Positions 1 through 64,000 are shown, numbered from the stretch's first letter. The stretch: DNA of 64,000 nt from Smithella sp. (GCA_049517435.1 JBEKRZ010000001.1:409-64408), one strand, 5' to 3'. Translations and numbers: made by a program. Notes: generated by a model from the sequence alone, not told the origin.

Positions 1-1
1 C

Positions 2-469
2 CCAAAGAATTTAAAAAAAATTATTGGAGACCCAGATCCGGGGACAAGGCTTTATAGAACCTGTGGTTCCGAAGAAGGTTTTTCCGATTGGTCAGATGCA
101 GTTTTTGACATTTGTTATGGTGAAGGTTGTGTTTCGCCTGGCGGGGCTGCTGGTTATGCGCGGGTATCTCGTCCCGGCATTCATAAGAAGCTTAAGTCAG
201 GAGGTTTAACTGGATTTGTATATCATGTTACTAAAGATTCATTTTTTATTAAAGGAAAGAAAAAGCTTTCTGCTAATGCAAACTTTTATTGTTTTATACC
301 TGTCAGCGAATGCAAGGCATGGGCAGAAGAATTGAATAAGAAGCGTGACAAAGCTGAATATAATAAGGAAGTAATGGGAGACGGTAATTTCGACGATAGA
401 TATTTAGACAAGCCTCCTCAGCATTTGAAGAAAAAGCTTCGTGACGAGCAAAAGAAGAAAAAGGTATAA
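2..469 (+). CDS. Partial CDS (5' end outside window): hypothetical protein of the integrated element.
   Basis: Frame 2 is open from the window edge to TAA at 467-469. It is absent from the ORF track because it has no in-window start. The translation reads ...CGSEEGFSDWSDAVFDICYGEGC...KKLRDEQKKKKV, and I recognise no family. Confidence 0.45.
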   Translation, partial: PKNLKKIIGDPDPGTRLYRTCGSEEGFSDWSDAVFDICYGEGCVSPGGAAGYARVSRPGIHKKLKSGGLTGFVYHVTKDSFFIKGKKKLSANANFYCFIPVSECKAWAEELNKKRDKAEYNKEVMGDGNFDDRYLDKPPQHLKKKLRDEQKKKKV

Positions 470-480
470 AAATTTTAGCA

Positions 481-774
481 ATGACTTTTTTAGATAAATA
501 TCCTGACCTTTTAACGGTAGACCAGATAGCAGAGATTTTAAAAGTTAAAGTTAATATGGTTTACAGATTGTGCGGTCTTGTCAAAATCAGGATTGGAAAG
601 GGCAGGGGGCTAATCCGTTACAGAAAAATTGACTTGATAAATTACATCAAGTCGAGAGAGGAGGAGGTTAATTTCGATGCAAATAAGAAAAAGGAAAGAT
701 ACCGGAAAGTGGGGCTATCAGATATGCTTTCACTCAAACAGGTACAGGCTCTCCGGCTGGAACACCAGAGATGA
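481..774 (+). CDS. Excisionase / helix-turn-helix DNA-binding protein (Xis-like).
   Basis: The N-terminal LTVDQIAEILKVKVNMVYRL... matches the excisionase-family HTH pattern. It lies immediately upstream of, and overlaps, the integrase. The 3' tail may be shorter than the ORF. Confidence 0.55.
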   Translation: MTFLDKYPDLLTVDQIAEILKVKVNMVYRLCGLVKIRIGKGRGLIRYRKIDLINYIKSREEEVNFDANKKKERYRKVGLSDMLSLKQVQALRLEHQR

Positions 775-1843
775 AGCACAAAAGGCAGCGGAAGATCATT
801 TGGGTAAACTAAGAAGGGATGCCTCATTGGCTGCTTCCGGTTCTAATATGGCCTGTGTTGACGCAGTGAATGGTTTCTTGGCTTACTCGGCTAGAATAGG
901 TAAATCAGAAAACAGATTGCGCGGTCTATATTCAAATTTTCATAGTTTTGTCTTACCTTTCTTTACAGCAGGAAAGCGGCTTAAAGATATTACTCATAAT
1001 GACATTGAATCTTTTATTGATGCTCAATTAAAGAGAGATATATCAAAGAATACTATCACTCATTACGTGACCGATCTTAATGCATTGTTGAACTGGGCTG
1101 TGAAAGAAGAGATCATAGACATAAATCCTATGAGGAAAGTTTCCAGAAAAAGAATCAAGCCGGAAAAGATCATAAAAAAGGGTTTTACTCCTGAAGAAAT
1201 AAAAAGAGCTGAATCGGCATTGGAGAAAGAAGAACTTCTATTCTTCAGATTTTTACTTTTTACTGGCGAAAGGTTAACTGAGGCTCTTTCAAGCAAATGG
1301 AGTGACATAGATTATAATAACAGGGAAATTATAATCAGGGGCACAAAGACTGAAGGTTCTTTAAGACAGCTGGAGATGGGTAAAGGACTTTATATGACTT
1401 TAAAAGGGCTGGAAGCTTATAAGACTGAATCGCCTTATATATTCCATCACGGTAACGGTGATCGAATATTGAGACGGGATAAAATGTTTAAAAAGATAAA
1501 AATGAAAACAGGGATTAAGATCACTTCAAAAGACTTGAGGGATGTTTTTGCCTCAATGATAGCGATGGGTAGTGAAAATAATAGGCCGGATGTTCAGGTC
1601 GTCAGTGAACTTCTTGGACATACGAATTTGATAACCACTAAAAAATATCTTTATTCACAGAAGGAAAAAAGAATGAAGGCTATAAGCGTATTAGATGACA
1701 TTTTTGTAACAGAAAATGGCACGGAAAGTGGCACGGACGCAAAAAAGAAGGACTCAGAAAAACTTCTAAGTCCCTGTAATTATTATGGTGGCGGTGCAGG
1801 GAATCGGACCCCGGACACTACGGATATGAGCCGTATGCTCTAA
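677..1843 (+). CDS. Tyrosine recombinase / phage-type integrase.
   Basis: It has an N-terminal AP2/arm-type-like segment (GKWGYQI...GWNTRDEAQKA), a core-binding region, and a C-terminal LLGHTNLITTKKYLY motif with the catalytic Tyr. The ORF runs into the tRNA-Met gene. Confidence 0.85.
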   Translation: MQIRKRKDTGKWGYQICFHSNRYRLSGWNTRDEAQKAAEDHLGKLRRDASLAASGSNMACVDAVNGFLAYSARIGKSENRLRGLYSNFHSFVLPFFTAGKRLKDITHNDIESFIDAQLKRDISKNTITHYVTDLNALLNWAVKEEIIDINPMRKVSRKRIKPEKIIKKGFTPEEIKRAESALEKEELLFFRFLLFTGERLTEALSSKWSDIDYNNREIIIRGTKTEGSLRQLEMGKGLYMTLKGLEAYKTESPYIFHHGNGDRILRRDKMFKKIKMKTGIKITSKDLRDVFASMIAMGSENNRPDVQVVSELLGHTNLITTKKYLYSQKEKRMKAISVLDDIFVTENGTESGTDAKKKDSEKLLSPCNYYGGGAGNRTPDTTDMSRML

Positions 1844-1862
1844 CCATCTGAGCTACACCGCC
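1786..1862 (-). tRNA. tRNA-Met (anticodon CAT; could be Ile2 if lysidine-modified).
   Basis: The reverse complement folds as a cloverleaf: acceptor GGCGGTG/CACCGCC, anticodon loop CTCATAT, encoded CCA. The T-loop reads TCCGATT, which is unusual (C where U55 is expected). Confidence 0.8.
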
Positions 1863-1946
1863 TTTGTGGTAATAAAAATTATCTCAACTTAATGAGCTTT
1901 TTATTCGTGCGACGCTATATCTAAGTGCGCAAATTTTGTCAATAAC

Positions 1947-3659
1947 TTATTGAGGAGTGTCCAACTTATAAACAACGATCACACTCCTACCACGCAGAGA
2001 AACACCGACAGATTGAACCAATGCCAGCACAATTTCCGGTTTGCCGTCATTGTCTATGTCTTTAATACAATAATCGGCTACATAGCCATTGATTTTTTTT
2101 GTTCGCCAATTTTCCGCCATTCCCATGCCATCCCATTCTAGATTATATATTTCACTGGAAGTAAAAACTTGTAGATGTTTAAAAATGCGGCCTACAGAAG
2201 ATAGGTTTTTAACGATAATAATTTCTTTTTTACCGTCTTTATTTGTATCATAAGTAAGGATGCGTAAATTGACATAAGCGCTTTTTTCCTTATCGTCATT
2301 GGCGTTTCTCTTATCAATGTTTTCGATGTAGTTATTGCTACCACCATATACATCATCACTTCTCCAGATAAGTTTATCACTGGCAAAACCAAAAGAAGAA
2401 AGTCGGCCCAAAGGTGTATTTGTTTTATTAAGAATGTATAAATAGTCCAGATCATCCAAAGCAAATATTTTTTCTCCTCCGCCGATGCCTAAATCATCAA
2501 TTGTTAGACCATAGATAGATAAGCCTAAAGGTATTTTCATTTTTTGATCGGAAACATACTTGCCATCCTTCCAGACCATTTCGTAAATTTGCGTGTTAAA
2601 AGGTTTATATGAACCGTAATCCTGTCCTAATAACAAAGGAATGCCGGATGAAGTATCGATTACACGTAAAAACCAACGGATATCCGATGCAATTTTGACA
2701 TATTTGCCATCTTTGAATTCCAATACAAAGGAATCAAGCAATGTATCATTAAGAGAAGTGACAAATATTTGCTTTTTGCCATCTTTGTTAATGTCAGCAA
2801 CATCTATCGCGATATAGTTATCGTAAGATTTTCCGGCGATTTTATCCAATAATTTTAGTTCATTACCTGCTTTCTGATATATGTAAACATTATTTTTGTC
2901 GATTGCTACCACTTCGTTTAAACCGTCATTGTTTACGTCTCCTATATCCATACCCTTAAATTCCGTGGGAATTGTTTGGCTCATCCAAAAATCTTTGCGA
3001 TTAATAAGAGGTTCGGGAGCGTTGATTAATTCAGAATTAATTACAGATGTTAATGTTCCCTTGTTACCACCGGTTTTCATTTTCGCAATTATTTGAGATT
3101 CGCGGGACAACCCCGAAGGTACTTGGGGGGTAGTGGCGGGGATGGGTGCAGGTGCGGCAACAAGCGGTGCAGTTGATGGAGGTGCTGTGCCGAGAATATG
3201 TTGAACAATACTTTGGGAAAAATCATTAATTTTAGGAATTACGTCATCAAGAGTTTGCGACTGAGTAGAAATACCGATGTCAGGTTTGGCTTTGGCAATA
3301 TCGACCAGCTTTCCGTCAATGCTGATACTGTTGCCAATTTTGGTAATGCTTCCCCAAACCACATAATCAGAATCTAATTTTTTGCCGAGATTATACACAT
3401 CAGCCGTAGTTATCCCTCTTATTTTAGATTTTTTAATCTCTTCCATGACAACGTTTTTATTGGTGACGTTGATTTTATCAGGAACGGAAATACGTGAGGA
3501 GAGCATTTCTTCTATCCCTTGTTTGATATAATCGATATTTTCTGAGCTATATAGTGTAAAAGGCAAAACGGTTACCGTGTATTTATCCTTCGCCCAAATT
3601 GAACCGGTAGCCAACAGAAAAATAACCAAACAAAATATATATTGAAAAGTTTTTCGCAT
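1947..3659 (-). CDS. Secreted FG-GAP/VCBS-repeat protein with an N-terminal signal peptide.
   Basis: It has a signal-like N-terminus (FCLVIFLLATGSIWA) and repeated DxNxDGxxE motifs (DVNNDGLNEVV, DINKDGKKQIF, DTNKDGKKEII, DIDNDGKPEIV). Confidence 0.6.
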   Translation of the reverse strand: MRKTFQYIFCLVIFLLATGSIWAKDKYTVTVLPFTLYSSENIDYIKQGIEEMLSSRISVPDKINVTNKNVVMEEIKKSKIRGITTADVYNLGKKLDSDYVVWGSITKIGNSISIDGKLVDIAKAKPDIGISTQSQTLDDVIPKINDFSQSIVQHILGTAPPSTAPLVAAPAPIPATTPQVPSGLSRESQIIAKMKTGGNKGTLTSVINSELINAPEPLINRKDFWMSQTIPTEFKGMDIGDVNNDGLNEVVAIDKNNVYIYQKAGNELKLLDKIAGKSYDNYIAIDVADINKDGKKQIFVTSLNDTLLDSFVLEFKDGKYVKIASDIRWFLRVIDTSSGIPLLLGQDYGSYKPFNTQIYEMVWKDGKYVSDQKMKIPLGLSIYGLTIDDLGIGGGEKIFALDDLDYLYILNKTNTPLGRLSSFGFASDKLIWRSDDVYGGSNNYIENIDKRNANDDKEKSAYVNLRILTYDTNKDGKKEIIIVKNLSSVGRIFKHLQVFTSSEIYNLEWDGMGMAENWRTKKINGYVADYCIKDIDNDGKPEIVLALVQSVGVSLRGRSVIVVYKLDTPQ

Positions 3660-3788
3660 ATTTATCTCCTTTTTTAATGCTGTAAATATTTATAGTGGGC
3701 GTTTCTAACATTTAAAAAGTGATAATTCAAGAATGATTTGAGAAGATAAAATCAATTGGTCAAGTTATTGATATTATAAGATTATTAG

Positions 3789-4448
3789 TTATACTTTTAG
3801 TGGGATGACGTAAAACATAACGGCGCAGAAATGACAAACGCTGCCGGTAAGGACAAATAAATGCCAAATTGCGTGATTAAATGGAAGTTTCTCCCATGCG
3901 TAGAAGATAGTTCCCAGTGTATAGGCCAGTCCACCACAGACAAGCCAGGTAAGACCATCCCCGGGTAATGTTTGAAAAAGAGGTTTAATGGCAAATATAA
4001 CCAACCAGCCCATTAAAATATAGGCAATAGTCGAGATAATCTTAAAGTGATGAACGAAAAAGATTTTGAATAAAACCCCGATTAAAGTTAGGGACCAAAC
4101 CAAAGCAAACATGCTCCAGCCCATAACCCCCCGTATAGTTACCAGAAGGAAAGGAGTATAAGTTCCGGCAATCAAAACATAAATGCAGGAATGATCCAAT
4201 ATCTTGAATACATGTTTTAAATTCGGTTTTTGAAAACTATGATAAAGAGTTGAAGCTGTGTAAAGTAAGACAAGCGTAAATCCGAAAATTGTACAACTTA
4301 TAATGTGATTTAAATTCCCATACATTATGGAGAAAACTATCAGTAGAACCAATCCGGCAATGCTGATTAAGGCTCCAATCCCATGAGTTATGCTATTGAA
4401 TATTTCTTCTAAAAAACTGTATTTTTCTATGGGTTGTGATTCAGACAT
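3789..4448 (-). CDS. Hemolysin III / PAQR family membrane protein.
   Basis: It has 7 predicted TM segments. The N-terminal EEIFNSITHGIGA and the conserved His-containing motifs (YHSF, DHSCIY, HLFV) are typical of the family. Confidence 0.8.
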   Translation of the reverse strand: MSESQPIEKYSFLEEIFNSITHGIGALISIAGLVLLIVFSIMYGNLNHIISCTIFGFTLVLLYTASTLYHSFQKPNLKHVFKILDHSCIYVLIAGTYTPFLLVTIRGVMGWSMFALVWSLTLIGVLFKIFFVHHFKIISTIAYILMGWLVIFAIKPLFQTLPGDGLTWLVCGGLAYTLGTIFYAWEKLPFNHAIWHLFVLTGSVCHFCAVMFYVIPLKV

Positions 4449-4534
4449 AAAATTTACTTCCTCAATTCTGTAAAATTATTAGGCCTTAGATTATAATTTG
4501 TCAATCTCTAATAAAAGTAATTCTGTATTAATTC

Positions 4535-4563
4535 TTGACTGATTGATAGAAATCGTAATAATA
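4535..4563 (+). promoter_or_regulatory. Candidate sigma70-type promoter for purB.
   Basis: TTGACT (4535-4540), then a 17-nt spacer, then ATAATA. It lies about 70 nt upstream of the purB GTG start. Confidence 0.35.
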
Positions 4564-4629
4564 TTAAGTTCCACAAGACGGTAAAAAGATGCCTATCATA
4601 TACAGATAAAATAATTAGAGGAGAAAAAC

Positions 4630-5931
4630 GTGATACCTAGATATTCCCGCGAGATAATGACAAAGATTTGGAGCCCGGAGAACAGATATCAAAAATGGCT
4701 GGATGTGGAAATATTAGCTTGTGAGGCAATGGCCAAGCTGGGCAAAATACCCAAAAGCGCGCTGAAGAATATTAAAGAAAATGTTTCTATTAAAGTCGAG
4801 CGTATTGATGAGATCGAAAAGACTACAAAGCATGACGTAATTTCTTTTTTAACTTCCCTGACGGAAAAAGTAGGTGAGGACGGACGTTTTATTCATATGG
4901 GTTTGACTTCTTCAGACGTGCTGGATACCGCACTCGCAGTTCAATTGAAAGAAGCGGCTGAAATCTTACTGGAAGACATTGATCGATTATTGACAGTTTT
5001 AAAGAGGAGGGCCTTCGAAAATAAGAATACTTTAATGATCGGCAGGTCCCATGGAATTCATGCGGAACCGATTACATTCGGATTGAAGATGGCATTGTGG
5101 TATCAGGAAATGCAGCGCAATTTTCGGCGTCTCGTTCAGGCCAAAGAATCTGTAAGCTTCGGTAAAATATCCGGCGCTGTTGGTACTTTTTCGTTTGTTG
5201 ATCCTTTTGTGGAGGAATATGTTTGCGGTAAGCTCGGTCTAAAGCCTGCGCCTGTGTCTTCCCAAATCATTCAGCGAGACCGTCACGCGGAATTCTTTAC
5301 AACACTCGCGATTATTGCCTCTTCGCTGGATAAATTCGCGCAGGAGATAAGACTTCTACAAAGAACGGAAGTAAGAGAAGCTGAAGAATATTTTTCTCCC
5401 GGACAGAAAGGTTCTTCAGCAATGCCACATAAACGCAATCCAATTCTTTCGGAGAATCTGTCCGGCTTAGCCAGATTGCTGCGCTCCTACGCGGTAGCTT
5501 CTCTCGAAGATATCGCTCTCTGGCATGAAAGGGATATAAGCCATTCTTCCGTGGAAAGAGTCATCGGACCGGATGCCACAATCGCTCTTGATTTTATGTT
5601 GTACAGGTTTACCAATATGATGGATAAACTGGTAATCTATCCGGAAAAAATGATTTATAATCTGAACATGACCCACGGTGTTATTTTTTCACAAATGGTT
5701 TTGTTAGCGCTCATTGAAAAAGGCACAACCAGAGAAGACGCATATGCCATCGTGCAGAATAACGCGATGAAATCCTGGCAGGAAGGTTTGGAATTCAGAG
5801 ATTTGCTGGAAAATGATTCCACCGTAACTAAGTATCTGAAGAAGAAAGAATTGGCGGCAATTTTTAATGTGAAAAATTTTCTGAAGAATTTGGATTTTAT
5901 TTTCAATCGTGTATTCAAAGACAAAGAATAA
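4630..5931 (+). CDS. purB: Adenylosuccinate lyase.
   Basis: The protein has a full-length fumarate-lyase fold. It carries the SSAMPHKRNP signature and an N-terminal RYSREIMTKIWSPENRYQKWLDVE. Confidence 0.95.
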   Translation: MIPRYSREIMTKIWSPENRYQKWLDVEILACEAMAKLGKIPKSALKNIKENVSIKVERIDEIEKTTKHDVISFLTSLTEKVGEDGRFIHMGLTSSDVLDTALAVQLKEAAEILLEDIDRLLTVLKRRAFENKNTLMIGRSHGIHAEPITFGLKMALWYQEMQRNFRRLVQAKESVSFGKISGAVGTFSFVDPFVEEYVCGKLGLKPAPVSSQIIQRDRHAEFFTTLAIIASSLDKFAQEIRLLQRTEVREAEEYFSPGQKGSSAMPHKRNPILSENLSGLARLLRSYAVASLEDIALWHERDISHSSVERVIGPDATIALDFMLYRFTNMMDKLVIYPEKMIYNLNMTHGVIFSQMVLLALIEKGTTREDAYAIVQNNAMKSWQEGLEFRDLLENDSTVTKYLKKKELAAIFNVKNFLKNLDFIFNRVFKDKE

Positions 5932-5940
5932 ATTCTATAA

Positions 5941-6081
5941 ATTTATTGTTGAAACTCCAATTCCGAAAGCGTAGCGCAGCGGAATTGGTAAGTTGAACAA
6001 TCACGCGCAGCGGTGGGTTTAATACTCAACAGCTTGCTGCGGTATCTGTTTCCGAAGCTTGCTTTGGGGTTCATACCGGTG
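5941..6081 (-). repeat. Modular hairpin repeat (BIME/REP-like family), copy 1. It overlaps the nadB stop codon.
   Basis: It runs from TTTATTGTTGAAACTCC to GGGGTTCATACCGGTGA. It contains the hairpin CCAATTCCG-(AAAGCGTAGCGCAG)-CGGAATTGG. It is homologous to the copies at 24534, 53101 and 62359. Confidence 0.85.
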
Positions 6082-7672
6082 ACTCTTTGACAATAATAGT
6101 GTCTTTTTTAAATTCATCGCATGTGTCGGGATAATCAATATTATAGTGTAGACCACGGCTTTCTTTTCTCAGAGAAGCGCTCCGGACAATTAATCGAGCT
6201 ACTGTTGTAATATTGCGCAGTTCAATAAGATCTTTTGTGACTTTGAAGTTCCAGTAATATTCATCAATCTCTCTCTGGATAAGTTCAATTCTGCGGGTCG
6301 CTCTTGCCAATCTTTTGTTCGAACGGACAATTCCGACGTAATTCCACATGCATCTTCTTATTTCATCCCAGTTATGTGTGACAACCACGCTGTCATCGCT
6401 TTCCGTTGTTCCGCTGGAATCCCACGGAGCAATGGAGGCTTCATTGTATTTTATTTTATTAAAGTCGCGGGAAATTTCCATATAGACACGATGCGAATAG
6501 ACAACAGCTTCCAGTAAAGAGTTGCTGGCCAGACGGTTTGCTCCATGCAATCCGGTGCACGATACTTCACCGCAGGCAAAAAGATTGGCAAGGGATGTCT
6601 TGCCGTAATGATCGACCAAAACTCCGCCACAAATGTAATGAGCAGCCGGTGCGATAGGAATGGGTTGTGAGGTAATGTCGATACCGTATTCCAGGCATTT
6701 ATTATAAATATTGGGAAAGCGTTTGATCAGAAAATCGCGGTCGCGGTGTGTGATATCCAGCAGAACATATTCATCTCCGGATTGTTTAATTTCCGTATCG
6801 ATTGCTTTGGCGACAATATCCCGGGGTGCAAGACTTTTCATGTGATGATATTTGTCCATAAAAGTTGATCCGTCTTTTAATTTGAGAATTCCTCCTTCAC
6901 CGCGCACGGCTTCGCTGATAAGAAAAGCTTTGGCGGCAGGATGATAAAGACAGGTGGGATGAAACTGGATGAATTCCATATTCGAAATTTGTGCGCCTGC
7001 GCGATATGCCATGGCCAGGCCGTCTCCTGTCGCAATATCAGGATTTGTTGTAATGAGATAAACCTTTCCCGCTCCACCGGTGCATAAAATTGTATATTTC
7101 GCGATGTAAGTATGAATTTCACTTTTATCTATATCCAGAACGTAAGCTCCTCGGCAATACCCGAGTTTATCGAGAGCTTCTCTTTCTATGATCAGATCAA
7201 TGCCGATGTGATTTTCGTAAATTGTAACATTTTCCAGATGAGATACTTTTTCATTCAGCGCCCGCTCAATTTCCTGACCGGTGAAGTCTTTAGCGTGTAA
7301 AACCCGCCGGCGATTGTGGCCTCCTTCACGGCCAAGATCGTAAAGATTGGGTTGTGTTTCCGATTTTGTAAAATTTACGCCCCATTCTATTAGTTCTTGA
7401 ATTCTGGGGGGGGCTTCTTTGACGATGAATTCGACCACATCTTTCTTACAAAGACCGGCGCCGCAAATCAAGGTATCCTGAATATGTTCTTCAAAGCTGT
7501 CTGTTTGATCGGTAACAGCGGCTATTCCGCCTTGAGCGTAATTTGTATTTGATTCGGTTTTTTCTTTTTTGGTTACGATAGCGACACTGCCGAGAGTCGA
7601 AACTTTAATTGCCAGACTTAATCCCGCAATGCCGCTGCCCAAAATTAAAAAATCTGTCTTAAATTCCATCAC
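6071..7672 (-). CDS. nadB: L-aspartate oxidase.
   Basis: It has an FAD-binding N-terminus (DFLILGSGIAGLSLA) and the succinate DH/fumarate reductase flavoprotein fold, at a length typical of NadB. GTG start. Confidence 0.92.
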   Translation of the reverse strand: MMEFKTDFLILGSGIAGLSLAIKVSTLGSVAIVTKKEKTESNTNYAQGGIAAVTDQTDSFEEHIQDTLICGAGLCKKDVVEFIVKEAPPRIQELIEWGVNFTKSETQPNLYDLGREGGHNRRRVLHAKDFTGQEIERALNEKVSHLENVTIYENHIGIDLIIEREALDKLGYCRGAYVLDIDKSEIHTYIAKYTILCTGGAGKVYLITTNPDIATGDGLAMAYRAGAQISNMEFIQFHPTCLYHPAAKAFLISEAVRGEGGILKLKDGSTFMDKYHHMKSLAPRDIVAKAIDTEIKQSGDEYVLLDITHRDRDFLIKRFPNIYNKCLEYGIDITSQPIPIAPAAHYICGGVLVDHYGKTSLANLFACGEVSCTGLHGANRLASNSLLEAVVYSHRVYMEISRDFNKIKYNEASIAPWDSSGTTESDDSVVVTHNWDEIRRCMWNYVGIVRSNKRLARATRRIELIQREIDEYYWNFKVTKDLIELRNITTVARLIVRSASLRKESRGLHYNIDYPDTCDEFKKDTIIVKESPV

Positions 7673-7760
7673 GTTTTCCCGTCAAATTAAGCTGATAAAA
7701 GTTTGTTTACAAATCGTCATTGCTTTTATATAGAGATTTATAATTTTTAGCAAAGAGAAA

Positions 7761-8774
7761 ATGAAAGCAGGATTTATAATGCTAGTTCTTGGAATTGAAT
7801 CATCATGTGATGAAACAGCAGCAGCAGTAATCAGCAATGGAAAGATGTGTTCTAATGTTATTGCTTCGCAAATAGCGGTTCATTCTCCATATGGCGGAGT
7901 TGTGCCCGAAATTGCCTCGCGCAAACATATTGAGGCGATCAATCCGGTATTGAAGCAGGCATTAAATGACGCCAATGTGACACTCCGGGAAATAGAAGGT
8001 ATTGCTGTAACTCGCGGTCCCGGTTTGATCGGATCTCTTTTAATCGGTTTATCAACGGCCAAGGCTCTTGCTTATGCTTTAGATATTCCTTTCGTGGGTG
8101 TCAATCATATAGAAGGGCATATAGCCGCGGCATTTCTTGCTGAAAAAGCACCGTCATTTCCTTTTATAGCTTTAGTTGTTTCCGGTGGCCATACAAATAT
8201 TTACCTGGTAAAGGATTATCACAATTTTCTATTGCTTGGTCAGACGCGCGATGATGCCGCCGGAGAAGCATTTGATAAAGGGGCCAAACTTCTTAATCTT
8301 GGTTATCCTGGTGGTGTCGTGATTGATAAAATGTCAAAAAATGGCAATCCGCAGGCATTAGTTTTTCCTCGGGCAATGAAGGATTCACCTGATTTCAGCT
8401 TCAGCGGTTTGAAAACGTCTTTGCTGATAATGTTGAAAAAACGCGGTTGCAATTTTGCGGAAAGTCAACTGCCTGATGTAGCGGCCAGCTATCAGGAAGC
8501 GATAGTAGACGTGCTGGTAGAAAAAACAATTAAAGTAACAGAAGATAATGGCATTAATAGGATAGTCGTCTGCGGCGGAGTAGCGGCCAATGGCAGGTTG
8601 CGTGAGAGGTTTACAGAGGCGACAACAACTCGCAATATGGAATTATTTATTCCCCCGGTTATATTATGTACGGATAATGCGGCAATGATTGCGGCAATTG
8701 GCGAAATTATGCTGAAAAACGGCCGAAGAGATTCGCTGGATTTAAATGCTGTGTCCCGCTGGCCTATAGCGTAG
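7761..8774 (+). CDS. tsaD: tRNA N6-adenosine threonylcarbamoyltransferase.
   Basis: It has LGIESSCDETAAAV, HIEGH and a Kae1/Gcp fold. The likely true start is the ATG at 7779 (MLVLGIESS). Confidence 0.93.
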   Translation: MKAGFIMLVLGIESSCDETAAAVISNGKMCSNVIASQIAVHSPYGGVVPEIASRKHIEAINPVLKQALNDANVTLREIEGIAVTRGPGLIGSLLIGLSTAKALAYALDIPFVGVNHIEGHIAAAFLAEKAPSFPFIALVVSGGHTNIYLVKDYHNFLLLGQTRDDAAGEAFDKGAKLLNLGYPGGVVIDKMSKNGNPQALVFPRAMKDSPDFSFSGLKTSLLIMLKKRGCNFAESQLPDVAASYQEAIVDVLVEKTIKVTEDNGINRIVVCGGVAANGRLRERFTEATTTRNMELFIPPVILCTDNAAMIAAIGEIMLKNGRRDSLDLNAVSRWPIA

Positions 8775-8811
8775 ACTTAATCTTAATCTTTTCTACACGA
8801 GAGAGATAATC

Positions 8812-9657
8812 ATGAATTCACCTAAGGAAATAATCCGTCACTACGCTATTAAACCACGCAAAAGTCTGGGACAATCATTCTTGATGGAGCAAAGCGTCAT
8901 CAGAAAAATTTCCGCAATAGCGCAGGTTACAAAAAATGATATTGTTGTGGAAATTGGAGCGGGAATTGGTATCTTGACGGAAGAGTTAGCACAGAATGCC
9001 GCAAAGCTTATTGCCGTTGAACTGGATGATAAATTAGTTGAAGTATTGAAAGATAAGTTATTGAAATATAATAATGTGCAAATATATTCCGGTGATATTT
9101 TGAAGTTTGATTTCGAAGCCATTTATAGGGGCGGGCAGCAGAAAATTAAAGTTATCGGCAATGTTCCATATAATATTTCCTCTCCGATATTATTTCATTT
9201 ATTGTCTTTCCGGAAAGTTATAGATTCCTTTGTCTTTATGCTGCAAAAAGAAGTAATTCAGCGACTGGTAGCATCCCCTGGGGGTAAGGATTATGGAGTG
9301 CCTTCCGTGATTTTACAAATGTTTGCTACAGTAGAAAAAGTTTTAGATGTTCCAGGCGGTTGTTTTTATCCCCCTCCCAAAGTAGAATCGTCAGTAATGA
9401 GAGGATTTTTTCGGGAAAGGCCTTTAGTGGAACTCGCTGATGAAGAGTTTTTTATAAGATTAGTTAGAGATTCTTTTGCGCAACGCCGGAAAATGCTGAT
9501 TAACAATTTAAAAAAATCGAAATTGCTGGAAGGAGTTTCAGGATCGTTTTTAAATGAAGTGCTAAGAATGGCCGGAATTGATGGCACACGGAGAAGTGAG
9601 ACACTCTCCATCGAAGAATTTGGATATCTAAGCAATCTTCTGAAAGGGAAGCAATAA
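8812..9657 (+). CDS. rsmA: 16S rRNA (adenine1518/1519-N6)-dimethyltransferase.
   Basis: It has SLGQSFL, a SAM-binding VEIGAGIGILT, and NVPYNISSPI. Confidence 0.92.
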   Translation: MNSPKEIIRHYAIKPRKSLGQSFLMEQSVIRKISAIAQVTKNDIVVEIGAGIGILTEELAQNAAKLIAVELDDKLVEVLKDKLLKYNNVQIYSGDILKFDFEAIYRGGQQKIKVIGNVPYNISSPILFHLLSFRKVIDSFVFMLQKEVIQRLVASPGGKDYGVPSVILQMFATVEKVLDVPGGCFYPPPKVESSVMRGFFRERPLVELADEEFFIRLVRDSFAQRRKMLINNLKKSKLLEGVSGSFLNEVLRMAGIDGTRRSETLSIEEFGYLSNLLKGKQ

Positions 9658-9737
9658 GGGAAACAAGATTTAAATGAGTATATAATGAAATTAATATCAT
9701 TCTTTCTTATCAGGCAACAAATTCAGTTACTGTTAAA

Positions 9738-11099
9738 ATGGACATTATGAGTGAAAAAATTAAAAATAAATACTTGTATATTCAGACATTTGGTTGTCAA
9801 ATGAACGTTCACGATTCGGAACAGATGGCGGCTTTGCTAGCCGGTAGCGGTTACAAACTAACCGACAATATCAAGCTGGCTGATTTAATTCTGCTCAACA
9901 CTTGCTCCATCAGGGAGAAAGCGGCACATAAAGTCTATAGTAAACTGGGAAGGATCAGCAAGCTAAAAGAACAAAATCCGGAATTGATTATTGGTGTGGG
10001 CGGTTGTTTGGCGCAGCATTTGGGAACAAAATTTCATAAAAAAGTGGGGTATCTGGACTTTGTTTTTGGTACGCACAATATTCATCGTTTGCCTCAAATG
10101 GTTGCCTCTGTCCGGAAGAAAAGGAGAAAAATTACCGAAATTGATTTTCACAAGTCTTTAAATTCCATCGGTATTTTTGCTCCACCGCAAAGCGGCGCGG
10201 TCAGTGTTTTTGTAACGATTATGCAAGGGTGCAATAATTTCTGCGCCTACTGCGTGGTTCCTTATCTGCGCGGACCGGAGATGAGCAGACCGCCTGATGA
10301 TATAATTGAGGAAATAAAAGAGCTTGCAGATTATGGCATCAGAGAAGTTACTCTTTTGGGACAAAACGTTAATTCCTATGGCAAAACACTGGCTAATGGA
10401 TTGAATTTTGCGGCTTTGATTAAAAAAATCGGCAAAATTTCTGGTATCCAACGAATCAGATTTACTACATCACATCCGCGTGACCTCTCTGATGAATTGA
10501 TCCGCTGTTTTGCCGAAGAAGAGAAATTATGCGAGCATATTCATCTGCCGGTGCAATCAGGATCAAACCGGATATTGGCATTAATGAACAGGGGCTACAC
10601 AGTAGAAGAATACATGAAAAAAGTTGATCATTTACGTAAATTGAATTCGCAGATAAGCATTACTTCGGACATTATAGTCGGCTTTCCGGGAGAAACACAA
10701 AATGATTATCAAGAAACCATTGACATGATGGAAAAAATCAGGTTTGATTCTACGTTTTCATTTATGTATTCTGAAAGAAAAGGGACTGCGGCGCAAAAGT
10801 TAGAGGGAAAAGTTGAAGAATCCGAGAAGGCAAGAAGGCTCGAACAACTGCAGATTCTACAGGATCAGCATACACTGGAAAAAAACACAGCTTTGGAAAA
10901 TAGCCGACAGGAATTATTAGTTGAAGGGGAAAGCAGGAATTCTGAGAATGATTTAATGGGAAGAACCAGTTCCTGGAGAATTGTCAATTTTAAAGGTGAA
11001 TTGGAATTGATCGGCAAATTGGTGGATGTGAAAATATCAAAAGCTTATTTACATTCGTTAAGAGGAAAATTGATTAAGGAGGTTGGTAATGTTAATTGA
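9738..11099 (+). CDS. miaB: tRNA-2-methylthio-N6-dimethylallyladenosine synthase (radical SAM methylthiotransferase).
   Basis: It has a UPF0004 domain (TFGCQMNVHDSE), a radical SAM CNNFCAYC motif, and a C-terminal TRAM domain. Confidence 0.92.
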   Translation: MDIMSEKIKNKYLYIQTFGCQMNVHDSEQMAALLAGSGYKLTDNIKLADLILLNTCSIREKAAHKVYSKLGRISKLKEQNPELIIGVGGCLAQHLGTKFHKKVGYLDFVFGTHNIHRLPQMVASVRKKRRKITEIDFHKSLNSIGIFAPPQSGAVSVFVTIMQGCNNFCAYCVVPYLRGPEMSRPPDDIIEEIKELADYGIREVTLLGQNVNSYGKTLANGLNFAALIKKIGKISGIQRIRFTTSHPRDLSDELIRCFAEEEKLCEHIHLPVQSGSNRILALMNRGYTVEEYMKKVDHLRKLNSQISITSDIIVGFPGETQNDYQETIDMMEKIRFDSTFSFMYSERKGTAAQKLEGKVEESEKARRLEQLQILQDQHTLEKNTALENSRQELLVEGESRNSENDLMGRTSSWRIVNFKGELELIGKLVDVKISKAYLHSLRGKLIKEVGNVN

Positions 11100-11589
11100 A
11101 ATGAAAGTTTCGGGATTGACCATTGATCCTATTACCAATACGCCCATCGTAATATTGAAAGATATGCAGGAGAGTAAAGCCATCCCGATCTGGATAGGTT
11201 TGTTTGAAGCCAGTGCTATTGCTACGGAACTGGGGAAAATTATTTTTCCCCGGCCGATGACCCATGATTTGTTTAACGAATTTTTGAAATCTTTAAACGT
11301 GACTGTAAATAGAATTGAGATTGTGGATATTCGCAGCAATACTTTTTTTGCTAATATTTATTTAACCAGGGAAGGGCAAGATTTTACGATTGATGCTCGT
11401 CCCAGTGATGCTATTGCTATAGCGCTACGTGCACATGCGCCGATATTTGTCGATGAAGAGGTCATTGAAAAATCGCGTAATGTTGATTTTGGGATTAAAC
11501 TCAGTGATTTAGATAAATTAAAAGATGATAAAATTAAAGAATTTCTGGAAAATCTTTCGATGGAAGATTTCGGTAAGTATAAGATGTAA
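11083..11589 (+). CDS. Bifunctional nuclease (BFN/DUF151) family protein with a UVR-like C-terminus.
   Basis: It has DPITNTPIVILKD, RPMTHDL and ARPSDAIALAL motifs. It overlaps the miaB stop, which suggests translational coupling. Confidence 0.75.
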   Translation: MVMLIEMKVSGLTIDPITNTPIVILKDMQESKAIPIWIGLFEASAIATELGKIIFPRPMTHDLFNEFLKSLNVTVNRIEIVDIRSNTFFANIYLTREGQDFTIDARPSDAIAIALRAHAPIFVDEEVIEKSRNVDFGIKLSDLDKLKDDKIKEFLENLSMEDFGKYKM

Positions 11590-11590
11590 T

Positions 11591-11760
11591 GAGTCCCAAG
11601 TTTCAGAAGCGTAGCGCACTGAAATTTGCTTGACGAATTATCCCCGAAGCGGAGTGGAGTGGGATTTGAGTCCCAAGTTTCAGAAGCGTAGCGCACTGAA
11701 ATTTGCTTGACGAATTATCCCCGAAGCGGAGTGGAGTGGGATTTGAGCCCCAAGTTTCAG
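11591..11760 (-). repeat. Tandem array (2.2 copies, 77-nt period) of modular hairpin repeat units.
   Basis: The unit GAGTCCCAAGTTTCAGAAGCGTAGCGCACTGAAATTTGCTTGACGAATTATCCCCGAAGCGGAGTGGAGTGGGATTT starts at 11591, 11668 and 11745 (the last copy is truncated). Confidence 0.9.
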
Positions 11761-11799
11761 AAGTTAAGTTAAGTTAAGTTAAGTTAAGTTAAGTTAAGT
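11761..11799. repeat. Pentanucleotide microsatellite (AAGTT), about 7.8 copies.
   Basis: The sequence reads AAGTTAAGTTAAGTTAAGTTAAGTTAAGTTAAGTTAAGT, directly abutting the 77-nt array and about 40 nt upstream of the xerC ATG. Confidence 0.95.
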
Positions 11800-11840
11800 G
11801 GCACTATCGTTATGTCTGATAACTAGCTGGTATAAATATT

Positions 11841-12758
11841 ATGGGAAACATAATTCAAGATTTTAAAATTTATTTGGAAGTGGAAAGAAATGTTTCTGCG
11901 CATACGCGAGTAGCTTATATTGCCGATATTCAGGAATTCGCCCGCTTCCTGCATAATAACAATTTTATAAAAAGCCAGTATGAAATAATTAACGTGGAGC
12001 CGGAAAATATTCGGGAATATTTAAGCTACCTGTATAGCCAAAAGGTAAAAAAAGTTACGGTTAACCGCAAGGTATCGTCACTGAGAGCTTTTTATAAATA
12101 TGTGTTACGTACCGGTAAAATTAAAAATAATCCGGCAGAAATGATCCAAACTTTAAAAACAGAAAAATATATGCCGACTTTTCTTTCTGTTGATGAAATG
12201 TTTGAGCTTCTAAAAGTACGGGATGGGAATTCAGCTTTGGGTTTGCGTAATCGTGCTATGTTGGAAATATTTTATTCTTCAGGATTGCGTCTCAGTGAAT
12301 TAGCCGGATTGGATTTAATTGATCTTGATTTTAATCAAAAACTCGTTAAGGTGAGAGGTAAAGGAAGAAAAGAAAGGATAGCTCCCATTGGCGGACCAGC
12401 CATAAAAGCTGTTCAGGAATATTTAGAAAAGATCGGAGATATAAGAAAAGATACAAATAGTGATATTTTTAAAAAACCATTATTTTTAAATGCCCGGGGT
12501 GAAAGGATAACGACAAGAAGTATTGCCCGTATAGTTAATGAAATAACCAGCAAAAGCGGTATTGGACGGAAAATCAGTCCGCATGCCCTGAGACACAGTT
12601 TTGCCACACATCTCTTAAACGCCGGAGCTGATTTGCGTTCGATTCAGGAATTACTGGGGCATGAAAGTCTTTCGACGACGCAAAAATATACAGCGGTAAA
12701 TATTAATCGCATGATGGAAATTTACGATAAAGCCCATCCACGAAATAGGAAGAGTTGA
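11841..12758 (+). CDS. xerC: Site-specific tyrosine recombinase XerC/XerD family.
   Basis: It has HALRHSFATHLL and LLGHESLSTTQKYTAV motifs. Its position upstream of hslVU mirrors the codV/xerC-hslV-hslU arrangement. Confidence 0.8.
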   Translation: MGNIIQDFKIYLEVERNVSAHTRVAYIADIQEFARFLHNNNFIKSQYEIINVEPENIREYLSYLYSQKVKKVTVNRKVSSLRAFYKYVLRTGKIKNNPAEMIQTLKTEKYMPTFLSVDEMFELLKVRDGNSALGLRNRAMLEIFYSSGLRLSELAGLDLIDLDFNQKLVKVRGKGRKERIAPIGGPAIKAVQEYLEKIGDIRKDTNSDIFKKPLFLNARGERITTRSIARIVNEITSKSGIGRKISPHALRHSFATHLLNAGADLRSIQELLGHESLSTTQKYTAVNINRMMEIYDKAHPRNRKS

Positions 12759-12785
12759 TAGCCGGGTTTTATTTGAGGAGAAAAA

Positions 12786-13370
12786 ATGAAAATAAGGAGC
12801 ACCACAATATTAGCAGTCAAGCATAATGGCAAGGTAACAGTAGCCGGTGATGGCCAGGTTACGTTGGATACTACAGTATTGAAACACGGTGCCCGCAAGG
12901 TTCGCCGTCTTTATAATGATGAAGTTATAGTAGGTTTTGCCGGTGCTACAGCGGACGCATTTACTTTATTTGACCGGTTTGATCAAAAGTTGGAGCAATA
13001 CAACGGCAATTTGCTGCGAGCAGCAGTGGAATTAACGAAAGATTGGCGGACAGACCGCGTTTTAAGACATTTAGAAGCGTTGATGATTGCCGTAAACAAA
13101 GATAAATCGCTGATTATTTCAGGTAATGGAGATGTCATTGAAGCTGACGATGATGTTATGGCCATCGGATCTGGCGGACCTTTTGCGCAGGCGGCGGCTC
13201 GCGCGCTGGTGCGTCACAGCAATCTGTCATCAACAGAAATTGCTAAAGAAGCCATGAAAATAGCGGCGGAAATTTGTATTTATACTAATGACCATGTAAC
13301 ACTGGAAGAAATAGATATTGATATGGAAGCAAAGGAAAGAAAAAACAGTAAGGATAAGGGGAAAAAGTAA
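12786..13370 (+). CDS. hslV: ATP-dependent protease subunit HslV.
   Basis: It has an N-terminal [21 protein letters not shown] with the Thr nucleophile after Met/propeptide, and a lysine-rich C-terminal tail. Confidence 0.93.
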
Positions 13371-13373
13371 AGT

Positions 13374-14768
13374 ATGTCTAATAATGGGTTAACACCCCGC
13401 GAGATAGTGGAAAAATTAGATCGGCACATAATCGGTCAGTCTGATGCGAAAAGGGCTGTAGCTATTGCGTTGCGCAACAGATGGCGGAGGCAAAACGTGC
13501 CGGAGGATCTGGCTGATGAGATTTCGCCTAAAAATATTATCATGATCGGTCCTACCGGAGTAGGTAAAACAGAAATTGCCCGCAGGTTAGCCAAATTGGA
13601 TAATTCTCCTTTTTTAAAAATAGAGGCATCCAAATTTACCGAAGTCGGCTATGTGGGACGCGACGTCGAATCCATGATCCGGGATCTGGTTGAATTGTCC
13701 CTGAATATGGTTAAATCAGAAGAGCAGGAACATGTTCGAACGAGAGCGGCGGAAATTGCGGAGGAAAAATTGCTCGATCTGTTGCTTCCTCCGCGGCCTA
13801 AAGAAAAAATGGTTAGCGATATGCTGACTAATTCCGATGAAACAGATGAAAAGGATCAACATGCTGAAGATCATGGACAGAAGCCTGATGCCACGCGGGA
13901 AAAATTAAGACACTTGCTTAAGGAAAACAAACTCGACAAGCGGTTAGTGAATCTGGAAGTTACCGAAACCAGAAGCGGCCCCATGATCGAAATATTTTCC
14001 GCCGCGGGAATGGAAGATATGGGGCTCAATGTCAGAGACATGTTAGGAAACGTATTTCCGCAAAAAAAGAAAATAAAAACGGTAAAAGTACCGGAAGCCT
14101 TGGAAATCCTGGCGGAAGAAGAAGCGCAAAAGTTAATCGATATGGATAAGGTGACGAAAACAGCGCTGGAAAGAGTTGAACAATCGGGTATAATTTTCCT
14201 GGATGAAATTGATAAGATTGTCGGCAGCGATGCATCCCATGGGCCGGACGTATCACGTGAAGGCGTGCAAAGAGATTTACTGCCAATCGTGGAAGGTTCC
14301 AACGTTAATACCCGCTATGGAATGGTCAAAACAGATCACATTCTTTTTATTGCCGCGGGCGCGTTTACTTCTTCCAAGCCTTCCGATTTGATTCCGGAAT
14401 TGCAGGGACGTTTTCCCATCCGTGTCGAGCTTGATTCGTTGGGTAAAGCAGACTTTATCCGTATTTTAACTGAGCCCAATAATGCCTTGGTCAAACAATA
14501 TACGGAAATGATGGCGACAGAAGGCCTGAAATTATCATTTACAGAGGAAGCCATAGCTTCCATTGCGGAAGTTGCGACAGTGGTCAACGAAAGAACGGAA
14601 AATATCGGCGCCAGAAGGCTCTATACAATTATGGAAACTTTATTGGATGAAATTTCTTTTGAAGCACCCGATATGCAAAAAAAAGAAATAATAATAGATG
14701 CCCAACAAGTGGAAGAAAAGCTCAATGAGATAATAGAAGATGAGGATTTAAGCCGGTACATTTTGTAA
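13374..14768 (+). CDS. hslU: ATP-dependent protease ATPase subunit HslU.
   Basis: It has [17 protein letters not shown], a Walker [16 protein letters not shown], and an AAA+ fold with an I-domain. Confidence 0.95.
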
Positions 14769-14790
14769 AAAAGAAAGTTATATTTGAACT

Positions 14791-14866
14791 TTAATCCCGA
14801 TACGCTTCGCTATCGGGATTAATTCGACTAAAAATTTTTACTTCTCCCGCAATCCTGCGGGATTGA
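14791..14866 (+). repeat. Short member of the modular hairpin repeat family, downstream of hslU.
   Basis: It contains the hairpin AATCCCGATA-(CGCTTCGC)-TATCGGGATT followed by TAATTCGAC, and a second hairpin CCCGCA-ATCC-TGCGGG. The modules are shared with 23401 and 21873. Confidence 0.6.
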
Positions 14867-14887
14867 AAAATTAAGTCTCATTAATAA

Positions 14888-15790
<903 letters not shown>

Positions 15791-15807
15791 TTAAACAATT
15801 AAAAAAG

Positions 15808-17010
15808 ATGTGTAAGAAAATGAAAGAAAAAAAAATAATGGCTTTGGCCGATGAAAACATAATGAATACTTACAAGCGCTTTCCGATAGTTTTGGTGAAA
15901 GGTTCAGGCGCAAAAGTATGGGATGCCAATGGCAAAGAATATCTTGATTTTGCCGCCGGGATAGCAGTTTGTAATCTGGGGCACTCACATCCGCAGGTAA
16001 TTGCCGCTGTAAAGGAACAGATAGAAAACTTAACGCATGTTTCCAATTTGTATTATACTGAACCGCAGGCTCAATTGGCAAAACTGCTGGTTGATAATTC
16101 TTTTGCTGATAAAGTGTTTTTCTGCAACAGCGGGGCGGAAGCAAATGAAGCGGCAATCAAGCTGGCGCGAAAATATGCCCATGAAAATATGGGACCGGAT
16201 AAATTTGAATTAATCACGATGAAGGATTCCTTTCATGGCCGGACTATGGCCACAATCACGGCCACCGGACAAGAAAAATTCCAATTTGGATTTACGCCGC
16301 TGCTGGAAGGTTTTACATATGTTCCTTTTAATGATTTACAGGCTTTGGAAGCAAAGATATCCAACAAAACTTGTGGTATAATGATAGAGCCGATTCAGGG
16401 CGAAGGCGGTGTCAACATTCCTGATGATAATTATTTAACACAAGTGCGGGAAATTTGTGATCGTCATGGGATTTTGTTAATCGTCGACGAAGTTCAAACC
16501 GGTATGGGCCGGACAGGAAAATTTTTTGCGTACGAACATTCAGGGATAAAACCGGATATTATGACATTAGCGAAAGCTTTGGGTAACGGTTTTCCCGTAG
16601 GCGCGATGCTGGCGACTGATAAGATTGCCCAAGCTTTTATTCCCGGTAATCATGCTTCTACTTTTGGCGGTAATCCTTTGGCTATGTCTGCGGCGAACGC
16701 GACTGTAAAAACGATGCTGCAGGAAGATATATTAGAGCACTGTCGGGAAATGGGCGATTATTTTTTATTACAATTAAAGAATCTGCAACAAAAACATGAG
16801 ATCATCAAAGAAGTCAGGGGAAAGGGCTTGATGCTCGCGGCACAACTAAATATCGAAAGTGGCGATATTGTAAATGAATGCCTGCAACGGGGATTACTCA
16901 TCATTTCTGCCGGCGGCAAGACGTTGCGTTTTGTTCCACCGCTGATTATTACTACTCAGGACATCGATCAAGCAACTAAAGTGCTGGACGAAGTGATGGA
17001 GGGTAAATGA
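15808..17010 (+). CDS. argD: Acetylornithine aminotransferase.
   Basis: It is a class III PLP aminotransferase with DEVQTGMGRTGK and a PLP-lysine context TLAKALGNG. The likely start is the ATG at 15838. Confidence 0.9.
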   Translation: MCKKMKEKKIMALADENIMNTYKRFPIVLVKGSGAKVWDANGKEYLDFAAGIAVCNLGHSHPQVIAAVKEQIENLTHVSNLYYTEPQAQLAKLLVDNSFADKVFFCNSGAEANEAAIKLARKYAHENMGPDKFELITMKDSFHGRTMATITATGQEKFQFGFTPLLEGFTYVPFNDLQALEAKISNKTCGIMIEPIQGEGGVNIPDDNYLTQVREICDRHGILLIVDEVQTGMGRTGKFFAYEHSGIKPDIMTLAKALGNGFPVGAMLATDKIAQAFIPGNHASTFGGNPLAMSAANATVKTMLQEDILEHCREMGDYFLLQLKNLQQKHEIIKEVRGKGLMLAAQLNIESGDIVNECLQRGLLIISAGGKTLRFVPPLIITTQDIDQATKVLDEVMEGK

Positions 17011-17915
17011 AAAAGGATTTGTTAAGCGTTTACGAACTGGAAACGGCAGATTTTGACATAATCTGGAAAAAAGCCGCCAGACTAAAGAAACTTTTGAAAG
17101 AAGGAAAAGAACACGCATCTCTCAAAGGAAAAACTTTGGGAATGATTTTTGATAAATCTTCCACCCGAACAAGGATCTCCTTTGAAGTAGGTATGTATCA
17201 GTTAGGCGGGATTGCCTTATTTTTAAATTCCCGCGATACGCAAATAGGCCGCGGTGAAAGTATTTCCGATACCGCCCGCATGATGTCACGTTATTTGAAC
17301 GGAATTATGATCAGGACATTTGCCCAGGACAGTGTGGAAGAATTTGCCCGTTGTGCTTCAATTCCGGTGATTAATGGTTTGACCGATCTTTTACATCCCT
17401 GTCAAATTCTGAGCGACTTATTTACGATAAAGGAAAAAAGGGGATCTTACGATAAGTTGAAGATAACTTATATCGGCGACGGCAACAACGTTGCCAATAC
17501 ATGGATTGAAGCGGCCGCCAGATTACCAATTGAGTTAGCATTAGCTTGTCCGGAAGGTTATGATCCGGACAAGAAAATAATGGCTAAGGGAAAAAAAGAA
17601 GCGAAAGAAGGCATTACCATTTATCGTGACCCACTGGAGGCTGCGATAAATGCCGATGTTTTGTACACTGATGTATGGGTAAGCATGGGGCAGGAATCCG
17701 AACATGAAGAAAGAAAAGAAATATTTAAGAATTACCAGATCAACAAAAAACTTTTAAAAGAAGCCAAAAAAGACGCGATTGTAATGCATTGTCTGCCGGC
17801 GCACCGTGGAGAGGAAATTTCTTCCGATGTTATCGACGGTCCTCAATCGGTTGTTATTGATCAGGCGGAAAACCGCCTGCATGTGCAAAAGGCAATTCTG
17901 GAAATGTTACTTTAG
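17007..17915 (+). CDS. argF: Ornithine carbamoyltransferase.
   Basis: It has the motifs STRTR, HPCQ and HCLPAHRGEE, and an ATGA overlap with argD. Confidence 0.93.
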   Translation: MKKDLLSVYELETADFDIIWKKAARLKKLLKEGKEHASLKGKTLGMIFDKSSTRTRISFEVGMYQLGGIALFLNSRDTQIGRGESISDTARMMSRYLNGIMIRTFAQDSVEEFARCASIPVINGLTDLLHPCQILSDLFTIKEKRGSYDKLKITYIGDGNNVANTWIEAAARLPIELALACPEGYDPDKKIMAKGKKEAKEGITIYRDPLEAAINADVLYTDVWVSMGQESEHEERKEIFKNYQINKKLLKEAKKDAIVMHCLPAHRGEEISSDVIDGPQSVVIDQAENRLHVQKAILEMLL

Positions 17916-17927
17916 GAGGAACAAAAA

Positions 17928-19142
17928 TTGTCAGCAAAAGTTAGAAAAATTGTTTTGGCTTATTCGGGTGGACTGGATACATCGGTAATTGTGCGCTGGT
18001 TGATCGAAACTTATAAATGTGAAGTTATTTGTTTTGCTGCTGATGTGGGACAGAAAGAGGAATTAACCGGCTTAAAAGAGAAGGCCATCAATACTGGAGC
18101 CAGTAAAATATATATTGATGATTTAAGGGAAGAGTTCGCGCGGGATTTTGTTTTTCCTGCACTGCGCGCCAACGCGATTTATGAAGGAACCTATCTTTTG
18201 GGTACATCTTTGGCAAGGCCGTTGATAGCCAAGAGGCAAATCGAAATAGCGAAACTGGAAGGCGCGGATACAGTATCACACGGCGCGACAGGTAAGGGTA
18301 ATGATCAGGTCCGGTTCGAACTTACTTACCTTGCTTTAAATCCGGCGATTAAAATTATCGCGGCGTGGAGAGATGATAACTGGAAATTCGATTCCAGGGA
18401 ATCAATGATTAATTATGCCGCAAAGCATAAAATTCCTATTCCGTTGACTAAATCAAAGCCTTATAGCTCTGATCGTAATCTTTTGCACATCTCGCATGAA
18501 GGAGGAATTCTGGAAGATCCCTGGGCGGAAGCACCGGAAGATATTTTTGTGCTGACTAAATCTCCTGAAGCGGCGCCGGATAAACCCACATATGTGGAAA
18601 TTGATTTTAAAAAGGGAAATCCTGTGGCTGTCAATGGGAAAAAAATGTCACCGGCAAGACTCATGGACTATATGAATACGATTGCCGGGGCCAATGGCAT
18701 TGGCCGCGTGGATATGGTGGAAAATCGTTTTGTCGGGATGAAATCAAGAGGTGTGTACGAAACTCCCGGCGGTACTGTGCTCTGGGCAGCTCATCGTGCT
18801 GTTGAATCTATTACGATGGATCGCGAAGTCATGATGATGCGTGATTCGCTGATGCCGAAATATGCCCAGCTTGCTTATAATGGTTTCTGGTATTCACCGG
18901 AAATGAAAACTCTCCAGACTTATATCGATGCAACGCAGGAAAATGTGACCGGTACCGCGCGAATGAAATTGTACAAAGGAAACTGTATTGTTGCAGGACG
19001 CAGATCGCCTTATTCTCTGTACAATGAGGCGTTTGCTACTTTTGAAAAGGATCAGGTTTATAATCAAAAGGATGCAACTGGATTCATCAAATTGAATGGA
19101 TTGCGTTTGATAATCCAAAATATATTAAGGAATAAACTCTAA
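17928..19142 (+). CDS. argG: Argininosuccinate synthase.
   Basis: It has AYSGGLDTS and [13 protein letters not shown] signatures. Confidence 0.95.
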
Positions 19143-19144
19143 CT

Positions 19145-20548
19145 ATGCGGAGAAAATGCATGGCTACCAGTAAAAAACCATGGAGTGGTCGATTTCAAAA
19201 ACCTACAGCGAGAAATGTAGAAAAATTCACATCCTCCATTCATTACGACCGGAGACTTTATCCTTACGATATCGAAGGTTCAGTTGCCCATGCCACTATG
19301 CTGGCCGAACAGAACATAATATCTAAAGATGAAGCGGTAAAGATTGTATCTGCTCTGAAAAATATTTTAAAAGATATAGAAAAAGGCAAAATTACCTTTA
19401 ATCCGGCTGACGAAGATATTCACATGGCTATAGAAAGGGAACTGATCAATCGTATTGGTGAAGTAGGAGGAAAACTTCACTCAGCAAGGAGCCGCAATGA
19501 TCAAATAGTATTAGATGTTAGGCTTTTCCTGCGGACGGAAATTAAAAATATTCTTGATCTTGTCAATAATCTGCAGGTACAGTTGATTAAAATGGCAAAA
19601 AGTGAAATTAAGACGATTATGCCCGGCTACACGCATATGCAAAAGGCTCAGCCGGTATTGCTTTCTCACTATTTTCTTGCGTTTGGAGAAATGTTTGCAC
19701 GTGACGCCCAAAGATTAAATGATTGTAAAAACAGGCTCAATGTTTTACCATTAGGCGCCGTTGCCTTAGCCGGTACGAGTTTGCCTATTAATCGCCAGCG
19801 AACGGCGAAAATATTAAATTTCCCGACAGTCAGTAAAAACAGTATGGACACGGTTGCGGACAGGGATTTCATAGCGGAATTTATTTTTGCGTCATCACTG
19901 GTAATGATGCATCTGAGCCGCTTTTGTGAAGATTTGGTTTTGTGGTCTTCGGATGAATTTGGCTTTGTTGAAATATCCGACGCCTATACCACAGGCAGCA
20001 GCATCATGCCGCAGAAGAAGAATCCCGATGTGGCGGAGTTGATCAGAGGTAAAACCGCTCGGGTTTATGGTGATCTTTTTGCGATAATGACTATTCTCAA
20101 AGGGTTACCCATGGCTTATAACCGGGACTTGCAGGAAGATAAGGAACCCCTGTTTGACGCTGTAGATACAGTAAAAGATTGTTTGGCAATCTTTACAGAA
20201 ATGATAAAATACACAAAGTTTAATGCTGCAAAGATGTATGCAGCAGCAAAGGGAGGATTTTCCATGGCGACCGATGTCGCTGAGTATCTGGTTGAAAAGG
20301 GTTTGCCTTTCCGCCGGGCGCACGAAATTGTCGGAAACATCGTCGCTTATTGCCTGAAAAATAAAAAAGAATTGGAAAATTTGACTTTAAAAGAGTATCA
20401 GAAATTTTATAAAGGATTTACTCAGGATATTCAAATAAAAATAAAACTGGAAAATGCTGTCAATTCACGTAAACATATAGGCGGAACGGCAACGGCAGCA
20501 GTGCTGGAAAGGATCAGGGAATTTGAAAAGAGTTCCGGTAAAATATAG
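19145..20548 (+). CDS. argH: Argininosuccinate lyase.
   Basis: It has WSGRF and GSSIMPQKKNPD signatures. The likely start is the ATG at 19160. Confidence 0.94.
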   Translation: MRRKCMATSKKPWSGRFQKPTARNVEKFTSSIHYDRRLYPYDIEGSVAHATMLAEQNIISKDEAVKIVSALKNILKDIEKGKITFNPADEDIHMAIERELINRIGEVGGKLHSARSRNDQIVLDVRLFLRTEIKNILDLVNNLQVQLIKMAKSEIKTIMPGYTHMQKAQPVLLSHYFLAFGEMFARDAQRLNDCKNRLNVLPLGAVALAGTSLPINRQRTAKILNFPTVSKNSMDTVADRDFIAEFIFASSLVMMHLSRFCEDLVLWSSDEFGFVEISDAYTTGSSIMPQKKNPDVAELIRGKTARVYGDLFAIMTILKGLPMAYNRDLQEDKEPLFDAVDTVKDCLAIFTEMIKYTKFNAAKMYAAAKGGFSMATDVAEYLVEKGLPFRRAHEIVGNIVAYCLKNKKELENLTLKEYQKFYKGFTQDIQIKIKLENAVNSRKHIGGTATAAVLERIREFEKSSGKI

Positions 20549-20972
20549 CATATTTGCCTGCCTGATGACGCTGATTATTTTTACTGGCTGCGGTCTGAAA
20601 GGAAATCCGATTCCCTTATCTGCGCTGTCTGATCATCGGCAGATTGTACAAAATGTGAAAGCCGTTTCATCGGGTGATGCAGTAATATTAAAATGGGATT
20701 TCTGCGATAAAGATGAAAAAATTAATTATATTGCCATCGAGAGAAGCGAAGTCGGCAGTGCCGGAAATGAATGCAAAGATTGTCCGAGGACATTCGAACG
20801 CATAGGTCTTGTGCCGGTAAAAGAGATGAGGCTGGAAAATAAAGAATTCAATATCCTTAGTTTTACTGATAAAAAAATTGTGCAGGGAAAGATATACAAT
20901 TATCGCTTAATGCTTTGTGACGATTCCGGCGTGTGCATGGAGGGATCCGCAGCAGAAATTAATTTTAAATGA
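20523..20972 (+). CDS. Putative lipoprotein (unknown function, beta-sandwich-like C-terminus).
   Basis: It has a TTG start, a signal peptide and a lipobox LIIFTGC. It overlaps the last 26 nt of argH and sits between argH and dapA. Confidence 0.6.
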   Translation: MKRVPVKYSIFACLMTLIIFTGCGLKGNPIPLSALSDHRQIVQNVKAVSSGDAVILKWDFCDKDEKINYIAIERSEVGSAGNECKDCPRTFERIGLVPVKEMRLENKEFNILSFTDKKIVQGKIYNYRLMLCDDSGVCMEGSAAEINFK

Positions 20973-20999
20973 TAAAAATATATTTAAGGAGTTTTTGTT

Positions 21000-21872
21000 A
21001 TGTTTAAGGGAGCAATGGTCGCTATTGTTACACCTTTTAAAAACGATCAGGTTGATGAGAACGCTTTGCGCGAGCTCATTGAATTTCAAATTGCCAATGG
21101 AACGGACGCTATTGTTCCTTGCGGCACTACCGGCGAATCGGCGACTCTTACCCATGAAGAACACGACCGGGTTATTGAAATTACCATTGACGCCGTAAAA
21201 AAAAGAGTGCCGGTTATTGCCGGCACAGGATCAAACAATACTGCCGAAGCTTTGCGTTTAACCAAACATGCCTACGAAGCCGGCGCCGATGGAACTCTCA
21301 TCGTCTGTCCATATTATAACCGTCCTACTCAAGAGGGGCTTTATCAGCATTTTAAGACTATTGCCGAAAGCGTTCCTATTCCGATAATACCATATAATAT
21401 CCCCAGCCGTACCGGTGTGAATCTTATGCCGGGAATGGTAGCTAAGCTGGCAAAAATAAAAAATATCGTTGGCATTAAAGAAGCATCCGGCTCTATCACT
21501 CAAATGAGTGAAATTATTAATCTATGCGATAATGATTTTGCTGTCTTATCCGGCGACGATATTTTCACTTTGCCTTTAATGGCGATTGGCGGCGCTGGTG
21601 TTATTTCTACTATCTCTAATGTGGCGCCGGCGGATATGGCAGGACTTATAGATGCGTTTGCCGCCGGTGATATGGTCAGAGCGAAAGCTCTCCATCATAA
21701 GATGAGCGCATTGATCGACGCGCTTTTTATCGAAGTTAATCCAATTCCGGTTAAAGCGGCATTGGCGCTGATGGGTAAAATAGAGTACGAATATAGATTA
21801 CCGCTTTGTAAAATGGCTGAGGCTAATTTTGAAAAGCTAAAGAACGTAATGGTTAATTATGGTTTGATTTAA
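21000..21872 (+). CDS. dapA: 4-hydroxy-tetrahydrodipicolinate synthase.
   Basis: It has GTTGESATLTHEEH, and IVGIKEASG containing the Schiff-base lysine. Confidence 0.94.
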   Translation: MFKGAMVAIVTPFKNDQVDENALRELIEFQIANGTDAIVPCGTTGESATLTHEEHDRVIEITIDAVKKRVPVIAGTGSNNTAEALRLTKHAYEAGADGTLIVCPYYNRPTQEGLYQHFKTIAESVPIPIIPYNIPSRTGVNLMPGMVAKLAKIKNIVGIKEASGSITQMSEIINLCDNDFAVLSGDDIFTLPLMAIGGAGVISTISNVAPADMAGLIDAFAAGDMVRAKALHHKMSALIDALFIEVNPIPVKAALALMGKIEYEYRLPLCKMAEANFEKLKNVMVNYGLI

Positions 21873-22052
21873 TGTGCTGTTTTGCAGAATTGTTCGCACT
21901 GCAAGCGTCAGTGCACTTTGTTGTAGTCCCACTTAGCTTCGCATGTGGGATAATTCATCCAGCAAGTTTCAGCGCGCTTCGCTTCTGAAATTTGGGACTC
22001 ATTACAACTTACAGATATTACTGTGCTGCGCTTGTAATATCTGAGTTTCATT
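21873..22052 (+). repeat. Modular hairpin repeat, filling the dapA-dapB spacer.
   Basis: The segment ...GGGATAATTCATCCAGCAAGTTTCAGCGCGCTTCGCTTCTGAAATTTGGGACTCATTACAACTTACAGATATTACTGTGCTGCGCTTGTAATATCTGAGTTTCAT is near-identical to 23451-23558. Confidence 0.85.
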
Positions 22053-22076
22053 TAAATAATTTAAGGAGATGATTTT

Positions 22077-22889
22077 ATGGTTAAAGCCGTCGTTACCGGA
22101 GCTGGTGGAAGAATGGGTGGCAAAATTATCAGCCTCATTTCCACTACGGAAGGTATCAATGTTGTAGCAGCAGTAGAAATAGCAAGGCACCCCATTGTCG
22201 GCCGTGATATAGGTCAAGGGCTGGGATTGGGTAAAACGGGTATTTTGGTTTGCGACAAATTAATCGATTGTATTGATCAGGCAGATGTTGTTATCGACTT
22301 TACAAATCATGAGACCTCTCTTAATTATTTAAAAATAGCCAACGAAAAAAATCGCGCCATTGTTATCGGCTCCACCGGATTTACTCCTGATGAAATGAAA
22401 AAAATTAAAGAATTGGCCAAAAACACACGCTGTGTATTGACTCCCAACATGAGCGTTGGCGTAAATGTGATGTTAAAAGTTCTGGAATATTGTGCGGGGG
22501 TTCTTAAAGATGATTATGATGTCGAAATTATTGAAGCTCACCATCATTTAAAAAAAGATGCTCCCAGCGGAACGGCAATGCAAATGGCGAAAGTTATCTC
22601 TGATAAATTGGGGCGCAATATGGAGGAGACCGTAGTTTATTCGCGACGAGGTTTGATTGGTGAGAGAACTAAAAAAGAAATAGGGATACAAACAATTCGC
22701 GCCGGTGATATTGTAGGTGATCATACGGTCATCTTTGGCGGAATCGGAGAGAGGCTGGAATTCACTCATCGTGCCCACAATCGCGACAATTTTGCCAAAG
22801 GAGCAATTCGCGCAGCTCAGTGGATTGTCAATCAGGAAAACGGTCTGTATGATATGCAAGATGTTTTAGGATTAAGGGATAAAAATTAA
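22077..22889 (+). CDS. dapB: 4-hydroxy-tetrahydrodipicolinate reductase.
   Basis: It has GAGGRMG for NAD(P) binding and EAHHHLKKDAPSGTA. Confidence 0.94.
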   Translation: MVKAVVTGAGGRMGGKIISLISTTEGINVVAAVEIARHPIVGRDIGQGLGLGKTGILVCDKLIDCIDQADVVIDFTNHETSLNYLKIANEKNRAIVIGSTGFTPDEMKKIKELAKNTRCVLTPNMSVGVNVMLKVLEYCAGVLKDDYDVEIIEAHHHLKKDAPSGTAMQMAKVISDKLGRNMEETVVYSRRGLIGERTKKEIGIQTIRAGDIVGDHTVIFGGIGERLEFTHRAHNRDNFAKGAIRAAQWIVNQENGLYDMQDVLGLRDKN

Positions 22890-22908
22890 AAAAAGGTTTT
22901 AATAAGAT

Positions 22909-23412
22909 TTGAACGGCATTATCTGTTATATTGGGGTTGGTTCTAATTTAGGCAACGCTTTAAAAAACTGCCAATATGCCGTTGAAAGTCTTTCCCGATC
23001 CAAAGGAATTGAGATAACAAGATTTTCGTCTTTTTATAAAACTGAGCCTGTAGGTATTGAGAACCAAAATTTGTTCATAAATGCAGTTATCGAAATTAAG
23101 ACGGTTCTTTCTGCCCATAACCTCTTCCAGTCGTTACAAAACATTGAAAAGAATATGGGCCGCGAAAGGGAAGTTAAAGGCGGCCCGAGAATTATCGATC
23201 TTGACCTCCTTTTTTACGGGCAGGAAGTCATTCAAGACGCTGATTTAATAGTACCGCATACGGAAATTCAGAAACGGCGCTTTATTTTGGAACCACTATG
23301 CGAAATAGCTTCTTATTTTATCCATCCTGCTTTTGGTGTTTCCATTCGCGGGCTGAAAGACAGGTTAAGTGATAATAAAATAGTCGAAATGATCAAAGAA
23401 TCACGGGTATAA
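22909..23412 (+). CDS. folK: 2-amino-4-hydroxy-6-hydroxymethyldihydropteridine pyrophosphokinase.
   Basis: It has the HPPK pattern (IGVGSNLG, RIIDLDLL, PHTEIQKRRFILEPL) and a TTG start. The last three codons and the stop lie inside the repeat terminus. Confidence 0.88.
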   Translation: MNGIICYIGVGSNLGNALKNCQYAVESLSRSKGIEITRFSSFYKTEPVGIENQNLFINAVIEIKTVLSAHNLFQSLQNIEKNMGREREVKGGPRIIDLDLLFYGQEVIQDADLIVPHTEIQKRRFILEPLCEIASYFIHPAFGVSIRGLKDRLSDNKIVEMIKESRV

Positions 23413-23583
23413 ACCCCAAAGCAAGCTGCGGGGTATTAAACCCTCCGCTTAGCGGGATAATTCGTCCAGCAAATTTCAGCGTGCTTCGCTTCTGAAATTT
23501 GGGACTCATTACAACTTACAGATATTACTGCACTGTGCTTGTAATATCTGAGTTTCATTAGAAATTGGAGTTTGAACAATAAA
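23401..23583 (+). repeat. Modular hairpin repeat, long composite copy.
   Basis: It starts TCACGGGTATAAACCCCAAAGCAAGC and ends GGAGTTTGAACAATAAA, with internal modules shared with 21873 and 11591. Confidence 0.9.
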
Positions 23584-23609
23584 AAATCAACCAGTAGCAG
23601 GATATTATT

Positions 23610-23870
23610 ATGTCTCGGTTTTTTGTATTTATAATATTGATTTATTTGGTGTATAGGATAATCAAAAGTATCGGGCAAACAAAGCCGGTAAAAAATGAAA
23701 ATTATCAATTTAAAGCATCGCCAGTTGGGGGAGAAGACTTAGTTGAAGATCCTGTTTGTCATACTTATGTGCCTTTGAGTCAAGCGTTTAAAAAAGAAAT
23801 ATCTGGTAATGACTATTACTTTTGCAGTAAGCTATGCAGTGAAAAATATGTATCAGGAAAAAATAAGTAA
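23610..23870 (+). CDS. Small membrane-anchored YHS/TRASH-domain protein.
   Basis: It has an N-terminal TM helix and a C-terminal DPVCHTYV...YYFCSKLCSEKY, a YHS-type metal-binding motif. Confidence 0.65.
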   Translation: MSRFFVFIILIYLVYRIIKSIGQTKPVKNENYQFKASPVGGEDLVEDPVCHTYVPLSQAFKKEISGNDYYFCSKLCSEKYVSGKNK

Positions 23871-23888
23871 ACACAATTAGGAGAATTT

Positions 23889-24545
23889 ATGAAGTTTTTT
23901 ATTGATACTGCTAATATTGAAGAAATCAAGGAAGGACTTAAGCTCGGAATGGTGGACGGTGTTACTACCAATCCATCGCTTATTGCTAAAGAGAAAAAAG
24001 GTTTTGACGTTGTTATTAAAGATATACTGAAAAATGTAAAAGGGCCGGTAAGTTTGGAAGTAATGAGTATGGAGGCAAAAGCAATGTTTGCCGAAGGCAA
24101 GAAACTTGCACGTTTGGGAAATAATGTTGTCATTAAAGTGCCTCTTTGCACTGAGGGATTGAAGGCAACAAGAATGTTTGCCGAGGCGGGTATTGATGTA
24201 AATCAGACTTTAATATTCTCTCCTTTGCAGGCGCTGATGGCGGCGAAAGCAGGCGCACGTTATGTCAGCCCGTTTGTCGGCCGTTTGGACGATATCGCTC
24301 ATGATGGTATGGAACTGGTGGAACAAATTATTACTATCTACGAAAATTATGCTTATGAAACAGAAGTCATTGTGGCCAGCATCCGCCATCCTCGGCATGT
24401 TTTGGATGCGGCTTTAATGGGCGCAGATATAGCTACAATTCCTTTTAAAGTAATAGCTCAATTGGTTCAACATCCACTAACGGAAAAAGGAATAGAAACG
24501 TTTTTAAAAGATTGGGAAAAAGTGCCCAAAAAATCACGGGTATGA
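23889..24545 (+). CDS. tal: Transaldolase (short type) / fructose-6-phosphate aldolase family.
   Basis: It has [23 protein letters not shown] and IKVP, and a length of about 218 aa typical of subfamily 3B. The last codons and the stop lie in the repeat terminus. Confidence 0.9.
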
Positions 24546-24649
24546 ACCCCAAAGCAAGCTGCGGGGTATTAACCCCTCCGCTTCGCGGGATTGTTCAACT
24601 TACCAATTCCGCTCCGCTTCGCTTTCGGAATTGGAGTTTCAACAATAAA
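24534..24649 (+). repeat. Modular hairpin repeat, short copy with both conserved termini.
   Basis: TCACGGGTATGAACCCCAAAGCAAGCTGCGGGGTATTAACCCCTCCGCTTCGCGGGATTGTTCAACTTACCAATTCCGCTCCGCTTCGCTTTCGGAATTGGAGTTTCAACAATAAA. Confidence 0.9.
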
Positions 24650-24701
24650 TTTAATCAGCGTTTTGATATTTTTTTGAAATAAATACAACAGGCGTTAAAT
24701 A

Positions 24702-25274
24702 ATGATTTCAAGACATGAAACATTCAATTTACCCAACACAATAACATTGTTGAGAGTTAGTATTGTTCCTTTTCTTTTTATCTTACTTTTAGAGCCCGGC
24801 GAATTCTGGAGCCTGACTTTAGCCATATTATTTGTTATCGCTTCGATTACCGATTTATTCGATGGTTACTTTGCCAGAAAGTACAACTTAATTACAACAA
24901 TGGGGAAATTCCTTGATCCTATTGCTGATAAACTCATAGTCAATACGGCAATGATTCTAATGATTCCTATCCATCGCATACCTGCATGGATTGTGGCCAT
25001 AACAATTATTCGAGATTTGATTGTCGACGTAATAAGAAGTATTGCTTCTTCCGAAGGAATTTATATCCAGGCCAGCAGTTTAGGTAAGCAAAAAACTTTA
25101 GCGCAAAATATAGCGGTAACCGCGCTGATGATCCATTATTCTATTTTCGGTATTGATGCTCATTTTGTTGGAACGGTAATTCTCTATATCGCTTTATTTC
25201 TTACGATTTATTCAGGCATTGATTATTTTATAAAATTTTACCAAACCACGATACAAAAAAATAATCATGACTAG
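24702..25274 (+). CDS. pgsA: CDP-diacylglycerol--glycerol-3-phosphate 3-phosphatidyltransferase.
   Basis: It has the CDP-alcohol phosphatidyltransferase motif DGYFARK...G..LDPIADK and multiple TM segments. Confidence 0.88.
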   Translation: MISRHETFNLPNTITLLRVSIVPFLFILLLEPGEFWSLTLAILFVIASITDLFDGYFARKYNLITTMGKFLDPIADKLIVNTAMILMIPIHRIPAWIVAITIIRDLIVDVIRSIASSEGIYIQASSLGKQKTLAQNIAVTALMIHYSIFGIDAHFVGTVILYIALFLTIYSGIDYFIKFYQTTIQKNNHD

Positions 25275-25434
25275 TTGCGAACATCGTGATTATTTTAAAA
25301 TGATTATACGGGGAAATAAGGATAATTGCTATAGACAAGAAGCATTATCTTGAAAATTGAAGCGATAAATAGATCAATAATTACCGGTAAAAAAATATAT
25401 CGGTTAATTTATGAGCGAGTTTTCATTATTTCTA

Positions 25435-25462
25435 TTGACAAGAGATATCTATTTGTTATATT
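25435..25462 (+). promoter_or_regulatory. Candidate sigma70-type promoter of the tRNA-Gly/tRNA-Cys pair.
   Basis: TTGACA (25435-25440), then a 16-nt spacer, then TATATT (25457-25462). It lies about 20 nt upstream of tRNA-Gly. Confidence 0.5.
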
Positions 25463-25480
25463 CAGCGCCGTTTTCAATGA

Positions 25481-25555
25481 GCGGGCGTAACTCAGCGGTA
25501 GAGTGCTACCTTGCCAAGGTAGACGTCGACGGTTCAAATCCGTTCGCCCGCTCCA
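25481..25555 (+). tRNA. tRNA-Gly (GCC).
   Basis: GCGGGCGTAACTCAGCGGTAGAGTGCTACCTTGCCAAGGTAGACGTCGACGGTTCAAATCCGTTCGCCCGCTCCA. It forms a canonical cloverleaf with a GGTTCAAATCC T-arm. Confidence 0.92.
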
Positions 25556-25565
25556 TTGATTTTAT

Positions 25566-25641
25566 GGCGGCATAGCCAAGTGGCTAAGGCAGCGGTCTGC
25601 AAAACCGTTATTCCCCGGTTCAAGTCCGGGTGCCGCCTCCA
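25566..25641 (+). tRNA. tRNA-Cys (GCA). This is the attachment site of the downstream island.
   Basis: GGCGGCATAGCCAAGTGGCTAAGGCAGCGGTCTGCAAAACCGTTATTCCCCGGTTCAAGTCCGGGTGCCGCCTCCA. The anticodon loop is CTGCAAA. Confidence 0.92.
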
Positions 25642-25705
25642 AGGATTTCAAGGAGTTGCAAGGTCATGGTACTTGCAGCCCTTTCTTTTTTGTGAAGTAA
25701 TTGTG

Positions 25706-25835
25706 AAGTAGGCACGCCTGTCAAGGTCTGATCCCAAATATCTACTGCTTTGACCTTATGGGAAGGCGCAAGATGGGAATAACGGAGGGTCATTGTCAGA
25801 GTCTTGTGTCCTAAAAGTTCTCTCTCAGAGCATTC
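25706..25835 (-). pseudogene. C-terminal remnant of a tyrosine integrase.
   Basis: The minus-strand translation ..SERELLGHKTLTMTLRYSHLAPSHKVKAVDIWDQ matches the integrase LLGH...RY.HL catalytic-Tyr box. An in-frame stop lies immediately upstream and no N-terminal part is present. Confidence 0.7.
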
Positions 25836-25992
25836 TTATAAATAAGGCAGGGTAAGATCAAAATACAACTTCCACACCTATTTTTTGCTTGCCAATAGGA
25901 TATTCAAAAACGGTTTTACAAACAATAATCCCAGTAAAACGGGGAAAAGGCCATCAACAAAAGTGATTAAAAGACTTCCTGCTAATAATTTA

Positions 25993-26244
25993 TCAGGAGT
26001 TGCGTAACTTGAGAAAAGAACCAGAATGGCTGATTCCCAAACCCCAGTATGTTATGGGGAGACGAGCAGCGATGATTGTCGTGGCACCTAAAAGCAAAAG
26101 AGCCTCAAGAGAAATCTCGATACCGACAGATTTTAACAGCACTAAGATAATGAGTAAGTTGGAGCCTTCCATTAATAAAGACTGAAGAATAATGATTATT
26201 GTCGATTTAGGATCGTATTTCTCAGTTAAAGACGTTAGCGTATC
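25993..26244 (-). pseudogene. Possible fragment of a flippase-like / UPF0104 (LPG-synthase TM region) membrane protein.
   Basis: The minus-strand translation ...LLKSVGIEISLEALLLLGATTIIAARLPITYWGLGISHSGSF resembles the family's LPxTPGGxG segment. It is bounded by stops and has no start. Confidence 0.3.
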
Positions 26245-26610
26245 CTAGATCAAAGATGGGATGTAATCCTAGCCTGTCCGTATCCTAATGAATCCTAATA
26301 AGTTTATAAACTTATCAAAACCTATCATTCAACCCCTTACAAACCATTAAGTTAAAATCCTTACTTTTTATAACTTTTTGAATATTAAGAATAAGTAAAA
26401 TTAAAAGGTAAGATAATCACTGAAAGTAAAGACTCAATTTCTTTCTGGAAACTTAACATTTTGCCAAGTAATACGCGCGTAAACGCAATCCTCAGAAAAC
26501 CTAAGTTTTCCAACATATAAAAAAGTGAGTTTATGGACGCTATAAAAAAAAATTATACGCACATTAACGAGAACCTGAAAAAACCTGAACTCAGCAAGCA
26601 CTTCTTTCTA

Positions 26611-26740
26611 TAATGTCATTTTTCTTATTTTCCCGATTCATACAATATTTCGATCAGTAATGAACACTATTCCCGCCCTACATTTTGCGGTTATTATTTT
26701 ATTGACATATAAGAAATCTTTTCTTATTGTTCGCTCATGC
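26611..26740 (+). promoter_or_regulatory. Conserved promoter-leader element, copy A (upstream of the GT-C gene at 26904).
   Basis: It is homologous by eye to 49671-49820. It includes TTGACA (26702-26707), a 17-nt spacer, and TATTGT (26725-26730). Confidence 0.55.
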
Positions 26741-26903
26741 AGGAGCAATATCTTATTAAAAATTTAGGGAAATAAGTATCAGATACCCCAATCGATACCC
26801 GTTATCTGCCCCGATCATTTACTAAAGTGGAAAAAAATGTTGATTCTACGGAATCATCCAGGTAATGACCTTGTTGAAATACTGTTTCGTTGATGAATGA
26901 GTT

Positions 26904-28568
26904 ATGCCGATGGGAAAGAAAAAAAAAGGCCGGCCGGATATAAAAGCATTGAGTCCAAAATCCCTGACTGACCATGGCCCGATACGACAGAAAAGGGCTG
27001 TTGAAGGCCACTGGGATGACAATTTCGCCATTAAATATTGTGGATACGCCTTTCTATTGGCCATTGTGGTCTTAGCTGTTTTTTTGCGAGTCTATGATAT
27101 AAGCGCCAAAGATGTTTGGTGTGACGAAGCCAATTCCGTGATTATTGCGGAGCTAAATCCTTCCGGCATCATTACCCGTATGAGCCATGATGCAAGCCCT
27201 CCACTTTATTATTTGTTATTACATTCCTGGATGTATGCCTTCGGAGAAACGGAATTGGCGTTACGTAGTTTGTCCGTTCTGTTTGGAATTTTGTTGATCA
27301 TCGCTGTTTATTTTACCGGCAAAAGAATATTCTCCGAAAAGGTGGGACTTTCTGCTGCGTTGATTGCCTCTGTGGCCCCGATTCATATCATGTATTCACA
27401 GCAAATCCGGATGTACACACTTCTGCCCCTCATGTCTCTTATGTCCATGTACTACCTGCTGCGCTTTATCCAGGAAAAGAAGATCTCCTTCCTCGCAGGG
27501 TACGGGATATTCACTATACTCAGCCTCTTCACTCATAATTATGGCATATTTCTTCTTCCCGCCCAAGCTTTATTGGTTCTACTTTTTGTGAGACAACGCC
27601 AAATGATTTTGTGGTGGTTCTTTAGTGTTGTCTGCATATGTGCTGTCTATGCCATATGGATCCCATCTCTTTCTGGTCAGATTTCGGCAGTCCCAAAGAC
27701 TGGATGGAGGGATTACTTCTGGAATCTTTACGGCTTCGGAGGATCGCTTTTCATGAGCGCTGCTTCCTTTTCTCCCGGAGGTCCGCTGCCTCCCTATGTG
27801 CCCCTCAATTCTATGCGCTGGATGCCTGTACTGCCGGTAGTTATCATGCTTTTACTACTGATAGCCAGCCTGATTCCTCTATTCAACAAAAAGTATGATC
27901 AGTGGAAAACAGGAGTTGGCTGGCTTGCCGTTTATTGTTTCATTCCTCTGATTTCCGCGGGAATTGTGTCTTATTTACACTCTAATATATACCTCCCGGG
28001 ACGCACTGACCAACTTGTTTTTCCAGCTTTCTGTCTTTTGGCAGCTGTCGGTATTCAACAGTTCCGGCCCGTTTTTCTACGGTACGCAGCAGTTACGCTG
28101 ATTATGGTTTGTTCTTTACTTACATTGTATGATTATTACAGAATCGATCTACAACAAGGGAATAAAATGATAGCGCAAACCATCAAAGAGCGTTTGGCTC
28201 CTGGTGATACAATTCTCTGTACGTCCTTGACAAGGGGATTTCTCGAATATTACCTGAGAGAGGAAAAGCCACGTCCGCATTTCTATTCGTATCCACCGGC
28301 GAAAGGGCGAAGTACAGGCGGTGAAGACGTTGCAGGGCTTCTCAAAAATCCGTGGAAACTGGACGAGCAGACAAAACTGTTGTTCAGCGAGGTCAAAAGC
28401 CATTCCTCAAGTGGACGCTGCTTCATCGTGTATGTGCCAAACGAGGTCAATAAATTTCTGGATGTGACGTTTATAACGAATGTTCCGGCTGGTCAAATAA
28501 CGAATATGGGCAGATTCAAACAATCTCTTTTTCAATTACCTGTTTATATTATTCTGGTTCATTTTTAA
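26904..28568 (+). CDS. GT-C fold membrane glycosyltransferase (ArnT/PMT, GT39/GT83-like).
   Basis: It has more than 10 TM segments, with a DEANS motif in the first periplasmic loop (VWCDEANSVIIAE) and a soluble C-terminal domain. The true start is uncertain. Confidence 0.75.
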   Translation: MPMGKKKKGRPDIKALSPKSLTDHGPIRQKRAVEGHWDDNFAIKYCGYAFLLAIVVLAVFLRVYDISAKDVWCDEANSVIIAELNPSGIITRMSHDASPPLYYLLLHSWMYAFGETELALRSLSVLFGILLIIAVYFTGKRIFSEKVGLSAALIASVAPIHIMYSQQIRMYTLLPLMSLMSMYYLLRFIQEKKISFLAGYGIFTILSLFTHNYGIFLLPAQALLVLLFVRQRQMILWWFFSVVCICAVYAIWIPSLSGQISAVPKTGWRDYFWNLYGFGGSLFMSAASFSPGGPLPPYVPLNSMRWMPVLPVVIMLLLLIASLIPLFNKKYDQWKTGVGWLAVYCFIPLISAGIVSYLHSNIYLPGRTDQLVFPAFCLLAAVGIQQFRPVFLRYAAVTLIMVCSLLTLYDYYRIDLQQGNKMIAQTIKERLAPGDTILCTSLTRGFLEYYLREEKPRPHFYSYPPAKGRSTGGEDVAGLLKNPWKLDEQTKLLFSEVKSHSSSGRCFIVYVPNEVNKFLDVTFITNVPAGQITNMGRFKQSLFQLPVYIILVHF

Positions 28569-28960
28569 CATTAATATTTGGGACATACTCTGGTCATCTG
28601 TTTATACCCGATAAATTTTATTAAAAAAGGTCGCGTTAATCTGGCTTTTAACATTCTTTAGCGTGAAGTAAAGATGCCAGGATTGCGATTATGAATATTT
28701 GATGGGATTCTCCCGCAAGTATAGGCATTCCTGCCAGTCCTGTTATCAGAAACGATAGACGATCGCCAAGTGATCGGGGCTATACTTGAACATTTGGCCT
28801 ATCCGTGTGCGACGGTATCTAGATTGCATGTATTTCCTCCATCATTTGACAATAACAAGGACCTTTACTTGCGGAACAACGGATGTCAAGAGAAGCGTCA
28901 AAACTTTAAGGTCAGGATTATACTTTACAACCACCATGATGATCTATTATTTTATTTTCT

Positions 28961-29944
28961 CTACGCTCCATCTCCACGATGCCGTAAATCAATTTCTTGA
29001 TATTTATGAGAATCTCTGGTTTCCGCCTGCCGAAATCTGATATCCTCGAGCAGGGTCCTGTTGGAGGCCAGCAAATCCGCAACAAGCGCCACCATAATCG
29101 TCTGAAAGCCCATGCCCAAAAGAACCGACGCGAGGATCAGGGACTGGATATGGCCTCCGCCATAGCCTGTAAAATAATAGTAAAGGAATCTAACTCCCAC
29201 TAAAAACCCCAGGCCAAATAAAAGCAGGCCGATCGCGGTAAAGAAACGGAAAGGCCTGTAGAGGATAAAAATCCGGACAATCGTTGTAAACGATTTGAAT
29301 ATATAAACCGGCATACTTTTAATCAGGCGTGATGGTCGCAGGTCCTGATTAACACGCACCGGGATAGAAACGACCGACATGTTTTTTAGACCGGCTTGAA
29401 TGATTGTTTCGATGGTATACGTGTAATTATTGAATACAAGAAACTGCCTTGCCGCGTTTCTGCTAAACGCTCGAAAACCACTCGTCACGTCATCAACGCT
29501 TGTCCGGCTGACAATGCGAACCACCCAGCTTCCGACCTTCTGAAGAATTTTTTTCGGCAGCGAAAAATGACTGATACTGTCAATGGGACGAGCGCCCACA
29601 ACCAGATCGGCGCTTCCGTCCAAAACCGGCCGAGTCAAGGCGGGAATATCGTCTGCACAATATTGATTGTCCGCGTCCGTATTGACAATCACATCCGCAC
29701 CGAGCCGGATACATTCGCGTATTCCACGTGTAAAAGCTCCGGCCAGCCCCCGGTTGCGGGTATGCCTGACAATATAATCCACCCCCGCTTCCTTTGCCAC
29801 TCTCACGGTATCATCGGTGCTGCCGTCGTCAATGACCAGCCATTCCACCTTGTCGAAACCGGGAACAGACCGCGGCAAAGCAGCAAGAGTAATGGGCAAA
29901 GTTTCAGCCTCATTATAACAGGGAATTTGAATAATTAGCTTCAT
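28961..29944 (-). CDS. GT2 polyprenyl-phosphate glycosyltransferase (ArnC/GtrB/DPM1-like) with C-terminal TM helices.
   Basis: It has IQIPCYNEAETL, VIDDGSTDDT, NTDADNQY and two C-terminal TM helices. It is the last gene of the long minus-strand operon. Confidence 0.8.
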   Translation of the reverse strand: MKLIIQIPCYNEAETLPITLAALPRSVPGFDKVEWLVIDDGSTDDTVRVAKEAGVDYIVRHTRNRGLAGAFTRGIRECIRLGADVIVNTDADNQYCADDIPALTRPVLDGSADLVVGARPIDSISHFSLPKKILQKVGSWVVRIVSRTSVDDVTSGFRAFSRNAARQFLVFNNYTYTIETIIQAGLKNMSVVSIPVRVNQDLRPSRLIKSMPVYIFKSFTTIVRIFILYRPFRFFTAIGLLLFGLGFLVGVRFLYYYFTGYGGGHIQSLILASVLLGMGFQTIMVALVADLLASNRTLLEDIRFRQAETRDSHKYQEIDLRHRGDGA

Positions 29945-29971
29945 TATTTCTTCCTTTTCAAGCGATAAAAA

Positions 29972-31450
29972 TTATTTCAGGGAAGACACTTTTCTTCTTA
30001 TCCATACAAAAAAATTTCTCAGCCAGATTATTTCCTGAAGTGTCAGACATTTAAACCAATAACATATTAAAAGCAGGATTGCAAAAGATCCCAAAACAGA
30101 AACTACCGGACCAGCAAAACGCATAGCATAAAACACTAAAGCAGCGGAAACGACAGCTACACCAGGTTTTAGAAGAGCAGAGCGCAGATCAATCGCGATA
30201 TAATTGCGTAATAAAAACATAAAATAAAGGGCGGTCAGAGACATCGCCGCCGCCGCGCTTATTATCGCGCCTACAGCGTTATATCTAATCGCCGCTACTG
30301 AAATGGTTAGCGCAAAAGCAATTGCCCCAAGCAACGAGCCCAGAAATATTTGCAAGTCTTTTTTCCCCGCCTGCAATACGCTGTTTAAAACCTGACGCAT
30401 TGTAAACGGAATTATCAGCCACAATACCGGCCCAATCAAATTGCCGGCCTGAGCATAACGGGCTCCGAATATTTTAACTGTCAGCCAGGGAGCAAATGCT
30501 GTGCCCAACAAGGCCATCGAGCACCCAAACAGTACCGAAAAGCGAATCATCGTTTCCGCATAAACACGGTCTTTTCCATCTCTCCTGATTGCCGACCTGC
30601 TCAGGACTGGAATAGAGGCGCCGCTCAGGGCAAGCGGAATATTGGAAAGAACAAATAAAGCCTGCATGGCCAAAGCAAGTTGTCCAAGAACATCGCCGGA
30701 AGAAGCTACATGACGAAAAAATACTAAAGGCCCCTGATAGGGAATGGCCATCAAAAGCATGGAAACTCCCAGAGGGAATCCTTGCATAAAGATACGCCTC
30801 ATATCTTTGAGTTTAACATTCAGTCGTAAAACCAGTACACGGCGATTTATTATTATCAACCCGTAAACGGCATCACAACACCAGACGAATCCATGAACCG
30901 CAACCACCGGCAGAGCTTTCTTCCAGATAAAAATTACAACAAGACCGAGGGCGATTTCCAGAGAACGAAAAATTGCTTCTTGACGTAAGGAATATTGGTT
31001 GCATTCATAGGCGGTGTAAACACTTCCTGTCCAAGCAGACAGCGAACGGCCGATTAGCGCAAAAGCAAAAACAAGGACAATAGAACGGGACGCCGGGTCC
31101 GTCTCAAAAAACAGAGAAAGAATGATGTATGCGGCGGTTGTCACAATGATTGATGCAATACTAAGAGCCAGAGTAACCGTTGCCGTATGATCGCCTTTCT
31201 GTCGGCTTCTTCCGGCATCTCTGCTTAAAACTGTCGCCATGCCCATTTTGGTAAGGGGCAGAAACAACAAATACCAGGCTATCCCATAACTTATCATGCC
31301 GTAGATTTGAGGGCCCAAAACTCTTGCAATAATAATAATATAGAAAAAGCGCGTAATAAAATACACGCCTTGCCCGCTAAGCAGGTAGATTAAGTTTCTG
31401 GCTATGGAAGCGACGCCTCGGCCATCAATTGTGGGTGTTGATTTGGGCAA
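29972..31450 (-). CDS. Polysaccharide flippase (Wzx / MOP superfamily).
   Basis: It has about 12-14 TM segments, and its N-terminus (ARNLIYLLSGQGVYFITRFF) is typical of polysaccharide biosynthesis protein family members. Confidence 0.75.
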   Translation of the reverse strand: MPKSTPTIDGRGVASIARNLIYLLSGQGVYFITRFFYIIIIARVLGPQIYGMISYGIAWYLLFLPLTKMGMATVLSRDAGRSRQKGDHTATVTLALSIASIIVTTAAYIILSLFFETDPASRSIVLVFAFALIGRSLSAWTGSVYTAYECNQYSLRQEAIFRSLEIALGLVVIFIWKKALPVVAVHGFVWCCDAVYGLIIINRRVLVLRLNVKLKDMRRIFMQGFPLGVSMLLMAIPYQGPLVFFRHVASSGDVLGQLALAMQALFVLSNIPLALSGASIPVLSRSAIRRDGKDRVYAETMIRFSVLFGCSMALLGTAFAPWLTVKIFGARYAQAGNLIGPVLWLIIPFTMRQVLNSVLQAGKKDLQIFLGSLLGAIAFALTISVAAIRYNAVGAIISAAAAMSLTALYFMFLLRNYIAIDLRSALLKPGVAVVSAALVFYAMRFAGPVVSVLGSFAILLLICYWFKCLTLQEIIWLRNFFVWIRRKVSSLK

Positions 31451-31489
31451 TTAATATTATCCTTTTTTTACTAAAATCATGGAAGCCAT

Positions 31490-32410
31490 TCAATAATAGA
31501 TTCTGCCTGATAATTTTTTCAACTTATTAATCGTTTCTCCGGAAATACAACGTCGGCTGCGCATTGCCCGAGGCCACCCCGCCAGCGCGTCTTTAACACC
31601 TTGAATAAAATAAATCAGATGCCGATGTCGAAGTGACAAGATAAAATAATATCCCCACCATAAAAACGTATACGGAACAGCATATCGCCAGGGCAGGTTT
31701 CTCAAGGCAATCCAAAACCGGCTTCGCATGCCGAAATATATCCATTTCCCCTGAATCCTCGCCTGAGGCGTTTCATAATGAATAACGGATATCGCAGAGG
31801 AACGCAAAATTTTATATCCTTTGTCCAACATGCGATAACTGAAATCCAGTTCTTCACCGATAAAAAACAGATGCTCCCAGAACATCCCTATTTTCAAAAA
31901 AATCTCACGTTTGACAGCAAAACCGGCGCCGCAGAAATAACTACACTCATAATCTTCATTGATGATTTTTTTGTCCGCTCTGGGAATGCTTTTGTATTCT
32001 TCTAAACCATCGCTAGGCTTCACAATTCTAAAGGCAATACACCCCAAACTGCTATCGGATTGTAAATACGAAACCAACCGGTTAAGTACTTCCACGTCCG
32101 CAAAAATCGCGTCGTCATCAAGAAAAACGCAGAACTCTCCTGTGGACATCTGCACGCCGTAATTTCTTCCGCCCGGAACACCAAGATTCTTACTGAGATA
32201 AAAATATCGCACATAAGGAAACATGCTTTGAACCATATCTCCCGTTCCGTCAGTTGAAGCATTATCCACCACAATAATTTCATAATCAGCGAATTTCTGA
32301 AGGAGAATAGATTCCAGACATCTCCTTAAAAGCTCCTTTCGGTTCATAGTGACCAGTATTAAGCTGATCAGAGGTTTATTCTTAATGACTTCTTTTTTGC
32401 ACTTGTTCAT
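31490..32410 (-). CDS. Glycosyltransferase family 2.
   Basis: It has ISLILVTMNR, VVDNASTDGT and FLDDDA (DxD) motifs. Confidence 0.8.
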   Translation of the reverse strand: MNKCKKEVIKNKPLISLILVTMNRKELLRRCLESILLQKFADYEIIVVDNASTDGTGDMVQSMFPYVRYFYLSKNLGVPGGRNYGVQMSTGEFCVFLDDDAIFADVEVLNRLVSYLQSDSSLGCIAFRIVKPSDGLEEYKSIPRADKKIINEDYECSYFCGAGFAVKREIFLKIGMFWEHLFFIGEELDFSYRMLDKGYKILRSSAISVIHYETPQARIQGKWIYFGMRSRFWIALRNLPWRYAVPYTFLWWGYYFILSLRHRHLIYFIQGVKDALAGWPRAMRSRRCISGETINKLKKLSGRIYY

Positions 32411-32412
32411 AA

Positions 32413-33444
32413 TTAATAAAGCAAACGGATTTTTGATTTAAAACTTAATCGAACCGCACGTGCAAAAATAATTTGCAACCAGAGCAGTGATTCCGGCAGT
32501 GAAATAAAAAAACTTAAAACACGAAGTTTCCAATCATTTCTGTTTTTACGGATAAACTCCTTAAGGCGGGCGCTACAGAATTCTTTCAGAAGAACATTTC
32601 TTTCAGAAGTATCCTGACGGATCATGCAGCGCACCCATAAGACACTTGCGTAATAGGCATGTTGACCACCAATGATTCGGCGGTATTTTTCATCTTTTAC
32701 GAAATTTAGTGTGGACAAAATCTGCCCAAACGAACGTATTCTTTCTTGTGTACCGTGAATGGATTTATCCGTCTCTAGCGAGGCATGCCTGTAACGTCTG
32801 CAATAACCTTCAAAATGCATATAACCAACACGTTGAGCCCGAATCATACACATATAAAAGAAAAAGTAATCTTCACCGGTAAGAGAATCGCCAAACTTCA
32901 GATCGTTTTCAACGATAAATTCCCGGCGATATATTTTCATGCCCGGTTGTTGAATACGCCCGCCGGTGCGCCCTATCCAATAAAGTCCCGGAGCAATATG
33001 GTTTTCATCTTTCTCATCAAGATTAAAATAAAATTTATCATACCAACGCCTTATTTTACCGTCATCTTCAAACGATCTGCCGTTGAAGATGATTATATCG
33101 CCTGCATTGCGACATATTCGATTATACGCGGTCTTTACAACATCCGCCGTAAAAACGTCATCGGAATCAAGAAACATTATATGATCAGCCTTAGCCATCC
33201 GCATGGCATCGTTTCTGGCGGCCGACGCGCCTTGATTTGCCTTGTCCAGAATAATGATTCTGTCATCTTGCTCCGAATATCGTCGAATTATTTCGAGACT
33301 TCCATCTATTGAGCCGTCATTGACGACAATAATTTCCATCTCCGGGATTTCTTGATTGATAACGGAATCAAGACATTCGGCCAGATAGGCTGCCGTATTG
33401 TAAACAGGAATAATTACGCTGACCATTGGCATCGTTTTTTTCAT
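32413..33444 (-). CDS. Glycosyltransferase family 2.
   Basis: The start is re-set to the ATG at 33444 (MKKTMPMVSVIIPVYNTAAYLAECLDSV), which forms an ATGA overlap with the upstream gene's stop. It has VVNDGSIDGS and LDSDD motifs. The longer ORF-track N-terminus lies inside the upstream gene. Confidence 0.8.
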   Translation of the reverse strand: MKKTMPMVSVIIPVYNTAAYLAECLDSVINQEIPEMEIIVVNDGSIDGSLEIIRRYSEQDDRIIILDKANQGASAARNDAMRMAKADHIMFLDSDDVFTADVVKTAYNRICRNAGDIIIFNGRSFEDDGKIRRWYDKFYFNLDEKDENHIAPGLYWIGRTGGRIQQPGMKIYRREFIVENDLKFGDSLTGEDYFFFYMCMIRAQRVGYMHFEGYCRRYRHASLETDKSIHGTQERIRSFGQILSTLNFVKDEKYRRIIGGQHAYYASVLWVRCMIRQDTSERNVLLKEFCSARLKEFIRKNRNDWKLRVLSFFISLPESLLWLQIIFARAVRLSFKSKIRLLY

Positions 33445-34442
33445 ATCGCCTCTCCACGCCGGAAATTCAATGAAGAAATATACCCGGCCGCTCTGGCAAA
33501 ATGCATCGAAACGATCAGAGCAGGAACCAACATAACAAGAATCGCTCGTTTTTTCTTTATTGCTCCTATGACTCCAGTCATCAAAGCGGCCAAGATATAA
33601 AGAACGTATGTAAAACCAAAAATAATCTTTAAGTGGGGAAGTATCACGGACGCAACGCCCAGAATGGGAGCACCAACAAACACAGCTACCAAAGTTAAAT
33701 GAGGAGCGCGATGGATACCCATTTGCCTGCATATGCGCGCCATCGCCATGTTGCGTCTTACAAATGAAGCATATGTAGTGTCGCGGCTGTGCTCCACGCG
33801 CACGTGCGGCGCATACACCACTTTTCCCCCGCGTGCCTTGATCCTTTTCGCCAATTCGACATCCTCGTGAACAGAAATGGCCGGATTAAAAATCAACCCT
33901 CCACCCGAACCATCCAATGCCACTCTTTTCGCGGCGTCCGCTATAACAGTCATATTCCAGAGCTTGGGATAATAATCTCCCCATTTCATTCGACGGTCGG
34001 ACCGTGTCCCTCCTGTTCCCATCCATGAATTCAAGACTACATCGAGGGCAAGGTCAAATTCGGAAGCGCCATCCGTCAAAAAGTCCGATCCACCTAAAAT
34101 ATAAGCATCAGGATATTCCAGAAGAGATCTTTCAACGTTTATCAGCCAATCAGAAGGACAAACGCAGTCGTCGTCTGCAAACACCCATACCTGACCATTG
34201 GCTGAAGCGCAGGCGGCATTGAGAATTTCGGAACGATTACCGCCGCAATAAATGATTTGCCATCCCCGCCCGCCAAGGTCGGATTCGGCAATGCTTTTCA
34301 TCATTTCTTTTTGACCAGCGATAATCACCTCAAACCCTCCTCCAGGCGAATTGACATTGGTCAGTGACTTTACCGCTTTGGCAAGAAATTCCCCTCCGTG
34401 ACAAACTGGCACAATAACGCTGTATCTGGAAGGATTAATCAT
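33441..34442 (-). CDS. GT2-like glycosyltransferase with a C-terminal membrane domain.
   Basis: It has YSVIVPV, FADDDC (DxD) and a VHEDVEL motif, followed by three C-terminal TM helices. Confidence 0.7.
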   Translation of the reverse strand: MINPSRYSVIVPVCHGGEFLAKAVKSLTNVNSPGGGFEVIIAGQKEMMKSIAESDLGGRGWQIIYCGGNRSEILNAACASANGQVWVFADDDCVCPSDWLINVERSLLEYPDAYILGGSDFLTDGASEFDLALDVVLNSWMGTGGTRSDRRMKWGDYYPKLWNMTVIADAAKRVALDGSGGGLIFNPAISVHEDVELAKRIKARGGKVVYAPHVRVEHSRDTTYASFVRRNMAMARICRQMGIHRAPHLTLVAVFVGAPILGVASVILPHLKIIFGFTYVLYILAALMTGVIGAIKKKRAILVMLVPALIVSMHFARAAGYISSLNFRRGEAI

Positions 34443-35557
34443 TTAACTTTTCCAATAACCTGACGTTCCACATTGCAATCATCCACAACGCTGTTTTTAT
34501 AGGTGCAGTTACGGCATAAATAAAAATCATTATTGCCGAGATTAAAGGCTTTTCGAAAATCCATTCCTGCATGGCTCTTCCATGCTTTTAAAACGCCCAT
34601 TTCGTTTATATTGCCGAAGGAATGTTTATTAAGATAATCATATTCACAGGGAATCACTTCGCCCATAGCATCCAGCGTAACACGCTTCCAGGGACGCATA
34701 CAAACAAACTGTTTTTGTTTCCTTTGAAACGTATCCTTATAATATTCATATCTCCTGTAACTGTTTTTCTCAGGAGCGTAAATTTTATCCAGATCAGATC
34801 CCGTCTTTGGGTGCATATCCACTGTTTTAAGCGTAAAATAATCCACACCAAGTTTTTGCGCTAATTCGCGCGCCTGCGGAATTTCGGACTCATTATGACG
34901 CATGACAACAAAACGCATATTGACAACCGGAGAGAGAGCGCCTTTCAATGATCGGATGCGGATAATTTTTTGAATATTCGACAAAACAATATCCAGCCGT
35001 CCACTCTGCCGGTATTGTTCGTAAGTCTTTTGCGTGGCGCCGTCCACCGCAACAACCAGGGAATCAAGCCCTGAATCAACCAGCTCTTCTGTTTGCGCAT
35101 CATCAAGTGGGACATTACCGTTGGTGCTGGTGTGCACGATAATACCTTTTCTTTTCGCGTAAGCGATCATGCGGAACAAATCGGGATTAAGAAAAGGTTC
35201 TCCCCAATTCCAGAAGATAAGCTGCAGAAGATAATCACCGCATTCGTCAATGAACCGCTGGAATGTTTCGAAAGGCAAAAGGGCGGGAGGCCTTGATTTA
35301 TTCATGGACGAAGTCAAACAAATTGGACATTTCAAATTACAGTAATTGGCCGGCTCTACCTGTGCTATTACAGGATAACCAAGAGGGTGCGCGGGCAGAA
35401 GATACTGGTTAAGACCGGCAACGAAAAAATTAGCCGCTTTACCGGAACGAATTCCGCCAGCGCTGTAAGGCAGCATCTCGAATTCAAAATCAAATTTACC
35501 TTTCAGCAGCAGTGATGGTATTTGCGGCAGCACGTCACCTAGGTTAAATATTTTCAT
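34439..35557 (-). CDS. Radical SAM protein with a C-terminal SPASM-type auxiliary cluster domain.
   Basis: It has a CNLKCPIC (CX3CX2C) motif, a GEPFLNP glycine-rich SAM motif, and a C-terminal Cys set (CMRPW...CEYD...CRNC). Its stop and start overlap the neighbouring genes. Confidence 0.8.
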   Translation of the reverse strand: MKIFNLGDVLPQIPSLLLKGKFDFEFEMLPYSAGGIRSGKAANFFVAGLNQYLLPAHPLGYPVIAQVEPANYCNLKCPICLTSSMNKSRPPALLPFETFQRFIDECGDYLLQLIFWNWGEPFLNPDLFRMIAYAKRKGIIVHTSTNGNVPLDDAQTEELVDSGLDSLVVAVDGATQKTYEQYRQSGRLDIVLSNIQKIIRIRSLKGALSPVVNMRFVVMRHNESEIPQARELAQKLGVDYFTLKTVDMHPKTGSDLDKIYAPEKNSYRRYEYYKDTFQRKQKQFVCMRPWKRVTLDAMGEVIPCEYDYLNKHSFGNINEMGVLKAWKSHAGMDFRKAFNLGNNDFYLCRNCTYKNSVVDDCNVERQVIGKVK

Positions 35558-36510
35558 TTATTTTCTCTTTTGAGCCAGGAACTCAAGTCTCTGCCGATAT
35601 ATTCCTGCAGTTTTAAAATATCATCGCGATAGAACCGCCTGAGTTGTTGTTCAATTTCCGAGTCCATGGGCAGCGGTTTTTGCATATTCATGTCGCGAAT
35701 ACGATCTCGCAGGCGAATCCATTGATCCTCGCCTAATATCGCTTTGCCAATCAAGCGAACGACTTTGTGTAGCATAGTGGTTTTATTGAAAAAATTATTT
35801 AAAAGACTCCAGCGGGGAATGCTGGAAACATTGTGTCTGCGTTGTATATGCGGAACGAAGCCGGGATCAACGTCAAGAAACGCGTATAAGGATTGAATAA
35901 ACGTAATTGCATCGCGCATAAAGTCGTCGTATATAAAAACTTTTACCCGGCTGAAATTCTCCTGAAAAGCGCGTACCTGCTGAGCATACAAGCCACCTTC
36001 CCGATATTGCCATAAAAACGAGTATTTATCCCTCCTGCGTTGTTCCTCCGCAATCAAAGCATCCTTAAAGGACAGTTTTTCGCGTCCATCCCGCACCAAA
36101 TGATTATAGGCGGAATAGGCACGTTTAACCGGATTTCTTAGAATGATAATGATCCGGGGATCACCAAGATAGCTTTTAATGGCCGGTATGGTCCGTTCAA
36201 AATAGAAAATTGTGTCCACGCTGGCCTCGCCCACCGCTTTCTTGCCGGTGTTTATTTTAAACAGTCTAACATAATCATCAAATGAACCAACGCCTCCTAC
36301 ATATTTCTTAAGTCTAGGATCCTCGTCGCCTGGACCTTTGCCCGGATTAGCCGCGCGATTGCTAAAAAAACTCGGCTCCTTAACCGGACTCATGAATACA
36401 TCAGGATGCTGCTTGAGGTAGTAGTAAAGAGACGATGTTCCGCATTTGGCAGCTCCAACAATCAGGAAGTTAGGTAGAATCAATCCGTTTTGTTTTATTT
36501 TGCTACCCAA
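35554..36510 (-). CDS. PAPS-dependent sulfotransferase.
   Basis: It has a 5'-PSB loop (VGAAKCGTSSLYYYL) and a 3'-PB region (RNPVKRAYSAYNH), typical of the Sulfotransfer_1/3 families. Confidence 0.8.
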   Translation of the reverse strand: MGSKIKQNGLILPNFLIVGAAKCGTSSLYYYLKQHPDVFMSPVKEPSFFSNRAANPGKGPGDEDPRLKKYVGGVGSFDDYVRLFKINTGKKAVGEASVDTIFYFERTIPAIKSYLGDPRIIIILRNPVKRAYSAYNHLVRDGREKLSFKDALIAEEQRRRDKYSFLWQYREGGLYAQQVRAFQENFSRVKVFIYDDFMRDAITFIQSLYAFLDVDPGFVPHIQRRHNVSSIPRWSLLNNFFNKTTMLHKVVRLIGKAILGEDQWIRLRDRIRDMNMQKPLPMDSEIEQQLRRFYRDDILKLQEYIGRDLSSWLKRENK

Positions 36511-36633
36511 TAAAAATCACCTTTCTATTTTATACTTCGGCCGCTTCGGTAAGTCAGTGATATTCCACGTAGGATCGCAGACAACCTGTTGAAAATATTC
36601 CTATCACATATTAAGTTAGGATTCAGCCATTTT

Positions 36634-38562
36634 TTATTTATTCTCGATTAATCGGGAATATTTTTTGGGGATTAAGGAATTACTGATTAGAAACTCTTCC
36701 AGCATATCAACACATTTTTGCACGTCGTATTTTTCAGTATCGATGATTAATTCCGGCGCCTCGGGAATTTCGTAGGGCGAAGTCAGTCCCGTAAAATCTT
36801 TGATTAATCCTGAGTGCGCTTTTTCATACAATCCATTCGGATCACGCCGTTGGCATTCATCAATATTACAACGAACATGAATTTCAATGAATCTTCCCTC
36901 GGGGAAAAGACTTCTCACAAAACCCCTGTCTTGTTTAAATGGCGAGATAAACGTACACAGGACAATATTGCCTTGCTCGAAAAATAATTTCGCGACTTCC
37001 CCGGCCCGGCGAATGTTTTCTTTTCTATCCGAAACGGAAAAACCAAGATCAGAACAAAGGCCGTGCCGGACATTATCGCCGTCCAACAACGCTGTTCTGC
37101 CGTTTCGATTAAACAACCTTTTTTCCAGAGCCATCGCGATTGTTGATTTACCGGAACCGGATAAGCCTGTAAACCACAGCACTACAGCCTTATGAACATT
37201 TTGCCTCTCTCTTTCGGCAAGTTCTATATTTAATCCCCGCCATATCGTATGCGGTGAATTTTTAGTTTTAGCGCCAGCGGGTTGTTCTGTTTCCACGTAG
37301 TCTTCAATATTTCTGGCGACACCTCTAATCATTCCGGCGGCAACCGTGTTGTTGGTCAGAGGATCAATCAAAATAAAACTGCCGGTAGCATGGTTTAATT
37401 TATAAGGATCAAAGAAAATCGGCGTCAGAGTGTTTATCTCGACTCTGCCGATATCATTGAGTGAAAAATTATCGGTAGTCCGGCGGTGCAACGTATCGAC
37501 ATCTATCTTGTAAATTATCCTGGTAATATGAGCTTTGACGGATCTGGTCGTGTGTTTGAGAATATATGGTTCGGCCATGGTCATGGGTTTTTCATCCATC
37601 CAGCAAATCATGGCTTCCAGGCGATTTTCAATCTGAGGCAGATTTTTCTTCCGGACAATCATATCTCCCCGGCTGACATCAACCTCATCATTCAGGGATA
37701 GAACAACCGATTGCGGACAAAAGGCTTCCCGCGACTCACCTTCATAAGTCGTTATGGATTTGACGGAAGTCGATTTACCTGAAGGCAACACGACAACTTC
37801 CTCTCCAGGAGTGATAGTTCCCGAAACGATTTTCCCCGCGAAACCGCGAAAATCAAGGTGCGGACGGATGACATACTGAACAGGGAAACGAAAGTCCACC
37901 AGATTGCGGTCCGCCGTCACATGGATGTTTTCCAGATAGTGCAGCAGAGTCGTACCGTCATACCAGGGCATTTTCTTGCTCTTGACGACAGCATTATCCC
38001 CTTTGAGAGCGGATACGGGAATATAAACAATATCGTGAATATCAAGTTTCTGGGAAAATTTTTCATACTCTTCAACAATACGGTTGAAAACATCATTCGC
38101 GTAATCAACCAGATCCATTTTGTTCACCGCGACAATCAGATGCGGAATCTGCAAAAGAGAGATAATGAATCCGTGTCTCTTCGACTGAGTTAAAACGCCG
38201 TTGCGGGCGTCGATCAAAATAACGGCGCAATCAGCCTTGGAAGCGCCCGTCACCATGTTTCTGGTGTACTGCACATGGCCCGGAGTATCGGTAATGACAA
38301 ACTTCCTTTTGGGAGTTTCAAAATAACGGTAAGCAACGTCTATTGTAATGCCTTGTTCCCGCTCCGCCGTCAATCCGTCCAGAAGATAAGCCAGCTCAAT
38401 CTCTTTTAATCCCTTTTTCCTGGAAGTTTTTTCGATTGCCGCGAACTGGTCATCATAGATGGATTTTGTTTCATATAACAATCTGCCAATCAGGGTTGAC
38501 TTGCCGTCATCAACACTGCCGGTGGTGGTAAAGCGCAGCAAAGATTTTTCGCTCGAATACAC
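36634..38562 (-). CDS. cysNC: Bifunctional sulfate adenylyltransferase subunit 1 / adenylylsulfate (APS) kinase.
   Basis: The GTPase motifs are GSVDDGKSTLIGRLL, DTPGH and NKMD. The C-terminal APS kinase has a P-loop (FTGLSGSGKST). Confidence 0.92.
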   Translation of the reverse strand: MYSSEKSLLRFTTTGSVDDGKSTLIGRLLYETKSIYDDQFAAIEKTSRKKGLKEIELAYLLDGLTAEREQGITIDVAYRYFETPKRKFVITDTPGHVQYTRNMVTGASKADCAVILIDARNGVLTQSKRHGFIISLLQIPHLIVAVNKMDLVDYANDVFNRIVEEYEKFSQKLDIHDIVYIPVSALKGDNAVVKSKKMPWYDGTTLLHYLENIHVTADRNLVDFRFPVQYVIRPHLDFRGFAGKIVSGTITPGEEVVVLPSGKSTSVKSITTYEGESREAFCPQSVVLSLNDEVDVSRGDMIVRKKNLPQIENRLEAMICWMDEKPMTMAEPYILKHTTRSVKAHITRIIYKIDVDTLHRRTTDNFSLNDIGRVEINTLTPIFFDPYKLNHATGSFILIDPLTNNTVAAGMIRGVARNIEDYVETEQPAGAKTKNSPHTIWRGLNIELAERERQNVHKAVVLWFTGLSGSGKSTIAMALEKRLFNRNGRTALLDGDNVRHGLCSDLGFSVSDRKENIRRAGEVAKLFFEQGNIVLCTFISPFKQDRGFVRSLFPEGRFIEIHVRCNIDECQRRDPNGLYEKAHSGLIKDFTGLTSPYEIPEAPELIIDTEKYDVQKCVDMLEEFLISNSLIPKKYSRLIENK

Positions 38563-39464
38563 TAGAAATATCCTTCCTTCTTTTTCTGCTCCATGGAACT
38601 GTCAGAGGTCAAGTCAATCACACGGTTTTCTCTTTCCGATTTTTTCGCGGATCCGACTTCGCCGATAATTTCATCAATTGTCGTCGCAGATGAAGAGATG
38701 GCTCCCGTGCAGGGAATGCATCCCAGAGAGCGGAAACGGCATAAAACTGTTTTTACTTTTTTTCTATCACCGGCAAAATCTCTTCCAACGGGAATGAGAA
38801 TGCCTTTTTGCATAATTACTTTCCGCTGAAGAGCGAAATAAATCGGCACAACAGGAATCTGCTCCAGTTTGATATATTCCCAGATATCCCTCTCCGTCCA
38901 GTTGCTCAGGGGAAAAACACGTATGGTCTCTCCCTCATTGATGCGGGTGTTATATATATCCCAGAGCTCAGGCCGCTGATTCTTCGGATCCCACTGCCCA
39001 AAAGAATCCCGCAATGAAAAAACCCTTTCCTTGGCGCGGGATTTTTCCTCTTCCCTTCTTGCCCCGCCGAAGGCGGCGTCAAATCCGTACTTTCTGAGAG
39101 CATCCAGAAGAGCGCCTGTTTTTAGATAACTGCAGCATTTGTCCACGCCGCTTTTTTGTGGATGACAGCCCTGGGCAATCCACTCCTCATTTCTTTCCAC
39201 AATCAGGCGTGCTCCGATTTTGCGGCATAATTCTTCACGGAATTTATACATCTCCGGGAATTTGTAACCGGTATCAATGTGCATCAAAGGGAAAGAGAAT
39301 TTGCCAGGATAAAAAGCTTTCTGAGCCAGGCGCACCATCACGCTGGAATCCTTGCCCACCGAATACAGCATCACCGGATTTTTAAACTCGGCGGCAACTT
39401 CGCGCATGATGTGGATGGATTCCGATTCTAATTGCTTCAAATATGATAGATTGAAAGAAGTCAT
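38562..39464 (-). CDS. cysD: Sulfate adenylyltransferase subunit 2.
   Basis: It has a PAPS-reductase/ATP-PPase fold ([12 protein letters not shown]) and a C-terminal ...[12 protein letters not shown]. There is a one-nt overlap with the cysNC start. Confidence 0.92.
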
Positions 39465-39506
39465 GTATATCCTATGCCGTTACTTATTGATAACTCTTAT
39501 CCCCGA

Positions 39507-40262
39507 TTATCTAATCCACACCTTATAGATGACCCACAAGCCTTCAATCAAAACCAGTACACCCAAGCCTTTTTTCAGAATTTCTTTAGAGCCTATTTTA
39601 CTTAAAGCCATCGGACCGAAAAAACCGCCAACCGCTGATCCCACACACAGAGGAACAATTAAAGAAATCGATGGTGTGCCATTGAGCAGCAACCAGAGCA
39701 AAAAACTTAAGAGACAGATAGGAGCTTCAGCAAAGTCCGTCGATCCTATCGCGCCTTTTTCCGACCTGTCTTTGAAAACAAGCTGACCTCCGGCAACGAG
39801 CGGCCCGAATCCGCCACCCGATAAAGCTTTATTAAACGCGCTGATAAAACCGAGGGCGTATATTTTTTTTGATGTCATGATTAATGTTTTCCCCGATAGA
39901 ATCATTAACGCGATTACAATAACCAAAATGGCAATGTATGTATTCAGAATTTTCGGCGAGATCGATATGGAAATAAAGACACCGATAACGCAGGCAAATA
40001 CACCAAACCATATAAGTGTAGTGGTCACGTGATAATCAATTGTGCCTGTTTGAAAATTGGCGTTTTTTAACTGGTGATGTCTATATGATGCCACAAAACC
40101 GCCGGCAGCTTGAGAAATTAATATGGCCGGAACGACACTTTTAACATCATATCCGATAAGAATCAAAAAAGGTGAAAGGACTGTTCCATACATCATGCCC
40201 AATGCGCTATCTACAAATTCCATGACCATCGCAAAAATAACTAAGTAAAATGATTCCATCAA
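39507..40262 (-). CDS. TauE/SafE (DUF81) family anion permease, a putative sulfate/sulfite transporter.
   Basis: It has about 7-8 TM segments in a duplicated 4-TM pattern with glycine-rich motifs (ALGMMYGTVLSPFL; LSGGGFGPLVAGG). It lies directly upstream of cysD. Confidence 0.6.
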   Translation of the reverse strand: MMESFYLVIFAMVMEFVDSALGMMYGTVLSPFLILIGYDVKSVVPAILISQAAGGFVASYRHHQLKNANFQTGTIDYHVTTTLIWFGVFACVIGVFISISISPKILNTYIAILVIVIALMILSGKTLIMTSKKIYALGFISAFNKALSGGGFGPLVAGGQLVFKDRSEKGAIGSTDFAEAPICLLSFLLWLLLNGTPSISLIVPLCVGSAVGGFFGPMALSKIGSKEILKKGLGVLVLIEGLWVIYKVWIR

Positions 40263-41022
40263 TATGAAACCTCCTTGGATATAAGATCGTTTTTATCGTG
40301 CCTTTCGATAGAAACCGGGTAAAGCATCATCCGTTAAATGGAAGAGCCGCAGGCTAAATCCCGGATCACAGCATGCGTCTTCATGATCGCAGAAAAGATC
40401 CTGATTCATTCTTTTCGCCATATCAACCGACCAGTAACAAAAAGGCGGCCATACACTAAAAAAAAATATAATACTTTGGAAAAGGTGGAAAATAATATCA
40501 CAAGAAGTGGTTTTTCGCGAGGCGCAAAAATTATTTCGTTTATTTTCATATAGATCAATATTCCCCCGCAAAAATTTAGTTGTTATTTTGTTATCCTGTT
40601 TCACTCAGCTCTTCAGCCGGATAACAGCCATATTATGGCAGTATTCCTTCTTAAGTTTTCCGGAACTCGTCACTCCATAGGAATAACAATAAGCTGCCAT
40701 TTTAAATGATAAAGGAAAAAGTCAGGAGTGCTTCAAAGAAAATATCAGCCGATAAAAATTCTTGGATAACTGCATGGCAATACCTCCTTGAAAAAATTGT
40801 TAAGAAAATTTCAATATTGCAACTTCACTTTTTCCGATAACCTAAATAACCTTAATACCCTGAAGGGCACCATGGGGTCACGTAGAGTCTCACATGAGTT
40901 GAAGACATAATAGCACTATTTATTTTTCTAAAAAATACACAGTATCATTTATCAAGGGAAGAAGTGCTTGTTGACTTCACTTGCAAGTCAGCAGAAGCAG
41001 TGCGATCAATGGTTACCCATTA

Positions 41023-41901
41023 CTAATCGAAATATGCGATAGATTCTCTACCAATTTGGTATCCGCACTGCCTGCAAATTGGCAGGATGAACATACCTCT
41101 TGAGACCTGCTTGCGGATATTATTAAAGCTTGACGATTCCCAAATCTCCTGAAGAGAATTTGTAATAAGACTGCCCATCACGTACTCTTCTAGTCCGTCG
41201 TGACAACAGAGTATGACGTTGCCATTTGATTTTACAACGCAGGTGTAGATTTTATCGCAGGGGGAATATTTTTTTATTACTCCAATATTATTTTTAAGTT
41301 CTTCTTTTCCTCTGCTCCAAAGAGCGAAATTCCGATAATCATCTCGCATATCTATTAATTCCATAGCTGAATATTCAGAGGCAATTTGAGCCAGTTCCAG
41401 CGCTTTCTTGTCTGAAGTGGGTTCATGAATGCTCACCATTATTTTATCCATACCAGCGGCGATAAGTTGTGACATTATCTTTTTTGTCAACAGATCACCG
41501 TTGGAAAAGATGACGACCGGGCAGTTCGGTAGATAATTTTTTACGAATTTAATAAATTCGCAGAGTCGCTTATCTAACAGAGGTTCATTATAGCTGTGAA
41601 GGGAAATCCTTCCTTTAAATCCCCAAGCTTTTAGGCTGAAGATGATACTCTGGAAAAGCTCTTCTGTCATAATTACACCTTGATTTAGCCGGGAGCAGTA
41701 CCAGCAGTGCCTATTACAGCGCCAGTCGGTCTCAATATTGATTGCTACCGGCAGATCACGACCATCATATAACCTCAAACGTATATAACGATTTTGTAGA
41801 ACTCGTCTAAGGTTATTTATGCTAGTTCTATATTTCTCTGGTAGGAATCTAAAAACCAGACGCTTAATAAATATTAATATTTTCATATCTATTTGACCCA
41901 C
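41023..41901 (-). CDS. Radical SAM protein with a Cys-rich (SPASM/twitch-like) C-terminus.
   Basis: It has a CNRHCWYC (CX3CX2C) motif and C-terminal cysteines (CDKIYTCVV...LCCHD...CRQCG). Its start overlaps the upstream radical SAM gene by 13 nt. Confidence 0.75.
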   Translation of the reverse strand: MGQIDMKILIFIKRLVFRFLPEKYRTSINNLRRVLQNRYIRLRLYDGRDLPVAINIETDWRCNRHCWYCSRLNQGVIMTEELFQSIIFSLKAWGFKGRISLHSYNEPLLDKRLCEFIKFVKNYLPNCPVVIFSNGDLLTKKIMSQLIAAGMDKIMVSIHEPTSDKKALELAQIASEYSAMELIDMRDDYRNFALWSRGKEELKNNIGVIKKYSPCDKIYTCVVKSNGNVILCCHDGLEEYVMGSLITNSLQEIWESSSFNNIRKQVSRGMFILPICRQCGYQIGRESIAYFD

Positions 41902-42794
41902 TCACTGATTTCCTGTTTGGAGCGTTCCCACTTATGACCAAATGATCGATTTCTTACATCGCAGTAGCGGCAAAATGGCTTTGGACAGATCAAAAAATTG
42001 AAAATTTCCGATGCTTTTTCCACACGATAAATATCCAGAAAATCCCCACTTTCGAGTTTCATGTTCGTTCCAAACCTCTTATTGAAATGACAAACATTCG
42101 GCGCAACAACGCATGCATAAAATTTCCCCTCCATCAACAATGGAAAAGTATTGACCTGAAAACATTCGATGAAGCTCTTTCTCGAATCTTGATGCCCCTC
42201 AATGTCCAGAGGGTTTTTGTAAGAATCTCTAGGAAAATTTTCGGTACCTTTATAATGCTCAAATATAACACCATGCGCCGCTGCGGTTTTCTTCATGGCT
42301 TTGTAATCTAAATTGATAGGGTATTTAGTATTAACAATGACGATATTTTGTTCGCGGCATATCCGCCAAAAATCTTCGTCTTGCCGGAGCAATAGAAGTC
42401 CGTTTGTTACAAGATGTATCAATGTTCCGGGAAAGAACAACCGTGTAGAAATCAATATTTCTTTTAGTTGCGGGTGTAGTAAAGGTTCGCCACCCATAAC
42501 TCCGATACGTGCAACATCTCCTTTCAGTATTTTTGACATTTGGGCAAGGTCTTTTTTTATGTCATCCAATGAAACAAATCTCTCATCTGCAATCGCGGCA
42601 AAATGCTCGCAACCTTTGCATTTAAGATTGCAATGGTCAAGAATGTTCAAAACAAAATATGACAGATGTTTTTGTGGTGTAAGGCGCTGTTTTGCGGTCT
42701 TTTTTAAATATACCTGTCGATATGTCATTTTGGAAACCAGTTTATGACTCAGAAAAAAACCGTCCAAAAATTGTCGCACCTTATGCTTGAACAT
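41889..42794 (-). CDS. Radical SAM protein.
   Basis: It has CNLKCKGC (CX3CX2C), GGEPLLHP, and a C-terminal CPKPFCRYC. Confidence 0.75.
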   Translation of the reverse strand: MFKHKVRQFLDGFFLSHKLVSKMTYRQVYLKKTAKQRLTPQKHLSYFVLNILDHCNLKCKGCEHFAAIADERFVSLDDIKKDLAQMSKILKGDVARIGVMGGEPLLHPQLKEILISTRLFFPGTLIHLVTNGLLLLRQDEDFWRICREQNIVIVNTKYPINLDYKAMKKTAAAHGVIFEHYKGTENFPRDSYKNPLDIEGHQDSRKSFIECFQVNTFPLLMEGKFYACVVAPNVCHFNKRFGTNMKLESGDFLDIYRVEKASEIFNFLICPKPFCRYCDVRNRSFGHKWERSKQEISEWVK

Positions 42795-42885
42795 AATGAC
42801 CTCTCGCTGGCGATTGACAAATAGCTTCCAATGTTGATTGTATTCCTTGTATAGCTGATACCTGTTATTTCTATGTACGAGTTTA

Positions 42886-43857
42886 TTATCCGCTTATATT
42901 TTTTAATAATTTTTTTCTTATTTTGCCCATGGCGAATTTAAAACCATTATTACGCCAGTATTGGAAAAAACCATATGATATTTTTGTCAAACTATGTGAA
43001 TCTATAAATCTTCGTAATTTTAAAGATTTTCGTTTTAATTTGTGAAGTCTAAACGGCGACTTTTTGAAATACTCATCCCATTCACGGACAAAATCACTGT
43101 CAAAATAAATCCAAGGCTTTTCATAGCTGGCCAAATGGATAATGCATGAAGCTTCTTTTATATTATCCCAAGATGAATAATTTGTTCCAAAATACTTGTT
43201 TATATAATCAAGAGTATACCCACCTCTATAATACATAAGAATATTATAACAACAATTATATATTATCGGCAATAATCTAACTTTCTTATCAAACACGATA
43301 TTGAAACAATCTTGATCCATAAAAGTCAATTTTTCCGCTGATTTGCGGTTATTAAACAATGCCATTGATGTATTGTTTTTCCTCATCAATTTAAGATTTA
43401 ACAGCATTACTCCGGAATTAAAATAATCTTTAATATGAAGATCATTATCAACCATTCCGATATCTTTGATCACTCCCGCATAATAATCATCGATGTCTGC
43501 TTCAAACAGATCGCTTAAGTCTTTTTGTATTATGACATCACCATCTAAATACAGCACTTTATCCTGATGGGGAATCAAATCCGGTAAATCAAATTTAAAA
43601 CAAGACGTAGAAGTAATGTGAATAAATTTAGGTATGTCTTCAAACTTTTTCAAAGATACTTTAATTATATGAATATCGGCTTTGCTTTCTCTGAATTCAT
43701 AGAACTTTTCTATTTCCATTTCTGATAAATCAGCGGCTATTATATAAATATCATAATATGTATCAGGATTCTTATTGCAAATCAAAGAAGTGATAGCAAC
43801 AACTGTCGGTATTACGTAATGGCTGTCGCAAATAAAAGCTACCGGAACCATTGTCAA
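42886..43857 (-). CDS. Glycosyltransferase family 8 (LPS/glycogenin-type retaining GT).
   Basis: It has an N-terminal VAFICDSHYVIPTVVAITS, a YLDGDVII (DxD) motif and FNSGVMLLN. It is the first gene of the minus-strand operon. Confidence 0.8.
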   Translation of the reverse strand: MTMVPVAFICDSHYVIPTVVAITSLICNKNPDTYYDIYIIAADLSEMEIEKFYEFRESKADIHIIKVSLKKFEDIPKFIHITSTSCFKFDLPDLIPHQDKVLYLDGDVIIQKDLSDLFEADIDDYYAGVIKDIGMVDNDLHIKDYFNSGVMLLNLKLMRKNNTSMALFNNRKSAEKLTFMDQDCFNIVFDKKVRLLPIIYNCCYNILMYYRGGYTLDYINKYFGTNYSSWDNIKEASCIIHLASYEKPWIYFDSDFVREWDEYFKKSPFRLHKLKRKSLKLRRFIDSHSLTKISYGFFQYWRNNGFKFAMGKIRKKLLKNISG

Positions 43858-44262
43858 ATAAATAACCTCATTATTTTTTAATACATAATATTATGACCTA
43901 TCGTCGATAGTTCATACCACATATTAAGTTAGAGCTCAGCAGTTTTTTGATTATTTCCGATTGTAATGTTGTGTGATCTGGGAAGATAAGGAAACATTGT
44001 TGCAGAAAGAGGTGCTTGTTTAGTTCAACTAATAGACATTAGTTTTACGTCTCTTTATCCCATAACCTTTTCCGGCCATCCATAATATAAGTGGTATAAC
44101 GCATTGTGCAAAAAAGTCGTATAATATAAGCCTGTCTGAATTATATTTTGTGACAGGGGAAAATATCAAAATAAGAGCAGATTTTTCAAAAGAACTGATG
44201 TCGCAATGTGCCACCACCACTATCATCGGTGCCGCACCATAGATTTTGAGACCATTTCTTAA

Positions 44263-44291
44263 TTGACATATAATTATAATTAACTTATATC
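44263..44291 (+). promoter_or_regulatory. Candidate promoter of the adenylation/carrier cassette.
   Basis: TTGACA (44263-44268), then a 17-nt spacer, then TATATC (44286-44291). It lies about 40 nt upstream of the 44331 ATG. Confidence 0.4.
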
Positions 44292-44330
44292 TCCTTTAAA
44301 AGTAAGTTCTTATCAAAGAATAATGATTAG

Positions 44331-45854
44331 ATGAATTGCCGTTCACTGAACAATAGTATTGAGGAAGTGATAAAGTGCACTGCTCATGCAGATCCGGCGG
44401 CAAGTGCTATAGTTTCTTCAAAATACAATCCACTTTCGTATTCGCAACTGGCTTGGCAGATCAACCACGTTGCCGGCACACTGAGCAAATCAGGAGTTAA
44501 AAATTCTACCCGTATTGCAATTGCTGTAAAAGATGCCGCGCCAGCCGCATTGGCAATCGTAGCTGTTGCGTGTTTTGCGGCGGCTGTTCCCCTGGATCAG
44601 AATCTGGCGGCGGCAGAAATTGAGATACGGCTCAAGCTTCTGAACATAGATGCAGTCTGCGTGCTTGACGGTGAAGATACTGCGACCAGACTTGTCGCCG
44701 AGAAGCATAGGATTCCAATAATCGAACTTGTACGGCAGGATAAGCACAAACTTTCATTTTCGATGTCTGTCCCGGAAATTTCAAATAAAATTCAACCGGA
44801 TGATGCCCCATTGGATGATGTGGCTGTCATTTTTCAAACATCCGGAACTACGGCAGAACCCAAATTAGTTCCGTGCTTCCACTCCACTTTGCTGGCCGCG
44901 GCCCAACGCACTTGTATGTGGTTCAACCTCAATAAAAATGATCGATGCCTGAGCATTGCGCCCCCCTATTACAGTCATGGCCTGACATTCACAATACTGG
45001 CGCCGCTTCTTTCGGGCGGCAGTGTGGCGTTTCCATCAAGTCCGAATGAGGTGAATTTAGTTGAATGGTTTGAGACGCTAAGCCCGACATGGTTCTCAGC
45101 ATCACCTACCATGCATTTGGCAATTTCTGAAAAATTAGCATCAACCTCATCAGGTCTGAAGCATCAACTCAGACTTGCCGGTTCCGGTGGAGCACAACTA
45201 CCGGAAAATGTGCGATCAAATTTACAGATGGCGCTGGGGATTCCTATTCTTGAACACTATGGCATGACGGAGGCCAGTCAGATTTCCACAAATTTGCCTC
45301 CGCCCGGGCCGTATAAATCAGGCACTGTCGGAATTCCGCCTAGTGATACCGTGATTATTGCCGGGAGCGGCGGCAATGCTTTGCCGCCAGGCCAAAAAGG
45401 TGAAATTTGGGTTCGCGGTCAAAATGTAATAAGGGAGTATTTGAATGGACCGGATTTGAACCAGACGGCTTTTTCCAATGGCTGGTTTCGGACAGGAGAC
45501 ATCGGCAGTTTTGACGAAGATGGCTTTTTAATGATTCACGACAGAATAAAGGAGCTCATCAATCGCGGCAGCGAAAAAATTTCACCATTTGAGATTGAAG
45601 CAATTATATTAAAACATCCTGATGTCTTGGAAGCTGTGGCCTTTGCCGTGCCGCACCCGCGTCTGGGCGAGGATGTGGCTGCCGCGGTAGTGTTACGCCC
45701 GGGGGCAATTTTGGATAATGTCGAATTCCGACGCTTTATGAGCGCGCATTTATCATGGAACAAAATTCCCAGACGAGTCCACATCATGGAAAGTATTCCG
45801 AAAGGCCTTGGTGGAAAGGCGCTGCGCAGAACACTAAGAGAACTTTATTCATGA
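44331..45854 (+). CDS. AMP-dependent synthetase/ligase (stand-alone adenylation enzyme).
   Basis: The ANL core motifs are present: FQTSGTTAEPKLV (A3), HYGMTE (A5), WFRTGDIG (A7) and PKGLGGKALR (A10 Lys). Confidence 0.88.
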   Translation: MNCRSLNNSIEEVIKCTAHADPAASAIVSSKYNPLSYSQLAWQINHVAGTLSKSGVKNSTRIAIAVKDAAPAALAIVAVACFAAAVPLDQNLAAAEIEIRLKLLNIDAVCVLDGEDTATRLVAEKHRIPIIELVRQDKHKLSFSMSVPEISNKIQPDDAPLDDVAVIFQTSGTTAEPKLVPCFHSTLLAAAQRTCMWFNLNKNDRCLSIAPPYYSHGLTFTILAPLLSGGSVAFPSSPNEVNLVEWFETLSPTWFSASPTMHLAISEKLASTSSGLKHQLRLAGSGGAQLPENVRSNLQMALGIPILEHYGMTEASQISTNLPPPGPYKSGTVGIPPSDTVIIAGSGGNALPPGQKGEIWVRGQNVIREYLNGPDLNQTAFSNGWFRTGDIGSFDEDGFLMIHDRIKELINRGSEKISPFEIEAIILKHPDVLEAVAFAVPHPRLGEDVAAAVVLRPGAILDNVEFRRFMSAHLSWNKIPRRVHIMESIPKGLGGKALRRTLRELYS

Positions 45855-46951
45855 ATAGTATGACACAGGAAAATTTGAGTGACGTTGCCTTGGAAAAAGA
45901 ACTTCTGGATATCTGGCGACGTGCGCTCAAGAATGAAAATTTGACTATCGATGACGACTTTTTTGAGTGCGGCGGGGATTCATTGCTCGCCATACAAGTG
46001 TTCCTGGAGACCGAGCAGCTCACAGGGAAATCATTGGCGAAATCAATAATATTCGAAACGGGCACTGTGCGGGTGTTGTTAAAGAAAATTATGTCAGCGG
46101 ATAAAATTAAGCCTCAGGTTTCCGTCCGAATAGGTTCTGTAAATGGAAAAATAATTCATTTTTTCCATGGCGACTTTGAATTTGGAGGAGTTTTCATTAA
46201 AGCTTTCTCCAAAATGCTTGGCAGCGATTACCTTATCCATGCGATAGCTCCCCATTTACCTCATGAAGGTAATATGCCGGACTCAATAGAAGATATGGCT
46301 AAAGAAAGATTGCCCAATATTATTGAAAAACAGCCTGATGGGCCGTATATGATACTTGGACACTGCAACGGGGCGCTGGTCGCATTTGAAACGGCAAGAC
46401 AACTTATTTTAATAGATAAGGAAGTAAAAGCCGTGGTAATGATCGATCCGGTAATAATGTCAGTCAGGAAGTCCGCACAGTTCATTTTTATAATCGCAGA
46501 CCTCTTTATGCGTCTGATGGGTTTTCATAAAAGCAAGCGTAACAAGCGCCTGATCTGGATCTGGAGAAAAATGGTAGGCTTGGATGGACTGACTAAAGAT
46601 AGCTGGTGTCGCGCTCTTTCCTTCTGTCAGGAGACCTGGCCTCAGAAACGAACATCGCTAAAAAAAATTCTGGAGTATATTGGCAACCACATCAATAACA
46701 AAGAACCCGACCATAAATCCGAAGAACAAAAAAATATAGACCAGCATTACAGAAATGTTTTATTAAACTATAGAACCCTTCAGCTGGACGTACCCGTGTT
46801 ATACATTTCTTTGGAATTTAGCGGATATGCGTGGCGGCGGATTGCCAGGAATACTGTTTATATTAATATATGCCGTGGAAAACACGACTTTTGGAATGAA
46901 GAATATTCACAAGACCTGTTCAATAAAATAAAGGATTTTATAAACCGCTGA
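45851..46951 (+). CDS. Carrier protein (PCP/ACP) fused to an alpha/beta-hydrolase thioesterase with a Cys nucleophile.
   Basis: The start is re-set to the ATG at 45851, giving an ATGA overlap with the ligase stop. It has a phosphopantetheine site FFECGGDSLLAIQV, a nucleophile elbow ILGHCNGALVA (Cys codon 46364-46366), and later Asp (VVMIDP) and His (RGKHDF) candidates. Confidence 0.8.
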   Translation: MNSMTQENLSDVALEKELLDIWRRALKNENLTIDDDFFECGGDSLLAIQVFLETEQLTGKSLAKSIIFETGTVRVLLKKIMSADKIKPQVSVRIGSVNGKIIHFFHGDFEFGGVFIKAFSKMLGSDYLIHAIAPHLPHEGNMPDSIEDMAKERLPNIIEKQPDGPYMILGHCNGALVAFETARQLILIDKEVKAVVMIDPVIMSVRKSAQFIFIIADLFMRLMGFHKSKRNKRLIWIWRKMVGLDGLTKDSWCRALSFCQETWPQKRTSLKKILEYIGNHINNKEPDHKSEEQKNIDQHYRNVLLNYRTLQLDVPVLYISLEFSGYAWRRIARNTVYINICRGKHDFWNEEYSQDLFNKIKDFINR

Positions 46952-46957
46952 TATATT

Positions 46958-47959
46958 ATGAATAAACTATCAAACAACCCCGTGTACGATATCAGTCTGT
47001 CATATCAAAAGACAGCAGCCATGAAAGCGGCAATTGAGTTGGATATTTTCACCAAAATTAGCGATCAAAATTTGAGTGTTGAGCAAATCTCGGATATTAC
47101 CGGCGCTTCGCTGCGCGGGGTGCGCATTCTGTGTGACTTTCTTTGCGCTATTGGTTTGCTGGAAAAAAACAAAAATCTCTATAACCTTTCGATGGAAGCA
47201 AAAAGATTTCTTGATCGGACATCGCCGCATTACATTGGCGATGTAATTGACTTTCTGGCTGCGCCGGAGATAGTCTCCATGATAACGGATGATCCGAAAT
47301 CTTATGTGATAAAGGGAGGGTCTTCCGGATTGACAAAGATTTCACCGGAGAGCCCTGTTTGGGTAAAATTCGCACGGGCAATGATTCCTTTCGCTTCTGT
47401 AGCGGCTAAGCGAACCACAGCCTACATTGCAAAAAAAGCAATGCAACCGCGCAAAGTATTGGATGTCGCGGCAGGACACGGTCTATTTGGCATAGAAGTG
47501 GCGAATGCTATAAAAGATGCTTTGGTTACGGCCATTGACTGGGAAAATGTTTTGGCAGTTGCCAGAAGAAATGCTGATTTAGCAGGAATGGCTGATCGAT
47601 ATAAAACAACAAGCGGTAATGCTTTAGAGATCGACTGGGGCGATAACTATGATCTTATTTTGCTGCCGAATATACTACATCATTTTGATCAAGATGGATG
47701 TATTCATCTGCTCGGCAAGGCGAAAGATTCTCTCTCTATCGATGGTTCTGTATTCGTGATAGATCTTATGCCAAATCCGGATCGTATATCGCCGCCGGAG
47801 CAGGCGGCCTTTGCTTTTCGGATGTTGGCAACGACTCCGTCAGGCGATGCCTATACTTGTGCCGAATATGAAACAATGGCCAGAGTTGCCGGATTGACTT
47901 TAGTAGACTCGATGCGGCTCCTGCCAACGCCGCAAACTCTGCTGGAATTTAAACTTTAG
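46958..47959 (+). CDS. Class I SAM-dependent O-methyltransferase (family 2 type, with an N-terminal dimerisation/wHTH domain).
   Basis: It has a SAM motif VLDVAAGHGLFG and acidic DWENV / LPNILHHF motifs. Its ~333-aa length is typical of small-molecule OMTs. Confidence 0.8.
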   Translation: MNKLSNNPVYDISLSYQKTAAMKAAIELDIFTKISDQNLSVEQISDITGASLRGVRILCDFLCAIGLLEKNKNLYNLSMEAKRFLDRTSPHYIGDVIDFLAAPEIVSMITDDPKSYVIKGGSSGLTKISPESPVWVKFARAMIPFASVAAKRTTAYIAKKAMQPRKVLDVAAGHGLFGIEVANAIKDALVTAIDWENVLAVARRNADLAGMADRYKTTSGNALEIDWGDNYDLILLPNILHHFDQDGCIHLLGKAKDSLSIDGSVFVIDLMPNPDRISPPEQAAFAFRMLATTPSGDAYTCAEYETMARVAGLTLVDSMRLLPTPQTLLEFKL

Positions 47960-48373
47960 ATGAGGAGAATTATGGGCATAAAAATATTCAAAGGCATTGA
48001 GAGCGCACACGATACTGACAATATATCCGGCATTAAGGGAATCTTAAGACTTTCATTCCTGGAAAAGGAATATATAAAGGGAAAATCATTTCACATTGCG
48101 TCGCACATTATAGAAGGCTCTTATATTCATAAGAAAGTGTGGAATTATTCACAGGCGCATAAGCACGACTTTGACGAAATAAACATGCTTATATCGGAAA
48201 AGTCCACTCTGAAATATAAACTGGAACTGGATGGAAAAGAGGAAGAAATCATTTCGCCCTCACTTATTTTTATCCCGGCCGGAACCACCCACCATGCCGA
48301 GCCGGTATGCGGAACGGGTATATTTCTATGCATCTATCTTGACACTGATGTCAAAGATGATGTAAAAATTTAA
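47960..48373 (+). CDS. Cupin-domain protein.
   Basis: A beta-barrel motif region (LIFIPAGTTHHAEPVCGTGIFLCIY) is present. The alternative start ATG at 47972 is preceded by GAGGAG. Confidence 0.5.
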   Translation: MRRIMGIKIFKGIESAHDTDNISGIKGILRLSFLEKEYIKGKSFHIASHIIEGSYIHKKVWNYSQAHKHDFDEINMLISEKSTLKYKLELDGKEEEIISPSLIFIPAGTTHHAEPVCGTGIFLCIYLDTDVKDDVKI

Positions 48374-48387
48374 TGGAGTAATTTTCT

Positions 48388-49509
48388 ATGGAATCCAGAG
48401 TTGTTGTTGTTCATGCGGATATTGATCCTGTAAAAGGTATTGCCCGGCCGGGACCTCACCAGATGTACAAGAACCCCCGGATATCGGTGGAGGACCGAAA
48501 GTTACCGGTGCTCCGTCCGGACGAAATTCGGGTAAAAATGATATACGCCGGCATATGCGGAACGGACGTACATCTCGTGACCACGCATCCGGATACCGGC
48601 TATATAAGATGTTCATCTCCGGCTCAAATCACCGCTGCAGGCCGGGTCATCGGTCACGAGGGCATGGGCAGAGTTCTTGAAGTAGGCTCTCAAGTCCGCC
48701 ACGTGCAGCCAGGCACTTACGTCACATTTGAGTCTATTATAGTCTGCCATTACTGCGATGAGTGCAGAAGAGGAGACTTTAATCAATGTCGTCATGCGCT
48801 GCTGCTGGGATTGGAGAAAGATGGACTCTTCGGCGATATTGTCGATGTCCCGTCCATGCTTACCCACGACGTTAGCGATATGACGGGAAGTGAAAAGGGA
48901 CGGCAGGCAGCTGCCTGTGTGGAACCGGCGAGTGTCGCTTATGTGGCCTGCCAGAACACGCATCTGAAAGCTGGAGACGTTGTTGCCATCTTTGGCGCCG
49001 GTCCTATTGGATTATTTGCCGCCATGTTGAGCAAGGCTGTTTTCGGCGCCTCCCAGGTGCACATGGTTGAACCTGTTTTGTTCCGGCGAAAACTGGCCGG
49101 AAAATGGAGCGATGAGATCTACGACATTGATGAATTCTTTAACCATGGCCCATCATCTGTTGATGTCGTAATAGAGGCATCCGGAAACATGGTCAATATC
49201 AACAGGGTATTCCGCAGATTAAATGCCAACGGACGTGTCGCTATTCTCGGCAGGAGTGGTGAGCCTCTGTCATTGGATGCAGTGGACCACATGATTACCA
49301 ACGCGGTTTCTATAATAGGGTCGAGAGGGCATCTGGGCGGCGCATTTGCAAGAATTTTGACGTTGTACCGCAATGGAATCATATCCCTTGATGCTGCTGT
49401 AACCGGCATCATCAATGGTCCGGAGAAAATTTGTGATCTTTTAATTTCTCCGAAAAAGCTTCTTGAAGAAAACTGCAAGGTTTTAGTGAACTTTGATTGC
49501 AATGAGTAA
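48388..49509 (+). CDS. Zinc-dependent medium-chain dehydrogenase/reductase (threonine/sorbitol dehydrogenase-like).
   Basis: It has a catalytic Zn region (CGTDVH, GHEGMGRV), a structural Zn motif (CHYCDECRRGDFNQC) and a Rossmann motif (GAGPIGL). Confidence 0.85.
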   Translation: MESRVVVVHADIDPVKGIARPGPHQMYKNPRISVEDRKLPVLRPDEIRVKMIYAGICGTDVHLVTTHPDTGYIRCSSPAQITAAGRVIGHEGMGRVLEVGSQVRHVQPGTYVTFESIIVCHYCDECRRGDFNQCRHALLLGLEKDGLFGDIVDVPSMLTHDVSDMTGSEKGRQAAACVEPASVAYVACQNTHLKAGDVVAIFGAGPIGLFAAMLSKAVFGASQVHMVEPVLFRRKLAGKWSDEIYDIDEFFNHGPSSVDVVIEASGNMVNINRVFRRLNANGRVAILGRSGEPLSLDAVDHMITNAVSIIGSRGHLGGAFARILTLYRNGIISLDAAVTGIINGPEKICDLLISPKKLLEENCKVLVNFDCNE

Positions 49510-49566
49510 AAACTTTTCAGTTATGTAACTAATTCTTTTAGCACCGCAATGCTGGATACTATGCTC

Positions 49567-49618
49567 CAAATAGTAATCCTCAATTCTGAAAACTACCCTT
49601 TATTGAAACTTTGTAGGT
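49567..49618 (+). repeat. Direct repeat R1, flanking the TPR GT-C gene.
   Basis: CAAATAGTAATCCTCAATTCTGAAAACTACCCTTTATTGAAACTTTGTAGGT is roughly 80% identical by eye to 51813-51864. Confidence 0.75.
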
Positions 49619-49670
49619 GAAAGAAATAATTCTGACGGTTCGCAAATCGGATTTTTATTTCTTCCTTCCT

Positions 49671-49820
49671 GTAATGTTGTTTTTCGTATTTTCCTAATTT
49701 ATACAACATTTCAATCCGTAATAAACACAATTCACGCCCAACAAATATCGTCTTCTACCTTTAACATTTTGAGGCCATTATTTCCTTTGACATGCAAGAC
49801 CGTTTTTTTTATATTGCTTA
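49671..49820 (+). promoter_or_regulatory. Conserved promoter-leader element, copy B (upstream of the TPR GT-C gene).
   Basis: It is homologous to 26611-26740, with a ~24-nt insertion. It has TTGACA (49787-49792), a 17-nt spacer, and TATATT (49810-49815). Confidence 0.55.
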
Positions 49821-49901
49821 CCATTAGAATCGATAACAAAATATAGGATATATAGGGGATTGGGTTATTCTGTTTAATTGTTACGTGGAGATTCTCTATT
49901 A

Positions 49902-51785
49902 ATGAAGAAAAAATACATTTACCTTGTCGTAATATTTTTAATAGTTGCTTCTTTTATTGCGTATTGCCGAATTTTAGGGAATGGATTTATTAATTTTGAT
50001 GACATACAATACATTACCAAAAACAATCATATTAAATCAGGCATTAATCCTGAAAGTATTAAATGGGCGTTTAGTACTGTTGATCTATACTACTGGCAGC
50101 CACTTACTTGGCTTTCGCACATGTTGGATTGGAATTTGTTTAAGGATAATGCCGGTGGCTACCACTTAATCAGTTTGCTTCTGCATATAGGCAGTGTTCT
50201 CCTTCTATTTTTCTTTTTAAACAGGACGACAAATAATATTTGGCCTTCGGCCTTCGTTGCGGCTCTTTTTGCCCTGCATCCCCTGCGGGTTGAATCCGTA
50301 GCCTGGGCCGCCGAGCGCAAAGACGTTTTAAGTATGTTTTTCGGATTAGCGAGTATTTATGCCTATGCCTGTTATGTCGAAAATTTTAAAATTTCCCAAT
50401 ATATTATTTGTTTAATATTATTTGCGTTGAGTTTGATGGCTAAACCAATGCTGGTCACTTTGCCTTTTGTTTTGTTGCTTCTTGATTATTGGCCGCTGGG
50501 CCGATGGCAAAAGGTTCTCACTCCAGTAGAAGTGCCGATAGATGCTACTGAAAGAGCACCGAAGAAAAAAGCTAAAAAGCGTAAAGCCGATTCTATTAAC
50601 GAGAAAAAAAAATTCATACCGCTGACGAGCAGTTATCAAATAATTCGCTCTCTTTTATGGGAAAAGGCGCCTTTTATTTTCTTAACCATCATTTCAAGTA
50701 TTGTGACTATCTGGGGTCAAAATAAATTCGGCGTGGTTGTTTCCATGGAAAATCTGCCCTTTTCTGCACGTGTTCAGAACGCGGTCATTTCTTATGTTTC
50801 TTATTTAGGAAAAACTTTTTGGCCGGTTGACCTGGCCATATTTTATCCATATGAATACACTTTTCCGTTCTGGAAAATCTTAGCTTCTTGCTTCATCTTT
50901 ATTGGCATTACCATTGTTGTGATTTATGCTATTAAGAAATTGCCTTTTTTATTCGTCGGTTGGTTTTTGTATTTGGGAACTCTGATTCCCGTAATTGGGT
51001 TCGTGCAGGTCGCCACACAATCGATAGCCGACCGCTTTACTTATCTACCCTCTATCGGCATTGCTGTTATGCTGGCCTGGGGTATTCCGTCTTTGATTAA
51101 GAATGAAGAAACACGCAAAAATATTTTGTTACCGGTAGGAATATTCGTCTTAGTTATCTTATCCGCTTTAACGTGGCATCAATGCGGTTATTGGAAAAAC
51201 AGTATTGAACTTTTCAGTCACACTTTGCAGGTAACAAAAGATAATGCTCAGGCGCATAACAATTTTGGCCTTGCCCTGTTTGTCGAAGGAAAAATAGAAG
51301 AGGCTATTTTTCATTATAACGAGGCCATCTGTATAAAACCGGATCGCTTATATTATTCAAACAGGGGGGATGCTTACCGTAAGTTAGGCCAGTATCAACG
51401 TGCCATCGAGGACTATAATGAAGCCATCCGCCTGAAACCGGATTTCAATGCCTACTACGACAGGGGGAATGCTTATGAGGATCTCGGTCAGCATCAACAG
51501 GCCATCGAAGATTATAATGAAGCCATCCGCCTGAAACCGGATTTCAATGCCTACTACAACAGAGGGAATGCTTACACTAAGTTAAACCAGTATCAACTTG
51601 CCTTGAAGGACTATAATGAAGTCATCCGCCTGAATCCGGATTATGCCGAAGCCTACAACAACCTGGGAGTTGTCTATTTTATACAGGGCAACAAAAATCT
51701 TGGCTGTCGTAATGCGCAAAAAGCATGTGAATTAGGAAAGTGCAAAATATTAGAAATGGTCACAGGCAAGGGGGACTGCCGTTAA
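49902..51785 (+). CDS. GT-C fold membrane glycosyltransferase fused to C-terminal TPR repeats (TMTC/PMT_2-like).
   Basis: The N-terminal multi-TM domain begins with an FDD motif (NGFINFDDIQYI). The C-terminus has 5-6 TPR units with repeated AIEDYNEAIRLKPDFNAYY. The ATG at 49902 is preferred over the TTG at 49878. Confidence 0.8.
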   Translation: MKKKYIYLVVIFLIVASFIAYCRILGNGFINFDDIQYITKNNHIKSGINPESIKWAFSTVDLYYWQPLTWLSHMLDWNLFKDNAGGYHLISLLLHIGSVLLLFFFLNRTTNNIWPSAFVAALFALHPLRVESVAWAAERKDVLSMFFGLASIYAYACYVENFKISQYIICLILFALSLMAKPMLVTLPFVLLLLDYWPLGRWQKVLTPVEVPIDATERAPKKKAKKRKADSINEKKKFIPLTSSYQIIRSLLWEKAPFIFLTIISSIVTIWGQNKFGVVVSMENLPFSARVQNAVISYVSYLGKTFWPVDLAIFYPYEYTFPFWKILASCFIFIGITIVVIYAIKKLPFLFVGWFLYLGTLIPVIGFVQVATQSIADRFTYLPSIGIAVMLAWGIPSLIKNEETRKNILLPVGIFVLVILSALTWHQCGYWKNSIELFSHTLQVTKDNAQAHNNFGLALFVEGKIEEAIFHYNEAICIKPDRLYYSNRGDAYRKLGQYQRAIEDYNEAIRLKPDFNAYYDRGNAYEDLGQHQQAIEDYNEAIRLKPDFNAYYNRGNAYTKLNQYQLALKDYNEVIRLNPDYAEAYNNLGVVYFIQGNKNLGCRNAQKACELGKCKILEMVTGKGDCR

Positions 51786-51812
51786 TTTGAAGGGGGACTC
51801 TAAAACTGATTA

Positions 51813-51864
51813 CAAATGGTAATCCTCAATTCTAACAATATCTCTTTACTGAAACTTTGTAGGT
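51813..51864 (+). repeat. Direct repeat R2, flanking the TPR GT-C gene.
   Basis: CAAATGGTAATCCTCAATTCTAACAATATCTCTTTACTGAAACTTTGTAGGT. It is followed at 51883-51899 by TGTGAAGTAATTGTGAA, which is also present at 25691-25707 next to attL. Confidence 0.75.
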
Positions 51865-51912
51865 ATAAGATTGATTTCAACTGTGAAGTAATTGTGAACC
51901 TAACAAAACAGA

Positions 51913-51960
51913 ACAAGGGGTAACAACCTCGAAGATGCTACCCCTTGTCACTTGATTTTT
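51913..51960 (+). terminator. Candidate intrinsic terminator near the island's right end.
   Basis: A 10-bp stem ACAAGGGGTA / TACCCCTTGT with a 16-nt loop, followed by CACTTGATTTTT. Confidence 0.4.
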
Positions 51961-52019
51961 CCTAATAGAAATGATAAACATTTAAGAAAAGATAAATTAA
52001 CGTTTTAATTTCCAGATAA

Positions 52020-52065
52020 CTGCAAAACCGTTATTCCCCGGTTCAAGTCCGGGTGTCGCCTCCAA
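52020..52065 (+). repeat. attR: displaced copy of the tRNA-Cys 3' part (anticodon loop to CCA).
   Basis: CTGCAAAACCGTTATTCCCCGGTTCAAGTCCGGGTGTCGCCTCCAA has one mismatch to 25597-25642. Weaker similarity continues for about 20 nt, and both copies are followed by a hairpin and a T-run. Confidence 0.9.
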
Positions 52066-52190
52066 TGATATTTGAGGAGTTTACTTACTTTTTTATGAAA
52101 GTAACTCCTTTTTTTTGAGTAGAGTCCCATCAGGCAGGAACTGGATGCTCCTTATAATAGTGAGACCAAAGCTTCATAAACAAAGTGCAT

Positions 52191-52372
52191 AACCTGAAGA
52201 TCATCTACAACTGAAGCTTGCAGGTTGAATGAATGAAACTCAAATATTACAAACATCGTACCGCAATATTTGTAAGTTGAATTCATCCCGCTAAGCAGAG
52301 GATAACGCGACCTCTCGCGAGTTACGGCGCATTCCTTCCACGGTTGGAGCAGGGGGATTCCAAGTTGCGGGA
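52191..52372 (-). repeat. Degenerate modular hairpin repeat, just outside attR.
   Basis: It contains ATGAAACTCAAATATTACAAACATCGTACCGCAATATTTGTAAGTTGAA, the reverse-complement homologue of the module at 22006-22052, plus further short hairpins. Confidence 0.6.
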
Positions 52373-52541
52373 TTAAAATAGTAACAATATTTCCTGATCT
52401 ATCAAATAAACACTAATTATAATAATACCTTAAGCTAGTTATGGAGAATTAAAATCTTTCAAGTATTTGATATTTTTTAGCCTAAAATACGCTCGTTCTC
52501 TATTCATCCTCATCAATTAATTATTCAAAAGGTATTAATTA

Positions 52542-52570
52542 TTGACTAAAGGTATAAATAATGATATAAT
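52542..52570 (+). promoter_or_regulatory. Near-consensus sigma70-type promoter of carD.
   Basis: TTGACT (52542-52547), then a 17-nt spacer, then TATAAT (52565-52570). It lies about 38 nt upstream of the carD ATG. Confidence 0.6.
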
Positions 52571-52607
52571 ATTTTTTTTATGATTCTAGAAAGGCAGGGA
52601 AAGAAGA

Positions 52608-53093
52608 ATGTTTAAAGTAGGGGATTTGGCAGTATATCCAGCTCATGGTGTCGGAGTCATTGAAGCTATTGAAAACAGGGAGGTAATGGGTAAAAAACAG
52701 CCCTTTTATGTTATGAAAATTATGGGTAACGGCATGAGAATAATGATTCCGATGATGAGTGTTAAGGCGGTCGGATTGCGTGAAATAATTTTAGAAAAGG
52801 AAATACCCAAGGTATATGAAATTCTGCGTAATAAAGACGTTACTATCGACAAGCAAACCTGGAATAAGCGTTATAGGGAATATCTCGAAAGAATAAAAAC
52901 TGGTTCAGTATTTGAAATTGCCAGCGTTTTAAGGGATTTATTTATCTTAAAAAGCGATAAGAACCTTTCCTTCGGGGAAAGAAAAATGATGGATACGGCT
53001 AAAAATTTGCTGGTCAAAGAAATCTCTGTGGCTACCAATGCTCAAGAAGCTGAAGTTGAACACGACTTGCAAATGATCTTCACAGTACAATAA
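52608..53093 (+). CDS. carD: CarD/CdnL family RNA-polymerase-binding transcription regulator.
   Basis: It has an N-terminal MFKVGDLAVYPAHGVGVIEAIE (Tudor-like RID) and a length of about 160 aa. Confidence 0.88.
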   Translation: MFKVGDLAVYPAHGVGVIEAIENREVMGKKQPFYVMKIMGNGMRIMIPMMSVKAVGLREIILEKEIPKVYEILRNKDVTIDKQTWNKRYREYLERIKTGSVFEIASVLRDLFILKSDKNLSFGERKMMDTAKNLLVKEISVATNAQEAEVEHDLQMIFTVQ

Positions 53094-53100
53094 CTCTCGC

Positions 53101-53197
53101 TTATTTGTGAAACTCCAATTCCGAAGCGGAGGGTATAATAACCCCGCAGCGTTATGCGAAACGTTTCCAAAGCTTGCTTCAGGGTTCATACCCGTGA
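53101..53197 (-). repeat. Modular hairpin repeat, short copy.
   Basis: TTATTTGTGAAACTCCAATTCCGAAGCGGAGGGTATAATAACCCCGCAGCG...CAAAGCTTGCTTCAGGGTTCATACCCGTGA. Confidence 0.85.
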
Positions 53198-53362
53198 TTT
53201 AATTCTTAACAACAGCTCTTTGAAAATTGAAAATAGGCAGATTACTTTTCCTTATTTAAGGGAAACCGTAAATTTTGCCTCCATATTTTTTTACTTGAAT
53301 ATTGTTAGTTTGAAAAAAAGCTTAATGTCGATACAAGTTAATACAATATTAATAGAAAGGAG

Positions 53363-54379
53363 GTGAGGCGGTTGATCGTTAGGGTTATCTTAATCTTGGC
53401 ATGTTCTATAAGTGGTTACGCTATTGCGTATTATACATCTGAGTCAAATTCTTATTTGATTCTTGAATCAATTGGCGGCTTTATTATTGGATTTTTGCTC
53501 GCATTATTAGTTATAAAAATTGAAAAGGACATCCGTAAATTATCTATCAAGGTTATCATTGGCGGCGTAGTAGGAATGATAGTCGGTTTGGTAATTGCTT
53601 TAATATTAGGTTTTGGTTTAAACTTTGTTAGTAAGATAAGGGATAATCAACAAACGGTTCCTTGGATTTATTTGCTAATAACAGGAATCTTCGGCTACCT
53701 CGGTCTTGTTTTAGGATCAAAAAAAGTAGAAGAATTTAATTTTCATGGTGCCGACTCTAAAATTAATCCTGATCATCGCATTCTGGATACCAGTGTAATA
53801 ATTGAAGGGAGAATCGCTGATATTTGTGACAGTGGATTTATTGAAGGGAATTTGATTGTTCCACGTTTTGTTTTGAATGAATTGCAGCTTGTGGCCGATT
53901 CTTCCGATTCGATGAAACGATTGCGGGGGAGGCGTGGGCTCGATGTCCTGAATCATATGCAAAAAATATCATCTATAAACATTGAAATAGTTGAGCAGGA
54001 TTTTCCCAAAATAAAAGGAGTGGATGGCAAACTGGTAGCTTTGGCCAAGCAGCTCAACGCTAAGCTTCTGACCAATGATTATAATTTAAACAAAGTGGCC
54101 GAATTACAGGGTATCAGGGTGCTGAATATCAATGAGTTGGCTAATGCCATGAAACCTGTTGTGCTTCCCGGAGAGCAGATGACCGTTAAAATCATTCGTG
54201 AAGGCAAAGAGTTGGGGCAGGGTGTTGCTTATCTTGATGATGGAACGATGATTATTGTTGATAATGCTCAGAAAATGCTCAACATGAATGTTAAAGTGAC
54301 AGTGACCAGTGTCCTGCAAACGACTGCCGGCCGAATGATTTTTACAGAATTAAAAGAAGCGGCAGATAAAAGGAATTAA
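53363..54379 (+). CDS. yacL: Membrane-anchored PIN + TRAM domain protein (YacL-like).
   Basis: It has 4 N-terminal TM helices, a PIN domain (ILDTSVIIEGRI...LTNDYNL) and a C-terminal TRAM. The position upstream of ispD is conserved. The start is probably the TTG at 53372, after AAGGAGG. Confidence 0.8.
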   Translation: MRRLIVRVILILACSISGYAIAYYTSESNSYLILESIGGFIIGFLLALLVIKIEKDIRKLSIKVIIGGVVGMIVGLVIALILGFGLNFVSKIRDNQQTVPWIYLLITGIFGYLGLVLGSKKVEEFNFHGADSKINPDHRILDTSVIIEGRIADICDSGFIEGNLIVPRFVLNELQLVADSSDSMKRLRGRRGLDVLNHMQKISSINIEIVEQDFPKIKGVDGKLVALAKQLNAKLLTNDYNLNKVAELQGIRVLNINELANAMKPVVLPGEQMTVKIIREGKELGQGVAYLDDGTMIIVDNAQKMLNMNVKVTVTSVLQTTAGRMIFTELKEAADKRN

Positions 54380-54425
54380 CAAAACATTAAGATTCCTTTT
54401 TAATGTTTTAAAAAAATACTAAAAA

Positions 54426-54457
54426 GGCTCGGGAAAATAATTTTCCGAGCCTTTTTT
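54426..54457 (+). terminator. Intrinsic terminator after yacL.
   Basis: GGCTCGGGAAAATAATTTTCCGAGCC followed by TTTTTT. Confidence 0.7.
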
Positions 54458-54517
54458 ATGAACTATTTCTTTTTTAAATTAAAAATGGTATCAAAGATTT
54501 AGAGTAGGAATTAATTT

Positions 54518-55714
54518 ATGAAGACAATAGCAATAATCCTCGCCGGTGGAGCAGGAAAAAGATTAAAAGCTCATGTGGCTAAACAGTATCTTTTCCTAGA
54601 TCATATGCCGGTGTTGGTCCATACTCTCAAAGTATTTCAGAAATCTAAAGTGATAGATAATATTATTTTGGCTCTGCCACCGGATGATTTGGTTTCAGTC
54701 CGGCAAGAGTTAATAGATAAATATGGCTTAACGAAAGTTACAACTATCGTTGCCGGTGGCAAGAAACGTCAGGATTCCGTGAGAAATGGTTTGGAGGCTA
54801 TTAGCGGTAAATGTGATGTAGTAGTTATCCATGACGCGGTACGGCCATTTGTTACTCAAAAATTGATTATACAGGTTGTTGCTGCCGCGAAAACAACAGG
54901 TGCGGCATCAGCCGGTGTAGAGGCCAAAGACACCATAAAAGAAACAAAAAAATATAATATGGTCGCAGCTACAATTCCCCGGCAGAATTTGTGGATGACG
55001 CAAACACCTCAGGCATTTAAGTTTGAACTTTTGAAAAAAGCATATATGACGGCCTATGATAAAAAATTTTATGGCACTGACGACGCGTCTTTGGTAGAGC
55101 GAATTGGAAAGAAAGTAAAAATGATTGAAGGTTCTTATGAAAACATTAAAATTACAACTTCCGAAGACCTGATTATGGCTGAAGCTCTGATGAAAAAGAA
55201 AATGGGAAGTAAAATTAATTCTCGCAATGGATTTGGTTATGATAGCCACAGATTTGCTTCCAACAGAAGGCTTATTTTAGGCGGCGTGAAAATTCCTTTC
55301 GATAAAGGCCTTCAGGGACATTCCGATGCCGATGCACTCACTCACGCTATTTGTGACGCGCTGCTTGGTGCGGCGGGATGCGGTGATATCGGCAGACACT
55401 TTCCCGATAGCGATCTCGAGTACAAAAATATTTCCAGCCTAATCCTTTTGGAAAAAGTAAAAAAAATAATCGAAGCAAGGGGATTTTCAATTAACAATGT
55501 TGATGCTACTGTTGTAATGGAAATGCCCAAGCTTGCGCCTTATGCCGCTCAAATGGTTTCTAATATTGCCCTTGCTTTGGATATTCCTGAAGCTTCTGTG
55601 AACATTAAAGCCAAGACAAACGAAGGCATGGGCTTTACAGGAAGAAATGAAGGAATAGCCGCATTTGCTACGGCCACATTATCAGAAGGGAAAGAAGATG
55701 GCTCTAAAGCCTAG
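54518..55714 (+). CDS. ispDF: Bifunctional 2-C-methyl-D-erythritol 4-phosphate cytidylyltransferase / MEcPP synthase.
   Basis: The IspD N-terminus has AIILAGGAGKRL. The IspF C-terminus has GYDSHRF and HSDADALTHA. Confidence 0.93.
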   Translation: MKTIAIILAGGAGKRLKAHVAKQYLFLDHMPVLVHTLKVFQKSKVIDNIILALPPDDLVSVRQELIDKYGLTKVTTIVAGGKKRQDSVRNGLEAISGKCDVVVIHDAVRPFVTQKLIIQVVAAAKTTGAASAGVEAKDTIKETKKYNMVAATIPRQNLWMTQTPQAFKFELLKKAYMTAYDKKFYGTDDASLVERIGKKVKMIEGSYENIKITTSEDLIMAEALMKKKMGSKINSRNGFGYDSHRFASNRRLILGGVKIPFDKGLQGHSDADALTHAICDALLGAAGCGDIGRHFPDSDLEYKNISSLILLEKVKKIIEARGFSINNVDATVVMEMPKLAPYAAQMVSNIALALDIPEASVNIKAKTNEGMGFTGRNEGIAAFATATLSEGKEDGSKA

Positions 55715-57137
55715 AGTGAGATTTGCGCCGTCTCCTACGGGAGAACTTCATGTAGGCAATGCGCGCACAGCACTTTTTAACTGGATGTTTGCCCGTCATC
55801 ATGGCGGTTCTTTTATCCTGCGCATCGAAGATACCGACGAATCACGCAGCGCCCTATCTTATCAGGTAAATCTGCTTAATGATTTGAGCTGGCTGGGACT
55901 GGATTGGGACGAAGGCCAACAAAAAAACGGCTCTTACGGACCTTACAAACAGAGCGAACGCCTAGATATATACAAAAAACATCTACAGAAGCTTATAGAC
56001 GCTGATTTGGTTTATCCATGCTACTGCACTGAAGAAGAACTGGAAGAAGAGCGTCAAGCGTTGATCCTAAGCAAGCGTATGCCACGTTACATGGGTAAAT
56101 GCAGAAATCTTACGATAGATGAAATAAAAAAGCTGGAAGCAGAAGGAAGAAAACATTCATTTCGCTTTAAGGTTAAGCCACAAGTCATTGAATTTGAAGA
56201 TTTAATTCGTGGGGAGATGAAATTTGAAGGGGAAGCTATCGGTGATTTCATTATTGTCCGCTCCAATGGTATGCCCGCCTACAATTTCGCTGTCGTTATT
56301 GATGATCACCTCATGGGCATTACACATGTGATCCGCGGTGAAGATCATTTATCCAATACCGCGTTGCAGATAATGCTCTACAAGGCTTTTAGTTTTGTAC
56401 CGCCTACTTTCGTACACCATTGCTTAATTCTGGGTAAAGACCGCGCCAAGCTCAGCAAACGCCACGGTTCTGTTTCTGTCGGTGAATTCCGCAAGCAGGG
56501 AATTTTACCGGAGGCACTGATTAATTATCTGGGACTTCTGGGAAGTTCTTTCACAGATGGCCGAGAAGTATTAACCCGTGAGGAAATGATTACCGGATTC
56601 GCGTTAGAGCGCGCCTCTAAAAGCGGCGCAATATTTGATGAAGAAAAACTCCACTGGCTCAACGCAATTTATATCAGAAATTGCAAAACGGAAGATTTGG
56701 TCGATCGGCTTAGACCATTTTTAGAACAGGCAGGTTATAAAACTGCCGCTATAGATGCAAAATGGCTCAATGAGGTTATTAAACTGCTAAAAACTGAATT
56801 GACTACACTTGCCGAAATCGGCAGTCACATAGACATATTTTTTGATGATAAGTACGGAATCACTGTCGAGGCAAAACAAATATTGGAGAAGGAAAACGCC
56901 GCTCAGATAGTCAAAGTGTTCGGCGAGTATATAAAAACTGCCGCTGACAATCCGCAGGAAAACTATTTAGGTGCCATTAAATACACAAAAGAAAAAACAG
57001 GTGCAAAAGGTAAGGATTTATTCATGCCCATCCGCGCGGCGCTCACGGGCAAAGTCCACGGACCGGAACTCGATAAAGTATTTGCTATTCTGGGAAAGGA
57101 TACAGTTTTAAAGAGACTGAAATCTTTTAGTGGCTAA
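55698..57137 (+). CDS. gltX: Glutamate--tRNA ligase.
   Basis: The start is re-set to the ATG at 55698 (MALKPRVRFAPSPTGELHVGNART, a HIGH-type motif). It has KLSKRHG (KMSKS) and overlaps the ispDF stop by 17 nt. Confidence 0.93.
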   Translation: MALKPRVRFAPSPTGELHVGNARTALFNWMFARHHGGSFILRIEDTDESRSALSYQVNLLNDLSWLGLDWDEGQQKNGSYGPYKQSERLDIYKKHLQKLIDADLVYPCYCTEEELEEERQALILSKRMPRYMGKCRNLTIDEIKKLEAEGRKHSFRFKVKPQVIEFEDLIRGEMKFEGEAIGDFIIVRSNGMPAYNFAVVIDDHLMGITHVIRGEDHLSNTALQIMLYKAFSFVPPTFVHHCLILGKDRAKLSKRHGSVSVGEFRKQGILPEALINYLGLLGSSFTDGREVLTREEMITGFALERASKSGAIFDEEKLHWLNAIYIRNCKTEDLVDRLRPFLEQAGYKTAAIDAKWLNEVIKLLKTELTTLAEIGSHIDIFFDDKYGITVEAKQILEKENAAQIVKVFGEYIKTAADNPQENYLGAIKYTKEKTGAKGKDLFMPIRAALTGKVHGPELDKVFAILGKDTVLKRLKSFSG

Positions 57138-57498
57138 CCACTTTTCTGTGTTTTCTTATGGCGATAGTATAAAAAATTACGTTTACAACAATTACGATCC
57201 CGCCTAATAATTGTTGAGATTCATTTGTCAAATTTTCAGGGTAGATTACAGGAATAAGATATCGAGCGATAAAGTCGCCGTTATATGAGCTCTCGCCCGC
57301 GAGCAGGCGGAAGTGATTTTCGAGCGGTGTTAGAGGACAAATCCAACCGAAGATTTCCACGACTACTCCCCAGACTGCCGCCGGAAGGTGAACAAAAGCC
57401 ATTCGCAGCCAACGGATTACCAGCAAACCGCCGCAGACAACAAACGCAATAAATAGGAAATGCGCCAGAACAATAATATTGGCAAGTAAGTTGTACAC
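57127..57498 (-). CDS. DUF2784-family small membrane protein.
   Basis: It has four TM helices. The conserved CPLTPLENHFR segment is typical of the family as I recall it. Confidence 0.6.
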   Translation of the reverse strand: MYNLLANIIVLAHFLFIAFVVCGGLLVIRWLRMAFVHLPAAVWGVVVEIFGWICPLTPLENHFRLLAGESSYNGDFIARYLIPVIYPENLTNESQQLLGGIVIVVNVIFYTIAIRKHRKVVSH

Positions 57499-57513
57499 AT
57501 CTGCCCCAAAATA

Positions 57514-59085
57514 CTAAAGAGGAATATTGTTGTGTTTCTTAGACACTCTTGTTTCTCTTTTATCTTTCAGCGCGTCCAACAGAGCTATGATTCTTTTTCG
57601 TGTGTCGCGTGGGGCGATGATTTCATCGATGATGCCCAGTGATGCGGCGAAGTATGGATTATTGAATTTTTCTTCATAAGCGGCAACAAGTTCCGCTCTT
57701 TTAGCAGTAGGATCTTTGGCAGCGGAGATTTCACTGCGGTAGATTATATTGCAGGCTCCCTCCGCGCCCATGACGGCGATCTCGGCAGTCGGCCACGCCA
57801 TTACATAATCAGCGCCTAATTGTTTGCTGCACATACCGATATATGCTCCGCCATAAGCTTTGCGGGTGATGACGGTTATTTTCGGCACTGTCGCTTCCGA
57901 ATAAGCGTGGAGAAGTTTCGCGCCGTGGCGAATTATGCCAGCCCATTCCTGATTGGTGCCCGGCATGTATCCAGGAACATCGGTAAAGGTCAAAAGAGGT
58001 ATGTTAAATGCGTCGCAGAAGCGAATAAAGCGGGCTGCCTTATCGGAAGCGTTCACATCCAGAATACCGGCGGCAAAACGGGGATTATTGGCAATGACGC
58101 CCACCGGTTTTCCCATGATACGGATGAAAACAACGATAATATTTTGCGCCCAGAGTTCGAATGGTTCAAACATTTCACCATTATCGGCAACTAATTTGAT
58201 GATTTTTTTCATGTCGTATGCGCGGTTGCCTTTATCGGGAATAATTGTATCCAGTTCCTCACAAATTCTTTCCTCGCTATCTGTGCAATCAGCCATGGGC
58301 AGGGGAGAGAGGCAGCTATCCGGCACGTAGGAGAGCAGAGTTTTTATTTTTTCAATGCAATCGGTATCATTTTCCGTGACAAAATGGCATACGCCGCTTT
58401 TTGTTGCGTGAGAAACTGCTCCGCCCAATTCATCATGCGTAACTTCTTCGCCGATTACAGCTTTGATGACATCCGGGCCGGTGATATACATATAGCTACT
58501 TCCTTTGACCATAAAAACCCAGTCGGCAAGGGCAGGGGAGTAAACAGCGCCTCCGGCTGTAGGTCCCATGATGGCTGTTATCTGCGGAATATAACCGGAG
58601 CCGATTGTGTTGCGATAGAAAATTCCACCGTAGCCTTCAAGCGAAGGAACGCCTTCCTGAATACGTGCGCCTCCCGAATCATTCAGCGCTACAAAAGGCT
58701 TTTGTGCGGCAATGGCCATGTCCATCACTTTCCAAATTTTCTTCGCGTGCATTTCGCCCAGACTGCCGCCGGAACTGGTAAAATCCTGCGCCGCAGCGAA
58801 AACAACGCGCCCGTTTACTTTGCCGAAGCCCGTAATAACGCCGTCAGATGGGATTTCTTTTTTATCCAGACCGAAGAGAGTGGATCGATGCTGAACAAAA
58901 AGCTGAACTTCCTGAAAAGTGCCCTCGTCAAAAAATAAATCCAAACGCTCACGAGCGGTAAGTTTATTAGAATCATGTTGTTTCTTGGTCTGTTTTTCAC
59001 CGCCCATTAATTTTAAGGTCTGGCTTTTTTTCTCAAAGTCGTTTATTTTGCATTGCGTTGTCGCTTTTTGTAAATCGTCACTCAT
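57514..59085 (-). CDS. Acyl-CoA carboxylase carboxyltransferase subunit (propionyl-CoA carboxylase beta / methylmalonyl-CoA carboxyltransferase 12S type).
   Basis: It has duplicated crotonase-like CT domains, an N-terminal LTARERLDLFFDEGTF, and SGGARIQEG and GGAYIGM motifs. Confidence 0.9.
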   Translation of the reverse strand: MSDDLQKATTQCKINDFEKKSQTLKLMGGEKQTKKQHDSNKLTARERLDLFFDEGTFQEVQLFVQHRSTLFGLDKKEIPSDGVITGFGKVNGRVVFAAAQDFTSSGGSLGEMHAKKIWKVMDMAIAAQKPFVALNDSGGARIQEGVPSLEGYGGIFYRNTIGSGYIPQITAIMGPTAGGAVYSPALADWVFMVKGSSYMYITGPDVIKAVIGEEVTHDELGGAVSHATKSGVCHFVTENDTDCIEKIKTLLSYVPDSCLSPLPMADCTDSEERICEELDTIIPDKGNRAYDMKKIIKLVADNGEMFEPFELWAQNIIVVFIRIMGKPVGVIANNPRFAAGILDVNASDKAARFIRFCDAFNIPLLTFTDVPGYMPGTNQEWAGIIRHGAKLLHAYSEATVPKITVITRKAYGGAYIGMCSKQLGADYVMAWPTAEIAVMGAEGACNIIYRSEISAAKDPTAKRAELVAAYEEKFNNPYFAASLGIIDEIIAPRDTRKRIIALLDALKDKRETRVSKKHNNIPL

Positions 59086-59335
59086 AAATTTCTCCTCTTC
59101 ATCTTCTTTAATAAGACCAGCGCAAATTTAGCAGCGATAATTACTAAGTGTTCAATGTTAAAAAGAAATATTTTTAATTCAGGCCAATACTAGCGTTTTT
59201 AATAAAAACTGGCAAGAAAAAATGATGAAATTTGTCAAGAGCATTATTCGGGGAACAAGAAAACATAAAACTTCTTCTTTATTTTTTTTAATAAACCGAA
59301 TAAATTCGTAAGCAAGAAAAGAATCAGGGAATAAT

Positions 59336-60073
59336 ATGCGCAACTTTAAAATGATTGTGGAATATGACGGAACAGCTTATTGCGGTTGGCAAAGGCAGGA
59401 AAACGGCACGTCAATTCAACAACTGCTAGAAGAATCGATTAAACTCATTACCGGGCAGAAAGTCGCCCTTATCGGTTCCGGCAGGACGGATGCCGGAGTG
59501 CATGCCTTAAATCAAGTAGGCAGTTTTAGATGTTCAACAAAGTTACCCGTCAACAAAATATTCATGGGAATGAACAGCGTTTTGCCGCCGGATATTGTGG
59601 TTAAAGAGTTGGAAGAAGTCGCGGATGATTTTAACGCCCTGCGTGATGCCAAAAGCAAAATTTATGTCTATAAAATATGCAATCAGCGTTTGCGTCCGGC
59701 TTTGGGACGCAATTACTTCTGGCATATTCGTTTCCCTCTCGATATCGCAAGAATGAAAAAAGCGGCCAAATTATTAATCGGCACGCATGATTTTTCCTGT
59801 TTTTGCGCCACAGGAACTGATGTTAAAGATCGCGTGCGGACAATTGTAGATGTGGAAATAAAAACCTGTGATGAGAGGCTCATTGAAATAAAAGTGGAAT
59901 CTCACGGTTTTCTAAAGTACATGGTAAGAAACATTATCGGCACTTTGGTTGAAGTTGGCAGTGGTAAACGAAAACCTGAGGAAATGAGGGTAATTATTGA
60001 ATCTAAAAACAGAAACATAGCGGGTGTCACTGCACCGGCCTGTGGTTTGTTTTTGAGGGAGGTTAAATACTAA
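59336..60073 (+). CDS. truA: tRNA pseudouridine(38-40) synthase.
   Basis: It has YDGTAYCGWQRQ and GSGRTDAGVHAL with the catalytic Asp. Confidence 0.92.
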   Translation: MRNFKMIVEYDGTAYCGWQRQENGTSIQQLLEESIKLITGQKVALIGSGRTDAGVHALNQVGSFRCSTKLPVNKIFMGMNSVLPPDIVVKELEEVADDFNALRDAKSKIYVYKICNQRLRPALGRNYFWHIRFPLDIARMKKAAKLLIGTHDFSCFCATGTDVKDRVRTIVDVEIKTCDERLIEIKVESHGFLKYMVRNIIGTLVEVGSGKRKPEEMRVIIESKNRNIAGVTAPACGLFLREVKY

Positions 60074-60075
60074 AA

Positions 60076-60927
60076 GTGAAAATATTGTTGTTCGGACATA
60101 AAGGGATGTTGGGAAGCGACCTTCTTTTAAAACTTAATATAGGGCATGAAGTTGTCGGTCTGGATAAAGAAGAAATTGATATTGTATCAGCGAGCGAGTG
60201 TAATATGGCGATTAAAGAGATAGAGCCTGATATTGTTATCAATGCCGCAGCTTATACCAATGTTGACGGATGTGAAACAGCAAAAGACGAATGCTTTGCC
60301 GTCAATGCGGAGGCAGTAAAAAATATCGCAGAAGCCTGCCGCAAAAAAAATATCCGCATCATTCATTTCAGTACGGACTATGTTTTTGACGGTGCGGCCA
60401 AACAGCCCTACAAAGAAGATCATCAATGCAATCCGATAAATACTTACGGAGCTTCCAAAATGGCAGGAGAGCGTTACCTCCGATCCCTATCTGACAACTA
60501 TATTTTGATCCGCACAGCTTGGTTATATGGGGTAAACGGGAAAAACTTTGTGCAAACGATTTTGGAAAAAGTTAAAACGACTAAAAAACTAACAGTTGTC
60601 GATGATCAAGTAGGATCACCTACCTACACGAAAGATTTAGCGGCGGCAGTAGATTTGCTGATTAAGCAAAACGCTAAAGGAATTTTTCACATAACCAATA
60701 GGGGCAGTTGCAGTTGGTTTCAATTTGCCATGAAAATATTACAGGAAGCTGGAATTCACGGTATTGACATTACACCTATCAAATCCGATCAACTCCGAAG
60801 ACCGGCGATGCGCCCTGCTTACAGCGTATTGAGTATGCAAAAATTTATTCAAACGACAGGAAAAACAATGCAGCCGTGGCAATTGGGATTACAAGATTAT
60901 CTGGAAAGTAGCAAGTTGCAAAAATAA
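60076..60927 (+). CDS. rfbD: dTDP-4-dehydrorhamnose reductase.
   Basis: It has a GTG start, a Rossmann motif (LLFGHKGMLGSDL), STDYVFDG, and a YGASK catalytic motif. Confidence 0.88.
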   Translation: MKILLFGHKGMLGSDLLLKLNIGHEVVGLDKEEIDIVSASECNMAIKEIEPDIVINAAAYTNVDGCETAKDECFAVNAEAVKNIAEACRKKNIRIIHFSTDYVFDGAAKQPYKEDHQCNPINTYGASKMAGERYLRSLSDNYILIRTAWLYGVNGKNFVQTILEKVKTTKKLTVVDDQVGSPTYTKDLAAAVDLLIKQNAKGIFHITNRGSCSWFQFAMKILQEAGIHGIDITPIKSDQLRRPAMRPAYSVLSMQKFIQTTGKTMQPWQLGLQDYLESSKLQK

Positions 60928-61010
60928 TTCATTTGCAAGCTGTGGAGATGCGCTTACTATCGAATTCACGGACGAGAGCAAACATCGACACTGCCCTTTA
61001 TATTTTGTGG

Positions 61011-61571
61011 TCAAGAGTCCTTAAGTTCATACTGGAAATAAATATCATCATCGCCCGATGAAATACTCCTGACCTTTTTCGCAACAGTTTTCTTCCCGAA
61101 AATTTTGAGGACCTGCTGAAAGTAACCCATAATAAGGTACTCGAAGTAAGTATGTTTGATTGGAAGTCCGGTGATTTTGAAATGAACGATGTTGTTCTCG
61201 AACAGTGCGGTAGGTTTACCCTCGTCAAAATAGGTCGAGTAGAGTTTAGGCATGACCGACTCGACAAACTGCTTTATATCCTTTGTGAGCAGATAAGATT
61301 TGTACGGACCTTCTGGCGACACGGCAAATTTGGCGGCTGCCTTCCCAATCGTCACGTACTGCATCATATTGTTGTTGAAAAATTCCTTAATCATCTCGTC
61401 AAGAAAAAGGATGAATTTTTCCACCGGAATGGGGGTAACGGACATAATTACATTGCTGAAAAATTTGTCCTTTGCCGTCAGTTTGGGTATAAAGGAATTC
61501 CAGCGTTCCTCGCCGAAAGCTTCGATGAGATTAGTCTTTCCTGTAAGATAGACGATGCCTTTTACGTTCAT
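61011..61571 (-). CDS. H-NOX/V4R-clan-like (DUF2378-like) small soluble protein, tandem paralog 2.
   Basis: The start is re-set to the ATG at 61571 (MNVKG...), preceded by GGGAGG. The 186-aa protein is highly similar to 61625-62185. The family assignment rests only on overall pattern (N-terminal ...FGEERW..., C-terminal SSGDDDIYFQ). Confidence 0.7.
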   Translation of the reverse strand: MNVKGIVYLTGKTNLIEAFGEERWNSFIPKLTAKDKFFSNVIMSVTPIPVEKFILFLDEMIKEFFNNNMMQYVTIGKAAAKFAVSPEGPYKSYLLTKDIKQFVESVMPKLYSTYFDEGKPTALFENNIVHFKITGLPIKHTYFEYLIMGYFQQVLKIFGKKTVAKKVRSISSGDDDIYFQYELKDS

Positions 61572-61624
61572 ATTGAAACCTCCCAAGAATGCCTATGATA
61601 GATTAAACACTATATATTTTGTGG

Positions 61625-62185
61625 TCAAGAGTCCTTTAGTTCAAACTGGAAATAAATATCATCATCGCCCGATGAAATACTCCGGACCCGTTTCGCATCA
61701 GTTTTCTTCCCGAAAACACGGAGTGCCTGCTGAAAAAAACCCATAAGAAGGGACTCGAAGTTAAAATTTTTGATTGTAAGTCCGGTGATCTTGAGATGAA
61801 CGATGTTGTTCTCGAACCGTGTGGTAACTGCACCTCCGTCATAATAGGTCGACCAGAGTTTAGGCAGCCCCGACTCGACGAACTGCTTTATATCCTTTGT
61901 GAGCAGATAAGAGTGGTACAGGCCTCCCTGCGACAGGGCAAATTTGGCGGCTACCTTACCAAACATCAAGTATGAATTTTTGTCGTTGTTGAAGTATTCC
62001 TTAATCATTTCGTCAAGAAAAAGGATGAGTTTTTCAAGTGGAACGGGGGTAATGGACATGATCACATTGCTGAAAAATTTGTCCTTCGCCGCCAACTTGG
62101 CCATGAAGGAGTTCCAGCGTTCCTCGCCGAAAGCTTCGACGACAGTAGTCTTTCCTGTAAGATAAACAGTGCCTTTTACGTTCAT
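61625..62185 (-). CDS. H-NOX/V4R-clan-like (DUF2378-like) small soluble protein, tandem paralog 1.
   Basis: The start is re-set to the ATG at 62185, preceded by GGGAGG. It is 186 aa and offset exactly 614 nt from its paralog. Confidence 0.7.
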   Translation of the reverse strand: MNVKGTVYLTGKTTVVEAFGEERWNSFMAKLAAKDKFFSNVIMSITPVPLEKLILFLDEMIKEYFNNDKNSYLMFGKVAAKFALSQGGLYHSYLLTKDIKQFVESGLPKLWSTYYDGGAVTTRFENNIVHLKITGLTIKNFNFESLLMGFFQQALRVFGKKTDAKRVRSISSGDDDIYFQFELKDS

Positions 62186-62230
62186 ATCGAAACCTCCCAA
62201 GAACACCTAAGTAGATTAAATATAGCTTAT

Positions 62231-62259
62231 ATATTATTGTGTGTTGCATGAATATGCAA
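62231..62259 (-). promoter_or_regulatory. Candidate promoter with an overlapping palindromic operator for the paralog pair.
   Basis: On the minus strand: TTGCAT (62259-62254), then a 17-nt spacer, then TAATAT (62236-62231). The -35 lies inside the inverted repeat TTGCAT-GAAT-ATGCAA (62244-62259). Confidence 0.4.
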
Positions 62260-62297
62260 GTATAATATTTATTTTGCAGAAGAGGGTGGCCATTGAT

Positions 62298-62330
62298 AAA
62301 AAAGCTTTCCACCAACAGGCAGTGGAAAGC
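62298..62330 (-). terminator. Intrinsic terminator (minus strand), downstream of the SLOG-like gene and repeat.
   Basis: A 9-bp stem GCTTTCCAC / GTGGAAAGC with a 9-nt loop, followed on the minus strand by TTTTTT. Confidence 0.65.
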
Positions 62331-62358
62331 TCGGATAATCTAATTTCAATTTTCAGGG

Positions 62359-62498
62359 TTTATTGTGAAACTCCAATTCTGAAAGCGTAGCACAGCGGAA
62401 TTGGTAAGTTGAACAATCCCGCGCAGCGAAGGGTATAATACACTGCAGCTTGCTACGGAATCTGTTTCCAAAGCCTGCTTTAGGGTTCATACCCGTGA
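62359..62498 (-). repeat. Modular hairpin repeat, full-length copy.
   Basis: TTTATTGTGAAACTCCAATTCTGAAAGCGTAGCACAGCGGAATTGGTAAGTTGAACAATCCCGCGCAGCGAAGGGTATAATACACTGCAGCTTGCTACGGAATCTGTTTCCAAAGCCTGCTTTAGGGTTCATACCCGTGA. It is collinear with 5941-6081. Confidence 0.9.
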
Positions 62499-62506
62499 TC
62501 AGCAAT

Positions 62507-63067
62507 TCATTGAGAAAAAGATCTCACGAATAATTCCTTGATCGCTTTCTTGCCGTTTTCTTCAAGGAAACGGGTTCCTGTTCCGGTGAAATGGACATGG
62601 CCTATAACAGGCTCATCTGCCTTTTTGCGTTTGACCCATTCCAATTTATTCCAGGTGAACCAATTGTTTTTCTTTTGATCAAAAACATGCAATGGTTTGT
62701 TGCATATTTTGCTGAATTCGGCGCCCCAGCCGGTGCCGCCTCTAACGGTCTTATCGTCGAGTATCGCGCCGATTACAAAAATTTCCTGACCGTTGTTGAT
62801 CTGGTACCAGATACTTTGGAGGATCTTGCGAAAAGTCTCATTATCAGTGTAACGGCGATTCATTAATTTTGACACATATTCCAGACTCACATCGCCATTC
62901 TTCAGTTCTTCGTGATTGAGGATACGCAATCCCCGTTTACGGATCATGGTATGTCCGTTAAATGTAAAATTTACTTCTTCAATTCCAAAGCTCTCCGCGT
63001 TTACGCCAAATTCCGCTTCCGCCCCCTGAGCTCCGCCACTAAAGAGTATGCAATCTTCTTTTTTCAT
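62507..63067 (-). CDS. SLOG/LOG-like Rossmann-fold protein (DprA/LOG superfamily), function unknown.
   Basis: The start is re-set to the ATG at 63067 (MKKEDCILFSGGAQGAEAEFG). The glycine motifs SGGAQGAE and RGGTGWGAE resemble the GGGxxG and PGGxGTxEE motifs of LOG/SLOG proteins. The assignment is tentative. Confidence 0.45.
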   Translation of the reverse strand: MKKEDCILFSGGAQGAEAEFGVNAESFGIEEVNFTFNGHTMIRKRGLRILNHEELKNGDVSLEYVSKLMNRRYTDNETFRKILQSIWYQINNGQEIFVIGAILDDKTVRGGTGWGAEFSKICNKPLHVFDQKKNNWFTWNKLEWVKRKKADEPVIGHVHFTGTGTRFLEENGKKAIKELFVRSFSQ

Positions 63068-63315
63068 GTTTTTCCCTTTCAAAAACTTGCTTGTTTTTAT
63101 AACATTCAGAATGCAGAACTTATATCAAAGAAACAAAATAATAGCTAATGAATTAGAGTCCATCAACCTCAACGAGCATTCTTGATTTCAACCTGCAATC
63201 TTCGACAAATGTTCCAAGTTTCCCTTTTAGAAAAAAGGGATGTATGCTATGATGATTATATCCAAATCTAGAGTCGTGATTCAAGCCAGAACAAGAAAGA
63301 ACGGTAATGGGTTAA

Positions 63316-64000
63316 ATGAACTATATTTCTTGGATCGTGTTCATAATTATAGCCTCTTATATTTTTCTAAAGGCGTCTGAACTATTTCTTCCAGAAAAGA
63401 ACCAAGAGTCTTTTAGGCAAGCATTGAAAAGTGTGGAAGACGAAGTTTGCCAGAAAGGGCCAGAAGGGACGGCACTATCTCCCATTTTTTATATGTCACT
63501 TTTTTTAGACAAATATTTGGGTAAAAAACTGGTCTCACGCCGCTCAATTTATATAGCCTCGATATTTGCTACAATATTGGTTATTTCTACCATATGGTTA
63601 ACTAACATACCTACAAATAAGGGCGATTTTTTACAAAAATCTCCTTTAAAACTCTGGGATCTTTCAATCGAAGCAACTGGAAAAATATCTACTGTATATA
63701 AAAATATGGACATTGGCGCTGGCACGCCAGAAGAATTAGAGAAACAAAGAAAGGATAGGCTTGAGAGTGAGGAAAGGCATGCATGGTTGCTAAAGCTGGA
63801 CAATTCGGGAGGAGCCTACCTTTTCTCAATTGTTCTTTTGTTATCATGCTTTGTTAGTATAGTTATTCTAAGCTCTTTAACACTTGCGATAACACGTCAA
63901 ATTTTGAGAGAAATGATTGATGCTAAAGGCTCCTGGACATTGTTTGGTGGATTCACTGTAAATGTTTTACTAGCTTTAATTATGAGTTCTTTTTTTTATT
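63316..64000 (+). CDS. Partial CDS (3' end outside window): multi-pass membrane protein of unknown function.
   Basis: The frame is open from the ATG at 63316 to the window end (228 codons) and is absent from the ORF track because it has no in-window stop. It has hydrophobic helices (WIVFIIIASYIFL, IYIASIFATILVISTIW, AYLFSIVLLLSCFVSIVILSSL) with a charged loop EELEKQRKDRLESEERH. Confidence 0.6.
   Translation, partial: MNYISWIVFIIIASYIFLKASELFLPEKNQESFRQALKSVEDEVCQKGPEGTALSPIFYMSLFLDKYLGKKLVSRRSIYIASIFATILVISTIWLTNIPTNKGDFLQKSPLKLWDLSIEATGKISTVYKNMDIGAGTPEELEKQRKDRLESEERHAWLLKLDNSGGAYLFSIVLLLSCFVSIVILSSLTLAITRQILREMIDAKGSWTLFGGFTVNVLLALIMSSFFY

Follow-up and report, generated by a model that had tools for sequence, protein, structure and literature searches.

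What would an acid-activating enzyme, a carrier protein and a thioesterase do inside a locus that encodes glycan assembly? The question is raised by positions 44331-49509 of the window (the whole stretch of DNA analysed, 64,000 nucleotides) from the genome of an uncultured Smithella, which hold a five-gene cassette. A sequence-only reading had described five co-directional, tightly packed genes transcribed divergently from a GT8 operon. All five closely spaced open reading frames are present on the + strand at these coordinates, and a 473-nt spacer separates them from the GT8 gene. The features are:

42886 to 43857, - strand: GT8 glycosyltransferase, first gene of the divergent glycan/sulfation operon (domain search)
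44246 to 44274, + strand: promoter-like site TTGAGA-17-TATAAT, 11 of 12 consensus matches, in the GT8/ligase divergent spacer
44331 to 45854, + strand: ANL-superfamily acid ligase, 507 aa, AAE3/FadD7-like (Pfam AMP-binding and AMP-binding_C)
45851 to 46951, + strand: PCP-thioesterase didomain, 366 aa (Pfam PP-binding and Thioesterase)
46958 to 47959, + strand: PF00891-type SAM methyltransferase with dimerisation domain, 333 aa (Pfam Dimerisation and Methyltransf_2)
47960 to 48373, + strand: small metal cupin, H67-x-H69-x3-E73 ... H111 (AlphaFold2 model and Foldseek)
48388 to 49509, + strand: Zn-dependent medium-chain dehydrogenase, 373 aa, of the threonine/polyol/inosose dehydrogenase type (Pfam ADH_N and ADH_zinc_N)
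49878 to 51785, + strand: GT-C (PMT_2) glycosyltransferase fused to TPR repeats, downstream neighbour (domain search)

The ligase and PCP-thioesterase genes are joined by the ATGA overlap noticed before (ATG 45851-45853, TGA 45852-45854), which is conserved in relatives, and the remaining gaps measure 6, 0 (or 12) and 14 nt. The TTGAGA-17-TATAAT site is a candidate promoter by its consensus match, and one operon around a conserved accessory module is the best explanation for the five genes. The island ORFs scanned include neither a condensation nor a KS domain, in agreement with the description as a minimal carrier-protein cassette. The proposed set of five stands as far as all genes and domains are present, but the conserved unit is smaller, namely ligase, PCP-thioesterase and methyltransferase. 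Across the arrangements the first two always occur and the methyltransferase usually; the Zn-dehydrogenase is frequent but optional, and the cupin is rare, being seen in just three. Many members have only the ligase and PCP-thioesterase pair (L087, L088 and L118), and the two are fused into proteins of 860-929 aa in several phyla. Neither an exporter nor a regulator accompanies the module. As the sequence-only reading supposed, a characterised match for this combination was not found, and the core trio is a large enzyme family without any characterised member.

Which acid would enter the cassette? The ligase belongs to the ANL superfamily (PF00501, E 1.9e-58; PF13193, E 5.3e-11), and its P-loop, YGxTE, TGD and C-terminal catalytic-Lys motifs are seen in the structure-hit alignment as TSGTTAEPK, YGMTEA, TGDIG and GGKALRR. 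Acyl-CoA ligases make up most of its best 25 NCBIfam matches, with some aryl-acid adenylate synthases but no amino-acid-activating NRPS adenylation model among them; the FadD7 model scores it at 328 bits, under that model's cut-off. Of the carboxylic or amino acid proposed as substrate, the former is the more probable; the latter is unlikely because the enzyme appears to be of the acyl-CoA-ligase class (AAE3/FadD7-like) and not of the amino-acid A-domain class. The best PDB matches overall are oxalate, feruloyl and malonyl ligases, headed by the plant and yeast oxalyl-CoA synthetases AtAAE3 (5ie0), LsOCS (6qjz) and Pcs60 (8aff), the nearest solved relatives, which align over the full length at E 4e-80 and have the ANL core motifs in common. 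These matches, and the automatic JGI label 'oxalate---CoA ligase' carried by many family members, would favour a true oxalate or small-dicarboxylate ligase in a cassette that handles oxalate through its carrier protein. We consider this extremely improbable. Ser289 and His319 of AtAAE3 are reported to be conserved solely among oxalyl-CoA synthetases (PMC8905533), and at their equivalents the cassette ligase and nearly all of its close relatives have Gly and Gln. In the alignment, Gly287 and Gln317 replace Ser296 and His326 of LsOCS, so both oxalate-binding residues are missing and oxalyl-CoA synthetase identity was rejected; L190 has Leu at the Gln position. The AAE3 pocket SCSAS is also replaced, by SGGA, and oxalate would leave the methyltransferase, dehydrogenase and cupin without a role. 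Ligases that act on larger acids, 4-coumarate ligase and luciferase among them, usually have SGGAP here. The acceptor thiol differs as well, being CoA in the oxalyl-CoA synthetases and, as the fusions and the translational coupling indicate, the carrier protein for the cassette ligase. The pocket (S215-H216, G286-G287, G311-M312, Q317) follows a motif, YYSHG/SGGAP/HYGxxEAxQ, that nearly all close relatives keep, whether their genes are separate or fused, and that differs in the more distant Reyranella and Bryobacterales fusions; the close family members therefore probably activate one and the same acid.

The PCP domain scores 38.6 bits against a PF00550 cut-off of 20.8 (E 1.3e-9) and its predicted structure shows the helical bundle of carrier proteins. 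The earlier worry that it might lack a modifiable Ser was removed by alignment, in which GGDS is invariant in 24 homologues. The genome encodes four PP-binding domains and two PPTases, one of them Sfp-like, and no NRPS or PKS able to use the cassette PCP. The thioesterase domain (E 5.5e-14, Pfam) has the alpha/beta-hydrolase fold, Asp199 and His345, but departs from the canonical Ser-Asp-His triad of PF00975 at the nucleophile, which is Cys172. Ser44 of the carrier (codon at 45980-45982), Cys172 (46364-46366) and Asp199 (46445-46447) are invariant and His345 (46883-46885) nearly so in the 24 aligned homologues. As the Cys172 nucleophile is invariant, the domain is on sequence grounds a thioesterase of the rarer Cys subclass (GxCxG, here GHCNG) and not of the canonical Ser type. 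Its helical lid of ~100 aa (residues 205-306) contains 20 K/R against 10 D/E.

Fold matches of the PCP-thioesterase include AB3403, EntF, SulM and Pks13. The C-A-PCP-TE termination module AB3403 of Acinetobacter baumannii (4zxh/4zxi) is the best in both sequence and fold (E 4.5e-16 and 1.6e-15) and likewise has Cys at the nucleophile elbow (GWCFG). However, the AB3403 polypeptide also includes condensation and NRPS-type A domains, whereas the cassette has an acyl-CoA-ligase-class enzyme and no C domain, and the lid of its thioesterase is a long basic insertion unlike that of AB3403. Cys also replaces Ser on the type I fold in ObiF1 (beta-lactone), SulM (monobactam) and MacB-TE, of which the first two are among the fold matches; these enzymes end multi-module NRPSs and release peptides by cyclisation, whereas the cassette would load a single acid and build no chain. 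Many fold matches (E ~5e-11) are to the type I thioesterase of Pks13 from Mycobacterium tuberculosis, which moves an acyl chain onto the sugar trehalose instead of water. This is the mechanism that we propose for the cassette enzyme; the likeness is one of fold, and Pks13 differs in its Ser nucleophile, its position at a PKS terminus and its very long lipid substrate.

Among the tailoring enzymes, the methyltransferase belongs to O-methyltransferase family 2 of Pfam (PF00891, 50.6 bits, cut-off 22.3; PF08100, 46.1 bits, cut-off 25.6). The protein that it matches best in the PDB, 2r3s (E 8e-88), is uncharacterised; next come DsyB, MfnG and several O-methyltransferases that act on aromatic natural products. 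Homologues of the cassette enzyme form at least 7968 clusters. The cupin at 47960-48373 has no Pfam match, and its AlphaFold2 model (pLDDT 86.7, pTM 0.80) matches the small metal cupins MarH, KdgF and TM1459 (Foldseek E ~1e-6); the ligands H69, E73 and H111 never vary in the homologue alignment and H67 hardly does, as in a metal monocupin. The fold named before is thus borne out by the model, but the length of 137 aa probably has to be corrected to 133 aa, with the start at ATG 47972, because homologues, one of them at 88% identity, begin there. The dehydrogenase is a Zn-dependent MDR enzyme as described, with PF08240 and PF00107 over their cut-offs; it matches the NCBIfam models IolM (E 7e-65) and Tdh (E 3e-42), each under the equivalog cut-off, and alignment with 2dq4 and 3ip1 shows the catalytic Cys, GHE (His-Glu) and the four-Cys structural Zn motif CxxCxxC...C. 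In the pairs MarI-MarH and StnQ1-StnK3 (PMC4742848) a cupin of ~130 aa comes after a SAM methyltransferase, as in the cassette, and the two enzymes work on a single small acid. MarH is among the top fold matches of the cassette cupin at an identity of just ~22%, and, unlike those systems, the cassette lacks an aminotransferase. Four representatives of this cupin family carry a fused methyltransferase; those methyltransferases, and a cupin-fused ligase, share only ~24% identity with the window's own enzymes.

The cassette does lie in a glycan island, as had been proposed, of 26 kb and with sulfation genes, which extends from tRNA-Gly/Cys (25481-25641) to ~51.9 kb, is flanked on both sides by housekeeping genes and encodes a Wzx flippase and GT-C enzymes. 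The GC content of the cassette is 42-45% against 34-38% in the adjacent GT8/radical-SAM block; the island is therefore a mosaic and the adjacency could be recent. We counted by hand 15 distinct arrangement classes of the module. A GT1, GT2 or GT8 gene lies within 8 kb in 9 of them, while ~8% of this genome, the only one used for the background rate, is within 8 kb of a GT1 or GT2 gene. Sulfotransferases occur in five of the 15, and this genome has one sulfotransferase gene. No glycan genes are found in four classes (L001/L113, with purine genes; L117; L119; L114), and most fused relatives, including most of those from soil, are outside glycan loci. The recurrent neighbours in unrelated lineages are GT2, GT8, GT1 and GT-C transferases, sulfotransferases, nonulosonic-acid genes and Wzm/Wzt. 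The co-occurrence that the sequence-only reading had asked about is thus seen: close homologues are mostly beside glycan genes, often with sulfotransferases, and not mainly away from them in a known pathway. Two methyltransferase homologues of 53% identity, chosen at random, both stand beside a fused ligase-PCP-thioesterase in glycan loci, one of which adjoins Wzm/Wzt. In L007, L115 and L130, which have no other island genes, a PMT_2 GT-C homologue (51-55% identity) follows the cassette at a distance of 2 kb. The divergent GT8/cassette pairing recurs in L005 and L110 (three Smithella genomes in all), GT8 is beside the ligase and PCP-thioesterase pair in the distant L087, and in G425 the cassette adjoins the GT2/Wzx part of the same island and not the GT8 part. 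The glycan link of the module is a strong association, not a rule.

With moderate confidence, we propose that this carrier-protein module modifies a polar acid by methylation or oxidation and delivers it, by way of an S-acyl-cysteine, to a glycan or glycolipid of the cell surface. The AAE3-related ligase would adenylate a single polar carboxylic acid other than oxalate, which is shared by all family members, is probably hydroxylated and may be aromatic, and would load it on the phosphopantetheine arm of the PCP, a step supported by the translational coupling and the natural ligase-PCP-thioesterase fusions. The acid or the tethered acyl group may then be methylated by the PF00891 enzyme; in this genome, oxidation or reduction and isomerisation or epimerisation by the Zn-dehydrogenase and the metal cupin may add to its tailoring. 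The thioesterase would take the acyl group on Cys172 as a thioester and pass it to an acceptor nucleophile instead of water. In members with the ligase and PCP-thioesterase alone, hydrolysis would be a futile, ATP-consuming cycle, which makes transfer more likely. Because glycan neighbours recur in unrelated lineages, a sugar of the island's sulfated surface glycan or glycolipid is the most probable acceptor, modified at the cytoplasmic face of the membrane. The tailoring genes occur in varying combinations, as would suit a decoration that makes a surface antigen diverse. The supply of a non-sugar acyl group by a ligase and a carrier in a glycan locus is also found in Dlt D-alanylation and in the wbe tetronate branch of Vibrio cholerae O1, none of whose genes are orthologous to those of the cassette. 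The earlier analogy with Dlt holds for this logic but is otherwise loose: the ligase is not DltA-like (NCBIfam), and the DltB (an MBOAT) and DltD that Dlt requires have no counterpart among the island ORFs scanned. Transfer would fall instead to the carrier-fused Cys thioesterase, whereas the wbe branch uses a separate acyltransferase.

The product could instead be a free small molecule that the Cys thioesterase releases or self-condenses. Candidates are an ester of a methylated aryl or hydroxy acid, a depside or oligo-ester, and a strained lactone, and the island location would then be a by-product of mosaic assembly. Non-glycan arrangement classes (L001/L113, L117 and L119), most fused relatives, a Pseudomonas-like clade in which the fused enzyme is operon-linked to QuiC, a 3-dehydroshikimate dehydratase that forms protocatechuate, and the GC difference from the GT8 block are on its side. 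The exceptional classes, the QuiC-paired clade and the GC mosaic also stand against transfer to a glycan. The structurally closest thioesterases include EntF, which oligomerises, and SulM and ObiF, which form rings, and the Cys thioesterases characterised so far are cyclases (PMC6668435, PMC11298585, PMC13288461); ObiF, SulM and MacB cyclise and do not transfer to sugars, a further point against our preferred reading. The fused relatives have the domain order of the NRPS-like A-T-TE enzymes that dimerise aryl alpha-keto acids (atromentin/ralfuranone type), which makes that type a possible lead. We nevertheless regard a free product as possible but rather unlikely, as glycosyltransferase and sulfotransferase neighbours recur in unrelated lineages far over the genome background, a glycosyltransferase sits between the fused enzyme and the methyltransferase in L203, and the module has no accompanying exporter or regulator.

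Doubtful to a greater degree is that the acid acts as an aglycone or primer, a carrier-held hydroxy-aromatic acid to whose hydroxyl GT8 and its partners would add sugar. A parallel would be the mycobacterial p-hydroxybenzoate glycosides and phenolic glycolipids, which use the ligase-carrier fusion FadD22. The aromatic O-methyltransferases among the characterised relatives of the methyltransferase, the QuiC linkage and the GT8 pairing in three Smithella genomes and one distant lineage agree with it. However, this Smithella genome has neither a QuiC-type dehydratase nor a chorismate lyase, the Wzx flippase and GT-C enzymes are typical of polyprenol-linked and not aglycone-primed assembly, and the nearest relatives of the ligase are not aryl-acid ligases.

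Returning to acyl transfer onto a glycan, the coupling to QuiC hints at a protocatechuate-like acid. A bolder version, which we put forward as a long shot, is that the trio is a widespread glycan modifier in which the thioesterase serves as a dedicated acyltransferase, with a shikimate-derived, methylated hydroxy-aromatic acid of the protocatechuate/vanillate type capping or decorating sulfated or ABC-exported polysaccharides. If true, this so far unrecognised trio would install an aromatic acyl mark on bacterial surface glycans by NRPS-like chemistry.

The cassette comprises five genes on the + strand, whose ORFs and family matches (Pfam, NCBIfam) are as follows:

44331-45854, + strand: ligase, an ANL acid ligase (AMP-binding and AMP-binding_C)
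45755/45851-46951, + strand: PCP-TE, a carrier-thioesterase didomain protein (PP-binding and Thioesterase)
46958-47959, + strand: methyltransferase (Dimerisation and Methyltransf_2)
47960-48373, + strand: cupin of 137 aa (no family match in Pfam or NCBIfam)
48388-49509, + strand: Zn-dehydrogenase (ADH_N and ADH_zinc_N)

The ligase stop codon overlaps the PCP-TE start in an ATGA (45851-45854), and gaps of 6, 0 and 14 nt follow the PCP-TE, methyltransferase and cupin genes, respectively. A spacer of 473 nt, with a well-matching sigma-70-like site at 44246-44274, separates the cassette from the divergent GT8 gene (42886-43857). GGAG-type ribosome sites precede the dehydrogenase start and the second ATG (47972) of the cupin gene, whose annotated ATG directly abuts the methyltransferase stop codon (47960-47972). 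The motif AGGAGA lies within the first annotated cupin codons, ahead of that second ATG. Since the cupin homologues, including an 88%-identical one at L119 (L numbers denote homologous loci), start at residue 5 of the window protein, the true start of the gene is probably 47972.

The sequence-only reading had described a five-gene cassette; the genes are confirmed, but the conserved unit is a core of three. Ligase and PCP-TE are always adjacent, usually as separate genes with a 4-nt overlap (split) and otherwise as one polypeptide of 860-929 aa (fused). The methyltransferase gene comes next in most Smithellaceae copies and at L033, L117, L119, L158, L200, L202 and L203, the dehydrogenase is found at L001, L006, L110, L111, L114, L125, L127, L129 and L131, and the cupin is confined to the window, L005 and L119. 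This co-occurrence pattern makes the five-gene set one variant of the three-gene core with swappable tailoring genes. Across the phylum, 2 of 401 sampled genomes had a PCP-TE match, compared with 17 of 116 within the family (about ten of them full-length), and methyltransferase matches were absent from all 400 other alphaproteobacterial species. The distribution of the module is patchy and a clean phylogenetic profile was not obtained. A generic PCP-motif search of contigs gave mostly ordinary NRPS termini, and the metagenome repeat used a TE-core alignment. At L118:6444-8004 the ligase gene lies in two ORFs (290 and 247 aa), probably through a frameshift or an assembly error. On two unrelated soil contigs (L088:10087-11610 and L158:5896-7551) a DMFA2_C protein of 507-551 aa, similar to the N,N-dimethylformamidase beta subunit, is encoded on the opposite strand directly after the ligase/PCP-TE pair.

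The carrier domain recognized from sequence does have a modifiable Ser, as its GGDS motif is invariant across 24 aligned PCP-TE homologues, together with Cys172 and Asp199, while His345 is nearly so. The nearest solved relative and best PDB match is AB3403, which also has Cys in a GxCxG nucleophile elbow. Fold matches of the protein model (pLDDT 83.9) include the AB3403, EntF and SulM PCP-TE didomains and the Pks13 TE. The TE lid, a helical insertion some 100 residues long, has 20 K/R versus 10 D/E, and the protein outside the lid is net acidic. At L005:10001-13238, a close island relative, two PCP-TE genes (364 and 363 aa) flank the methyltransferase; in the stretch recovered the dehydrogenase gene was not found and the cupin lies further downstream. 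The genome encodes two PPTases and only four PP-binding domains, and therefore no NRPS or PKS, so we discarded the idea that the cassette serves a larger assembly line elsewhere. The second PPTase ORF, Sfp-sized (223 aa), lies outside the window (G000:C6:8372-9518, in the same genome) about 1 kb from a small PP-binding ORF and is a candidate activator of the cassette carrier domain.

Regarding the tailoring enzymes, the best PDB hit of the methyltransferase is the uncharacterised 2r3s (E 8e-88), followed by DsyB and MfnG; further matches are aromatic natural-product O-methyltransferases (for example MmcR and DnrK) as well as CalO1/CalO6 and Plu489x, in a family of at least 7968 clusters at E below 1e-30. 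The dehydrogenase is a Zn-MDR enzyme closest to scyllo-inosose 3-dehydrogenase IolM and threonine dehydrogenase, scoring under the equivalog cut-offs of both. The 137-aa ORF had been called a cupin and it is a genuine one: its AlphaFold2 model (pLDDT 86.7, built on 51 of the 149 homologue clusters of a full HMMER search) matches the small metal cupins MarH, KdgF and TM1459, and H69, E73 and H111 are invariant, with H67 nearly invariant. MarH and StnK3 epimerise a methylated alpha-keto acid supplied by a partner methyltransferase (PMC4742848). Within the cupin family we found four fusions with methyltransferases and one with an ANL enzyme. We did not accept them as Rosetta-stone proof, the fused partners being remote relatives only about 24% identical to the window proteins, and they count as family-level evidence.

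The best solved relatives of the ligase, an AAE3/FadD7-like enzyme, are the oxalyl-CoA synthetases 6qjz, 5ie0 and 8aff (E 4e-80), and feruloyl, malonyl, aryl and fatty-acid ligases follow among the PDB matches. Despite this proximity, membership of the oxalate group fails on the specificity residues. Oxalate-pocket residues are given for the grass-pea oxalyl-CoA synthetase (PMC8905533); in the structure-hit alignment the two specificity positions are Gly287 and Gln317 in the window ligase, and Val215, Cys288 and Ala313 of AAE3 become Ser215, Gly286 and Gly311. On these two specificity residues we rejected oxalate as substrate, and that the cassette handles oxalate we consider extremely improbable. 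The motifs YYSHG, SGGAP and HYG(M/S)(T/S)EAxQ are retained in almost all close relatives examined, split or fused, a comparison that took in Smithella, soil bacteria and marine contigs; in the more distant Reyranella and Bryobacterales fusions the pocket residues differ from those of the window ligase. Ligases that act on larger acids, 4-coumarate ligase and luciferase among them, usually carry SGGAP. Because the motif set is kept across close relatives, we conclude from these alignments that the ligase family would activate one common acid, larger than oxalate and different from it. The ligase class and the missing partner genes speak against the amino-acid option and the Dlt analogy of the sequence-only reading.

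A clue to this acid comes from 14 marine-metagenome contigs (L142-L156, e.g. L143:6105-10832) carrying a fused enzyme with the window-type pocket, mutually 68-92% identical. On all 14 the next gene encodes a QuiC-type 3-dehydroshikimate dehydratase (NF042435, 1136 bits; PDB 5hmq, E-value 0), which overlaps the fused gene in the ORF calls checked (L142, L144, L149); the pair is flanked by an upstream LysR regulator and a downstream PAS histidine kinase. Dehydroshikimate dehydratases yield protocatechuate, and the pair looks like an operon linking its formation to the loading of a carrier protein. Enzymes of the QuiC type are dehydroshikimate dehydratases with two domains (PMC7442255). Taking the QuiC linkage with the aromatic O-methyltransferase relatives and the enlarged polar pocket, a candidate acid would be hydroxy-aromatic or alicyclic and shikimate-derived. 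Against a hydroxy-aromatic acid, the nearest ligase relatives are non-aryl-acid ligases. Our search of the Smithella genome detected neither a QuiC-type dehydratase nor a chorismate lyase, which argues against protocatechuate supply in Smithella, and thus the clue from this Pseudomonas-like clade is not simply transferable. An alternative clue, the likeness of the cupin to MarH/StnK3 together with the cupin fusions, points to alpha-keto or hydroxy acids.

As proposed from sequence, the cassette lies within a glycan/sulfation island, which spans 26 kb according to the mapped neighbour genes; the flanking gene content is the basis for this placement. The upstream minus-strand operon contains GT8, two radical-SAM, TauE, CysD, CysNC, sulfotransferase, radical-SAM/SPASM, four GT2 and a Wzx-type flippase, and the cassette is followed downstream by a GT-C (PMT_2) enzyme with fused TPR repeats. 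Another GT-C gene occupies 26904-28568, and the tRNA-Gly and tRNA-Cys genes are at 25481-25641; CarD, a PIN protein, IspDF and GltX lie beyond 52 kb. Split-type loci (Cys-TE and conserved pocket) were sorted by hand into 15 arrangement classes, and glycan genes were scored within 8 kb.

Glycan-related genes within 8 kb of split-type loci
Window, L005, L110: GT8, radical SAM and sulfation genes
L111: GT2, GT2, Wzx, GT2 of the same island, with another junction
L007, L115, L130: the GT-C/TPR homologue alone
L006: GT1, HAD, CMP-sugar synthetase-like and LpxL-like genes
L086: GT2, UDP-glucose dehydrogenase, Acyl_transf_3, PMT_2
L087: two GT8, GT1, faint sulfotransferase match, NeuB, CTP_transf_3
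L088: GT2, Gly_transf_sug, Sulfotransfer_2
L118: epimerase and weak GT92 match
P0091 (contig): Sulfotransfer_3, GT2, GT1, GT2, NeuB
L158: two GT2 genes and epimerase
L141: Sulfotransfer_4, ABC exporter, NeuB-cupin
L001/L113, L117, L119, L114: no glycan genes

Glycosyltransferases accompany 9 of the 15 classes and sulfotransferases 5. Of the 3.1 Mb of the genome that contains the window, about 254 kb (8%) lie within 8 kb of a GT2 or GT1 match, and the single sulfotransferase gene is inside this island. Against this background the binomial tails are ~5e-7 (GT) and ~3e-7 (sulfotransferase), and at generous backgrounds of 20% and 5% they are 8e-4 and 6e-4, figures that are rough because the classes are hand-defined and the background comes from one genome. 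Two distant methyltransferase homologues (53% identical) on long contigs served as an independent probe, and both lie beside a fused ligase-PCP-TE in glycan loci: L202 has a GT2-GtrA fusion, PMT_2 and GT4, and L203 has Gly_transf_sug between the fused enzyme and the methyltransferase, along with GT61, Wzm/Wzt with a Wzt_C domain, GT8 and Acyl_transf_3. The neighbourhood tally gave no glycan enrichment around fused alphaproteobacterial, acidobacterial and soil relatives. Therefore, the expected co-occurrence with GT and sulfation genes holds for the split subfamily and methyltransferase-linked members but not for the whole superfamily.

On top of the genes, domains, catalytic residues, coupling or fusion and conserved pocket documented here, we propose that a single acid would be loaded on the PCP and tailored by methylation plus oxidation or isomerisation, and that the acyl group would pass to the TE as an S-acyl-Cys172 intermediate. 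The TE would then transfer, cyclise or condense it, because the many members consisting of ligase and PCP-TE alone would waste ATP by hydrolysis. Judging from the gene context, the acceptor would most likely be a sugar on a glycan or glycolipid of the cell surface, with the modification taking place in the cytoplasm, and the lid, being basic and amphipathic, could serve to contact an intermediate that is anionic or bound to the membrane. Pks13 is a precedent for a TE acylating a sugar, whereas the known Cys thioesterases are cyclases and not transferases. For ligase and carrier genes within glycan loci there are precedents in Dlt and in the tetronate branch of V. cholerae O1 (PMC3441752), whose transfer enzymes differ. 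For this whole reading, acyl transfer from the TE to a surface-glycan or glycolipid sugar, our confidence is evenly balanced. A free small molecule as product, with which the cyclase activity of known Cys thioesterases and the fused relatives outside glycan loci are consistent and to which the recurrent glycan neighbourhood is opposed, seems to us unlikely. That the acid serves as aglycone or primer we regard as quite improbable. What little remains we leave to an explanation not yet thought of.

We know of no characterised member of this ligase-carrier-thioesterase family, which is very large, with fused and split genes in many phyla, and which unites a re-purposed oxalate-ligase relative, an invariant cysteine thioesterase and a repeated association with glycan loci that contain sulfotransferases. 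The non-sugar groups carried by the surface glycans of bacteria determine how phages, predators and the immune system recognise them, and the installers of the unusual ones are mostly unknown enzymes. If acyl transfer to a sugar is true, this TE would be the second independent sugar-acyltransferase TE after Pks13 and would provide a handle for genome-based prediction of glycan decorations. Should a free metabolite be the product, the family would represent an abundant and simple way of making small molecules of a new class.

With respect to the history of the island, GC content is 42-45% in the cassette (44000-50000) versus 34-38% in the GT8/radical-SAM block (40000-44000). The contrast indicates that the island is a mosaic, and the GT8 side and the cassette side of the divergent pair probably stem from different sources. 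On the - strand, at 61011-61586, 61625-62206 and 62507-63082, lie three paralogous ORFs (191-193 aa) without Pfam or NCBIfam match. Homologues 55-64% identical to them are found 1-2 kb downstream of the cassette at L007, L114, L115 and L130, and the family may be a mobile or island-associated gene.
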